Positions 1 to 64,000 of a DNA stretch of 64,000 nt are shown here, piece after piece. The notes beneath the pieces were generated by a model, which saw only the letters and a program-made list of their open reading frames with translations, did no database searches and was not told where the DNA came from. Every line of letters begins with the position of its first letter. Position 1 is the first letter of the stretch. Origin of the DNA: Basidiobolus meristosporus CBS 931.73 (Eukaryota; Fungi; Basidiobolomycota); contig MCFE01000313.1 of assembly GCA_002104905.1 (NCBI GenBank), positions 1-64,000 on the forward strand. The letters run 5' to 3'. The position numbers and the translations under genes are program-made.

Positions 1-663
1 AACTAATCCTAGTTATGGCATATATTTTATCCCATCTCAGAATCTTTTTGTAGCAGTCACACCTGATCAGTTTTCATATGGTCATTACTTCATCAACTGA
101 TCTGCAAAGCTTTCAACTGATTATCTATCTGAGAACTATCCAACCACTTAGTGATTACCTAGACATCAGCTGATTGATAATGTAATTTTCATTTATCTTA
201 TGCCCCTATCAACATCCCAATTGCTTTCAATAATTCCATCTCATCACACTTACTAATTCTACTTGATCAGCAGAGGGTGGGTAAAGTTTACTGAGCCTTT
301 TGGTCTAGTGTGTGTCTCAACAAAATTGAGATTGTCTCAGCAAAAGTAAGAAGTCAACCATTCTGCTCTAGTTTCTGCCCAAGTCTAGCATATCTAGCAC
401 TCTCAAGAACACCAAGCCAAGCTTGCATAGTAAACCAACTCAGTTGCCTTTATATCCAAACCAGCTATATCCAAGAGCATTATTGGACCATGATCTTCCT
501 GCTAATATTTCTGCCACTCACCAACAATTGTACAATTCTGAAACTAATTGTACCTTTAGTTCAGTCAAGTCATTCAGGAGTGTTATAGAACTTTTCTCTT
601 GGGTACAGCAGGGATATTATCATAGAGCGTAAATGAGTTGGCCAAAGGTGGAGAGATTGTTTG

Positions 664-1011
664 TGTTGTAAGAGTCTTGGAGATATTGGAAGTGATTGAA
701 AGAACAAGTAAATTATGTGGTCTCACTCAATGATTAGGTGAATGTAAAAGCAGTATTCATACTTTTACATGGTCTTGGCAAAGACACACACAAAGAATAT
801 GCTTAGGTAGGTCCCAGAAATATGTTGGCAAAGTTTTGAGCTGCTTGGACAACATAACAAGATTTCATGTTCTGGGTGTCTGATGTTTTGGTGAAAATAT
901 TCCAAGTATATCCCAACAAGGAATTTGACCAGTATTTGCTAAGATTTGTAGACAATGATCTAAGTAACTAAGTTAGGTGAATATTTAGTAGTAATTACAA
1001 AATTTACCACA
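664..1011 (-). mobile_element. Solo LTR of the Copia family found at 50.9-64 kb, with intact 5-bp target site duplication
   Basis: 348-bp TG...CA segment clearly homologous to the LTRs at 50928-51276, 54083-54431 and (reverse complement) 61148-61496; flanked by GTTTG at 659-663 and GTTTG at 1012-1016. Confidence 0.9.
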
Positions 1012-1190
1012 GTTTGAAGGGGTTGTAATTTGACAATTAATGGTTAACTTACAATAGAGCATTTATTATTTGTTAAACTATGAATATTAAGGGTTTTTTT
1101 GGTATATGGCCAGGGTTAGATGAAGGAGCTGGATATTTGTTGAATAGATGAAAGATAAAGTCACCATTTACAGTATAGAAGCCTCATTGA

Positions 1191-2021
1191 TCAGCCATTT
1201 ATAGTTTTGCTGAATTGATTGATAGCACAATGATCGTAATCAACCCATGGATTCTGATTATGGTTGCAGTATTCGGATTGGGTATTGCTTCCACCTACAG
1301 AGAGAAACATACCGTCGCCACTTTTGGTGACTCCGTAGCCCCAGCACCCGGCATTGGCGCCGCCATCAGCCAGTACACCCCAGCTAGTATTAATCTCTAC
1401 ACCCCAACTGGGATAGCAGAAGTCATCATTCAACAAGCGGTAGCACTGCCCGCTGAAAATTCCGCATGCAGGCTGGCTTGGGCTAGATTGCTGATTGCTT
1501 AAGTATTGGTAGATTGGATAGTTCTCTCTGAGGCCATAGCGGCCATAATTGTGCCCTCTGATACTGGCAATTAGGTGCCACTGCCCTCTGATCTTGATGC
1601 TGGCTGAGAAAACTGTGTCATTCTCTACGTACTCTGTATCAATCTTCATGCGATACGTGACCCCAGACTCCCAACCGAAGTTGAGTACGGCCTTAGTAGG
1701 GCTGGAATCCGGTGTTACGACATTCTCACCAAGTTGAACCACCTCAACGGTCTTGTTGCCACCAAGATCCCACATGTAGAATTCTACCGTTCTCTTGGTA
1801 TCGGACTCGGTTAGCAGAGATAGGGTTCCGCTACTGAAAGCAATGGTCATCCATGTCGCGGGGGAGACATCGTATCCTTGTGGGACTTCAATGTCAGTTT
1901 CGAAACTAGTGACTGGTGCAATCTGGTAGTTCGGAAAGTACGGGAGGTTCATTATTCTTGCCGCCCTCGCGACGAGCGGAAGGACAGATACGATTCCGGC
2001 GATGATTGTCTTCAACTGCAT
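1191..2021 (-). CDS. Secreted DUF3472-like protein, intronless, 276 aa
   Basis: Signal peptide MQLKTIIAGIVSVLPLVARA; motif order VEFYMWD...LGENVV...FGWESGVTYRMKI...FSASIKIRGQWHLIASIR...GMFLSVGG resembles my recollection of DUF3472 (VLFSVW...GEGV...YPWKAGTTYRF...WRLIASFR). Family call by eye. Confidence 0.7.
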   Translation of the reverse strand: MQLKTIIAGIVSVLPLVARAARIMNLPYFPNYQIAPVTSFETDIEVPQGYDVSPATWMTIAFSSGTLSLLTESDTKRTVEFYMWDLGGNKTVEVVQLGENVVTPDSSPTKAVLNFGWESGVTYRMKIDTEYVENDTVFSASIKIRGQWHLIASIRGHNYGRYGLRENYPIYQYLSNQQSSPSQPACGIFSGQCYRLLNDDFCYPSWGVEINTSWGVLADGGANAGCWGYGVTKSGDGMFLSVGGSNTQSEYCNHNQNPWVDYDHCAINQFSKTING

Positions 2022-2493
2022 GTTTATGGGTGCTTCATTATCTAGGTGTTCAGGGGTATTTATAGTCTTGCTCAGCTGCCATATCCGGAGCTGTTTTTCA
2101 TTTCAGCTCTATCACTCCACCTTATGGTACCGTTATCGTGGAAATATGGAACAGAGCTTTGAATTTCTGCAATTGGTGTATACTCGCACGCACAGCCCTT
2201 CTTTAGAGAATCCTCTCAACACACTTAATCTCGATTTGTGCTTGCAAATGGCCAGCCAATGGCTACACAATCCGAATAGCCGAACAGTTGGTTTCTGATC
2301 ATCGCGAATGAAACATGGACTCCAACGAGATCCTTGGAAGCTTCGATATATTTGGGAGGCATATTCTTAGAAAGGCTACAATGATCTAAACGATATATAT
2401 TGGCAATAGTCAGCCATATCCGGCTTTAACCTTATTTGGTATAAAGAATGACAACTCGGAAACAAATCATCATAAACACTGACCAAGCGCTCG

Positions 2494-2672
2494 ATAAACA
2501 TTGGCCATGGCTTCATCTTAGCTACGAATTCTGCTTCATAAACATTGCATGGCTTCATCTTAGCTACGAATTCTGCTTCATAAACACTGCTATGGCTCAT
2601 CTTGACTACAGATTGTGCTCATAACACTGCTATGCTCCATGTTGGCTACAGATTCTGCTCCATAAACATTGG
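2494..2672. repeat. Minisatellite, ~42-bp unit, ~4 copies
   Basis: CATGGCTTCATCTTAGCTACGAATTCTGCTTCATAAACATTG starts at 2506 and 2548 (period 42); two degenerate copies follow to 2672. Confidence 0.85.
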
Positions 2673-3033
2673 TGATGAGTCCATTCTGCCTCATCCACTA
2701 CATGTTTTCTGTACTCCAATGAGACCCTTTTGTCCGTAAATTCCAATTTGCCAATCGGTGGCTAATTTTCTTTACCATGGCCAATAAACTAGACTCGCTT
2801 ACTGCGTCTTTGAAAATTCCATTAACGTCATATCACTGTACACCTTCAACAGGTATCAAAAGGTGGGATTGGGAGATCAGTCGATAGCTGAAGGGGTGAT
2901 GCACTACGGATTTAGACTTTTCATTCTAAGAAACTCAGGAGTCTAGATTGACCATAGTAGGAGGTTTGCGATGGGCAAAAAGCATATAATCCCAGGTTAC
3001 TGAGTTTTTGTCCTCATTGTCATTGTGTGGAAA

Positions 3034-6000
3034 ATGAAGCCCACCATAGCACTCCTGTTGGGGAGCATTTTCCTTTGCAGTGCAGAAGCAAGTCAACATC
3101 AATCAAATAGGGATGCTGATCGATCATTAACCCAGGCAATACTGGTGACTCCAATCGCTGTCGCGAGTAATGAGTCAAGAGGGATGGAAAAGTCTGCAAT
3201 CTTAAACGACGTGATTGGTATCAATGAAGAATGCCATCAACCCTCTACTTACTCTGAGGTACACAAGAAATTAACAGCTACCGTACTCCAAAAGAATGTT
3301 AACCAACCTACGTTCGCTTTGAAGCCGGTTTCCACAGAGGAGTCCCAAATGACGGGCCCTACTAAACACTACAGGATTACAGCAACTATACATGGATCAG
3401 GCACTGAAGACACTTCAGTTGAGGGTTCACGTGCATCGCAGAAACTCAAGAGTACTCTGTCGTTGCGGGATAGCCAATTCTCTGAGCCTCCTCTACCACC
3501 GACATATACTTTCCCTCGATCAATTAGCACGGCTATGTGTACTGTGGAAGGTGCTTACAACATTCAATAGCAGACCCACTCAAGCTACTTCCCAACTGAG
3601 CTCGACTCCAGTTCTTACGCCGCCCTTGAAGAGTAGCGAATGCTCGCAACCACCACTGCCAGCGACTTATACGCTGGAATGAATATTCCTACTGAGAAGA
3701 GTGTTATTGGTAGCCATGCATCACAGAGTAGTGAATGTTCTCAGCCACCCTTACCACAAAAATACACTTGTGCTGGACCAGCAAAAAGTGTTACAAAATT
3801 CAGTGACAAACCCACTCAGGCTGCACCTCAATTGAGCCCGACAACAGCGCTCACTTCATTGCAGAGTAGCGAATGCTCGCAACCAACTATACCGCCGATG
3901 TCCACCTTTACTAGGTCAAGTGCCACAACACACGTTAGCAAGTTCACCGAGGATACTACTCAAACGGACTCAGCATCAGTAGTTACTGCTTCATCGCAGA
4001 GTTGCGAATGCTCGTCACCACCTCTCCCACCAGCATATACGCCCACCCATACATTTATTGAGCCTAGTGTTACAGTCAGAAGCTCTGGTATAAACACTGT
4101 TTTAACCAGCAGCAAATCTACCCCGACTGCCTCGCAACTGAACCCGACACCAGCATCCGCTCATTCAGAAACGAGCAGTGAATGCTCTCAGCCACCCTTG
4201 CAACCGACACACACCTTTACTAAGCCTTGTGACACAGTTAGGAGTGTAAGGTCCAGTGCCACCACATTCAGCAGTAAACCTACACAGGCTACCTCTCAAA
4301 TGAGCCCAGCGTCGGTGTTTACTCCATCATCGATGAGTAGTGAGTGCTCTCAGCCACCACTGCCACCAACATACACACCTACCCGTACGTTTACCCAGTC
4401 TAGCGCTACAGTCAGAAGTTCTGAAATAAGCTCTGCTACAACCAGCAGCAAATCTACTTCGACATCAGCTCGATGGAGCACAACATCAGCACCCACTCAT
4501 TCTGCAATGAGCAGTGAATGCTCTCAGCCACCCTTGCCACCGACATACACCTTTACTAAGCCTAGTGACACAGTTAGGAGTGTCAAGTCCAGTGCCGCCA
4601 CATTCAGCAGTAAACCTACACAGGCTACCTCTCGAATGAGCTCAGCGTCGGTGCTCACTCCATCATCAATGAGTAGTGAGTGCTCTCAGCCACCACTGCC
4701 ACCAACATACACACCTACCCGTACGTTTACCCAGTCCAGTACTGCAGTCAGAAGTTCTGAAATAAGCACTACTACAACCAGCAGCAGATCCACTCCGCCT
4801 ACTTCGCAACTGAACACGACACCAGCACCCACTCATTCAGAAACGAGCAGTGAATGCTCTCAGCCACCCTTGCCACCGGCATACACCTTTACTAAGCCTA
4901 GTGACACAGTTAGAAGTGTCAAGTCCAGTGCCACCACATTCAGCAGTAAACCTACACAGGCTACCACTCAAATGAGCTCAGCGTCGGTGCTTACTCCATC
5001 ATCGATGAGTAGTGAGTGCTCTCAGCCACCACTGTCATCAACATACACACCTACCCATACATTTACTCAGTCCAGTGCTACAGTCAGAAGCACTGAAATA
5101 AGTACTGTCGTAACTAGCAGCAAATCACTCCGCCGACTTCGCAACTGAACACGACACCAGCGCCCACTCATTCAGCCACGAGCAGTGAATGCTCTCAGCC
5201 ACCCATGCCACCGACACACACCTATACTAAGTCTAGTACCACAATTAGGAGTGTCAGGCCCAGTGCCACCACATTCAGCAGTAAACCTACAAAGGCTACC
5301 TCTCAATTGAGCTCAGCATCGGTGCTTATTCTGTCATCGCAGAGCAACAAAAGTTCGCAATCACCTCTACCGCCAACATATACTTCTAGAATTCATACAC
5401 CCAGCCAGAGCATGGTAAAAAGTGTCACTATAATCAACAGCAGCTCTGCATCATCAGCACTTAGCTCGCAGCGAACTCGGGTAATTTCTAGTCCAGTTAT
5501 TGCTTCAAGCAGGACTTCGGTTTCGCCAATTGTGCAGAGTAGCAGTGCACATTCCTCCCAGCAACCGGAGAGTACTTTAACGTTACTCAGTACCAAATGC
5601 TCTCAACCGTCTCTGCCACCAACATACACGCCTTCCCATACGTTTACTCAACCTAGTGTTACTGTCAGAAGCTCTAAAATACGTACTGCTGTTACCAGCA
5701 GCAAATCTACTCCGCTTACTTCGCAACTGAAAACGACACCAGCACCCGCTCATTCAGTAACGAGCAGTGAAAGCTCTCAGCCTAGTGACACAGTTAGGAG
5801 TGTCAAGTCCAGTGCCACCACATTCAGTAGCAAACCTATACAGGCTACCTCTCAATTGAGCTCAGCATCAGCGCTTACTCCATCATCAATGAGTAGTGAA
5901 TGCTCTCAACCGCCTCTGCCGCCAACGTATACGCCCTCCCATACACTTATCCAGTCTAGTGCTATAGTCAGAAGTTCTGAAATAAGTACTGTCGTAACTA

Positions 6001-8783
6001 GCACCAAAACCACTCCGTCTACTTCACAACTGAACACGACACCAGCGCCCACTCATTCAGCCACGAGCAGTGAATGCTCTCAGCCACCCTTGCCACCGAC
6101 ACACACCTTTACTAAGCCTAGTGACACAGTTAGGAGTGTAAGGTCCAGTGCCACCACATTCAGCAGTAAACCTACACAGGCTACCTCTCAAATGAGCTCA
6201 GCGCCGGTGCTTACTCCATCATCGATGAGCAGTGAGTGCTCTCAGCCACCACTACCACCAACATACACACCTACCCGTACGCTTACCCAGTCTAGCGCTA
6301 CAGTCAGAAGTTCTGAAATAAGCTCTGCTACAACCAGGAGCAAATCTACTTCGACAGCAGCTCAATGGAGCACAACATCAGCACCCACTCATTCTGCAAT
6401 GAGCAGTGAATGCTCTCAGCCACCCTTGCCACCGACATACACCTTTACTAAGCCTAGTGACACAGTTAGGAGTGTCAAGTCCAGTGCCGCCACATTCAGC
6501 AGTAAACCTACACAGGCTACCTCTCGAATGAGCTCAGCGTCGGTGCTCACTCCATCATCAATGAGTAGTGAGTGCTCTCAGCCACCACTGCCACCAACAT
6601 ACACACCTACACGTACGTTTACCCAGTCCAGTACTGCAGTCAGAAGTTCTGAAATAAGCACTACTACAACCAGCAGCAGATCCACTCCGCCTACTTCGCA
6701 ACTGAACACGACACCAGCACCCACTCATTCAGAAACGAGCAGTGAATGCTCTCAGCCACCCTTGCCACCGACATACACCTTCACGAAGCCTAGTGACACA
6801 GTTAGGAGTGTCAAGTCCAGTGCCACCACATTCAGCAGTAAACCTACACAGGCTACCACTCAAATGAGCTCAGCGTCGGTGCATACTCCATCATCGATGA
6901 GCAGTGAGTGCTCTCAGCCACCACTGCCACCAACATACACACCTACCCGTACGCTTACCCAGTCTACCGCTACAGTCAGAAGTTCTGAAATAAGCTCTGC
7001 TACAACCAGCAGCAAATCTACTTCGACAGCAGCTCGATGGAGCACAACATCAGCACCCACTCATTCTGCAATGAGCAGTGAATGCTCTCAGCCACCCTTG
7101 CCACCGACATACACCTTCACGAAGCCTAGTGACACAGTTAGGAGTGTCAAGTCCAGTGCCGCCACATTCAGCAGTAAACCTACACAGGCTACCACTCGAA
7201 TGAGCTCAGCGTCGGTGCTCACTCCATCATCGATGAGCAGTGAGTGCTCTCAGCCACCACTGCCACCAACATACACACCTACCCATACATTTACTCAGTC
7301 CACTGCTACAGTCAGAAGCACTGAAATAAGTACTGTCGTAACTAGCAGCAGATCCACTCCGCCGACTTCGCAACTAAACACGACACCAGCGCCCACTCAT
7401 TCAGCCACGAGCAGTGAATGCTCTCAGCCACCCTTGCCACCGACATACACCTTCACGAAGCCTAGCACCACAGTTAGGAGTATCAATTCCGGTGCTACCA
7501 CGTTAGATAGTAAAGCTACTCATGTTACATCTCAAGATATCTTCTCTCTAGCAAGTAGGACAGTTAGGAGCACCGAGGAGATTGTCACAACATTCAATAG
7601 CAGACCCACTCAAGCTACTTCCCAATTGAGCTCAACATCAGTTCTTACGCCGCCCTCGAAGAGTAGTGAATGCTCGCAACCACCACTGCCAGCGACCTAT
7701 ACGGTTGGAATGAATATTCCTACTGAGAAGAGTGTGGTGGGTAGCATCACAATGGCACATAGTGATGCTACGCAGCCTTTATCTATCTACTCATCGAAGG
7801 GTAGCAAATACACCCAGCCACCTCTATCATCAATATACGCACCTATAATGCATACCTCGACCGCGAGCAGTAAGACAGGGAGTGACACGTTGGTTCCCAC
7901 TAGTACCACGCAATTATCCGCTGGCTCCCAATTCACTCGAGTAACGCCTAGTCCAGCCACTACCCAAAGTAGTAGTATAGCATCAACAATTGCACAGAGT
8001 AGTAGATCGCAACCCCCACAGAAAACCGATGGCATGCATTCTTCAAAGAAGGGCGATTACTCTCAAACTCCTCCACTGCCGAAGAATACCTCCTTTGGGC
8101 CCGGTACTACCTTGAGGAGCAGCGAATCAAGTGTCTCAACAATCAACAGCATATCCACACAGCTTACTGCCCAACTAAAATCAACACCTTCGCAGGATTC
8201 CGAGGGCCCTCAATCGCCAACGTACACGTATGGAATGCACAACCCCACTGAACACAGCAAAATTGAAAACAGTTTGATGGAGCAGCCCACTCCCGTTTCG
8301 GAAGCGACTCCAATGGCATCACCGGAATCAACATCCGTGCAAAGTGTGGTTCATTCCACTCAAAATCCCGCCGCCTCACATCCCCAGACGTTGGGTGGGT
8401 GGTCACCTTCAAACGAAGCAAGTGCTACAGGGAAAATTCAAGAAACAAGGATATCTGAGACTCCATCTTCAGTAACAGAAAGTAAGATCGAGTCAACATA
8501 TGCATCCACACAGCCAAAACTCGAACTACATCCCTCTTATGGCGTAGTCGGACACAGGCTCAAGCTCAAAAGAGGTAGAACGGCTACTAAGACAGCCGTG
8601 TTTGACACCGTAATAATACCAACTGAACCATCTCATTGCGTTGATGGTCAGCACAGTTGCTTTGATTCGGGGAATTCTCCTCATTTCTACACCTGTTTGA
8701 ATGGCAAGCTTCAACAAGATAGATGTGCAAGTGGTACAGTATGTAAAACTTGGTACGGGTCGATCATTTGTGATGTAATGTAG
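3034..8783 (+). CDS. Giant secreted Ser/Thr/Pro-rich mucin-like protein with C-terminal CBM19-like chitin-binding module; reading frame broken by three 1-nt indels (pseudogene or consensus error)
   Basis: Signal peptide MKPTIALLLGSIFLCSAEA at 3034; over 20 SSECSQPPLPPTYT repeats; C-terminus HCVDGQHSC...FYTCLNG...CASGTVC...IICD matches the CBM19 Cys pattern. Alignment to sister repeats places indels near 3556 (+1), 3673 (-1) and 5126 (-1). Confidence 0.8.
4177..7450 (+). repeat. Coding tandem array with 162-bp and 174-bp units and a 672-bp higher-order period
   Basis: AGTGA(A/G)TGCTCTCAG anchors at 4177, 4339, 4513 (162/174 spacing), 4849 (=4177+672), and 6069, 6741, 7413 (672 spacing); interrupted by a less regular block ~5250-5850. 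Confidence 0.9.
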
Positions 8784-8952
8784 ACGGCATTGTATCAAAC
8801 ATATATACGGCTCTGTACTCTAATCCTAATAAATAAAACACATTGAACTCAATAGTAATCTCGGATTCATCACACACCGCCTGGCCTCCAACATCGATAG
8901 TCTGCCAATTAGTACGTGCCTTCTCCACTTCCTTATCTAGCACAGATCACCC

Positions 8953-9075
8953 ATATTGCTGTCTCGTATGTTCTATTTATTATATTGCTGTCTCGTATGT
9001 TCTATTTATTATATTGCTGTCTCCTATGTGTTCTATTTATTGTATTATTGTCTCGTATATGCTCCATTTATCATA
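8953..9075. repeat. Minisatellite, 29-31-bp unit, ~4 copies
   Basis: ATATTGCTGTCTCGTATGTTCTATTTATT starts at 8953, 8982, 9011, followed by a degenerate fourth copy. Confidence 0.85.
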
Positions 9076-9796
9076 TTTTCTTTGCTTCCATAGAACTCTT
9101 TCTCTCATCTGGAAACCGTATTCTCCTTGTCGAAACATCTCACGTTTCCATTTACCAATTAACCCATGGTTCTACCTAAACTATCCATCTATAGGGAATA
9201 GTGTGCTATCAATTCATAAATGGTATTCTCCATTTAAGCTCTATCGTTTGGTAATAGCTGGGTATGTCTAGGATGCTCGACCATAATGATCGTCTGGAAG
9301 GGGAAATCGTTCTCTTATTTGTTGGGGGATAGGATTAACTATGATAAGCAAGAAGATCCAATATCCAGTATGCTATGTGGCGCACAGTACTACCAATACG
9401 ATACGTTTTCCTGGGCTATATCTATCCGTTTTTACATTATTATAGTTGCTCAATATTTATATTGACGACCGCTCATTTTGATGCCAGGTGCTGCTCTGAT
9501 CAACTAATAAAGTGGGATATTGAAGCATATGCATCAATGTAATTGTTTGCAAAGGAGCAGACCAATGCGAAAGGCCTAGAGTAAACCACGCTCAACATTA
9601 GAAGATACAGAGTACGTCTGATGAGATACTGGCAATTTTCCTGCAGTAAAGCCCATAGCCGGTTTATATAGCAGCATTTGATATGATCATTACTATACTC
9701 TTTTAGTAGGAATAGTCCTGTTTTGATCATCCATCTTTTAGACAAATCAATCATGTTGCAGTTAGCTTAGCAACCAACTGTTTACACTCAATTATT

Positions 9797-10884
9797 TGTG
9801 GTGAGTTTTAGAGATATCAGAAGAACAAGTAAATTAGGTAGCTTTTACTTTAGGCCCTTGTGAATGTAAAAGTGGGATTATACTTTCATTGTGTCTTTGC
9901 AAAACGAATACATACATTGTGTCTCGTAAGTGAGAACCATATAACTTAATAGTTCTCCCAATCACCTCCAATCTCTCCAGAGCTCTCTTTATTTTATTGA
10001 GGGCGCTAAGCTCTATCTGGCATACTAATTCATATATATTTTTAACAAAAAATAGTGACTATATCTCCAACATCATACTCTAATAATACTCGGCTCTTTG
10101 GAGATAAGTAAATATGGCTAAGTGGTCAGCTGGATATTGTTGTAGAACCTGGATAGTGGCAGTGGTAATGTGGAGAACAACAGATTGGTGAAGTATTCAC
10201 TTATTGGTCTATTGCTTGAGCATATATACTTTGAGAGATATGCTACAAGGTATGGATTAGTGTTTCTATTGTAATGCTATTAGCTGTCAAAGAGTTCTGC
10301 GGAGTATTGGAAGTAACTTGGAAAACTAGAAGAATTGCATGGTAGCTACCAGTTTTATTGGATCGAATAAACTTTTCAATCTTTTAGACAAGAGTGCTCA
10401 AAGAAAGGTCTCATGACGTGGTGTAGAAAGCTTGGCTCATTAGACAGATTTGAAAACTTTGCTCTTTACAAATGTCAAGAATTAGCTAATATCTTAGAAG
10501 CTAGCTCCGAAGTGAATAATTCATAGATTAGCAATGAACTAAGTAGAAATAAAAGATTGATGAGTAACCTGGGTGTAAAGTCCATGATTTCAACGCAAGT
10601 GGCATATAAATCTGAAACAAAATCTTGGTTGTTTGATTTGTTGCAAATTTCGGAATTCCACCTAAATATTCACCTAACTTAGTCACTTAGATCATTACCT
10701 ACAAATCTTAAAGAATTCTGACCAAATATCTTGTCGGGATTTACTTAGCAATATTTTCACAATGTCTGGTACCTGATATTGTGAAATATTGCCAAGTTGT
10801 CCGAACAGTCCCAGACTTTGCACACATGTTCTGGGACCCTCCTAAACATATTCTGCGTGTATATTGCGGAAGACACTTGTCTTT
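9797..10884. mobile_element. Cluster of decayed Copia LTR fragments in both orientations
   Basis: LTR-start-like fragment 9797-9912, opposite-orientation LTR-end fragment ~9936-9990, diverged LTR-like ~10285-10619, and a truncated LTR 10639-~10880 (TGTTGCAAATTT...CACCTAAATATTCACCTAACTTAGTCACTTAGATCATT) collinear with the LTR at 61148. Confidence 0.75.
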
Positions 10885-11413
10885 TATATAAAGCTCTGTT
10901 CCAGCTGCTATTGCTGTGTATGATTTGTTTGTAGAGATCTTGAATACAAAGTATGGTGCTATCATTGGAGGTATATTGAATACTAATTATGGTACCATCA
11001 TCTATAATACCAATCAACCACTAAACGATACATGTATTCTTGATGCTGAATTGCCATCAAACAATGTAAGCTTAGTATACATTCCTTTGCCACTAGTTTC
11101 AATCAATAAACATCTTGATTCTGTGAAAAAGTAAACGCAGCCGAAATAGTGATAGAGAACAGTCAACTGGCATACAACCATCGTACTATGATAAATATTG
11201 AGGAACCTATTGGGGAGCCATATTCCAATGCCAAGCTAATATGTCACCATCCACGAATAAGAATGTTGCGAAGCTAGTACGTCACATGATACTCCCAAAT
11301 AGTCCAAATTCACCGTGCATGAAACGTAGCTGTCCAGCGAAGTTATATAGCACTGTAGTAGCTTACTGACTTTCCCTTCCACTGTAACTTGGCCTCTTCT
11401 ACGTTCGCAAGTC

Positions 11414-13130
11414 ATGTCGCAATACCCTTACGGAAATCAGTACCCCCAGAATTCCGGATATTATCCACCACCACCACAGCAGGGGCAACAATACGGCGGT
11501 AGCAATGCCTACCCTCCTCCGCCCCAGCAAGGTGGCCAGTATGGTGGCTATCCTTCTCAAAACCAGCAACACAACACCAGTGGCTATCCTCCACAAAATC
11601 AGTCATACAATAACAGCGGGTATCCTCCTCAGAACCAGCCATACAATAGTGGTGGTTATCCCCCATCACAGCCGCCTCAAGGATCCAACTATAACAGCGG
11701 CTATCCACCACAGCCCCAACATCAACAGCAGCCTGCATACGGGAATAATTCATATCCTCCTCCACCAGGCCCACCTTCTGGTCACTCTGGTAATAATTAT
11801 CCAGGGAATTCAGGTACAACCTATCCTCCCGGAGGACCTCAGGAATCGTACCCGCCACCCACTCAAAATTTCTCAGGCTTCCCAATGGGCCAGCCTCCAG
11901 TAGCCAATCCACCAAATGCTTATTCGCAATATCCTCCTCCACCTCAAGGTCCACCAGGATCTGGATATGGACAACCTCCCAACAATGCCACCAACTATTC
12001 AAGACCTCCTCCTCAAGGCCCCCCAATGGGTGCACCATTCAACTCGGGTGGCCCACCTGGCGGTGCTCCTTATGGCTCTATGTACACAGCAAATCAAGCA
12101 AATCAAGATGCGCAAGCACTACGAACTGCTATGAAGGGTTTTGGGTAAACGAAAGTACTTGAATTCAACTAGAAAGAGCCGAATTATTTATACTTCTTCC
12201 ATGAACCTTTAGCACCGACGAGAAGGCTATTATTAATATTGTTTCGCAACGCACACCTGAGCAAATCGCCACGTTGTCCCATGCCTACAAGGCCAACTAT
12301 GGCAAATCCCTAGCGGATGCATTTCGTAGTGAGACTTCAGGGGATTTCGGATATTTACTTCAAGGCTTCGCCATGCCCCAACCAGAGTTTGAGTGCAAAT
12401 GCATACACAACTCCATTGCCGGCTTAGGCACTGACGAAGATGCATTGATCGAACTCGTCGTTGGGCGTAGCAACTCTGAGATGAACAATCTGAAACAATG
12501 CTACCGATACATGTACAACCGTGATATGGAGCGGGAAATCGCTAGTGACACAAGTCATAATTTCAAGAGACTCTTGGTTTCTTTACTGCAGGTGCGTTTG
12601 TTCATTTTCAGGAAATCGACTTTCCCATCTAACATGGTACATCTCCTCAGGCTGGCCGGGATGAGACCCAGCAAGTGTACGACACAAGCGCAGATGTCGA
12701 AGCTTTGTATCGTGCTGGCGAGAAGAGATTTGGCACGGACGAAGGCGCCTTTATCTCCATCATTTGCACCAGATCTGATGCCCACCTGGTCCAGGTGTTC
12801 TCCCAGTATCAAATCAAGTACGGAAAGCCAATCCAGAAGGTGATAAAGAGCGAGTTCTCTGGAGACATCGAACGAGGCTTACTGAGTGTGGTTGGATACG
12901 TTCAGAACCGATATGAGTGGGCTGCCGATCAATTTGAAGAGTCCATGAGAGGATTTGGCACCAGGGAAGATAAGCTGTCTCGTCTAACCATCCGCTTCAG
13001 ACACCCTCACCTTATGCCACACGTAAAACAAGCATATCAGCGCAAGTATGGAAAGTCACTGTACCAGCGCGTCCATGGGGAGACCAGTGGAGATTATCGT
13101 AGGTTGTTGCTAGCCAGCATTGGTCAATAG
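11414..13130 (+). CDS. Annexin (A7/A11-like) with long Pro/Gly/Gln/Tyr-rich N-terminus; 2 introns (12145-12212, 12592-12650)
   Basis: Annexin repeat motifs MKGFG|TDEK, GLGTDEDALIEL, GEKRFGTDEG, MRGFGTREDKL, GETSGDYRRLL; splicing at GT-AG sites restores the frame. Confidence 0.95.
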
Positions 13131-13708
13131 ATAGATGTTGGTAGTGCTAAGCACAAAAATTCACTTGGGCTATATGTAATAAACTATCATTCATTGCAAG
13201 ACCGTGTCACCACCACCGTAGCCAAAGTACCATTAGCTTAATCATAGATGCGTGTTAGATGTAACAATTCATGGTATGTGAGATTGCAGCACAAGCCCAT
13301 TATGCGTTTCAGGTGGGATGAGGGCAAATGTTACAAAGCCGAAACACCGCTGATTCGGAAAATGACCATTCGGCGATGAGGCAGTGCTGATCCGGCTGGA
13401 TAAAAGCGAGACATGTTGCCGGGGAAATTGCGGACTGGATTTTTCCATTCCTCTTCGCCATTTTCCCTAATCGTCAGCGAATTTGGAAGAATTTCCGCAT
13501 TCACCCACCCATCATCGTCAGCACATTCCAGATTCCCTTAATAGTCAACTCCGGTGTCAACCATTTCCCTAGAGAAGATCAAAATCTTGCTAGTCCTTAG
13601 TAAGCAAGCTCGCATTTAAATTCAACTCGATCGTCCTGCGCGCTTATACATAGAATTGTTTACTCTCTCGACAGTTGAATTGTATATATTTCCATCAGTT
13701 AAACAGCC

Positions 13709-15021
13709 ATGCCTGATTCTACTGCCTTAAATTACATTATCGGTTTTGCAGTATCACTGTGCGCTTCTATCATTGATGCGTTTGGCACGAACCTAATGAA
13801 ACGAGACCATTCTCGAAACGCTGCCTTACCTCCAGAACAGCGAAAACATGAGTTCCTACGTTGGGGCTGGCTTCTTGGACTATTTTGCTACGTTGGAAGT
13901 CAGGTTATAGGAAGCACAATCGCTTTGAGTATGGAATGCTTGGTTGTCCCTCTCAAAACTCACATGTACTCATGCGTTTATTGAACTGCTAGATTTTCTG
14001 AGGACGCAGTGGGTTGCACCGCTCGGCTCTATCGCTCTTATCTTCAACTTTATCTTCGCCAGACTTTTGGTTGGGACACCTATCACGAGAAACGACCTGT
14101 ATGGAACCGCTATCGTGATATGTAGTGTGGTATGGGTCGTTGTATTTGGGGGGCTTCGGAACGGAGACGACTGTATGTTTTGCTGTCGATATGAATTTTC
14201 TGCGAGCATTCTTACTAACTTCGATACATCAGACGAAAGCAACATATCACTGGAAATCCTAAAACTGCTTTATTACCGACCACTCTTCATCGCATACTTC
14301 AGCGTCTTGAACGTCAGCACCATTGGAGCCTTCGTGTTCGCCATTATCACAAAAAGAAGATTGAGCAAGAAGCAAGAGAATTGGCTCGTGAAGCCTTCGG
14401 AAGAAATCCGGCTGCACCGCTTGGTCGGGATATCCTTTGCTTGTATTGGTGGGTTGTTTGCGAGTGAGACACTGTTGTTGGCCAAAAGCGGGTATGTGGT
14501 TGGATTTCTAACATCAATTCGATGATTTTCTTACGATTACCATTACCATCATCACCATCTCCATCTCCATCAAATAGCATCCGTCTACTCGTCATTTCGC
14601 TGTCTACCAAGAACCAATTCACCGACGCACTGTCGATTTGTATTGTCATTGGGCTGATCTTCACTGCAGTAATACAGGTATGTACCTTGGAACATTCCGT
14701 CGTTTCTTCGCTCCGGACTAACCCCCAGCTCCTCGCCGTCAGCTGTACTGCTTGAACAGCGCCCTGAAGTTCGCGAACTCCGTGGTGGTCATTCCTCTTT
14801 TCTACTGCTTCTACACCTGTGTCGGATTGCTCAACACGTGCGTGTATCTGGATCAGTTTGAAACCTACCCATGGTGGGTGTTGCTCCTGGTGCTGTTAGG
14901 TGTGATCGCTTTAGTGTTTGGGGTCCGACTTTTGTCGAAGTCCAGGGATGATGATCAGGCCTACATGAGTGTACCTGATGCGGAGCAGAATACATTCGCC
15001 ATGACTCAGTGTACCGATTAG
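13709..15021 (+). CDS. NIPA/DUF803-type multi-pass membrane (Mg2+ transporter-like) protein, multi-exon
   Basis: Hydrophobic exons with DAFGTNLMK, WLLG, VAPLGSIALIFNFIFA, LLLAKSG, NSALKFANSVVVIPLFYCFYT motifs typical of NIPA/DMT proteins; ~4 short introns. Confidence 0.8.
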
Positions 15022-15206
15022 TTGTATATTTGTGAAGATACCTTTTGCTATGTACATAGAACTTGTTAATACCGGAATAAATTCGCCGTTTCGCAGGCAT
15101 CGTTGACTCGCACCAATTGGGAATATCATAATATTTGGCTCGAGATAATCAGACTGATTAGTGCGATAAGAAATGGGTTGTTTTGTTGGTAGGTTGGGTT
15201 TTCTTT

Positions 15207-15285
15207 CTATCATACCCGTATCATAAGTAGGCCTTCTTACTATCATACCCGTATCATAAGTAGGCTTTCGTACTATCATACCCGT
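15207..15285. repeat. 33-bp tandem duplication (~2.4 copies)
   Basis: CTATCATACCCGTATCATAAGTAGGC... starts at 15207, 15240 and 15273. Confidence 0.8.
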
Positions 15286-16252
15286 TACTTCCGGCAAAGA
15301 CTAGTATGTCTGGAAAGATTCCAGCCATAGATGTCAAAGACCGTATGCGTATGCTATATCGTCAAGAACTCCAATGAATAGGCTGGAAGGTTGCATACTC
15401 TAAAATTCGGACCAGCAGCTAAAAGTGACCACCAATCGACTGACAATCGTAGACCCGAAGTAATCGGTTAACTAGCAGGGAACAGCATGGCACCCACTCC
15501 AAACGAACAACGTCATATCTTCCCAAAAGAAACGAAGTGTGTAACAATCGTGGGACCTTTCAAATGTGGTAATGGTACAGTACCAATCCTCTAATTACGA
15601 TTGTCCTACTTCGTGGCCAAAAGTCCCGCTGCCATTATGTCATTAAGAAATGTGGTTGATGCTTTTAGAAATACAAGTGATCCATCGTGGTTGATAAATC
15701 TAGATCGAATGTCCATTTGCTGCGAGACAAGTACTACCCACAGCAGAGCCGACCGAGCCATCTCAACTCTGCTCCACATTTGGAAACTTCCGCCGTCACG
15801 ATGAAATTACTGGTTACGGAATCAATAAATCCATGGAATGAAAAGGGTCTCATTGTACGATGTCGGTTGTAATATCAAGGAAAATGACGTATATCGCTAG
15901 AAAATATGCATCCAACATCCCACTTGCAGGAGCGCAAAATCCAACTCAATCTGCAACCCAGATGGGCGGGTGCTATTAACGCCGGTGCAGAATGTCTTGG
16001 GGAGCACTACATCATTGTTTTGACCGGATTGCTATTGGGCAGTTGGCATGATAACCCATTTCGGAATTGCAAGGCAGTATATAGATGAGTGATCGAATTC
16101 CACAACCTAACGTGTATGTCGAGATAAGCCAATCTGACAGTAGAACTATGGTTAAAAGTGTAATGGTCGATCCCGGACCAAATGGCTGAGGACCAGTATT
16201 TCGTTCTCGCCCAAATTTGGCCCTTGGAATCGAGGCCTTTGTGGATAAGCTC

Positions 16253-16320
16253 GTCTGGTAGAATCAATGGCTGCATTCAAAAATAGTCTGGTAGAATCAA
16301 TGGCTGTATTCAAAAATAGC
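16253..16320. repeat. 33-bp tandem duplication containing (C/T)ATTCAAAAATAG
   Basis: GTCTGGTAGAATCAATGGCTG(C/T)ATTCAAAAATA at 16253 and 16286. Confidence 0.8.
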
Positions 16321-16874
16321 ACCATCACTACCGAAAAGTCCATTTTTCCCACGTCTCCGGAGTTCAGAGTACTGCACAAATGGAGGAGACCCCTTAGGTA
16401 CCCAGCCATCCATTGCGATCATTTGGTTAGTACGCAGTTGACGAACCGGTTTCCAAGGCGGTTCCTATCGGCACAAGATCGATTCGAGTACCTAATCTGG
16501 TTAACAAACCACAAATCAAGCCCTCAGTGATAATAGTGATAATAGTGTGTCTAACCACAGAAAAAGATCCAACCCCCCCGCGAACCTATCAGAACCCAGA
16601 AAGCTATCTCGAAGGCGGCTTTGGAGAACTGGTTTGCTTTCCAAAAAGGGAAGACTGCTCTTGTAGAATATTTCCTCTTTGGGAGGTGGTTGACAACAAT
16701 CATTGGTAAGTGGACACTTTCAAACGAATTGGATGTGACATCATGAACATCGCAACTCTAATTCCAAGATAATTCTGATGAACCCTATTCAAGCACTATC
16801 AAGTATATAAGCCCGGGCATGCTGCACTTCTTTCTAATCAGTCACCTTCATTTCAACAGCATTCCATTTGCATT

Positions 16875-18242
16875 ATGTCCGCAACTTCCCCCAAACTCTT
16901 CAAGTTCGATGAGAAAAATCCTGGCTTCGAAGTATCTCTAAGTGAGGACGCTGGACGTTCCTTGACCGCAGTGCAACCAACCACATATGTAGATGATGAC
17001 GAGGATGAGCCAAGCATTATCATTGAAGAGCCCGGCGAGAAAACCTCGGCCAAAAAGGCTTTTCTTCTACTGATCAAGGCATTCGTGGGTACTGGTATCC
17101 TCTTCTTGCCGAAAGCCTTCTACAACGGCGGCCTTCTCTTTTCCATCTTCATTCTCATTCTCGTGGGTAGTCTCACTACCGTAGCCATCATGCTTCTCGT
17201 CAAAGTACGTCTCCAAGTTCCTGGTGAATTCGGAGAGATTGGTGGCATCCTCTTCGGAAGAGGATTGCAAATCCTGGTCCGAACATCGATCACTATATCC
17301 CAGCTGGGCTTTTGCTGCGCCTATTTCATTTTTGTCTCCCAGAACCTCTACGATCTTACCCACACACTATCCGGATGCAAAGTGGATATCCCCGTGAAAT
17401 ACTTCATCTTCATGCAGCTGATCATCTACGTCCCGTTTGGCATGGTGAGAAAGATCAAGGCTTTCTCGTATGGCTCATTGATCGCCAACGTGTTTATCCT
17501 CTTCGGCATCATCTACATCTTCTACGTGGATATTGACCACTTCGTCACCGCTGGCGCAGGGGACTTCGATCTGTTCAACTCCAAGGACTTCCCACTTTTC
17601 ATTGGTACCGCGCTATTCAGCTTTGAGGGCATCGGCCTCGTCCTGCCCGTGGTGAACTCTATGAAGGACCCAAAACGCTTCCCCACTGTGCTTGCCATGG
17701 TGATTGTTTGCGTGATTGTGCTATTTGTCGGAGTGGGGGCCGTTTCCTACGCAGCTTTCGGCAGCGCCACCGACACCATTATCCTGCTGAACATGCCAGC
17801 CAACCAACCTGCAACCAAGGTCGTTCAGTTGTGCTACGTGGTCGCTATCTTGCTTACGTTCCCATTGATGGTCTTCCCAGCCACCAGGATCCTGGAAGGG
17901 GCCCTCTTTGGTGGCAGATCAGGAAAGAAATCGACCATGATCAAGTGGCAGAAGAATCTCTTCCGCGCTCTTCTTTGCGTCTGCCTTGCCTTGATCTCTT
18001 GGGGAGGTGCCTCCAACCTGGACAATTTCGTTTCGTTGATTGGTGGGTTCGGATGCATTCCATTGCTCTTCATCTACCCTGCATTGTTCCACTTCAAGGC
18101 CTGTGCCAAGCGCACCTGGGTGAAGGTCGGAGATGTGCTCTTGGCACTCTTTGGCTTTGGTGTGATGATCTTCGTGACCTATATCAGCATCAAGAGCTGG
18201 GCAACCTCCGAAATCGTCAACCGTTGTGGCAACTTGGCCTAA
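16875..18242 (+). CDS. Amino acid/auxin permease family transporter (vacuolar AVT3/AVT4-like), intronless, 455 aa
   Basis: KAFLLLIKAFVGTGILFLPKAFYNGG, SQLGFCCAYFIF, FIGTALFSFEGIGLVLP, FVSLIGGFGCIPLLFIYP are Aa_trans signature segments. Confidence 0.92.
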   Translation: MSATSPKLFKFDEKNPGFEVSLSEDAGRSLTAVQPTTYVDDDEDEPSIIIEEPGEKTSAKKAFLLLIKAFVGTGILFLPKAFYNGGLLFSIFILILVGSLTTVAIMLLVKVRLQVPGEFGEIGGILFGRGLQILVRTSITISQLGFCCAYFIFVSQNLYDLTHTLSGCKVDIPVKYFIFMQLIIYVPFGMVRKIKAFSYGSLIANVFILFGIIYIFYVDIDHFVTAGAGDFDLFNSKDFPLFIGTALFSFEGIGLVLPVVNSMKDPKRFPTVLAMVIVCVIVLFVGVGAVSYAAFGSATDTIILLNMPANQPATKVVQLCYVVAILLTFPLMVFPATRILEGALFGGRSGKKSTMIKWQKNLFRALLCVCLALISWGGASNLDNFVSLIGGFGCIPLLFIYPALFHFKACAKRTWVKVGDVLLALFGFGVMIFVTYISIKSWATSEIVNRCGNLA

Positions 18243-18686
18243 TGGCTTCTTCGACCCCATCCATGGATGTTGTATATATGTATGTGTACCTTCAAGTAAA
18301 CAATGATTTCAAAAATAAACCTTCGTATAAAGAATATGAGTGGTATTCATTGGGGATTTTAAGGAGCTTGCTTGGAGAGCTGTCTTCGACTCCGTTGCTA
18401 GGGTCAGGCGCTGAAATAAACATAAATGATTACCTTTTAATTACATTGCATGTTACACACACCGGTCTTTTCCTTCTGGCCCTATTGGTCAATCTGTAGT
18501 CAAAGTATTATTCCTACACTGTACCTTACTCACCCACTTGATCACTTTTCCTCGACTGGTTGGATTACTCTCGTCTTCTCCACTCCGCTAAAAATACTTC
18601 AGTACATTTAGTTTAATTTGCGCTAGCTTATCTTACAGGCGCCCAACCATACACAAGGTTACCTCACACTCGAAAGAGTTGGAACT

Positions 18687-21600
18687 ATGACTACCACCAA
18701 TGTATCAAATTCCCTACATCCTGATAGACCCTCGACTCCATTAGATGAGGTGTTCCGTTGTTTTATATGTCTCGGGGCCTTGCAAAATGCCGTGCTCTGC
18801 CCCACCTGCTCAAAGTTGTGCTGCGAGCATTGCATCAAAGTAAGGAGAGCCTGAAGCTTGCGTTTTGTTTTGCCGACAGTAGAATTCGATACTTACTCCA
18901 CTTAATCCGCTGCATAGAAATGGATTCGCGAGCATCGACCCGAGTGCCCACATTGTAGAGCTCGCTTAACGACCTCACAGCTCGTAACCTGCCGATTTAT
19001 CGATGACTTGCAGCAGGCAAGTAGCCAGTTTTTTTCCTTCCTCTGTGTAGCAACCAACCGAAAGGGAGGTAGGCCTAACCCAGCTTCCCTCAGCAACTTG
19101 AGGTGGTCACCAAGAATAAGAAATTCGCCAAGAAAGATATATGTCCCAAGCACGAGACCAAAATTTCGTATTACTGCAAAACATGTAAAGTGGCTCTATG
19201 CTCTGACTGCGCCATGTTTGGCGACGATGTAAGTGTACAGAAAAGAGCCCTCACCCCCGAGGTCAAAGATATACTTAGAACTTTTATCGTTAGCATCGGG
19301 AGCACGAGTTCGAGCGTTTACAAACTATCTACGAGCATCATGTCAGCAACCTCAAGAAACAGGGGGATGAGCTTCGCCAAAGGCTGATAAAGTTTGAAGA
19401 GATGATCAAGAATGTGGAGTTACGTGAGCGGTTGTGTAGGGACGCCAAATCGCAAGTAAGGAAGTTCGCACATTCACTGTGGTGCTTCGATCCCGCGCTA
19501 ACTCTTCTAGGCTGAGGAGGAGCTGTTATCGCTCACGCAATATTATCAAAATCTGTTGTCTACACAGCTGCAACAAAAGCAGACATCCCTTTTCGGTACG
19601 ATGCTTCCTATTCTTGCTTTGGCTACTTCATTCTGATCCCATATGCAGTCCAAAAAGCCGTGCTCACCAAAGACAAAGAATGCTTGCGGTCCGCGTTGAA
19701 GGAGATCGACGATGCCATCTCGAATTGCTCTTGGGTGGAGCTGATCCAAGAACAAGAGAAGATCGTGGATTTCTTGAACAGAGTAAGTAAGCCATGGCTC
19801 GTATCTGTCTAGTGCCTTGTTGCTGATCCCAAGAAAGATTCAGAGTTCCATCCCGGAGCAGCTCAAGCAGAAGCGAGTAAGCACATTGTTCCAGAGGGAT
19901 TTTGTCCCTACATACGACTACGACATTGTGGAAGTAAAGAACTTCAGGTTGAGGAAATATCTCATACCTTCTCATCGTCCTTTGCGCTGATTGATTGTTG
20001 TGTGTAGTCAACTGGTGGATACTGGTGCAGTATATTACAGCAGACCCATGAAGTCATCGGGGATAAGTTGGCGGCTCAAAGTCTATACAAGTATTGCTCT
20101 TGCCTTGCATTGCGATCTATCAAGGATGGAAAACTGACCTAAATTGCAGTAAAGGAGAATCAAGAAACGTATTTGTCTATGTTCCTGGAGCTTTTGATGG
20201 GCTCCAGCAAACCTTCTACTTATCAGTATTCGTTAGCTCTGGTAAGATTCGGGAATCAGCATCGTATGTAGACTGCACACTTATGCTGGCTTTCCTTTAG
20301 AAACATCCGTTGAACCTTAGCGGGTTCGAACGTAAATTCTCCTCAAACTTTAGACTGGGCGACTGCTGGGGCTACAACAAATTTTGCACGCTTAGCTTTT
20401 TGGTACGTAAGGGTTTGGTATGCAGTACGCGCAAGCGACAAATTCTAAAGATTCCATCTGGTTTTAGCAAGAAAGAGGGTTCGTTTCCAAGAATGTACTA
20501 CGTGTTCGTTACATGGTCAGGGCGGCGACTTATTACCAGCGATACTTGGACCAGAAAAGGTAAGTTGTTGATGGGTCAAGGCATCCAGATTCGAATCCAT
20601 GTTTACACACTTGAATGTTCGCCAGATATATCAAGAAATTGGAGAAAGCCTTGTCAAGCAAAGCCTCCCTAGTTACCCCTTCGAAATATACCTCATTGTA
20701 CGGCGGAAAAGACTCTGGTGATCAAGTGACATGTGTACCAGCAAGCCCGAAAGAAACCATTTGTGCTGCATGTAAGCAGCCATTTATCAAGAAGTTCGAC
20801 AACTCTCTTAACAAATGGATAGTTCCCAACAGCGTTCAGATTAGTGCGAAGGTTTGTTTAGCAGCCTTGACTTGCCGACCCGAACAGCCTTTGATTAACA
20901 TGGCTATATTTTTGTAGCTATACCATCTAGACTGCAGAAAGTCCTCCTCCGCGTATGACGGTGATGGTGATGATGATGATGATGATGATGGGGAAAGCGA
21001 TAATGACGCTCAATCAGCTGCCGAGGTCATAGGCACACCGAGACTTGATAAAGGCAAATCCTCCATCCGACGCAGCTGCTATGGTATTTCATCCCTTTTA
21101 AAAGTAACTGTCGATGCGATGAATACTCAAGTCGATTTCCAATTCAGAGTCACTGCCGTTGAGTGTTGATGAGATCGAGAGTAGCCCATTGCCGAGCACC
21201 TCCAGACTCCGTTCAAGCCACTACGACGTTGATACCGAGCGTCAAAGACCATCAAGAAAGTCAACCTTTGAAGGCCTCTACGAGGCTAGCGTTGACGAAT
21301 CAGAGGTGATCCCTGATGCGATTCCTACTGAAGAGCGCCTGTTAGAGAGCTCAGACAGCCTCGATATTGACAATCTGTCTCTCAACGATCTATATGACAA
21401 TCTAAATACCCCGGATGAAGCCGACCTAAACCCTAGGGCTGAAGAGACCATCTCCCCCACCCCTGCTTCCCCGACCATATCGAATCAGGTACTTGCTTCC
21501 GGCCGCATCTCTTTGGCATCAAGCACTCACCATTTTCCCACTCTCTAGCCACCCACCGCCGCCTCGATCTCGAGACGGCTAATTGGCCTGTCATACTTGG

Positions 21601-22266
21601 AGGATAGTTTGTTCACATTATCTGACGAAACCTTATCTCAGGATGAGATGGGCTCGGACTACTCTCCACAATTGACCTTCAACTCCTCTCGAATGATGTC
21701 GACTACACATCGGGAACGGCCCATGTCTTTGCCGAACTCGCTCGGAGACATATCGAGGTCTCGATTGAAGTGGTAGCAATGTAAACGAAGAGCCGCGGGC
21801 TCATCGACTATCGGTAAACCAAGCATTCTCCAGCTCCACACGGTCCTCTCATAATGATGACATCAATCGCAGCAGCATCTTCTCCGATAGTGGTGGACCT
21901 TCGGCGTCGGAATTATTCAAGCGCTATCTAGGCAATAAGCAACGACGATCAGAGGAGATACCAAGACCGTCGTCGTCGCTAACTTTCCTTCCAAGGGAGG
22001 AGTCCTCGGCGGGGCCATCTAGTCCATTCACCTCGCAGCGTCTCGAGATCCTAAGGATGCTGGAGAATGAGCCAGACGAGAGCGCGCTTGAGGAGTCGAA
22101 TAATCAGCTGCAGCTTAGATTAGACGAATCGTCCGACATTCTGGAAAAGATCAGAGCCTTCACGCGTAGTCTCGACGAGACCCAGGAATCCCAGATATCC
22201 ATTGACTCGCCCACCCTGGATGCCATTGCGGCACAATGGGACATTGACAGTGATGGAGACCATTGA
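18687..22266 (+). CDS. TRIM37: TRIM37-like E3 ligase (RING, B-box, coiled coil, MATH) with additional Pcf11-like zinc finger and acidic disordered tail; ~15 introns
   Basis: Spliced translation gives [31 protein letters not shown]|[14 protein letters not shown] (RING), [27 protein letters not shown] (B-box), FVPTYDY...SWRLKVY...MFLEL...[16 protein letters not shown] (MATH), closely paralleling human TRIM37. The 3' end depends on an inferred intron 21772-21831 that restores the frame to the 22057-22266 ORF. Confidence 0.85.
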
Positions 22267-22467
22267 CCTATGTATTTCTAATTTTTTGAACCATTTCCTG
22301 CTTTTCCCAATCATATCTGGTCGTTGAGAATGGGCTTCTGATTCCAGTTAACCCGACCACACCTCTATTTTATAATGAACCGGCAACTTGTATATGTATT
22401 GAAGCGATTGGTCTTATTATTGGATATTCTTGGGAAAGGGGCTGATAGAGATAGGTATACTGGTGAT

Positions 22468-23293
22468 TTACATGGATTTCATCCGTTCCAAAGTACTGAC
22501 TTTGGCTTCGAGCGCGGAGAGTAGGGAGTCCCAGGAGAGGAAAATCTCTGACAACGTGTTGACCTTGATGAAAGTGGGGAGTTAAGAATAGATGCGAATT
22601 TGTGGTGGGACGGAGGTTTCAAAATGCAACAAAAGGATACGGTGTTGTTGTAGACATCCAGCATGTTGGTGACTCGGGAGTTCAGCTGCTCAAGCAACTC
22701 GGATTGTTCGAGATGAACCTTGCTGAGCGTTTTCAAGGTGGGTTCAAACTGTTTGGCATCTGGATGATTAGAGGGGAGTTAGATGGTGTGAAGGCAGGAT
22801 CGGTCTCAACTGGGCTATACTTTGGAAAGCGGGGGGATTGATGAACTTCTCAAGCCCCTCGATGTCGCTTAAAGTGTTGGAGAGTCTGCTTAGCTCCGCT
22901 TCGGAGCCCAGGATGATCTCTGTTTTCGCCGCCGGAGTGAGGAGGCTCTTCTCGAAATCCAACGGATTGACCTCCAAGAACTCCTTTAGACTATTGACTG
23001 GATGTGCAAATGCGGAAGGAGATTGGGATGAGTAAGGGTCAACAAGCAAGAGAACCACTGGACAGCCTACATTTTTGCAAGAAATCGGCCAGGTATTTCT
23101 TCTGAGCCAATTCTTTTCTCAGTTTCTCCTCCAACTCCTCAACTCTGGCGAGTAGAGAATTGGGGTTTTCTTCCAGGGCGGTTTCCAGGTCGAAAGCTTT
23201 GACATTTCTGCTCTCAGGAGAACGCAGCACGCAGTCCTCCAGGTGTTTCAACCGGAGGTTCAAGGCGAGTATATCCTTTTCTAACGTAGGCAT
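22468..23293 (-). CDS. DCTN3: Dynactin subunit 3 (p22/p24), 3 introns
   Basis: LNLRLKHLE..., AKTEIILGSE, LSKVHLEQ...MLDVYNNT|INTLSEIFLSWDSLL parallels DCTN3 (KLQFILAEE...LAQIHIQQ...LLEEYN...LSKQFVQWDELL). Confidence 0.8.
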
Positions 23294-23667
23294 GACTGGA
23301 AACCAAGTGCCAACGATTTGTGTAAGGTTCCATTATAATCACCAGCATACAACTGGAAATGCAGGATCACCAGAAAGGCCTGGATGATTGGGCAGCTGGG
23401 TGCGGTTTGACATGGAGTTGAATAACTTGTTTATTAATATAGGCATATCGCCCTAAGCCGCTTAAGTATCACTGGGAATTTACTCCAATGTGCCACGAGA
23501 TGAAAAAGAGATAGTAACCCAGTCGATGACTGTCGAGAACCAAGATTCCTTAATATCATTAATCCCAGTTAATGTCAATTTTCGTCTCGAGCCAAGAGTT
23601 GTCTTCTTTCGTTCCAACCCTCGCCAACGGTGCTCAAAGTTCCCCCAGTTGACTCTGGCAGCAAGGA

Positions 23668-24201
23668 ATGAACCCACCCTTTGCGAGCAGAGCTGGTGCA
23701 TATTCCACCGAAACTCTCATTGCTACCTTCCACCCCACTTTGTCTCCCTTTGTTGTAAAAGCACTAGCTCAGTTAGAACCCGAGTATGGGCCAGGATCCA
23801 TCGAGTATGAGATCGCATACAACTTCTTGAATCATACATCCGAAGCACCCGTAAAGCCGCCACCCGCCACACTAGATCGTAGCCTCACTTCCACGTTACG
23901 ACCAGACCTACCGCCCGGATACAGTACAATAAGCAAAGAATGCGTAGAGTACGAGGATAGATACGTGGACGAGAGCAGGTATCCGAGCGACTATCTGGAG
24001 AAAACGGAGGTGCCAGCTGGTGCGTTGCTCTTCCTATTCGGATTTCTGATCATGCCGTGCTGGTGGGTCGGAGCGATTTACCCAAGAGAGCCACGCAACA
24101 AGCTCCAACAAAAATGGCGCTTCTACAACAAGCTCATGTCTGTCGTTTCGGGAATCATCCTGATCTCCGGAGTGGGCATTTTAATCTGGTATCTGAAGTG
24201 A
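23668..24201 (+). CDS. Hypothetical 177-aa protein with two C-terminal transmembrane segments
   Basis: Uninterrupted ORF; LFLFGFLIMPCWWVGAIY and KWRFYNKLMSVVSGIILISGVGILIWYL hydrophobic segments resemble a widespread uncharacterised fungal membrane motif. Confidence 0.7.
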   Translation: MNPPFASRAGAYSTETLIATFHPTLSPFVVKALAQLEPEYGPGSIEYEIAYNFLNHTSEAPVKPPPATLDRSLTSTLRPDLPPGYSTISKECVEYEDRYVDESRYPSDYLEKTEVPAGALLFLFGFLIMPCWWVGAIYPREPRNKLQQKWRFYNKLMSVVSGIILISGVGILIWYLK

Positions 24202-24367
24202 CATTCCCTGAAGCAATATGCTGGTCATAATCTCTCCATTTCTGCCACACGCACCTCCGTAAAATTGTGAATATCCCAAGAGACTTGTCGCAAATAAAAT
24301 TAGCTGGTTTATTTAATTGTACATCATTCATATTAGTAGTAAGGTGCATGGGGTGTAGGTTGACGAA

Positions 24368-25529
24368 CTACCGGGAATATCTAAGGAAGGCCAAGCCAAG
24401 CAGAGAGCCAGCGGTCAGACCCGTCAAGAAGAAACCGAAGTATCTCGACCAAAACGTATGGTCTTTGGGCAATTCCTTCTCACACAACAGACTCCCCTTC
24501 AATTCCTGTATCTCGATCTTCCACTTCTCCATGGTGATCATCACTTCTTCCCACCTATCCAGCCCTTTGTTCTTCCCCTCCTTGGTGACCAGACCTTTGA
24601 GCTCCTCTACCTTGCAGGCAATGATCTTCTCGAGAACGAATTTCTGCGCCTCCAGGGTATCCTCCGTCTGCTCCCGCAGTATCTGGTCGTAATCGGACAT
24701 CTGTTGCTGCAACGCTGCTTTCATACAATGCTGGTGCTCCTCAAAGCTCTGCTGCAACTTCCCTTGCAGGGCGCTGTGCTCTATGTGGATAAGCCTATGT
24801 AGCGATTGCTCCAGCGAGGCTTTCTGCTCCAAAAGCCGTTCATTGAGCGCTTGGTCGAACTCGGCCCTTTGCATCTCCAGCCTCTCTTGGATTGTTTCCT
24901 CGATGGTTCTGGAGAAGTCTTCTGGTGTTGGGGATTCGGGGGTTAACATGGCATTAAACTCGCCTTCGGGAATGATTGGTATATCTAAACCCGAAACGGT
25001 CTCCGTAGGCCCGTCAGACGTATGGATACCATGGTCGAACTCGGAGTAAATCGTCCGGGCCTCGTCTTCGCTGTACACGGAGCCATTGTCCAACGGAGAG
25101 CGTGTGCCTGTGCGGCTCTGCGAACGAGTATTCTTCGCCATGACTGATATGAATCAATACACGCGTTAGTACTTGACCATGTATACACGGGATACCCATC
25201 AGCCACTTACCTCTTCGTCTCTTTTCAACCTCCAAAATGTCCATCAGCTCTCGACACCATTTGATATTCACTCCTGAGGCTCGTAAGTCTTCAGGCTTCA
25301 TGCGCAAAAACCCCTTCCCATCTATCTCTCTCTTGAACACGAAATTGGCCAACTCCTTGGTCGCGTCCAGTGGCAAGTGAGTGTTTGACCGAATGAACGA
25401 GCTGACGTCGGCGGCGGACCATTTGGTAATGGATTTTAGTTGGTATTGCTCGGGATTAAGTGGGGTTGGACTGGGGATAGGGGGTATACTTGAGCGAGAG
25501 AGTCGAGAAGGACTACGTTTAGTGCTCAT
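24368..25529 (-). CDS. SAM-domain, coiled-coil, tail-anchored protein; one intron (25144-25210)
   Basis: Exon 1 WSAADVSSFI...FKREIDGKGFLRMKPEDLRASGV is SAM-like; intron GTAAGT...TACTAAC...CAG joins it in frame to the 257-aa ORF with heptad-rich middle and terminal TM FGFFLTGLTAGSLLGLAFL-RYSR. Confidence 0.75.
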
Positions 25530-26053
25530 GGCTTTTTTGAGTTAAGGGAATGAAGGTGGAATGAGTGCACATTCATCCATTAAATAAGCCATCGGCGCGG
25601 AGAACGTGGAGACGCATCAACAATACCAGTGTGTCACCTTCAAGGATGAAGTCTAGTCCAGTCTACAGTGTAGCCATTGAATGGCCGGTAGTGCAAATTT
25701 CGAGATGTTTCATCACTCGAGCCTGCCATAATTGGACATTGTAATTAGATGATGTTCGGCATAGAAATATCCTGGTAAGCAAGCCAAATAAATGGCGCAT
25801 TGCATCCATGCACTTACTGTTTGCTTCCCCACCAACCCTAGCCCTAACCCAGAATTTAAGCAGGATCTGATGGCGACGAAATCGACGCTCGACGGCCGAC
25901 CAAGCCAACATAGAGTTCGATTAAAAAAAAAAGAAAAAAAAGTGGATTTCGAATTGGGAAAAAAGTGGTTCGCTCAAGTATGGACGGCTGCCAAGAAAAG
26001 TCAAGGCTGGCTCTACCCACCTCTTCCATCCCCTTCAGCCAAGAATAGTTCAA

Positions 26054-28576
<2,523 letters not shown>

Positions 28577-29053
28577 GCCTCTCGTTCTCATACATTCGAA
28601 CTCCCTTGCCCACTCATTATTCTAATAACACACCAAACATATACAGCTCTTGTTTTATCCCTTCATACCTCACGCTATTCCTTGGTTGTTCTCTACTTCA
28701 TATCAGATTCCACCTCCACCAAAGCAACCTAGACGCAAACCCCATCCTTTATTTAGACCGATGTTTCTTTCATAGTTAGAGTATTGTACAAAATTAAAAT
28801 ACTTCCAATTATCTTGACGTCCCAGAGTTGTTTCCAATGGAGACAAAAATGGCCATTGGAAAAGGGGGAATGAGGAGAATAATCACAGGTGATACACAGG
28901 AGAATTCAATAGTCACAATCCTAAGCTCACCAGGCCTACTCTATCCGACTCATTATTACCTTCAGCCACCAAACTCCACGAAACTGATAGAAGCAACTTC
29001 CTCATTTACAGTAGCAAAAGAAAAGTAAGAAACTGTTCCACTTGCCATTAGCC

Positions 29054-31547
29054 ATGGACTATTTCTCTAGGTTCAAGTCCAAGATGGTGGGCCCAAAAAC
29101 AAAACCCAATCAAGCTCTTCGACTCACCAAGTTTCAAGAGTGTTGGAAAAGCATCCAAGTAAGCTGCTAGCACCTTGTCATTCTTGTTGTCACTTATTCA
29201 TCAGGCTTCCCTATAGAAAGTCCTAGAGAGTCGAGGGGTCAAGTCGGAATCCAAGGTGACGGAGCCGTTCAAAACCATAGTAGATCTGTTGGTTCAAGAA
29301 GAGATCGAAACAGAGGAAGGGACAACTGGAGTATGCATGGAGTATTTACTGAAAAATAACATCTTGGGCGAGCTGGTAACCTTGACAGAAAGCGACGGGC
29401 TGATTGGAGTGCGAGGGGAGGTGATTCGATTAATCTCCAGCATGATCAATCTGCTGGATGATAGATTTCTTGTACACAACGCAGTTCATGCCCCAACCTT
29501 AAAGATCCTCAACGCCTGCATGAACAAGCGAGATTCAAAGGAATGTCATGCGGACGACCTGGTCGATTTGATGTACAACATATGCTCCAAGATCCATGGG
29601 TATCCGGAGCTACTTCACATTTTCTTTCATGAGAAGCAGTGGCTCACTGTGCCTCAGAAATCCTCAGGCGGAAGGACACAGGGACAAAACCGGTTTTTCA
29701 ACCCGGATCTTCTGAGGAACCTGGTCGCAGGTGACTTCAATTCTAACGCAGGCGCAGAAGAGAGAGAGTACGAGTTTGTCTTCTTCAAGCATCTAATGGG
29801 ATTTATTCACAAAGAGGGGAAAACCGGAGATATAGCGAGGACTGCCTTGCTCTTCTTGATGGATATCACCAATTCTGGCCTGCGGGACTTCATTCTCACC
29901 GGGGATTTCTGTGCCATTATAGCTGCTGGTCTGGGCGCCTTCTATTCTCAGCTACCACGAAAGCTAGTGGTCGACATGAGCACCGAACCCACACCCCCCG
30001 CTGTCCCGAGTGCGCGCGAGGCTCAAAGCAACGAGATCTCCAGCTCTCTGGAGTTCCAAACCACGCTGGAATCGTTTCTGAAATACATCGACTTCACCCA
30101 GGAGGTCCTGATCAGGTGCTCAAGTGGAAGTATTTGCAACTCGCTGTTGGAAAACACGAAGAACTTGTTTTTAGAGAACATACTCTACCCTTCCTTGCTG
30201 GAGTGCTCGGATGTCGACGGCTCGGCAGTCGCGGTCATCACCTACTTGGATATACTAATCCAGAGCGTCCAGAACACCGAGCTGAATAACATGATCGTCG
30301 CCTATCTAGTGAACTCTGACCTAGCCAAGCTCCCCCTCGTGACGAATCAATCGGCCAAGATCGCCGCTGATGACCATTCGGCAGAGGTGCTTGTTCCACC
30401 ACTGCTCCCGTATAACATGAAGGACCTGATCTTTTCCGGTCTGAGGTCCACCTCGCAACCGGCAGTTATCGCAGCCTTGAAGCTTCTCAAAACCATGCTT
30501 ACGCGCCACTGTATGTACACGCTGAATTTCCTCGACATAGAGTTCGTATCGCAGCAGCAAGAGCCAATGGCCAGGAGATGGTGTACGCCGGTCAACGACC
30601 ACCTGCGCGTCTTGAACCGATATCTATCGCTGATATCATTGATCGACCCCTCACACGAGAAAGAGACCTCCGTTAAAGGATACGGTCAGTATCTATTGGA
30701 CGCCGGTGCTGCGATGGAGGGTCATGAGCAATACCATCAAGATGATATTGCCCACATCCAGCCGAAAAATCCTCTCGCGGAGCGTAAAGCCAAGCGACAT
30801 GCAAGGACAATGAGCGTCAGGTATTCAGACCTCGAAGTGACCAGGAGTTCCATTGACGAGAAGCCAGCTGAGGTGGCCTCGCTCTTCCCGCAGTGTCTTG
30901 GCACCTGTAGTCTCTACAAGCATAGGATCAACTCCACCGACCCAATGATGCATATCTTGATCGGGTTGTTATCTGGCTTTTTCGGACAATCTTGCGAGCT
31001 GAATCTTGCAGTCACTGGGGTACTCATAGCTGTGGTATCGTGTCCGTCCCGAGACCTAGAAGGTTGGGTCTCTTCCAAAGTAGAGTCGCCATCTCCCCAC
31101 AACAGCCGCGGCTCCTCGATAAACCCTTCGGAGCAAAAGGAATCAAAGTCCGAGACACCGAGTCTGATCTACGACGACGAAAGCAGCGACGAGGAGATCG
31201 ACCCATCCATACAAGAGGAGATCAACCAGACCAGGCTGTATGAGGACCCGGCGTTCTTCGCGGTGCTAGAGGAGCTCTCGAACCAGATAGTTCGCTGCAA
31301 GAGAGACTTCCCTCAGTTTGACCAGCGCTTCCAATCACGTAGGGAAGAGTTGCTGGACTTCTCGGAGAAACCCACCACGAAGGCGCTCCGGAGTTCGAAA
31401 GAGAACGAGATGAACCTGAGTGCCAATAGGAAATCCTTTGAGGAGATCATAGACAATGCCATAATACTAAATGAGGTGATCAAAGAGATCGTTAGTATCA
31501 TTCAGGTGAGACGAAGCTTGGGCGTAGATGAGATATGGTATGTCTGA
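29054..31547 (+). CDS. FHIP/FAM160 (RAI16-like) FTS-Hook-interacting protein; one intron (29159-29216)
   Basis: MDYFSRFK..., LLVQEE...GVCMEYLLKNNILGELV, FIHKEGKTGDIARTALL, FLENILYPSLLE, FFGQSCELNLAVTGVL, NAIILNEVIKEIVSIIQVRRSLGVDEI match the RAI16-like N- and C-terminal regions. Confidence 0.85.
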
Positions 31548-31601
31548 TGGTGGCTGATGTCTTTATTTAATATAAACATCAATTCAATAAACGGTGTTGG
31601 T

Positions 31602-32527
31602 TCATTTCTGGCTTGATCCACTGAAGTTCTCACCCCCATTGTTAAGATACTCAATCTCAGATGCGGTGGAGGCTCGCCCTAGAACCTCGTTTCGGTGAGG
31701 AAACCGGCCAAACTTCTCGATGACCACTCGATGGCGATTGGCGAATGAAACGAATTCCACCGCCACTGGACGAATATTCTGGTTCGTAGAGTAAGGGTTG
31801 GTAAGGCACAGCAGTCTAATGCGAAATAGATGCCTACCTCGTCGCAATCATCTACTAACTCCTCGTACTTCTGTACGGCGTAATCCTGCAACTTGAGGTC
31901 TTCGGCATGCTCAAAGGGCTATCCGAAGTGCTTTAGTACAGGAAAATCTTCGGAGACCCCGGCCATAACTTACCAAATACAAAAAGATCCTCTCGATTGG
32001 CTGTAGCTCCTTCTCCATACCAGAGTTGATCACGTAGTTTGCCAAGGTAACGGACTTGGGGTCGGCTTCAAACGACTTCGGAGAGTTACGGTACAGGTTG
32101 CGGGAGAATTGGTCCAGTAGGATTATCATGGAAAGCGTTCCCTAGGAAAGATAGTTAAGGTCCAGGTGAAATATCGTCTGTACAGAAGCTCCACTCCATT
32201 ACCTGAGCTGTTTTGCTCAACTCTGCTTCATATTTTCCTTCTTCGAATAGGGCGTCCCGGTCCCGTTTGAAGTTCTCGCTGAAAGGCTAAGTTTACTTTC
32301 GCGCGGCTGCCGAAGCCAGGCACATCCACTTACCGAATATATTCGTCGGTTTCTTTTTGGCCGCCAAACCAATGCTTGAAAGAAACAGAAGAAATAGGTT
32401 GGCCTTGTTGGTAGCCTACAAGCGGGGGGAAGGTCAGACTTGAATAGCAATATCAAACAGGTCGCGTAGTCTCACCTTGGAACCAGAAGGATAACACTCG
32501 TTTTTGCAAAGCCAGTGCTGCGGACAT
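31602..32527 (-). CDS. DUF924 family protein; 5 introns
   Basis: Spliced model MSAALALQKRVLSFWFQG|YQQG...HWFGGQKETDEYIR|ENF...|GTLSMIILLDQFSRNLYR...IFLYL|PFEHAEDL...HRVVIEKFGRFPHRNEVLGRAST carries the DUF924 signatures. Confidence 0.88.
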
Positions 32528-33008
32528 GTTCAGAATATTTTGTGGTCAAAAGTTGAAAAGCAAGGGCCGTTCCAAATGCCGAATCATATGTAACACAGTG
32601 CAGGAGGGTAGACAGCCACGTAACGAATGGCACCCTTCCAAAACAGGATTGGTAAGGACTGATTAATAACATTAAATCCTCGGCGAGCTACATCCATTTG
32701 AGCAATATTTGCAGCGCATAATCAAGCGTATGATTCGATACGATGCATGGCTGGCGCGAAAACGTTGAAACTTTCCAGAATTAGTATAGCAAGGAACAAG
32801 CATGATGCTTTGGTAGTTGCCAGAGTCTTAGTAATCAGCGGAATTCAGATCCGTTGGCTCCGGGCCAATCAGTTAGATCAGATTCCAACTAGTCGGTTGC
32901 CAAGAAAATGTACAAGTTCCATTGGCTATCCAAGCTTGCTCTCACCTGGCCGAAACATATAAAACCTCTCTGGCAATACAGTATTTACTACACATCACTC
33001 CCAACATT

Positions 33009-33488
33009 ATGAGCTCCTTCTACGAACTTAAGGCAAACGACAAGAAACACCAGCCATTTGACTTTGCCACGTTAAAGGGAAAAGTCGTGCTGATAGTAAA
33101 CGTTGCATCCAAGTGCGGCTTTACCCCCCAGTACCACGGGCTGGAAGCCCTCTACAAGAAATACAAAGACCGTGATTTCATCATTCTCGGGTTCCCCTGC
33201 GATCAGTTCGGAGGTCAGGAGCCAGGCAACGAAGAGGAGATATCCAGCTTTTGCGAGCTCAACTTCGGGGTGACGTTTCCACTGATGGAAAAGAGCGAAG
33301 TGAATGGAGATCATGCTAACCCAGTATTTGAGTATCTGAAGAATCAGAAGTCAGGCCTGATGGGACTCAAGCGAATCAAGTGGAACTTCGAGAAATTCCT
33401 TGTCGACCGAAACGGCGAGGTGGTCTCTCGCTATGCGTCCACGACGAAACCAGAATCCCTCGAAAAAGACATCGAAAAGCTATTGTAA
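33009..33488 (+). CDS. Cys-type glutathione peroxidase (Gpx/Hyr1-like), intronless
   Basis: VNVASKCGFTPQY, LGFPCDQFGGQEPG, IKWNFEKFL; ATG at 33009. Confidence 0.96.
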   Translation: MSSFYELKANDKKHQPFDFATLKGKVVLIVNVASKCGFTPQYHGLEALYKKYKDRDFIILGFPCDQFGGQEPGNEEEISSFCELNFGVTFPLMEKSEVNGDHANPVFEYLKNQKSGLMGLKRIKWNFEKFLVDRNGEVVSRYASTTKPESLEKDIEKLL

Positions 33489-34047
33489 TCTAACCCAGCG
33501 GAGTAAACAGCTTATGTGATTAGTTAACCAAAATAAATGACTGTTGTATAGATGAAAACATCTCCGAAGACGATAATCTCTAACCAAACTTCACTGCGAG
33601 TATTCTTACTAACCAGACAGGTAGATTACGATCAACAGTGGATGAAGCAGCGAGCCCATTGGACCAAGATCATGAGTGATCATGACAAGATATGATTTTT
33701 AACACGTGCCCCGCCTTTATCTTCCCAAGTAAATGACTAAAAGTGAGCATCGCTCGTTTGTTGTCATACAATCATCCAGTGCAGGCCCGACGTAGATCAA
33801 CTTCTCATAAAATTAAGTGACGATTGTACATACCTTATTATTGATCGAGCACCAATCAGATGGTGTAGATGTTAGATATCTTTTCGTGTCCTTGTGATCA
33901 CACTTCCGCCAGTAGCACCAAGTATTGGAAAGTAATCTTGTTATATAAAGCATTTACAATCAGGAAATTGGAGCTGAACTCTTGTTATGAACTGATCAAG
34001 CCTCCATCTTCTACTTCTTCACAAGCTGACTTTCCACGTTGCATATC

Positions 34048-34967
34048 ATGCCTCCCTTAAATATGTCAGCAGAGCACTTTGATACAAAGCCTTCCGGGCT
34101 GGTAAACCTAACTACTCCTGTCTCTTGTGCCCCCACCTCCACTTTTTCGGAAGAGGAGTCTTGTTCGGAGCATGACTCCTGCCCTCCAAACCAAGCCTCC
34201 CTTTTTTTGAAACTCTCCCCCGACCTCAACCCTGCGAATCCTGCCAAGAAGCAGGCGAGTAAGAAATCCTCCTCGTACAAAGTCAACGGGGTGAACATCC
34301 TCAACCGAAAGAGCCTTGACGGCAAAGCCGTGATGGAGCGGTTAAAGAAGAGACGAGAGAACCATAACTCCGTCGAGCGCAAACGTCGGGACAACATAAA
34401 CCACACCATCCTCGAAATCTCCCAGCTTATCCCTCAAGATGCTGCCACAAATACCAAGTCGAATAAAGGGAATATCTTGCGTATGGCTGCCGAATACATC
34501 AAGGTAGTCGATTGCCACCCGACTTTCTCCATACGCAGGTGTATACTCACGTCATTTGTTGTTAGGAATTGCAGATGGAAAATCAACGTCTCAAGTCACG
34601 ATTGAGCAGTTGCAATAAGTCAGGATCTATGTATCCAGGAACAGCGACCACCCATGTCGGTAGCTACACCGCTTATCCTACCAACAGGTTATTCTATTAC
34701 AATGAACAGGCCACCGATCGATACGTGACTTCACAAACAGTCAAAGTGGAGCAGAGTGGCCACGGTTTGCCAAACAAAGTCACCCCCCATCCTCCAGTCA
34801 TCCAGAACAGTGAATACGGATACAACTATCAACGGTTACCAGCACAACATTACCCAACTAGACCCAGCTTGCCATTACCAAGCATCGATCCTGCTTGCCA
34901 ATATCCGCCAGTACACCGTCGAGGTCTGATGCGCATCGACTATCACAATACGCTGAATTTGGTTTAG
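34048..34967 (+). CDS. bHLH(-Zip) E-box transcription factor; one intron (34504-34565)
   Basis: RRENHNSVERKRRDNIN...SNKGNILRMAAEYIK|ELQMENQRL. Confidence 0.9.
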
Positions 34968-35381
34968 ATCTCGATGTATATCCACTGAATATGGCTCAAT
35001 GTTGATGTATATCCACTGTATTTACCCACTGTATTTACCCACTATATCCACCTTACTCATAACACACATCACTCCCATCGCATACTTCGTTGAGATCACC
35101 ATCCGCAGCAATTCATCAAGCCAATGCACCATCAATTCCTACTGCGGCTGATTACTAAGTGCGTTAAGATTAGCTAATGCACCTGACCCAATCCAAGTAA
35201 ACACATCTTAATCATCCCACCATCTTTCCTTATTGCGGCATGGTGTGCCAGGAAATTCGGAATTAGAGATACTCCATATCACACAGCTGTGCCTGGGAAT
35301 CGTGATATATAAACCAAATGGGACCAAGGTGCCGTATCTCGTACTATCATTTCCATAATATCTCGCCGATTATTTTCCATC

Positions 35382-36835
35382 ATGATTGAAGCTGACGCTT
35401 TATTACCGGTCGCTTCTGAAGAGGTTCGTCAGAACTCCTTCATCCATTGCGCCGCTTCCTCTGTTTCCTCCCTCTATAGTTGGTATTGGCCGACCGCAAA
35501 GCGAAGCGCCGAAGAGGCCGAATACCGCCTGCTGTCTCGATTAAAGTTTTTCTCCACCGACAGTAACGACCTCAAAGATTCCCCTGATGTTGGCTATAAG
35601 ACCATAGCGAAAAGCGGTCTGGTTGATATCGGGGATGGCCAGAAGATTAATACTTTCGTGATCGACTCCGTCCGCGTTCAGGACAAGCCAGCACAAACTG
35701 CTGAAAACAACCCAAGCGATGTATCAGAGGACAAAGCCAAAGAACTTGGGTATCACGCTTCTCCACAAACTGACCTCAAATTTGATACGAACGTCGACCT
35801 TGAGAGCGAAAGCAAAGACAAGCAGCCCAAGAAGGTTTTGGTTATTACCCACGGCTACGGCGCAGGCCTGGGGTGCTACTACCGCAATCTTAATAGCTTG
35901 AGTCAAGTGCCAGGCTGGCGTATTTATGCTATCGATTGGCTTGGTATGGGGAGAAGCAGCCGTTCTGCTTTTCCTCATGGCAAACGCTACTCCCGCACCG
36001 AAGAAGAGCGTGTCTCGAACGCAGAGAATTTCTTTGTCGACTCCCTAGAAAGATGGAGAGAGAAGAATGGAATTGAAGAAATGACACTGCTCGGACACTC
36101 TATGGGTGGCTATTTGTCAGCAGTCTACGCTATGAAATACCCTAACCGAGTGAACAAACTGATCCTTGCCTCGCCTGGTAAGCATTTGGTTCATGAGATC
36201 CCTTGGAGTGTGCATATTTGCTAATAGATGATTGACGTGTTTGTATAGTTGGTATTCCAAAGAATCAATACAAGGAACCTGAGGAGAACAAGAACATATC
36301 TCTTCAAAACAGCCAGCCTAACGAGTTTTCGAACCGTCGTAGAGTTCTACCTGGTTGGGCTGTTAAACTGTGGAATTGGAACGTGACCCCTCAATCCATT
36401 GTGCGCTTCACGGGCCGCTTCGGCCCCTCGCTTGTGGGTGGATATGTATATCGCCGGTTTGCATTCCTCGATAAAGAGGATCAGGACGACCTCAAAGACT
36501 ACATCTATCATATTTCCTCCATGAGTGGCTCCGGGGAATATGCCTTAGGCACCATTCTTGAGCCAGGCGCATTCGCCCGTAAACCCCTAATCGACCGACT
36601 TCACGAACTCAAGGTACCAACCACCTTCCTATATGGTGCAGTCGATTGGATGGATCACCGACACGCCTTGGAAGCACGCAAGCGTATGAAGGTCCCGACC
36701 AAAGTGGTGGTGATCCCCCGTGCTGGGCACCAGCTGTTTATCGAGAACCCGGTAGACTTCGACAACGCTGTCATTGCCGAAATGACAGATAAGCAACAGG
36801 AGCACGAGGTTGAGGCAGATGCGGCGTCTTTGTAA
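35382..36835 (+). CDS. Alpha/beta hydrolase, ABHD4/ABHD5-Cld1/Ict1-like lipase/acyltransferase; one intron (~36179-36249)
   Basis: VITHGYGAGLG, IDWLGMGRSSR, LLGHSMGGYL, LYGAVDWMD, GHQLFIEN (HX4E variant of HX4D). Confidence 0.9.
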
Positions 36836-37272
36836 TGTACATATTAAGAAATCGACAACAATAATGTTTAATAATAATAAACCCCCCACCCCCCTCATTT
36901 CAATCAATCCCATCTCATCATTGCTTGGATGCTTGCACAGTTGGCCGAGTGAACCTGTGACCGGGCTTCGACCGATATGATGTGATAGTGACGGCTTTCT
37001 ATGCAGCCCCCCTTGTCACAAGCAGACCAAAAGTATTGGTGAACCGAGTTTCTGGCCCAGCGTCGCAGCCACGAATATGGAATAGATGTGTTGCTTTTAA
37101 TGGATAAGTGTGGGTCATTACAAGGAGTAAAGTCTAAAATTACATATATATGGTCTATGTATTAGGGAAACATAGGGATGAGCTTAGGTGTTCGAGTGGT
37201 GGGAAGGATCTTGAATCTATGTACATTGGGAAATGAACTTGCATCAGCACCAACTCGCTAGAATACATCATT

Positions 37273-38089
37273 CTATTGTGGGGAAGGGGAATTGACTGTA
37301 CTAGAGCTTGACGAGTTCGAGTCGGAGAAGTCCGAGGGTCCGTCAAGGTTGAGGGTGGATTCCAGCTCGATCAGCTGGTAGACCAAGGACAAATTCGGAG
37401 AAATATGCGGGCTGCGCAGTTTGACAAATGAATAGGCCTCATTCAATGGTAGATGTAATGTACGCATAACATAGGCAATAATCAAACTGGCTGAACGCGA
37501 GACTCCACATTGGCAGTGTACCAGTACCCCTAGGCCTTCCACGCGAGCCCGATCAATGAACCCAAACAATTCACCCAGGTCCTTACTGAGCTGTTCCTGG
37601 TTGTGAGACCAGTGGACTTTTTTGTATTTGAGCGTGCGTGGTAAGGAGTCGGGTGTCAACGATATAGCTCGATTCGTCCTCGGTGGCCCCTTTGGGGAAG
37701 AAGGGGGAGTCAACCTCTTGGGCTACGTTCAGGATGTAGTGGATGTTGGCTTCCTCGAGCATGGCTTTGTCCTGCGCGTTCTGTTCTGAGCCCAGATACA
37801 GATTCTGCAGTATACAAAGCGGACCCGCCTCATACTTACTATCTTGGGTATTAGCGACAGGCTCCTGAGTTATTGGAGAGGGAGCATTGGTGTACAGCGG
37901 TGATATGTTCAATGGAGTTATTGCTATTGGCGTGCTGGCAGACGAAGGCGGTGCTGAAAGGGTTGAGGTGGGCTGAGGGATCACCAGAGATAGCGGCTTA
38001 CAGTGCCGTTTTTTGACGTCCAGTCGTAGAGGACCTCGGGTGGCTTTCGAAAACGAACGGGAAATGGTGTTGGGAAGCATTACAGTCAT
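37273..38089 (-). CDS. Dual-specificity (MAPK) phosphatase, frame broken near 37700
   Basis: PLCILQNLYLGSE...HYILNVAQEV in one frame; YKKVHWSHNQ...FIDRAR...VLVHCQCGVSRSASLIIAYVM in the +1 frame; no convincing intron joins them. Confidence 0.85.
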
Positions 38090-38831
38090 GGCAGACAAAA
38101 TCAATGTTAATATAGGGCTTTGATTATCGCGATGCTTGAGTCTATATGTCAACAAGGGGGTTGTTGGATCAAGGGGATTACTGCGAAATTAGCTATTAGA
38201 GAAGGAATCAAGTTTGAGAGAAATCAAAGCGGAATGGGGAAGGTTAAATAGCAGGCGGATGCCATTCAAAAATAGCACGCGGGTTCCATTCAAAAATAGC
38301 CCCATCTCAAACCAATCTAACAATGAATGTTGTTTTCCAACCCTAACCCTAACCCTGATCCCACCACTTTTCCATTTACGATCACCCAACCCACTCATTG
38401 GCCTAATGAACAGGAATTGCACAATGTTTCTAGCACCTTAATTCTAATCCTAGCGAGGTCTATTTTTGAAACCACCGCGGTTATTTTTAGCTCAAGGAAA
38501 ACCCAAGGATCTTTCCTATTAGAAGAATACCGGTTGTACTTATAGCTGCACCTTGCACTTACCTCCGACTGATGTAACCAGTGTATCGAGTTGGGCTGGA
38601 TTGCGCAATGCCCCAGCCATGTGATACACCAAGCCCTCGTAGTCAAGAGGATGCTCCCTAGTTGGGAATTTAATCAGGGTTGGTCAATTTCCGGCTTAGT
38701 TGGCTAATTTCCGGTCTAGCGGCCACCCTCAGGAATTGCGATCAGGAAAAAAGAAATGTCCCCCGGTTTTTTTTCTTCCGGATGTATAATTGCGAATGGG
38801 CGGGAGACGGATTCCTTCTCTTACATTGAAC

Positions 38832-39790
38832 ATGGCTGCTCAAATCTCCAAGAAGAGAAAGGTACTTGTCCATTGATTTTTGTTGGTAGTTCGCGGATAG
38901 GCCGTATGTGGTGTCGTGGATTGGATTGGTTATGTTATCCGAGCGACGGATATGCGATGGATGGGTAGTTGTAGAGAATGGATCGGACGCACGAACCGCG
39001 GTCCGGGATGTGTAGTTAGCGCCCTGAGCCAGAGCAACCATGACTAAATGTCTTTCCCTTTGTGTAGTTCGTCGCCGATGGCGTCTTCTATGCCGAGCTG
39101 AACGAATTCTTCACTCGCGAACTTGCCGAGGAGGGTTACTCCGGTGTTGAGGTGCGTGTCACTCCTGCCCGTACCGAAATCATCATCCGTGCCACTCGCA
39201 CCCAAGACGTTCTTGGTGAGAAGGGTCGCCGTATCCGTGAATTGACTTCCGTCGTCCAGAAGCGTTTCAACTTCCCCGAGAACACCGTTGAGCTCTACGC
39301 CGAGCGTGTTGCCAACCGTGGTCTCTGCGCCGTCGCTCAATGCGAAGCCGTCCGTCACAAGTTGCTCGCTGGACTTGCCGTCCGTCGTGCTGCTCACTCC
39401 GTCCTTCGTTTCGCCATGGAGTCCGGTGCCAAGGGTGCTGAGGTTGTTATCTCCGGTAAGCTCCGTGCTGCTCGTGCCAAGGCCATGAAGTTCGCCGATG
39501 GTTTCATGATCCACTCCGGTCAACCCGTCCGCGATTACATTGATACCGCCGTCCGTCACGTTCTCCTTCGTCAAGGTGTTCTCGGTATCAAGGTCAAGAT
39601 CATGTTGGACTGGGATCCTTCTGGTAAGATCGGTCCTAAGAACCCTCTTCCTGATATGATCACCGTCATGGAGCCCAAGGAGGAAGCCCCTGTCACCGAG
39701 CCCATCTCCGAGGACTTCCAGAAGAAGGTCGAGGCCCCTGTTGAGGCTGAGGCCGCCGAGCAAACCGCTGCTCCTGTTGAAGCTCACTAA
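38832..39790 (+). CDS. RPS3: 40S ribosomal protein S3 (uS3); intron 38862-39067
   Basis: [10 protein letters not shown]|[33 protein letters not shown]...[16 protein letters not shown]...[10 protein letters not shown]; strong codon bias. Confidence 0.98.
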
Positions 39791-40282
39791 TTTTCAGCGA
39801 GTTCTCTAATTTATAATAAACGTTCCATGCTGCTTTCTTGGGGTAGCCGCGAATCTTAAATTCAATCTGGTCTTTTGCTTCTTTGGAACATCCCAGTGTA
39901 CCGGTAAATCCGCTTCCTTGGTGTGGATTCAGAAATAGAAATTTTGCAACTGGGATGCCTTAATGGGGAGCACATGTGGGAAACTGGTGGAGGGATTTGT
40001 TCACAGCCGATTAAAGAATACACGACCCCAGGTGCGGATATGTGTGGATATATTTGTTCATCGACGGCACTAAAGATTTACAATCAGAGGTGTGATAGAT
40101 CTGAGATGGCTAATACATAGTAGATTGCTGAAGTTTATTCTTTCGATTATGTAATACTTCTCACATACTGTGAAAGTGGATTTTCATTTACAAAGGTTGG
40201 ATTAACAATGTTGCTTTTGTTCCTGCTAGTCTTACTGATTGCACTGACAATGTAGGTGTGGTACTACTACCGCTTTGCGAGA

Positions 40283-42560
40283 TTAGTGTTGCTGTTGCTG
40301 CTGCTGATGACGCTGGTGTTCGAGATTGTTGTTGATCCGTCCAGTGCTGAACTCGGGGTTGTACGCCTCTGATCCCCATTCTGGGTTGACTTGTTGTGTT
40401 GGATGAAGCGGGTCCTTGCCAACCAGACCTCCCCCCACATTGGCTTGGCCTTGCTCGCGTTGCGCGTTGGCGAGAATCTGCTCGGTGGCTGCCGCCAGCT
40501 GGTTGTCAATGTTCACCATCAGCTCGGTGAGCTTCTCGGGCACCGCTTGCTCAATGACCTTCTTCACTCGTGAGTTGATGATGGGCGAGAGAATCTTGTA
40601 CACAGTGTCGTGCTTCGAGCCATGGATGCGCAGATTGAGGTCATTGACCCGAGTGTTGCAGTCGATCACCTCGTACACATGTGCCTTGCCGGCAGCCGGG
40701 TTCAGGCCGAGTGTCATGTCCAGCTCAATTCCATCCTCGGGCATGTCAATGTCGATGTACCCAACGTCCGAGACCTTGGGGAACGTCTTCTTCTTGTAGT
40801 AGAAGGCGACGTCCTTGGCCCTGACCTGGACGTGGGTGAACTTGATGAACGCCTTGTTGTGGACATTCTGCTTTGCCTGTGGGTCGGTGTTCACAACGGT
40901 GTCCGTCTTGAGGTGGACAAAGTTGGGTGCAATGTTGCTGCACTCGATCACCACATTGTCCAGAATCATGTCCATCTTCTCGTCCGACTGCTCAATTCGG
41001 GGGAGTGGAAGGTACTCGAGCTTCTGGGCAAGAATAGGGATGAGCTTGGCAAAGTCCTTGACCAGGTCGTACTTCACCGTGGGCTTTCCGCTCTCATCCA
41101 TGAACAGGCTCTGCGTGAGGGACTGGAGGTCGTTGGCGAAGCGCTGGGTGGTGCGGTCCGATTGGATGGCCCGGTTGAACTCGCTCATCTCGTTGCTGAT
41201 CTGCTGGAATTGGCCTCGATACTTCCCTTCGACAATGTTGTGGCCACGCTCGATTCAGCCGGTTCGCATCGTCGGTGTATCCCGGGCGATCGACATACTC
41301 GTACTCGCGGATGGAGTGAAGAATGAACGACTTCCAGTCGTCAAGGTACTGGTTTAGCTCGCGGTCATTGTCCACCTGAGTGGCCAGCTCCCTGAACGAG
41401 TTCAGCAATGGGTCGAGCGACTTGTTTCTGGCAAAGTTCTCCACAAGCTCCTTGGCGTTCGCTTGGGCGACCTCAAGGTCATCAGCTCCGGCCTCCTGCT
41501 TCACATTGGCGGTGTCCTGGAGCTGCTCGGAGGCTCTGATCCCGTGTCTCTTGAGTCGAGAGAGTACGCTCACCAGCTCGTCCACAGCTGACTGGAACTC
41601 TGGGTTTCCTTGGACCTCGCGCAACACCGCCTTCATCCTGTTGATCAGATGGTCCTGTTGTTCAGGGGTGAGGTTGACTTCACTGATCTTCTGTTGAAGT
41701 CCCGCTTGCATGTCCTTTGCAGCCCCGGTGACAGCCTGGGTGGCTGAGATGTTCCCCTGCTCAGCCTGGCGAACGTGGGGTCGGGCAGTCTCCTTGGCTT
41801 GGAAGTAAGCCGGGGCGGCAGCGTCTCTGAGCGTGGACTGAAGTGCGCCCGCTGCCTCTCTCGGCTCCATCTCCTCCCCGAGTCTGTTCGCCTGGCTAGG
41901 GTCATGCTGAGTGTGAGGATAGGTGGAGCGTCCAGTGGCTGGATCGACGGTGCTCTGGTTCTGTTGACCTGGGTGGCCAGGGACGTTGGTCTGCACCATT
42001 TCCTGGAAGATGTTGGTCACATCATTGATCAGTCGGCGGAACTGGGGTGAGGTCACGAGAAGCCAGGCCACTCTCGAGATCTTGTCAGCCCCCTCACCGG
42101 CCAGGCCTTTTGCCTCCTCCGCTTGGCTCGCAAGAGCACTGCGAGTCTGCTCCAGATCATTTCCACCACGCATGGTCTGACCAGCCTGGCCACTGTGGTA
42201 GATGGCGTTCTGTAGCTGGTTGTTGTCATTCTTCTCGGCCAGAAGCACCTTTGTGGAGTCGACCAGACGTTCGGTGTCAGCCATCACCTTCTTGCCAGCG
42301 GGGGACATGTTGCTGGCAGCGTTGTGGAGGACATTATCCTCGGTGATCCTGTTCAAGCCCTGATTGATTTGATTGGTGGTGGGGAGCTTTCCTTCCTGCA
42401 GAGCCTGGCCCATCTGTTGCAGGTGCTCCTTCTTTTGGAGGACCTCCTCTTGCTTTGTCCCGGGTCTTGGAGGCAATGTCTCGCCAGGAACCCCGACCTT
42501 AGTGGATTGATTCACGTTGACCGAATGGTCGTTTTGTTGAGTGTTAGGATTGTTGTTCAT
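40283..42560 (-). CDS. HAM1-like (DUF5923/DUF4449-type) protein, left copy, 1-nt insertion at ~41254
   Basis: Same protein as 43141-45417; CTGAATC versus CTGATC splits it into 488-aa and 301-aa ORFs. Confidence 0.85.
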
Positions 42561-43140
42561 ATTTTAAATTAGCCTACAATGATTCGTACACTTTCGGAGG
42601 TGGGGAGATTTGTATTTATAAGGAAGCATGGATTTACTACTTCATTGCATACCTGAGCCACTGATTTTTCGTTTCATATTATTTTATAACGTCATTCACA
42701 TGTATAGCGACTCTGACAACCAAATAAACTTTAGACTTCATTACATCGACTACATGTTAGCACGGCAGCTCTCTGACGTCAAATTAATCACCATTAATCA
42801 AATCAGCTTTGTACTACCGTACTTCTAGCTGAGTCACGGTGTTCAACTCGAATTGAAGTCTATTCTAGTGCCTTTATCGATATTGTACGCGGTGCGATCG
42901 GCTCTTGAGTGACTTGGCAGGCGCTACTTCTCGCAACTACCGAATTTATTGAACATGATGAAGTACGATTTTGATAACCGACTCTAGCGTTACCTAATTA
43001 GCATCAAATTGTGGATCATTCTTCGTTCATTGATGCGCAACGTCACAGGCTGTCACAACGTCATGCATATTAATATTTCCTGGCGAGTATTTAAGCATAC
43101 GAAAGTGGCTACAACCTGACAAACATACTGTTGCTTAATC
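42561..43140. promoter_or_regulatory. Bidirectional promoter with clustered CRE/ATF and AP-1-like sites
   Basis: TGACGTCA at 42774-42781, ACGTCA at 42689, 43040 and 43058, TGAGTCA at 42830-42836; TATA-like elements near each end. Confidence 0.6.
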
Positions 43141-45417
43141 ATGAATAACAATCCCAACACTCAACAAAACGACCATTCGGTCAACGTGAATCAATCCACT
43201 AAGGTCGGGGTTCCTGGCGAGACATTGCCTCCAAGACCCGGGACAAAGCAAGAGGAGGTCCTCCAAAAGAAGGAGCACCTGCAACAGATGGGCCAGGCTC
43301 TGCAGGAAGGAAAGCTCCCCACCACCAATCAAATCAATCAGGGCTTGAACAGGATCACCGAGGATAATGTCCTCCACAACGCTGCCAGCAACATGTCCCC
43401 CGCTGGCAAGAAGGTGATGGCTGACACCGAACGTCTGGTCGACTCCACAAAGGTGCTTCTGGCCGAGAAGAATGACAACAACCAGCTACAGAACGCCATC
43501 TACCACAGTGGCCAGGCTGGTCAGACCATGCGTGGTGGAAATGATCTGGAGCAGACTCGCAGTGCTCTTGCGAGCCAAGCGGAGGAGGCAAAAGGCCTGG
43601 CCGGTGAGGGGGCTGACAAGATCTCGAGAGTGGCCTGGCTTCTCGTGACCTCACCCCAGTTCCGCCGACTGATCAATGATGTGACCAACATCTTCCAGGA
43701 AATGGTGCAGACCAACGTCCCTGGCCACCCAGGTCAACAGAACCAGAGCACCGTCGATCCAGCCACTGGACGCTCCACCTATCCTCACACTCAGCATGAC
43801 CCTAGCCAGGCGAACAGACTCGGGGAGGAGATGGAGCCGAGAGAGGCAGCGGGCGCACTTCAGTCCACGCTCAGAGACGCTGCCGCCCCGGCTTACTTCC
43901 AAGCCAAGGAGACTGCCCGACCCCACGTTCGCCAGGCTGAGCAGGGGAACATCTCAGCCACCCAGGCTGTCACCGGGGCTGCAAAGGACATGCAAGCGGG
44001 ACTTCAACAGAAGATCAGTGAAGTCAACCTCACCCCTGAACAACAGGACCATCTGATCAACAGGATGAAGGCGGTGTTGCGCGAGGTCCAAGGAAACCCA
44101 GAGTTCCAGTCAGCTGTGGACGAGCTGGTGAGCGTACTCTCTCGACTCAAGAGACACGGGATCAGAGCCTCCGAGCAGCTCCAGGACACCGCCAATGTGA
44201 AGCAGGAGGCCGGAGCTGATGACCTTGAGGTCGCCCAAGCGAACGCCAAGGAGCTTGTGGAGAACTTTGCCAGAAACAAGTCGCTCGACCCATTGCTGAA
44301 CTCGTTCAGGGAGCTGGCCACTCAGGTGGACAATGACAGCGAGCTAAACCAGTACCTTGACGACTGGAAGTCGTTCATTCTTCACTCCATCCGCGAGTAC
44401 GAGTATGTCGATCGCCCGGGATACACCGACGATGCGAACCGGCTGATCGAGCGTGGCCACAACATTGTCGAAGGGAAGTATCGAGGCCAATTCCAGCAGA
44501 TCAGCAACGAGATGAGCGAGTTCAACCGGGCCATCCAATCGGACCGCACCACCCAGCGCTTCGCCAACGACCTCCAGTCCCTCACGCAGAGCCTGTTCAT
44601 GGATGAGAGCGGAAAGCCCACGGTGAAGTACGACCTGGTCAAGGACTTTGCCAAGCTCATCCCTATTCTTGCCCAGAAGCTCGAGTACCTTCCACTCCCC
44701 CGAATTGAGCAGTCGGACGAGAAGATGGACATGATTCTGGACAATGTGGTGATCGAGTGCAGCAACATTGCACCCAACTTTGTCCACCTCAAGACGGACA
44801 CCGTTGTGAACACCGACCCACAGGCGAAGCAGAATGTCCACAACAAGGCGTTCATCAAGTTCACCCACGTCCAGGTCAGGGCCAAGGACGTCGCCTTCTA
44901 CTACAAGAAGAAGACGTTCCCCAAGGTCTCGGACGTTGGGTACATCGATATTGACATGCCCGAGGATGGAATTGAGCTGGACATGACACTCGGCCTGAAC
45001 CCGGCTGCCGGCAAGGCACATGTGTACGAGGTGATCGACTGCAACACTCGGGTCAATGACCTCAATCTGCGCATCCATGGCTCGAAGCACGACACTGTGT
45101 ACAAGATTCTCTCGCCCATCATCAACTCACGGGTGAAGAAGGTCATTGAGCAAGCGGTGCCCGAGAAGCTCACCGAGCTGATGGTGAACATTGACAACCA
45201 GTTGGCGGCAGCCACCGAGCAGATTCTCGCCAACGCGCAACGCGAGCAAGGCCAAGCCAATGTGGGGGGAGGTCTGGTTGGCAAGGACCCACTTCATCCA
45301 ACACAACAAGTCAACCCAGAATGGGGATCAGAGGCGTACAACCCCGAGTTCAGCACTGGACGGATCAACAACAATCTCGAACACCAGCGTCATCAGCAGC
45401 AGCAACAGCAACACTAA
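43141..45417 (+). CDS. HAM1-like (DUF5923/DUF4449-type) protein, intact intronless 758-aa copy
   Basis: GKLPTTNQI, LLVTSPQFRRLINDV, ELVENFARNKSLDPL, LEYLPLPRIEQSDEKMDMILDNVV, VQVRAKDVAFYYKKKTFPKVSDVG, HDTVYKILSP resemble the fungal family containing S. pombe C32A11.02c (recollection, not searched). Confidence 0.8.
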   Translation: MNNNPNTQQNDHSVNVNQSTKVGVPGETLPPRPGTKQEEVLQKKEHLQQMGQALQEGKLPTTNQINQGLNRITEDNVLHNAASNMSPAGKKVMADTERLVDSTKVLLAEKNDNNQLQNAIYHSGQAGQTMRGGNDLEQTRSALASQAEEAKGLAGEGADKISRVAWLLVTSPQFRRLINDVTNIFQEMVQTNVPGHPGQQNQSTVDPATGRSTYPHTQHDPSQANRLGEEMEPREAAGALQSTLRDAAAPAYFQAKETARPHVRQAEQGNISATQAVTGAAKDMQAGLQQKISEVNLTPEQQDHLINRMKAVLREVQGNPEFQSAVDELVSVLSRLKRHGIRASEQLQDTANVKQEAGADDLEVAQANAKELVENFARNKSLDPLLNSFRELATQVDNDSELNQYLDDWKSFILHSIREYEYVDRPGYTDDANRLIERGHNIVEGKYRGQFQQISNEMSEFNRAIQSDRTTQRFANDLQSLTQSLFMDESGKPTVKYDLVKDFAKLIPILAQKLEYLPLPRIEQSDEKMDMILDNVVIECSNIAPNFVHLKTDTVVNTDPQAKQNVHNKAFIKFTHVQVRAKDVAFYYKKKTFPKVSDVGYIDIDMPEDGIELDMTLGLNPAAGKAHVYEVIDCNTRVNDLNLRIHGSKHDTVYKILSPIINSRVKKVIEQAVPEKLTELMVNIDNQLAAATEQILANAQREQGQANVGGGLVGKDPLHPTQQVNPEWGSEAYNPEFSTGRINNNLEHQRHQQQQQQH

Positions 45418-47191
45418 TCTCGCAAAGCGGTAGTAGTACCACACCTACATTGTCAGTGCAATCAGTAAGACTAGCAGAAACAAAAGCAACATTGTTAATC
45501 CAACCTTTGTAAATGCAATCTACCCTTCACAATATGCTAATCAGAGTGTATTACTGTTAAATAAGAATTAAAACAACTTGGCATTTGTCATTTAAATCAT
45601 TGCCACATCTGCACCACCAATTGTTTATTTCATTCTGACTTGGATATATGGTGATCAGGAAATTTGCCAGCCATTCCCAATGGTGAAATCATCCAGTGCT
45701 TTATACAAAGGATGGTCGGGCGACACCTCCACCTTGATACATGTTAAGCCGGTTCATTTTGGCAAATGTTGAAGATCGAAGTTGTTCAGTATGGAAATCT
45801 CCAAGATGGGTATGCCTGTGTCCAGTTGGGAGGTGCCTGAGGACCTGCAACCAAAATTTGATTTGTGCTTTCGCAATGACACACAAGTGACCATAATTGA
45901 CGGCGGACAGAGGATTTCCAGTGGCCAATGGCTGGAGGGGAATTTGACCTGCGCGCCCGGCTAAAAAACGGAACTTCCGTGCCACTTCAAGTAGAATGGC
46001 TGAGCTCTTGAAACGCCAGATCTGGTAATCAGAATTACAACCAGCAGAGCTCATATGAAATGCAGTGGGTAGTGGTAGTCATCAAAGAATTTCCATCCAC
46101 TGTCCTAGTTAAGCAATATGCTATACACTACTCAAATAGAACACATCTCATATTGCTATTTGGAGTTTGGGTACAGGTACAGGTACGGGTGCGGTTGGGA
46201 GTGTGGGGGAGGGTTGGGTCCGTGGTAAGCAAACAATATCTGATGGATGAAACAAGATTATCCATGCGCATGCATCCTGGAGACGGTTACCAGGAATTCC
46301 CAGGCTCGTTGAACAAAGTTGCGTTATCCAGGTCCAGTCATAAATAATATCTTTGTGGACGTCGCCGTTTCAGTGTCAAGTTAATTTTGTATCTGTTGAT
46401 GTCTCAGTGTCAAGTCAACCCCCAAATAGGATAAGGTACGTATGTGTTGGTTTGGCAGAACGCCATTGGCCACCTGCCCACTCACCCGCTCTGCAGGTGA
46501 GGTGCAACCGACCTATATGGGAATTATTCAGGAGTCTGGTGGGAGAATGTATATGACTATATTAATAAAGCATAGAAAAATTAGGGTATAGAGGATGTCC
46601 CACGCCTCTCACTTCATTTAGACATTATTTCAGCCACCAATATCAGAAAGTGTCACAAGAATCTAGCGAAAATCAATTGAGAATACTTGGGGCTGAAGCA
46701 TTCCAATTAATGAGGAATGTCTGGGGACAGGCACTAAATCGCTGTGGGTCATAGTGAGAATTGCGAATGTCAAACCCCACCAGTGCTGGATCTCGTGAGC
46801 ATGACTCATGTTACGCAAAGAATCCGAAAAGAGCTTGGATGTGTCAAAACAGTCATTCCATTTCCTAGGTAGTTTTGGTATGGATTGAGGCAAAGCAAAG
46901 GTTGATACAGTGGTTGATGCAATAATTGAAACTCCCTACTGGTTATGGCCATAATCACGGTTACCATGCTTGGCTGGTGATAGGTTGAAACACTGGTGGC
47001 CAGAAGCCGTGTTTCTTCCAGGAGCCAACTGAGCCATTCCTGAGGATTGACATAGCTTTTTGCACAGGGGTCAAAGGTGCTCCTCACTCTATGCCATGAT
47101 GCCCGATTCCTATAAATTGCGCGCTGACGCTGCCATGTCCAACGAAAAAGGTGAATCTTGTTATTTGCTTTCCTTAAACGTAACTCGTAAA

Positions 47192-48888
47192 ATGGCTCAA
47201 CTTGCTACATTCAAGATCCCCGAAATTAACAATGAGCCTATGAAAAACTACGCTCCTGGCTCCGAAGAGCGCACCAAGTTGCAAGCTGCTCTTAAGGAAA
47301 TGAGAGAGCAGGCTCCTTTTGAAGTCCCTTGCTTCGTCAATGGAGAGGAAATTAAGACCCAATCCATTGAACAGCAAGCCATCTCCTGTGACCACAAGAA
47401 GACTTTGTGCACCTACCACAACGCCGACTCCGTCACTGTCGCCAAGGTTTGTCATGATTTCTTTAACTGTTTAATACGGCTTTCAGTTTCTCACACTCTT
47501 TTCAGGCTATCGATGGTGCTCTGGCAGTCAAGGAGACTTGGGAAGCTTATCCCTTCAACGACAGAATTGCCATCTTCTTGAAGGCTGCCGACTTGGTCGC
47601 AACCAAGTACAGATACAAGATCAACGCCGCCACCATGTTGGGTCAAGGAAAGAACGCCTGGCAAGCTGAGATTGACTCTGCCTGCGAGTTGGCCGATTTC
47701 TTGAGATTCAACTGCCAGTACGCAGAGGAGCTCTATGCCCAACAACCCCCCAAGAACGCCACCGGTATCTGGAATCGTTCCGAATACCGTGCTTTGGAAG
47801 GTTTCGTCTTCGCCGTTTCTCCTTTCAACTTCACTGCCATCGGAGGAAACTTGGTGTGTGCCCCTGCCTTGATGGGCAATGTAGTTGTTTGGAAGCCAGC
47901 TCCCGCTGCTGTTTATTCCAACTATCTCATCTTCGAGATTCTCCGTGAGGCGGGTCTCCCTGATGGTGTCATCCAGTTCATTCCTGGCCCTGCTCCCGAA
48001 GTCGTTGCTCAAGTCTTGAAGCATCCCGAATTCGCCAGCTTACACTTCACTGGTTCCACCCATGTGTTCAAGCAATTGTGGAAGCAAATCGGTAACAACA
48101 TTGACATCTACAAGTCCTACCCCCGTATCGTCGGTGAGACCGGTGGCAAGAACTTCCACATTCTCCACAAGTCTGCCGAGGTCAAGACCACCGTATGCCA
48201 ATCCATCCGTGCTGCCTTCGAATACCAAGGCCAAAAGTGTTCCGCCTTGTCCCGCCTCTATGTCCCTGACAACCTCTGGCCCGAATTCAAGAAGACCTTG
48301 ATTGAGGAACATGCCAAGATCACTGTTGGCCCTGTTGACGAGTTCTCCAACTTCATGACTTCCGTCATCAACCAAGCCGCATTTGACAAGATCAAGTCCT
48401 TCATCGATTGGGCCAAGACCTCCGATGTTACCGAGACCATTGCTGGTGGTACCTACGATGACTCTGAGGGTTACTTCATCCAACCCACTATTTTGGTCAC
48501 CAAGGATCCCAAGTCCAAGACCATGGTTGAGGAAATCTTCGGTCCTGTCTTGACCATCTACGTCTATCCTGCTGATGAATACGAGCAAACCTTGGAGCTC
48601 ATCAACACCACCAACTCTTACGGTTTGACCGGTGCCGTGTTTGCCCGTGATCGTCAAGCTGTCATCACTGCTACTCGCATCCTCCGCAACGCCGCCGGTA
48701 ACTTCTACATCAACGACAAATGTACTGGTGCTGTTGTTGGACAGCAACCATTCGGTGGTTCCAGAGCTTCCGGTACCAATGATAAGGCCGGTTCCATCAA
48801 CCTCTTGTACCGCTTTGTCTCATCCCGCTCCATCAAGGAGAACTTCATCCCTATCGAAGACTGGGCCTATCCTTCCAACCAAAAATAA
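47192..48888 (+). CDS. PUT2: Delta-1-pyrroline-5-carboxylate dehydrogenase (ALDH4); intron 47447-47505
   Basis: NEPMKNYAPGS, GQGKNAWQAEIDS, SPFNFTAIGGNL, GETGGKNFH, AFEYQGQKCSA, EEIFGPV, QQPFGGSRASGTNDKAGS; TATAAA at ~47111. Confidence 0.96.
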
Positions 48889-50150
48889 GTCCACATTAGA
48901 ACATCGTGTGGAAGGGCTCAGGAGCCACGGTCAGGTTGAAAGGGTTGTATCATAAACATCCATTCTCTCTTCATTCACATTCATTAAGCAAACAGAACTA
49001 TGTTCCCTCCTTTCCCCTTAACGTGTCTTTCCGCCCTTCTAAACCACACCCATCAAAAGCCGCTAATTCGTTTATTAAAGAATCCTGAGAAAACCATGTT
49101 ACGCATGAACCGATGTGATTGGACGATGGTGGGCATGGGTGGAAAAATTGATACAACCACACTTAATCCAATATTCACCAACTTTGGTAGAGGCTTCGTG
49201 TAACCAAGGCCCGGATTGGATGGTAGAGTCTCATATTGTCGCTGCATACCTGCTTCAACCAACCTGGGCTAGTCGATGGACGTTTGAAGCAGGATTTGGG
49301 ACACACAGCTGTGACAGTAGCAAGGTGACCAGATCATCGATATCCCAGCGGACGAGGTTGGGAGCCGTGTTATGTCCCAGCAGCTCTCGAGAACTCATCG
49401 AAATTTCCGGCGCCCTCTGAACGCCCACAATATCGGGTACGGAGGTAAGGAAAAACCCCTGTGCTGGATGACAAGGCATACCAGGTGTGGGGTAACGAAT
49501 GGGTGGCTGACAGGTTCCACGGGTGTGGGGTGCGATTGGGTGGTTGAAAATCTCCCCTACCCACGAGCTACATCCCATACATGTCTTGCCTCAAGGCCCA
49601 GGAACCATTTCTCCAGGTCCGGAATGGCCCAGGAGCACCACAATTCGATTGGCCCTCCGCCGAATATGGATCGTATCATCTGTACCTTGTGTAAAGGTTG
49701 GCTGCAGGCACCATCCTCCATATCGTGGTGAATCGAGCCGCTCAGCAATACAAATGATTGCTCATCTCCACTGGGCGTTCGTGAATACCAATCGCCCCGA
49801 TCCTGCCGAATGGGGTGGCGCACGATACCACGCTCGCCGAAAAGCCTGGCCAGTCACCGGTTGCGATGGATGAATTTGGCACCTGGCGGTTGGAAAGTTG
49901 TGAGTCATAGGCTAGGGGATTGCGTTGGAAAATCCGGCATCGACCTGGAACTCTGCTTGGGTGGGAGCCTGATTATTGCTCAGCACAGCTGGAGTGCCCA
50001 ACATGATGGGAGGTTTCAAACTTGCTTCTATATAAAACTGGAATTCCTCAATCATTGCAAATCACTGATATGCTGTCTGAGGGCCGTTTAGTGCCTCTTA
50101 TACTGTTTGGAGCTCACGAACATGGTCAGCATTAGTCTAGGCTAAGTTTG

Positions 50151-50646
50151 TGTTGGAAGAGTTTAGAAGATATCGGAAGTGATTGGTAGAACAAGTAGAT
50201 TATGTGGTTTTCACCAAATGATTTATTGAGTGTAAAAGTGGTATTTATACTTTTACATGGTGTTGGCAAAACTAGCACATGGAGTATGTCTAGGAAGGAC
50301 CCAAGAGCATGCATGTGCAAAGGTTGGGGTGGTTTGGACAACTTTGACAAACTTTATGTTCTGGGTATCTGATATTTTGGTGAAAAATACATCAAGTAGG
50401 TCCCATCAAGAGATCTGGTCAGAATTCTGTAAGATTTGTAGTTAACAATCCAAGTGACTGGGTTAGGAGAGTATTTAGGTGTAATTACACAATCCACAAC
50501 ACTCCCACTCAACTAAATATTTGTATTAACTAGTGCTAGTTGTGAACTAAGATATTCAAGTTTGTCTTTGGCTAATGGTTTGGTCAATATGTCCAAAATC
50601 ATTTCATCTGATGCAGAGTAGACTAGCTTAACTGAGTTACTCTCTA
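50151..50646 (-). mobile_element. Copia fragment A: 3' LTR (50151-50501), polypurine tract and RNase H end
   Basis: LTR homologous to the family; CTCCCACTCA at 50502 (PPT TGAGTGGGAG on minus); upstream minus strand reads ...DILTKPLAKDK. Confidence 0.8.
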
Positions 50647-53600
50647 TGTTGTAAATCCTGTAATCACACATAAATACTCTCCTAACCCAGTCACTTGGAT
50701 TGTTGCCTACAAATCTTACAGAAGTCTGACCAAACTCCTTCCCAGCATTTACCTAAAATATTTCAACAAAATATCAGGGACTCATAACATGAAGTTTCTC
50801 AAAGTAGTCAAAATAACCTCAAACTTTGGTCACATGCTCTTGGGACATTGCTAAGTATTCTACATGTTTGTTTTGCCAAGACCAGACAAAAGTACAAGTA
50901 CTATTTTATCATTCAAGAAGTTGCTAATGTTGTAAGAGTCTTGGAGATATTGGAAGTGATTGGGAGAACAAGTAGATTATGTGGTTTTCACCAAATGATT
51001 TATTGAATGTAAAAGTAGTATTTATACTTTTACATAGTCTTGGCACTAAAAACACGTAGAATAGATTGAGAAAGATTACAAGAACATGTGTGCAAAGTTT
51101 GAGGCTGTTTGGACAACTTTGAGAATTTTCATTTTCTAGATACCTGGTATTTTGGTGAAAATATTCTAAGTAAATCCCAACATGGAATTTGGTCAGTATT
51201 CTCTAGGATTTGAAGGTAATGATCTAAGTGACTAAGTTAGGTGAATATTTAGGTGGAAATACAAGTTTTTACAACATTTCCACTCAGCTAAATGCTCATA
51301 CTGACTAGTCCTAATTTTGACCTAAGATATTCAAACTTGTCTCTAGCTAATGGTTTGGTAAATATGTCTGCAATCATTTCATCTGTAGGACAGTCAACTA
51401 GGCCAACTAAGTTATTCTCTTTAGCTTCACAAATGAAATGATGTCTAATATCTATGTGCTTGGTTCTAGCATGAAAAGTTGAATTTCTACCTAATTATAT
51501 ACATCCTTGATTATCTTGAAATAAAGTAATAGGCGTTTTTTGACATAGGCCTAAATCTGTAAAAAGCTTTCTTAACCACATTGCTTCTTTTTTAGCTTCA
51601 CAGGCTGCCATATACTCTGCCTCTGTGGTAGAAAGAGCTACTGTTGGTTGCTTTCTTGAATTCCATGAAATTGCTCCTTGACAGTAAAGTAAGGTGTATC
51701 CTGTGGTGGATCTTCTGTCTTCTAAATTTTGTCCCCAATCAGCATCAGAGTATCCCACAAGATCCTGTTACAATTCCTTATAAGTGTATCTTAAGCAGAT
51801 ATCAGCAGTTCCTTTTAGGTATCTAAAATCTGCTTAACTGCTGCAATATGATCAGATCCATAGTACTGATTATGTAGGCTGACAACTCCCACTGAATACA
51901 AGATATCTGGACGTATTCCAAGCATAATATACATCAGACTGGCAATCACAGATTGCTAAGGAAAGTCAGGGCTTTCAGATGGCACCAAGCTCTCTTGATT
52001 TGCTTTGGTATTGAAGAGTCTGTATGCCTTACTCTCATTGCAGTAGCCCAAAGATATGCATTTTACACTTTTTGGCTCTAATTTTGACTGATTTCCAGGC
52101 AGTTACTTGGCATATGCTGTACACCCAAATATTCTTAGATGTTCTGCACCTGGCCTGGATTCATACCATGCTTCAAATGGAGTGGAATCACAAAGTATTC
52201 TGTTATAACTCCTATTTTTAAGGTTTACAGCTGTATCAACTGATTCCACTCAAAAATCATTGGATATTTTTGATCATGGAGCATAGATCTTGCCATATCA
52301 TTTATTGATCTGTTAGCACGTTCAGCTACTCCATTTTGCTGTGGGGAGTATGGTACAGTAGTCTCTTGCTTTATTGCATGAATTTTGCAGAAGTGGATGA
52401 AGAGTTTTGAGGTATATTCTCCACCATTGTTAGAGCATATTTTCTTGATTTTTTCACCACTTTCTCTTTCCACCATGGCTTTAGACTCCCTGAACTTAGG
52501 CAGAGCTTCTTCCTTTCTCTCCATGAGGTAGACCCATGTGTATCTTGTATGATCATCAATAAAAGTGATTAAATACTTCATCCCACCTAAGGATAAATTT
52601 TGCATAGGTCCACACAGATCCAAGTGAATTAGATCTAATATTTTCTTAGTTTTGATCAACCCAGAGCTCTTGAACAGTTGTCTGGCTTGTTTCCCATATA
52701 TGCAGGCTTCACAGTGCTCCAATTTAGCTGGGGGATCAATTCTTACTCCAGAAATTAGCTGATCTTTGATCATTTTGTGCAAATATTAAAAATTGACGTG
52801 CCCAAATCTCCTGTCCCAAAGCATTGGTATTTCTTCATTTAAGTTACTTATATTGGCTTCCAAATATGATGGAATATAATTCAACTCATATAGATTCTGA
52901 TCTCTGATACCCAAAGCAATATAGGCACCATTTTGATAAGTGATCTTGCATCCAGAATTGTCAAAGCTGTAACAGAGTCCTTCCGCTGTGGCCTTGCTTA
53001 CAGATAGTAGGTTCTTGGCTATTTCTGGTACATAGAGCACTTCTTTAAAGGTCAGTGTATGGCTTCCTTCATTGCTTCTTAGGTTTACTTGGATAGTTCC
53101 TTGTCCCACTGCATCAAGTGTTCTATCATCACCCATGAAAGCCTTCTTAATTGGAATTTCTTGATATTGGGTTAAAAGTTCTTTTTGGTGTGTAAAGTGT
53201 TGAGATGCTCCAGAGTCAATATGCCAGGTCTGAGAATCCTTGTTTATGGTCATATATAGTGCAGGTATGAATAGTCTATCTTCAGTTGTTGCAGCATTTC
53301 TGTATTCAAACTTTTTCTGCTGACTATCTTTCTTTTTGAAGCACCAGTCAGATGTGTGTCCTTTCTTTTGCAGTAGCCACAGAACAGGTTGCTGTTGCCT
53401 TTGTAGGATCTTGGGCACCTCCTTTGTTGGTTATCATTGCTTATTAAAGCATTTTCTTCTTCCTTATTGGCACTTGATTTTCTTAATTCTTCATCTAGGA
53501 GCCTTCCATATTTGTAACTTAAGGTCAAATCTTCAGTTCTGGACTCTAGGGCTGATACAAGGCCCTGAAACTTGTCTTTCAGGCTATTCAGGATGGTAAC

Positions 53601-55050
53601 TATCATGTCCTCATCAGTAGTTGGTGCACCCACAGATTCCATTTCATCTACCTGCAGGGTGATTCTGTTAATTAGATTTTCATTTCTTCTCCTGGCAGCA
53701 TCTTTGTAGTAAGGAATTTTTGTCTCAGATGCATTTTCTTAGCAGCTGAACATGACTGGTAGGTGTCTTCTAATGCCTTCCAGGCATTCTTTGCTGTTTT
53801 GCTCTTGAGCATTGAATTAGCAATTTGTCCTTAACATTAAGGCAAATGCAGTTAAAGGCAGTTTGTTCTTTCTTCTGGTACTTTAAGGCTTCCTCTCCCA
53901 CATTTTTAGGAGGGCACTCTTCTCCCATGACAATATCCCAAAGGCCTTTTTCTTATGGCAGCATCTTCATCATCCAATTCCACACTTGGCAGTTAGATCC
54001 ATCCAACTTTTCAGCAGAAGGAAAAATTCCAGTAATAGCAGTTGTAGACATTGCAGAGAGTGACAGCTTGGTGCTCATAACCTGTTGTAAGAGTCTTGAA
54101 GATATTGGAAGCTATTGAGAGAACAAGCAGATTATGTGGCTTTCACTTGATGATTTACTGAAAGTAAAAGTAGTGATTATACTTTTGCATGAGCTTGGCA
54201 TTACAGACATGCAGAATAGGCTACAAAAGGTCCCAAGAACATGTGTGCAAAGTTTGGGGCTGTTTGGAAAACTTTGAGAATTTTCATTTTCTGGGTACCT
54301 GGTATTTTGGTGAAAATATTCCAAGTAAATCCTGACATGAAATTTGGTCAGTATTCTCTAGGATTTGAAGGTAATGATATAAGTGACTAAGCTAGGTGAA
54401 TATTTAGGTGGAATTATGAATTTTTACAACAGTTAAGTGCAGACCACAAATATACTTGTTCTCCCAATCACTTCCAGTATCTCCAAAACTCATTCTTCAG
54501 GCTATGGGCCTCAGGTAGTCACTTTCTGGAGTACTTTCCACTGCTACTACTGGAAATTTTCTTTGTAGTGAAAAGTTAGATGCATCAAACTACTCAGTCT
54601 GCAAGGCAAAGATAAAAATACTGCTACAGGAAAGAGGCCTTTGATATATTATCATGGGAGAAGAGCTTCCTCCTAAAGGAGTAGGAGAGGGGACCCTAAG
54701 GTACAAGAAGCTATACAGAAGTGCTGTTCACTGAATCTGCCTTAAAGCTCAAGACAAATTGCTAATTCAATTCTCAAGAGCAAAAACAGCAATGAATGCC
54801 TGGAGGTCATTAGAAGACAGCTACCAGTTATGTTGAGCTGCTAGGAAAATGTATCTTAGCAGAATATTCCTTACTACAAGGATGGCTCAGGATAAGAAAT
54901 GAAAAATTTAATCAACAGAATTACCCTGCTGGTTTATGGGATGGGATATTTGGGTGTATAAACTACTGATGGAGATGTGATGGTAACCCTCCTGAATAGC
55001 CTGACAGGAAAGATTTAGGGCCTAGTATCAGCCTCAGAGTCCAAAGCTTA
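50647..55050 (+). mobile_element. Copia fragment B: 5' LTR split by element C (50647-50927 and ~54437-54499), PBS and decayed gag
   Basis: LTR sequence resumes after 54436; GGCTATGGGCCTCAG PBS-like at 54500; degenerate gag SEKLDASNY...KILLQERGL follows. Confidence 0.8.
50928..54431 (-). mobile_element. Copia element C, 3.5 kb, two LTRs, RT largely deleted, inactivated
   Basis: LTRs 50928-51276 and 54083-54431; PBS (GGTTATGAGCACC on minus) at 54070-54082; TSD GCTAA/GTTAA; gag, CCHC knuckle, protease WHIDSGASQH, integrase DLCGPM...PQQNGVAER, RNase H YSDADWG; integrase joins the RT C-terminus near 52000. Confidence 0.92.
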
Positions 55051-55299
55051 AGACATGACTTTAGAGTAGGTGTTGTATCCAAGAGATAAGTGTAATAAAG
55101 CTCTTGAAGAATTCAATTGAACCAAAGGGATAATTAAGTGCAGAATCTCAGAATGTGGCAAAATATCAGCACAAATATTCTGGTTGAATGCTGGTTGTGG
55201 ATGTAGCTGGGCTTATCATCAGAGTGATATTTAAGTGACTCTTGATTGGTTGCCTGACAATTTACTCACCTTCCAATCCCAGACACACTATCACCTCCT

Positions 55300-58200
55300 A
55301 TGTTTGTGTGCATTGATTGGCTATTGCCTCTTTATCACACTCCCTACTTCTTGACTCAACCATTTCTCTTACTTCTCATGCGTACAATTGATTTATTGCT
55401 GTTGACACTTCAGTTGTACCTCAATAGCCAATTGTATTGTCCTATAAATCCCTATACCCTACACTAACATTAAGCCCAACCCCACACTCAACAAGTAACT
55501 CCATTAATATCCACCACTCAATAAGTATTTCTGCTTTAACACTCTGGTTCCATAACTTTAGCAGGAACCCAATGGCTTTATGCCACTGTTCATTCACTGG
55601 TTCCCACACATCCTGGTCTTCATCCAGCACTGCAAGGTCTAGCACCTCATCTGCCAGTCTATGCAATAAATCTTTGCAATATTCAAGTGTGTTTTCTTGA
55701 GCACTGCTCTTGAAGAAGTGTTGCAACCTCTTGGTGTGCCTATTAATGTTCAAAAACTCCACTGAAGGCATTCTGATAGACTTTTGAGTTCTTGACATTG
55801 TAGCCTTGTCTGTCAGTGGGATCTTCACTCTGTCAACAATGCAAGGTGTGGAGGCTGTGGTTGACAAATTGCCTTTTTCTGCAAACTCATCTACCTTGCT
55901 GGAGTGTAGCTCAACTGGCTGTGCTTCCAACTCTTCTAAAAACAGCTGTTTCTTGTTGGTAATTCTTCTTGACTATGATAGGATTCAGTCTGTTCCTGGC
56001 TTGTAGCCTTAATTGGCAAGAACTGCAGTTTTTTTGCATGCCTCCCTGTCTCAGGCTTGGGTTGACATTTTTCTCTAAATCTTTTCCTTTATCACTGCCA
56101 GGTCTTTCACCACTACTTTGTCCAAGTGCTTCTTGTAATGAACTATGTTTTCTCCGTGATATATTCTGCTCAGATACAACTGTTTTAGCCTGCCTGTTCC
56201 TTGCTGGTACTCTCCTGGCAACCTGGTGTTTCTTTTCTGCTTGTTTGAAGCTCTCATCTGTAGTTTTGACAGGCTGTTGTAAAAGCTGCCAGTTTTTATC
56301 ACTGCCAGGTCCTTCACTGCTACTTTGACTGAGAGCTTCTTGAGTGGTACTATGCTTTTTCCTTGATAAATGTTGTTCTGATGCATCAATGTCTGCCTGC
56401 TTGTCCCTAATTGGCACTCTTCAAGCTACCTAACATCTCTTTAATGCTTGTCAGGAGCTTCTGGCCCTGCCTGTTACAGGCTCTTGAGGAGGCCACTAGT
56501 ATTTAGCCATGGTGCCCTTGTGCTTCTGCCTTTGATAGTTTCTGCTATTCTTAAGATACTTTCTTAGCATACCAATGCTGGCCTAAAATCTGTTTACTTG
56601 TTTGAATCCAGGATAACACTCATGGAACAAGTCAAGTGTATACTGCTTGGCCTTGAGTTCCTGATGGTCCCATGGTATACTGGCCTTAAGATGATGGTGT
56701 GCTAGACTTCTGACAGCCTCTTGAATATTAGCCCACTCTTCACTATTACACTCAATGGCTTCACAGATCTTCAATGTCTTTTGATTTTTTGACTTTAGAA
56801 TAAACACCACATTGTCTCCTGCCCACAATGTAATAGGTTCTTTTATGGGCTTTATCTTTTGACACTGTTGTTGTGCTTCAAAGACTGTACAGTGTTTCTC
56901 TACTGTTATATTAGGAAATGGCTCAATTCTTGGCTGTGACATTGAGCAGCTTGAGTTTCTTTATTGCAGCAAAGATACTGCTTTCTCTACCTGGGATATT
57001 GATTGCTCTACATGTATTATCTGCTTATCCTGTTTCTGGACTATTTCCAGATTTCTCTGGGCTATTGCATCTATCCTATCTGCCACTCCACCTATTTGCT
57101 TCATTGATGCTTTGGTATGAGCTGACAACATAATTGCTAATATGGGTGGTGGTGATGTTATGATGTCTACTTGCTGATCTTTGACTGAGGGTACTGCATT
57201 TGCTACATTCTCATCTGCCTGAGCACAATGGTCAGCTTGTGGCTCCGCCAAGGTTCTCAATTGCCTACTTGACCAAGAGCCTGAGGGGTCCGCATTATTA
57301 CCTTCAGTGGGCACTATGTTAATATGGCCTTATTTAGATGTAGCCCTGCTTGTTGCACTGAATGTCAAAGCAAGCTGTAGTCCAACCTTTCTTCTGCTGC
57401 CATCAATGGTGGGGTTTAGTTGGGGACCAGATGACTTTGTTTTATTTTTTGGCAGTATATACATGAAACTGAGACAAACCAAAGGGGAAATAGTGTTACA
57501 TACACATGTATATGTGGTGCCATAACTTTATTATAATGCTTACTATGATGGGTCATAACTAAATCTTATATTCATGTAGGTACAATGTCTCAAATACAAG
57601 ACTGTCTTAAGTTCACATGAGTGTTGACCAAAAAGTGGTATAATAGCATTACATTATTGAAGGTCAAGCTGTTTGCCCCATGGACAAGACTACTTTGACT
57701 CAATACCATAAGAGAAGAGAATAAAAACCATGTGGCTATTGTTTCAAGCCTCTCAGCCATGAAGCACACAGACAGCATAGGAAGTGTTACAAGGATCACA
57801 GCCAGTGTTTTGCCACCCAAGTCATATTTAACCATTCATTAATCACTACTGTACCAACATTATCTTGCTGGCCAGTTGATGCTTCTATATTGGCACCTGG
57901 CTGTCTTTGTCACATTGTGCAAACTCAGTCAGGTGAGTTTGTGATGCCTTTAGGCACACCTCAGCCTTCTGAATATGGCATACAGAGTGATTGCTCTGAC
58001 AAGAAGGTTCACTGATGGATTGTGAGTCTATCTCCCCTAACAACAGTACCATGTATGAGCCTGGTCAAATCCCAATATGCAATGAGACAACACCTGTTGT
58101 AACAAATGCCAAGGATACTTTATGGAGCCAAGTGAGCCCAGTAATCCATCTACTGGTGAATGATGTAATGCTGTGGCTAGAGAAGTGGTGCATTTCCACT

Positions 58201-58940
58201 AATATCAGTAATGCAGGCTTTGAGGATTTATTACTAGTTCTTGCCAAAATCATTCCAGGATGTAACTTACCATGTACATGGCACAAGTGGACAACCATCA
58301 TTTGGCTGGCAACATATGATCTAGAGACTGTCCTGATTCAAGCATGTGCTAACAGTTGCATGACATTTACATCCAAAAATGCACAATTGCAACAAGTCCA
58401 AAATGTCAGGAATCCACCACCATTGAGGGAAAACATTGTTCACACTTGGGATATATTCTGGTAATACCCCATCGGAGGAAGCTAATTCAGTGCAACAACT
58501 ATTGCAAAGCTATACAGTACTGCACTCAATATCAATCAAGCGCAAGCATATCCAATATATTTGATGGCAAACATTACAAACAGCTAAGAAGCAAGGGCTA
58601 CCATGAAGGTATGCAAGACCATGCCTTTGCCTTAGAACTTGATAGATTCCCATTAAAGAAGTACTTTACAAGTAAATCTTGCTCCCCACTGCTTCTCATC
58701 AATCAGAATCTGCTGCCCATCTTATAGTTTCAGAGCAATAATCTGATGGTAGTCTCACTGGTATCTAGGCCTAAGTCACTGTCCAACCTTGATAGCTATC
58801 TGTATACATTGCTGGATGAATTTTGTATACTTTCCAGCAGGATAACAGTAAATGACTGTCATGTAAAAGCTCATGTCATTATCTGCATTGGAGATACCCC
58901 AGCCAACAGCAAGATAGCTAGCCTTTCTGGGTTTGTGTGA
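55300..58940. mobile_element. Decayed CACTA/EnSpm-like DNA transposon: Tnp2-type transposase remnant (+, ~58015-58940) and divergent second ORF remnant (-, ~55400-57314)
   Basis: Plus-strand fragments IQACANSCM, NIFDGKHYK, LLLINQNLLP...NLMVVSLVSRPK...LDSYLYTLLDE, AHVIICIGDTPANSK follow the Transposase_21 motif order; many stops; termini not found. Confidence 0.6.
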
Positions 58941-59192
58941 ATTGATTGGCTATTGCCTCTTTTTCACACTCCTTACTTCTGGACTCAGCCATATCTGTTA
59001 CTTTTCATGTCTATGAATTGATTTATTTCCATTGAAGCTTCAGTTGTACATCAATTGCCATTTGTATTGACCTATACAAGTCCCTATACCCTACATTGAC
59101 AATAAGCCCAACTCCACACTTAACAAGTACCTCCATCAAAATCCACCACTCAATAGTATTTCTGCTGTAATGCTTGGGTTCTATGACTTTGG
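58934..59192 (+). repeat. ~260-bp diverged direct repeat of 55301-55562
   Basis: TGTG...ATTGATTGGCTATTGCCTCTTT...CCCTATACCCTACA...ATCCACCACTCAATA shared between the two sites. Confidence 0.85.
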
Positions 59193-59199
59193 AGGGAAC

Positions 59200-60571
59200 C
59201 CACCCTATGAAAATAATTTGGTCCTGCAGGTGGTTCCAATCTGGATCAGCCATCAAGATCCCATTTAGAGGCCATCATAATAACAGCAGCTTGGAATTAG
59301 TGACTCACCTAACAATCTTACGATGGGATCATGTTGGTGTATTGCTAATTTTACAGCCAAATAGAGGGATCAAACTTGACAATATTTTATTGGTGCTGTG
59401 ACAATATTTGATGGTATTGTTGTGGTCTTTCAGCACTCTATAACTATTTTAAGTGGATCCAGTTGGCCAGGACATTCAATTTGCTTATATGGCAAGCAAT
59501 GTGATAATATTTCAATGGCCTCACAGCAAGACTCTGATGGCATTATAGCAGCAGTATGATGGCCTACTGCTGGTTCTGTATAATGCTACCCTACAAATTT
59601 ACCAAATGGTATTTCCTTTTTCTACCTCTCCTTGTGCAATTCATACATTCCACTGCAGAATTGCCCCTCTTTATTTGCTTACCCACTACTACCTTGGGTA
59701 TTCCACATTTGTATTGAATCATAAAAAACTATTGCCTCCTGATTACCAACCTCTACAAATGTGCACACCTGCCGCAATTGGCATACTTCTATCACCTCAA
59801 CTTAAAGCTTTTAGTGTGATACTTGCAAAGTTGCCATATACCTTGTACTGCTGGCAACATATGTGGGTTATTACTGACTGTACTTGGTGAGTGGGAGAGC
59901 TTGTTGGTCAAGTCAGTACCACTTGGTTCAGAGTAGCTTCCAATAGAAGGTAGCAAGGTAATAAAGACTTGTGTTTATTTTGTCCAAATCCTCCTCTTGC
60001 TTGGTTCAATTGGGTAGATATATATATATCACTTGGGGGCTTAGTGTTATGAATAGACACAAGGCAGGAGAGTAGGGCTAGGCAAGGCAGGACCAGGAAA
60101 GGACTTAGGTGTGGATCAACAAGGCAAGGCGGATTTCCAAGGCAAGGCTGTTTATTCAAGACCTGTGTTTATCGGACTGAGGAATACTTAAGGGGGGATA
60201 GGACAATATATACTTTTTGGTTATACTGATGCCAAGAGATATTGGCTAATACTAATGGGGTTGTGAGGTGAGGCACAGCAATGTGCTGGGGATAATAATA
60301 TAGAAGGCAAGGCACTGAGACAGGATGGAGAAATGGATTGGGTAACCTGATCATGTGACTAAGTCATATGACCTGGTTTTTCCATATATGGTACTGGACT
60401 ATGAAAAATATGATGGGAAGCTTCCATGGAATGTTCCATTGTGTAACAATGGTTTGGAATGGTCAGGAACTTTCTGGAAGGTGGTAGAAGGTTCCAGAAG
60501 GAATCTCTTAGAAATTGAGCTTGGAAGCTGAAACTTGGCATGGGTGTTCATGGTTGTCATATGATCATGAC
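59200..60571 (-). mobile_element. Probable highly decayed Ty3/Gypsy LTR plus gag/protease remnants
   Basis: Minus strand starts TGTCATGATC at 60571, has TTCCAGAA/TTCTGGAA motifs, TATATA run and AATAAA; downstream stop-ridden coding-like sequence. Boundaries uncertain. Confidence 0.35.
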
Positions 60572-61147
60572 ACTTAGATAATAGACAATGTGTTATAAAA
60601 TAGGGGTGTGAACACCTTCCTGTTATGGTAAGTGTTCTAGCTAGATGAGGGCAGGGATAGGGGGGAGGGCGCGTGGGGGAATCATAGGGAGGATACTGGT
60701 GGACTTTGGGTAGGACTCTGGAGAGAACTCTTGGGCAAAGAGTGGGTACTGCATTTAGTACTTACATATCCTGGGGGTTAAGAGGGAGCTTTGTCCTTGA
60801 AGTTCTTTTGACTAACTTGCTTCTCCAGGGTCAATTTTGTTCACGGAGCATGGGGAGTCACCATAGTACCATTGCTGGTTGTCACTTGCAAGGGGGTTGC
60901 AGGCAATTACCTGGTACCATTCAGCGGCAGAGTGGGGTGTGGCTTTTGTTGCTTGAGGGATGTTTTCCACAGAGCCCAAATAGTTGGCAAACTATAGGGT
61001 TCTGTGTAAGTTCCTTGGGAGGGTTGGAGAACAAGAAAAGGTGCAATAGCGCGATAAAGTCTTGCTTCTTTATCTTGCAAACATTGTTGGGGCTTGTCCT
61101 TTTAGTGTTCAATATGATGGCTGGGGACCTTTTGAAGAGGGTGTACA

Positions 61148-64000
61148 TGTTGTAAAAATTTGTATTTCCACCTGAATATTCACCTAACTTACTCACTTAA
61201 ATCATCACCTTCCAATCCTAGAGAATACTGACCAAATTCCTTGTTGGGATTTACTTAGAATATTTTCACCAAAATACCAGGTACCCAGAACATGAAAATT
61301 CTCAAAGTTGTCCAAACAGCCCCAAACTTTGCACACATGTTCTTGGGACCTTCCTTAATCTATTCTACGTGCTTGTAATGCCAAGACCATGTAAAAGTAT
61401 AAATACCACTTTTACGTTCAATAAATCATTAAGTGAAAACCACATAATCTACTTGTTCTCCAAATCACTTCCAATATCTCCAAGACTCTTACAACAGGTT
61501 ATGAGCCCCAAGCTGTCACTCTCTGCAATGTCTACTACTGCTATTACTGGAATTTTTTCCTCTGCTGAAAAGTTGGATGGCTCTAACTACCAAGTGTGCA
61601 AGGTGAAGATGAAGATGCTGCTACAAGAAAGAGGCCTTTGGGATATTGTCATGGGAGAAGAATGCCCTCCTAAAAATGTGGGAGAGGAAGCCTTAAAGTA
61701 CCAGAAGAAAGAACAAACTGCCTTTAACTGCATTTGCCTTAATGTCAAGGACAAATTGCTAATTCAATGCTCAAGAGCAAAACCAGCAAAGAATGCCTGG
61801 AAGGCATTAGAAGACACCTACCAGTCATGTTCAGCTGCCAAGAAAATGTATCTGAGAAGAAAAATTTTTACTACAAAGATGCTGCCAGGAGAAGAAATGA
61901 AAAATCTAATTAACAGAATTACCCTGCTGGTAGATGAGATGGAATCTATGGGTGTACCAACTACTGATGAGGATGTGATAGTTACCATCCTGAATAGCCT
62001 GACAGACAAGTTCCAGGGCCTTGTATCAGCCCTAGAGTCCAGAACTGAAGATTTGACCTTAAATTACGTATATGGAAGGCTCCTGGATGAAGAATTAAGA
62101 AATCAAGTGCCAATAAGAAGGAAGAAGAAAATGCTTTAATAAGCAATGATAACCAACAAAGGAGGTACCCAAGACCCTACAAAGGCAACAGCAACCTATT
62201 TTGCAACTACTGCAAAAGGAAAGGACACACATCAGACCGGTGTTTCAAAAAGAGAGATTATCAGCAAAAGAAGCCTGAATATGGAAATGCTGCAACAACT
62301 GAAGATAGACTATTCATATCTGCACTAAATATGACCACAAACAAGGATTCTCAGTCGTGGTATATTGATTCTGGAGCTTCTCAACACTTTACACACCAAA
62401 AAGAACTTTTTACCCAATATCAAGAAATTCCAATTAAGAAGGTTTTCATGGGTGATGATAGAACCCTTGATGCAGTGGGAGAAGGAACTATCCAAGTAAA
62501 CCTTAGAAGCAGTGAAGGAAGCCACACACTGACATTTAAAGAAGTACTCTATGTACCAGAAATAGCCAAGAACCTACTCTCTGTAAGCAAGGCCACAGCA
62601 GAAGGACTCAGTTTCAGTTTTGACAATTTTGGATGCAGGATCACTGATCAAAATGGTGCCCATATTGCTTTGGGCATCAGAGATCAGAATCTATACAAGT
62701 TGACTTATATTCCATCATATCTGGAAGCCAATATAAGTAACTTAAATGAAGAAACACCAATGCTTTCGCACAGGAGATTTGGACACATCAATTTTGATTA
62801 TTTGTATAAAATGATCAAAGATCAGCTAATTTCTGGAGTGAAAATTGTTCCCCCAGCTAATTTGGAGCACTGTGAAGCCTGCATATATGGAAAACAAGCC
62901 AGACAACCGTTCAAGAGCTCTGGGTTAATCAAAACTAAGAAAAAATTAGACCTAATTCACTCAGATCTGTGTGGACCTATGCAAAATTTATCCTTAGGTG
63001 GGATGAAGTAATTAATCACTTTTATTGATGATCATACAAGATACACATGGGTCTACTTCATGGAGAGAAAGGAAGAAGCTCTGTCTAAGTTCAGGGAGTT
63101 TAAAGCCATGGTGGAGAGAGAAACTGGTGAAAAAATCAAGAAAATATGCTCTGACAATGGTGGAGAATATACCTCAAAACTCTTCATCCACTTCTGCAAA
63201 ATTCATGGGATAAAGCAAGAGACTACTGTACCATACTCCCCACAGCAAAATGGAGTAGCAGAACGAGCTAACAGATCAATAATTGATGTGGCAAGATCTA
63301 TGATCCATGATCAAAAATTATCCTATGATTTTTGGGTGGAATCAGTTGCCACTGCTGTATATCTTAAAAATAGGAGTAATAACAGAATACTTCGTGATTC
63401 TACTCCATTTGAAGCATGGTATGGATACAGACCAAGTGCAGAACATCTAAGAATATTTGGGTGTACAGCATATGCCAAAAAACTGGCCGGAAATCAGTCA
63501 AAATTTGAGCCAAAAAGTGTAAAATGCATATTTTTGGGCTACTGCAATGAGAGTAAGGCATACAGACTCTACAATACCAAAGCAAAGAAGCTTATCAAGT
63601 CCAGGGATGTGTTGTTTGATGAAAATTTAAAATTTTCACAAAAAATGACATCAGATGATGACAAAAATTTGATCTCAAGTCCACCAATTGGCAGGATTGA
63701 ATCAGAGCAAAACAATGAAAATTTTTTCACTCCAGAGGACTCTGCAACTGTGGTTCAGCCAGAATCAGTGCCCAGGAATATCCCAGAAGTGATCATTCCA
63801 GTATCAAATGCCCGGAGATCAAATTGGACAAGAAATAGCCCAAGTTACTATATTAATGAGGGTACAAACTTAGCCTAAGCCTATTCAGTCCATATTGATG
63901 AGCCCCAGACTGTAAAAGAGGCCCTAAATAGCCCTCAGACAAAGTTTTGGAGATCTGCAATGACTGAGGAATATCAGGCCCTGATGGAAAATCAAACTTG
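61148..64000 (+). mobile_element. Copia element D, 5' part (LTR 61148-61496, PBS, gag-protease-integrase, start of RT); runs off the window
   Basis: SAEKLDGSNY gag, CNYCKRKGHTSDRC knuckle, WYIDSGASQH protease, HRRFGH/CEAC, HSDLCGPM, SDNGGEY, PQQNGVAER, EPQTVKEAL...W..AM.EEY. Lesions: -1 nt at ~62100, TAA at 63009-63011 and 63876-63878. Confidence 0.95.
61497..61508 (+). promoter_or_regulatory. Primer binding site complementary to the tRNA-iMet anticodon arm (half-tRNA, Ty5/copia type)
   Basis: GGTTATGAGCCC immediately after LTR end ...TTACAACA; reverse complement of GGGCTCATAACC. Confidence 0.88.

Follow-up and report, generated by a model that had tools for sequence, protein, structure and literature searches.

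The occurrence, in a fungal genome, of two nearly identical genes lying head-to-head in the arms of an inverted repeat raises the question of what keeps them alike. The copies could resemble one another because they arose recently, because one arm repeatedly corrects the other, because a double dose of their product is selected, or because a single gene was assembled twice. In the window analysed here, which is the whole stretch of 64,000 nucleotides from the start of contig MCFE01000313.1 of Basidiobolus meristosporus CBS 931.73, we argue that the head-to-head pair is probably an old inverted duplication of a HAM1-like gene, homogenised by arm-to-arm gene conversion.

A repeat search and a global alignment confirm the inverted repeat, with its left arm at 40164-42560 on the reverse strand and its right arm at 43141-45536 on the forward strand. 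The inner block (41255-42560 and 43141-44446; 1306 nt) is 100% identical between the arms, the outer block (40164-41254 and 44446-45536; 1091 nt) is 99% identical, and overall identity is 99.6%. Within the core (40185-42560 versus 43141-45515) global alignment finds 9 substitutions and one 1-nt indel, figures which, together with a unique spacer of 580 bp, reproduce those of the original prediction; beyond the core the homology of the arms fades over ~21 further bases. The left arm contains one HAM1-like copy with ~120 nt of 3' flank (GenBank K493DRAFT_409229), whose ATG lies at 42560 and whose counterpart of the stop codon falls at ~40283-40285. The right copy (43141-45417) is an intact single-exon open reading frame of 758 amino acids, followed inside the repeat by its 3' flank (45418-45536), of which the final 21 nt (45516-45536) are ~20-25% diverged and contain 2 indels, the homology stopping there. 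The assignment to the HAM1-like family is based on matches to HAM1_N (PF19343; 331 bits) and HAM1_C (PF14613; 28 bits), both above the Pfam gathering cut-off of 27 bits, the latter marginally so, and the reading frame aligns colinearly with HAM1-like proteins annotated in B. ranarum and B. meristosporus.

The spacer between the two arms (42561-43140) holds the 5' flanks of both genes, such that less than 1 kb separates the two starts; it is unique within the window and has a GC content of 39% and a CpG observed/expected ratio of 1.26. A search of the spacer for internal symmetry or self-complementarity yielded nothing above chance, as did a search for homology between the outer flanks past the arms, and the flanking genes differ, with RPS3 on the left (39152-39790) and an aldehyde dehydrogenase gene on the right (47578-48888). 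The structure is accordingly a palindrome in which inverted arms enclose a unique, non-repeated spacer and are themselves bordered by unique sequence. No Rfam match to a non-coding RNA was found across 38-48 kb, in or near the spacer, and a metagenome scan for relatives found none.

The expectation that both arms would carry a gene of 758 amino acids holds for the right arm; in the left arm the frame is broken at codon 436 by an extra A at ~41254 on the reverse strand, where GAATC replaces the GATC of the right arm. This frameshift splits the left copy into open reading frames of 488 amino acids (41094-42560) and 301 amino acids (40283-41188). The GenBank model of K493DRAFT_409229 bypasses it by means of a 52-nt GT..AG intron at 41196-41247 on the same strand, and splicing out this segment reproduces the GenBank protein of the left copy. 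That the intron is genuine is unlikely, since it would delete 17 conserved residues, including N441, I442, K446, Y447, R448 and F451, which are invariant in our comparison of homologs; it is probably an annotation patch hiding the frameshift. Two practical corrections follow for the public annotation, namely that the left model appears to conceal a frameshift in a false intron and that the right model is shortened, ending early at residue 679. The inserted nucleotide itself either arose very recently as an inactivating mutation or is an error in the assembly consensus; if real, it could still be erased through conversion from the intact right arm.

Seven of the eight coding differences are synonymous and one is non-synonymous (omega 0.04, P=1.7e-4), and because of this imbalance we conclude that both copies were under purifying selection until very recently, which supports the earlier assertion that the pair is maintained. 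These differences are distributed unevenly; besides the indel, the sites that distinguish the two copies are at gene positions 6, 15, 1198, 1686, 1809, 1992, 2062 and 2151. The first 15 nt of the coding sequence contain ~2 synonymous sites, both of which differ (P=1.2e-3); none of the ~270 synonymous sites at gene positions 16-1197 does so; at positions 1684-2154 the count is 5 of ~107 (pS 0.047), dS in the 3' third of the gene being ~0.05; and the last 21 nt of homology contain 4 substitutions and 2 indels (P=1e-6 at the interior rate). The divergence of the arms is, in other words, heterogeneous, saturated at both edges and absent from 1.18 kb of the interior. The difference-free stretch of 1182 nt (41364-42545 on the reverse strand; partner 43156-44337) gives p=0.02 in a max-gap test, a weak result in that such tests of conversion tracts here compare two sequences only.

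Saturated edges around an unchanged interior favour an old, converted duplication over a recent one. On the reading we prefer, the inverted duplication would be old, and the coding regions together with ~100 nt of 3' flank would have been repeatedly homogenised by intrachromosomal conversion, divergence having made the outer flanks, and the 5' flanks within the spacer, unrecognisable. Conversion tracts would seldom reach the ends of the homologous block, and hence the first 15 nt of the coding sequence and the last ~21 nt of 3' homology would retain the old, saturated divergence; the interior would be a mosaic of younger tracts, with the stretch free of differences presumably the most recently converted. 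Both the mechanism and the age of the duplication we infer from this pattern, as we do the extension of the original duplication beyond the coding sequence. The flanks themselves appear to preserve no residual similarity, the local alignment scores between the two 5' flanks being no higher than shuffle means. An 8-mer, CGAAAGTG, which both flanks contain at comparable distances from the ATGs, was considered as a remnant of promoter homology and dropped, since the alignment is no better than shuffles.

The competing explanation that best survives is a single recent inverted duplication (dS ~0.014), in which a segment from the ATG to ~120 nt past the stop was reinserted in inverted orientation 580 bp upstream without later conversion. 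The near-identity of the arms overall, the lack of homology outside them and the clustering of paralogs by species in the tree of HAM1-like proteins are all consistent with such an event, and mutagenic repair synthesis at the duplication junctions could mimic the edge effect. Nevertheless we regard it as rather unlikely, as the divergence is far from even at the two edges and over the 1.18 kb without differences, a breakpoint falling precisely on the start codon would have to be put down to chance, and a copy lacking its promoter would be unlikely to give an omega of 0.04. Concerning a retrocopy, there are no introns in the gene whose loss could reveal one, and no poly(A) tract is seen at the 3' edge.

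The tree, a quick IQ-TREE result, groups within-species pairs in three Basidiobolus subclades, and B. ranarum likewise carries two co-orthologous proteins, K7432_012574 and K7432_017343. Further HAM1-like pairs of B. meristosporus are K493DRAFT_299405/299406 and 132170/246805. Such pairing is the pattern that concerted evolution would give, and independent duplications would fit these sequences equally well. We tentatively raise a broader possibility, doubtful as it is at present, that the pair exemplifies a genome-wide habit of B. meristosporus in which the arms of many head-to-head gene palindromes correct one another by conversion. In the HAM1-like family, where all three subclades contain a within-species pair, an ancestral palindrome may have been propagated as a unit. 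If this were so, the fungus would rank alongside the Y chromosome, Adineta vaga and Folsomia candida as a system in which palindrome-based gene maintenance can be studied, and the frameshifted left arm would be a substrate caught before its repair, or its spread, by conversion.

That duplicated genes evolve in concert, the coding region setting the bounds of conversion, is a general phenomenon, and the pair described here is a further, ordinary example of it in an inverted arrangement; taken alone, it matters little beyond being a clean case. Near-identity extends from the start codon to just past the stop, divergence is higher at the edges than inside, and nearly every difference is synonymous, so that in principle nothing distinguishes this pair from other instances. 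For the palindromes of the human and ape Y chromosomes arm-to-arm gene conversion was reportedly described by Rozen et al. in 2003. The same process in gene palindromes has been discussed for A. vaga and F. candida (PMC5490193). With all of these the Basidiobolus pair shares inverted arms, a unique spacer and an arm identity exceeding the underlying age, which here is an inferred one; likewise, genes in such arms evolve in concert, and a new mutation, such as the frameshift of the left copy, can be either erased or spread by conversion. It differs from the Y palindromes in scale, their arms measuring from 9 kb to 1.45 Mb as against single-gene arms of 2.4 kb, and in setting, which is a genic region of autosomal type in a zygomycete fungus.

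A long duplication might also be expected to attract repeat-directed mutation or methylation. The contrast in CpG content noted earlier is recovered, with an observed/expected ratio of 0.71-0.72 in the arms as against 0.07 in the block at 50001-64000, which contains copia-type gag/integrase remains and starts ~4.5 kb from the right arm. The depletion in the transposon is specific to CpG, the corresponding ratio for GpC being 1.09. The differences between the arms include 8 transitions, 3 at CpA and 2 at CpG, of which the 6 in the coding sequence are all synonymous. RIP is not known to occur outside Dikarya. The RIP/MIP systems of Ascomycota would resemble the present case in that they would act on a duplicated segment of more than ~1 kb, but the arms show no excess of C-to-T change at CpA, and the depletion of the neighbouring transposon is CpG-specific. 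That the arms have been a target of RIP or MIP is rejected on the grounds that there is no CpA-to-TpA bias, that their TpA/ApT ratio is 0.33 and that CpG is retained. To judge from these base compositions, the depletion would be a transposon-directed footprint and not one of homology-sensing, the arms presumably retaining CpG since its loss here marks transposons and not genes in two copies. Likewise, in other early-diverging fungi 5mC is reported to be nearly confined to repeat-rich regions or transposons and not to mark duplicated genes (PMC11258239). The contrast between genes at 0.7-0.8 and copia remains at 0.07, with GpC normal, may be read as the trace left in the sequence by CpG methylation confined to transposons, here in a fungus of the Zoopagomycota.

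These values bear directly on the interpretation first proposed for the locus, that of a selected dosage-doubling cassette driven by one bidirectional promoter and specifically shielded from repeat-directed DNA methylation. The head-to-head arrangement with 580 bp between the ATGs, the purifying selection on both copies, and the retention of CpG in the arms and the spacer so near to transposons that have lost it would all suit such a cassette. However, the left copy is frameshifted in the assembly, and no exemption is needed, because arm CpG matches that of the ordinary neighbouring genes (0.77); furthermore, the footprint concerns CpG alone and goes with transposons, in keeping with the repeat-bound 5mC of early-diverging fungi elsewhere (PMC11258239). 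The spacer, moreover, is asymmetric, its two halves sharing no significant similarity, and a separate TATA-like element is found ~50 nt before each ATG. These candidate core promoter elements, identified by eye, are TATAAATA at 42613-42620 on the reverse strand, 53-60 nt upstream of the left ATG, and TATTTAAG at 43088-43095 on the forward strand, 46-53 nt upstream of the right ATG. Taken together, these observations make the cassette improbable, and transcription of each copy presumably proceeds outward from promoter-proximal sequence of its own within the spacer. Finally, that the palindrome was made from one real gene copy by fold-back or chimeric long reads is most improbable, for although it is known from one public assembly, on a 97-kb contig, it lies internal to both the window and that contig and possesses a unique spacer, distinct flanking genes, 9 substitutions and diverged edges, whereas fold-back artefacts yield identical arms without a spacer that run into the contig end.

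As to the product of the two genes, the C-terminal half appears to carry a BPI/TULIP-like, putatively lipid-binding domain. A structure model of residues 405-700, of moderate confidence (pLDDT 70.5), returned 20 Foldseek matches in the PDB at E<=1e-3, the best at 4.7e-7, with target-normalised TM scores of ~0.5. The matches listed belong almost exclusively to TULIP proteins, including Der f 7/Der p 7, an insect beta-carotene-binding protein, LBP, BPI, CETP, Takeout and JHBP, and a profile search gave a weak sequence match to BPI (E 0.008). The likeness to TULIP/BPI-like domains (BPI, LBP, CETP, Takeout/JHBP, Der p 7, SMP) concerns the predicted fold, sequence identity to the Basidiobolus domain being 10-18% and lipid binding a prediction. 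The same Pfam families, HAM1_N and HAM1_C, characterise two proteins of other fungi. HAM1 of Cryptococcus neoformans (CNAG_02129) is palmitoylated and regulates mating negatively (PMC11218459), whereas in Neurospora crassa germlings need HAM-13 (NCU06265) in order to communicate and fuse normally, and full phosphorylation of MAK-2 depends on it (PMC6455062). A TULIP-like domain would provide a testable hypothesis for the role of HAM1/HAM-13 in cell fusion and mating signalling. In Basidiobolus the family has expanded, B. meristosporus having at least 7 such genes, and among the matches listed the homologs of Bacidia gigantensis (Dikarya) and Absidia repens (Mucoromycota) are only 26% and 27% identical, respectively. 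Within the family, K493DRAFT_299405 and K493DRAFT_299406 are adjacent paralogs.

A repeat search of the window returned two inverted-repeat pairs, one of 1306 nt at 100% identity (41255-42560 with 43141-44446) and the other of 1091 nt at 99% (40164-41254 with 44446-45536), which abut to form a single palindrome whose arms, each about 2.4 kb long, are separated by 580 nt. Global alignment of the left arm with the reverse complement of the right exactly reproduced the 9 substitutions and one single-base indel counted in the original prediction for the core (40185-42560 and 43141-45515), beyond which arm similarity fades over about 21 bases and then ceases. In BLAST with short words the outer flanks shared no similarity, the spacer lacked self-complementarity, and no third copy turned up in the 64-kb window. 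RPS3 (39152-39790) lies to the left of the palindrome and aldehyde dehydrogenase (47578-48888) to the right, and no known RNA families were found in 38-48 kb of the window. The palindrome structure is real.

The two arms had been described as carrying near-identical 758-aa genes. Such a reading frame, which requires no intron and matches the Pfam domains HAM1_N (331 bits) and HAM1_C (28 bits, cut-off 27), is intact in the right arm only (43141-45417, +). In the left arm one additional A near 41254 (GAATC, where the right has GATC) shifts the frame at codon 436 and splits the copy into ORFs of 488 aa (41094-42560) and 301 aa (40283-41188), both on the minus strand. Seven of the eight substitutions in the coding sequence are synonymous (P 1.7e-4 for at least seven under neutrality; omega 0.04 over 503 synonymous and 1771 non-synonymous sites), which argues that both copies have been constrained essentially throughout since they were last identical. 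The sole non-synonymous difference is S400 in the right copy and R400 in the left, R being found in both B. ranarum proteins. The frameshift in the left copy is of very recent date or else a consensus error.

Both public models of these genes look wrong. P0001, the model of the right copy (100% match), falls in the same 90% cluster as ORX91653.1, the product of K493DRAFT_409229 in B. meristosporus CBS 931.73, and both are encoded on one 97,383-bp contig. K493DRAFT_409229 is the left-copy model (P0022; 741 aa, R400), which skips the frameshift by a 52-nt GT..AG intron (41247-41196, -). This intron deletes 17 residues, including N441, I442, K446, Y447, R448 and F451, invariant in seven Basidiobolus homologs, and we take it to be a gene-caller's patch. 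P0001 has 679 aa and ends at E679, although the colinear stretch shared by the ORF and its homologs goes on for 79 more residues and reaches a conserved WGSxAY motif (45178-45417, +). P0022 was reproduced by script, the extra base being set aside only in scripts, for this reproduction and for the codon-by-codon comparison, and the sequences themselves were left unaltered.

The divergence of the arms is strikingly uneven along their length. Both of the approximately two synonymous sites in the first 15 nt of the coding sequence differ (P=1.2e-3 for at least two of the eight differences falling there), followed by none of about 270 at gene positions 16-1197 (max-gap test, p=0.02) and five of about 107 at positions 1684-2154, while the last 21 nt of 3' homology contain four substitutions and two indels (P=1e-6 if the interior rate applied there). 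We consider it probable that this is an old inverted pair homogenised by gene conversion. The interior would have been overwritten repeatedly by conversion tracts that seldom extended to the ends of the homologous block, leaving saturated edges and a mosaic interior; the start of arm identity exactly at the ATG could then be explained because only selectively constrained sequence remained alike enough for continued recombination. A plain recent inverted duplication is unlikely, since a single such event predicts even divergence up to a sharp junction, and not the edges and mosaic observed. A quick IQ-TREE run resolved three Basidiobolus HAM1-like subclades, in each of which the genes of B. meristosporus pair with one another, B. 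ranarum likewise having a pair in that of the palindrome gene; such pairing would fit concerted evolution or repeated duplication alike. The pairs of the other two subclades (proteins P0005/P0010 and P0007/P0009) lie on other contigs of the same genome; 132170 and 246805 are near-identical, and 299405 and 299406 are adjacent locus tags on one contig. We put neither conversion nor recent duplication more firmly because no residual homology is demonstrable between the two 5' flanks and a metagenome scan found no relatives.

Gene conversion would make the closest parallels the arm-to-arm conversion of Y-chromosome palindromes, gene palindromes known from Adineta vaga and Folsomia candida (discussed in PMC5490193) and, more generally, concerted evolution bounded by the coding region. 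The HAM1-like palindrome is an ordinary further case of a known type; that Basidiobolus maintains genes by palindromes genome-wide, with the HAM1-like family descended from an ancestral palindrome, is a rather doubtful extension.

The mechanism of the original prediction, dosage doubling from a single bidirectional promoter with exemption from repeat-directed methylation, is largely unsupported. The spacer (42561-43140) is asymmetric with unrelated halves, and a separate candidate TATA-like element, chosen by eye and not evidence of function, lies about -50 of each ATG (TATAAATA, 42613-42620, -, left; TATTTAAG, 43088-43095, +, right). Dosage doubling is also awkward beside a frameshifted left copy. 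By the standard of yeast inverted-repeat studies, cruciform- or hairpin-driven instability is a far smaller issue with a spacer as long as 580 bp than in a perfect palindrome.

The contrast between arms that keep CpG (o/e 0.71-0.72) and transposons that lost it (0.07 in the 50-64 kb block) is real, but the arms resemble every other gene in the window (genic 1-40 kb, 0.77), and neither CpG values nor arm differences give any sign of a system that senses homology and from which a gene in two copies would need to escape. RIP-like mutation of the arms was rejected, there being no bias among their differences (of eight transitions, three at CpA and two at CpG; TpA/ApT 0.33). The spacer, at 39% GC, has the maximum CpG o/e measured in the window (1.26; 1-kb bins at most 1.01), as would be expected of an unmethylated promoter region. 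The 50-64 kb block (GpC o/e 1.09, TG/CA 1.34) holds copia-type gag, Pol beta-barrel (Pol_BBD) and integrase remains, in copies 91-93% mutually identical. These LTR retrotransposon remains are nested or inverted across 50000-64000 and 1-1000 (for example, 52266-53369 against 62215-63318, 93%), 664-963 belonging to the same family with the same CpG depletion. Their footprint is one of CpG-specific deamination, expected if 5mC targets transposons, and implies that the transposons of this Zoopagomycota fungus have long been CpG-methylated; in other early-diverging fungi 5mC is reported nearly only from regions rich in repeats (PMC11258239).

Mis-assembly is a highly improbable source of the palindrome, because it sits in the contig interior with a unique spacer, a different gene on each side and non-identical arms.

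A word-based protein search matched the ORF to B. ranarum proteins (81% and 79% identity) and to several paralogs within B. meristosporus (47-58%). To our knowledge, function in the HAM1-like family is known from two genes only, Cryptococcus HAM1 and Neurospora HAM-13. The former is palmitoylated and a negative regulator of mating (PMC11218459); without the latter, germlings do not communicate and fuse normally and MAK-2 is not fully phosphorylated (PMC6455062). In an AlphaFold model built from a 20-sequence alignment (pLDDT 70.5), residues 405-700 (44353-45240, +) form a long curved sheet with helices packed on it, and Foldseek returned 20 PDB matches at E<=1e-3 (best 4.7e-7). All of the matches listed are TULIP/BPI-type lipid binders (Der f 7, Der p 7, insect beta-carotene-binding protein, LBP, BPI, CETP, Takeout and JHBP), and the family sequence profile matches BPI weakly (E 0.008). 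The C-terminal half is thus predicted to form a TULIP/BPI-like lipid-binding domain, which points to lipid binding as a possible role of the HAM1/HAM-13 family.

Elsewhere in the window, two long ORFs of 502 and 1192 aa (3640-8783, +), lacking a Pfam match, appear to encode a large repeat protein with no family assigned; a unit of about 336 nt (112 aa) recurs in them in tandem at least 10 times, the copies being 60-97% identical and the GC skew strongly negative.
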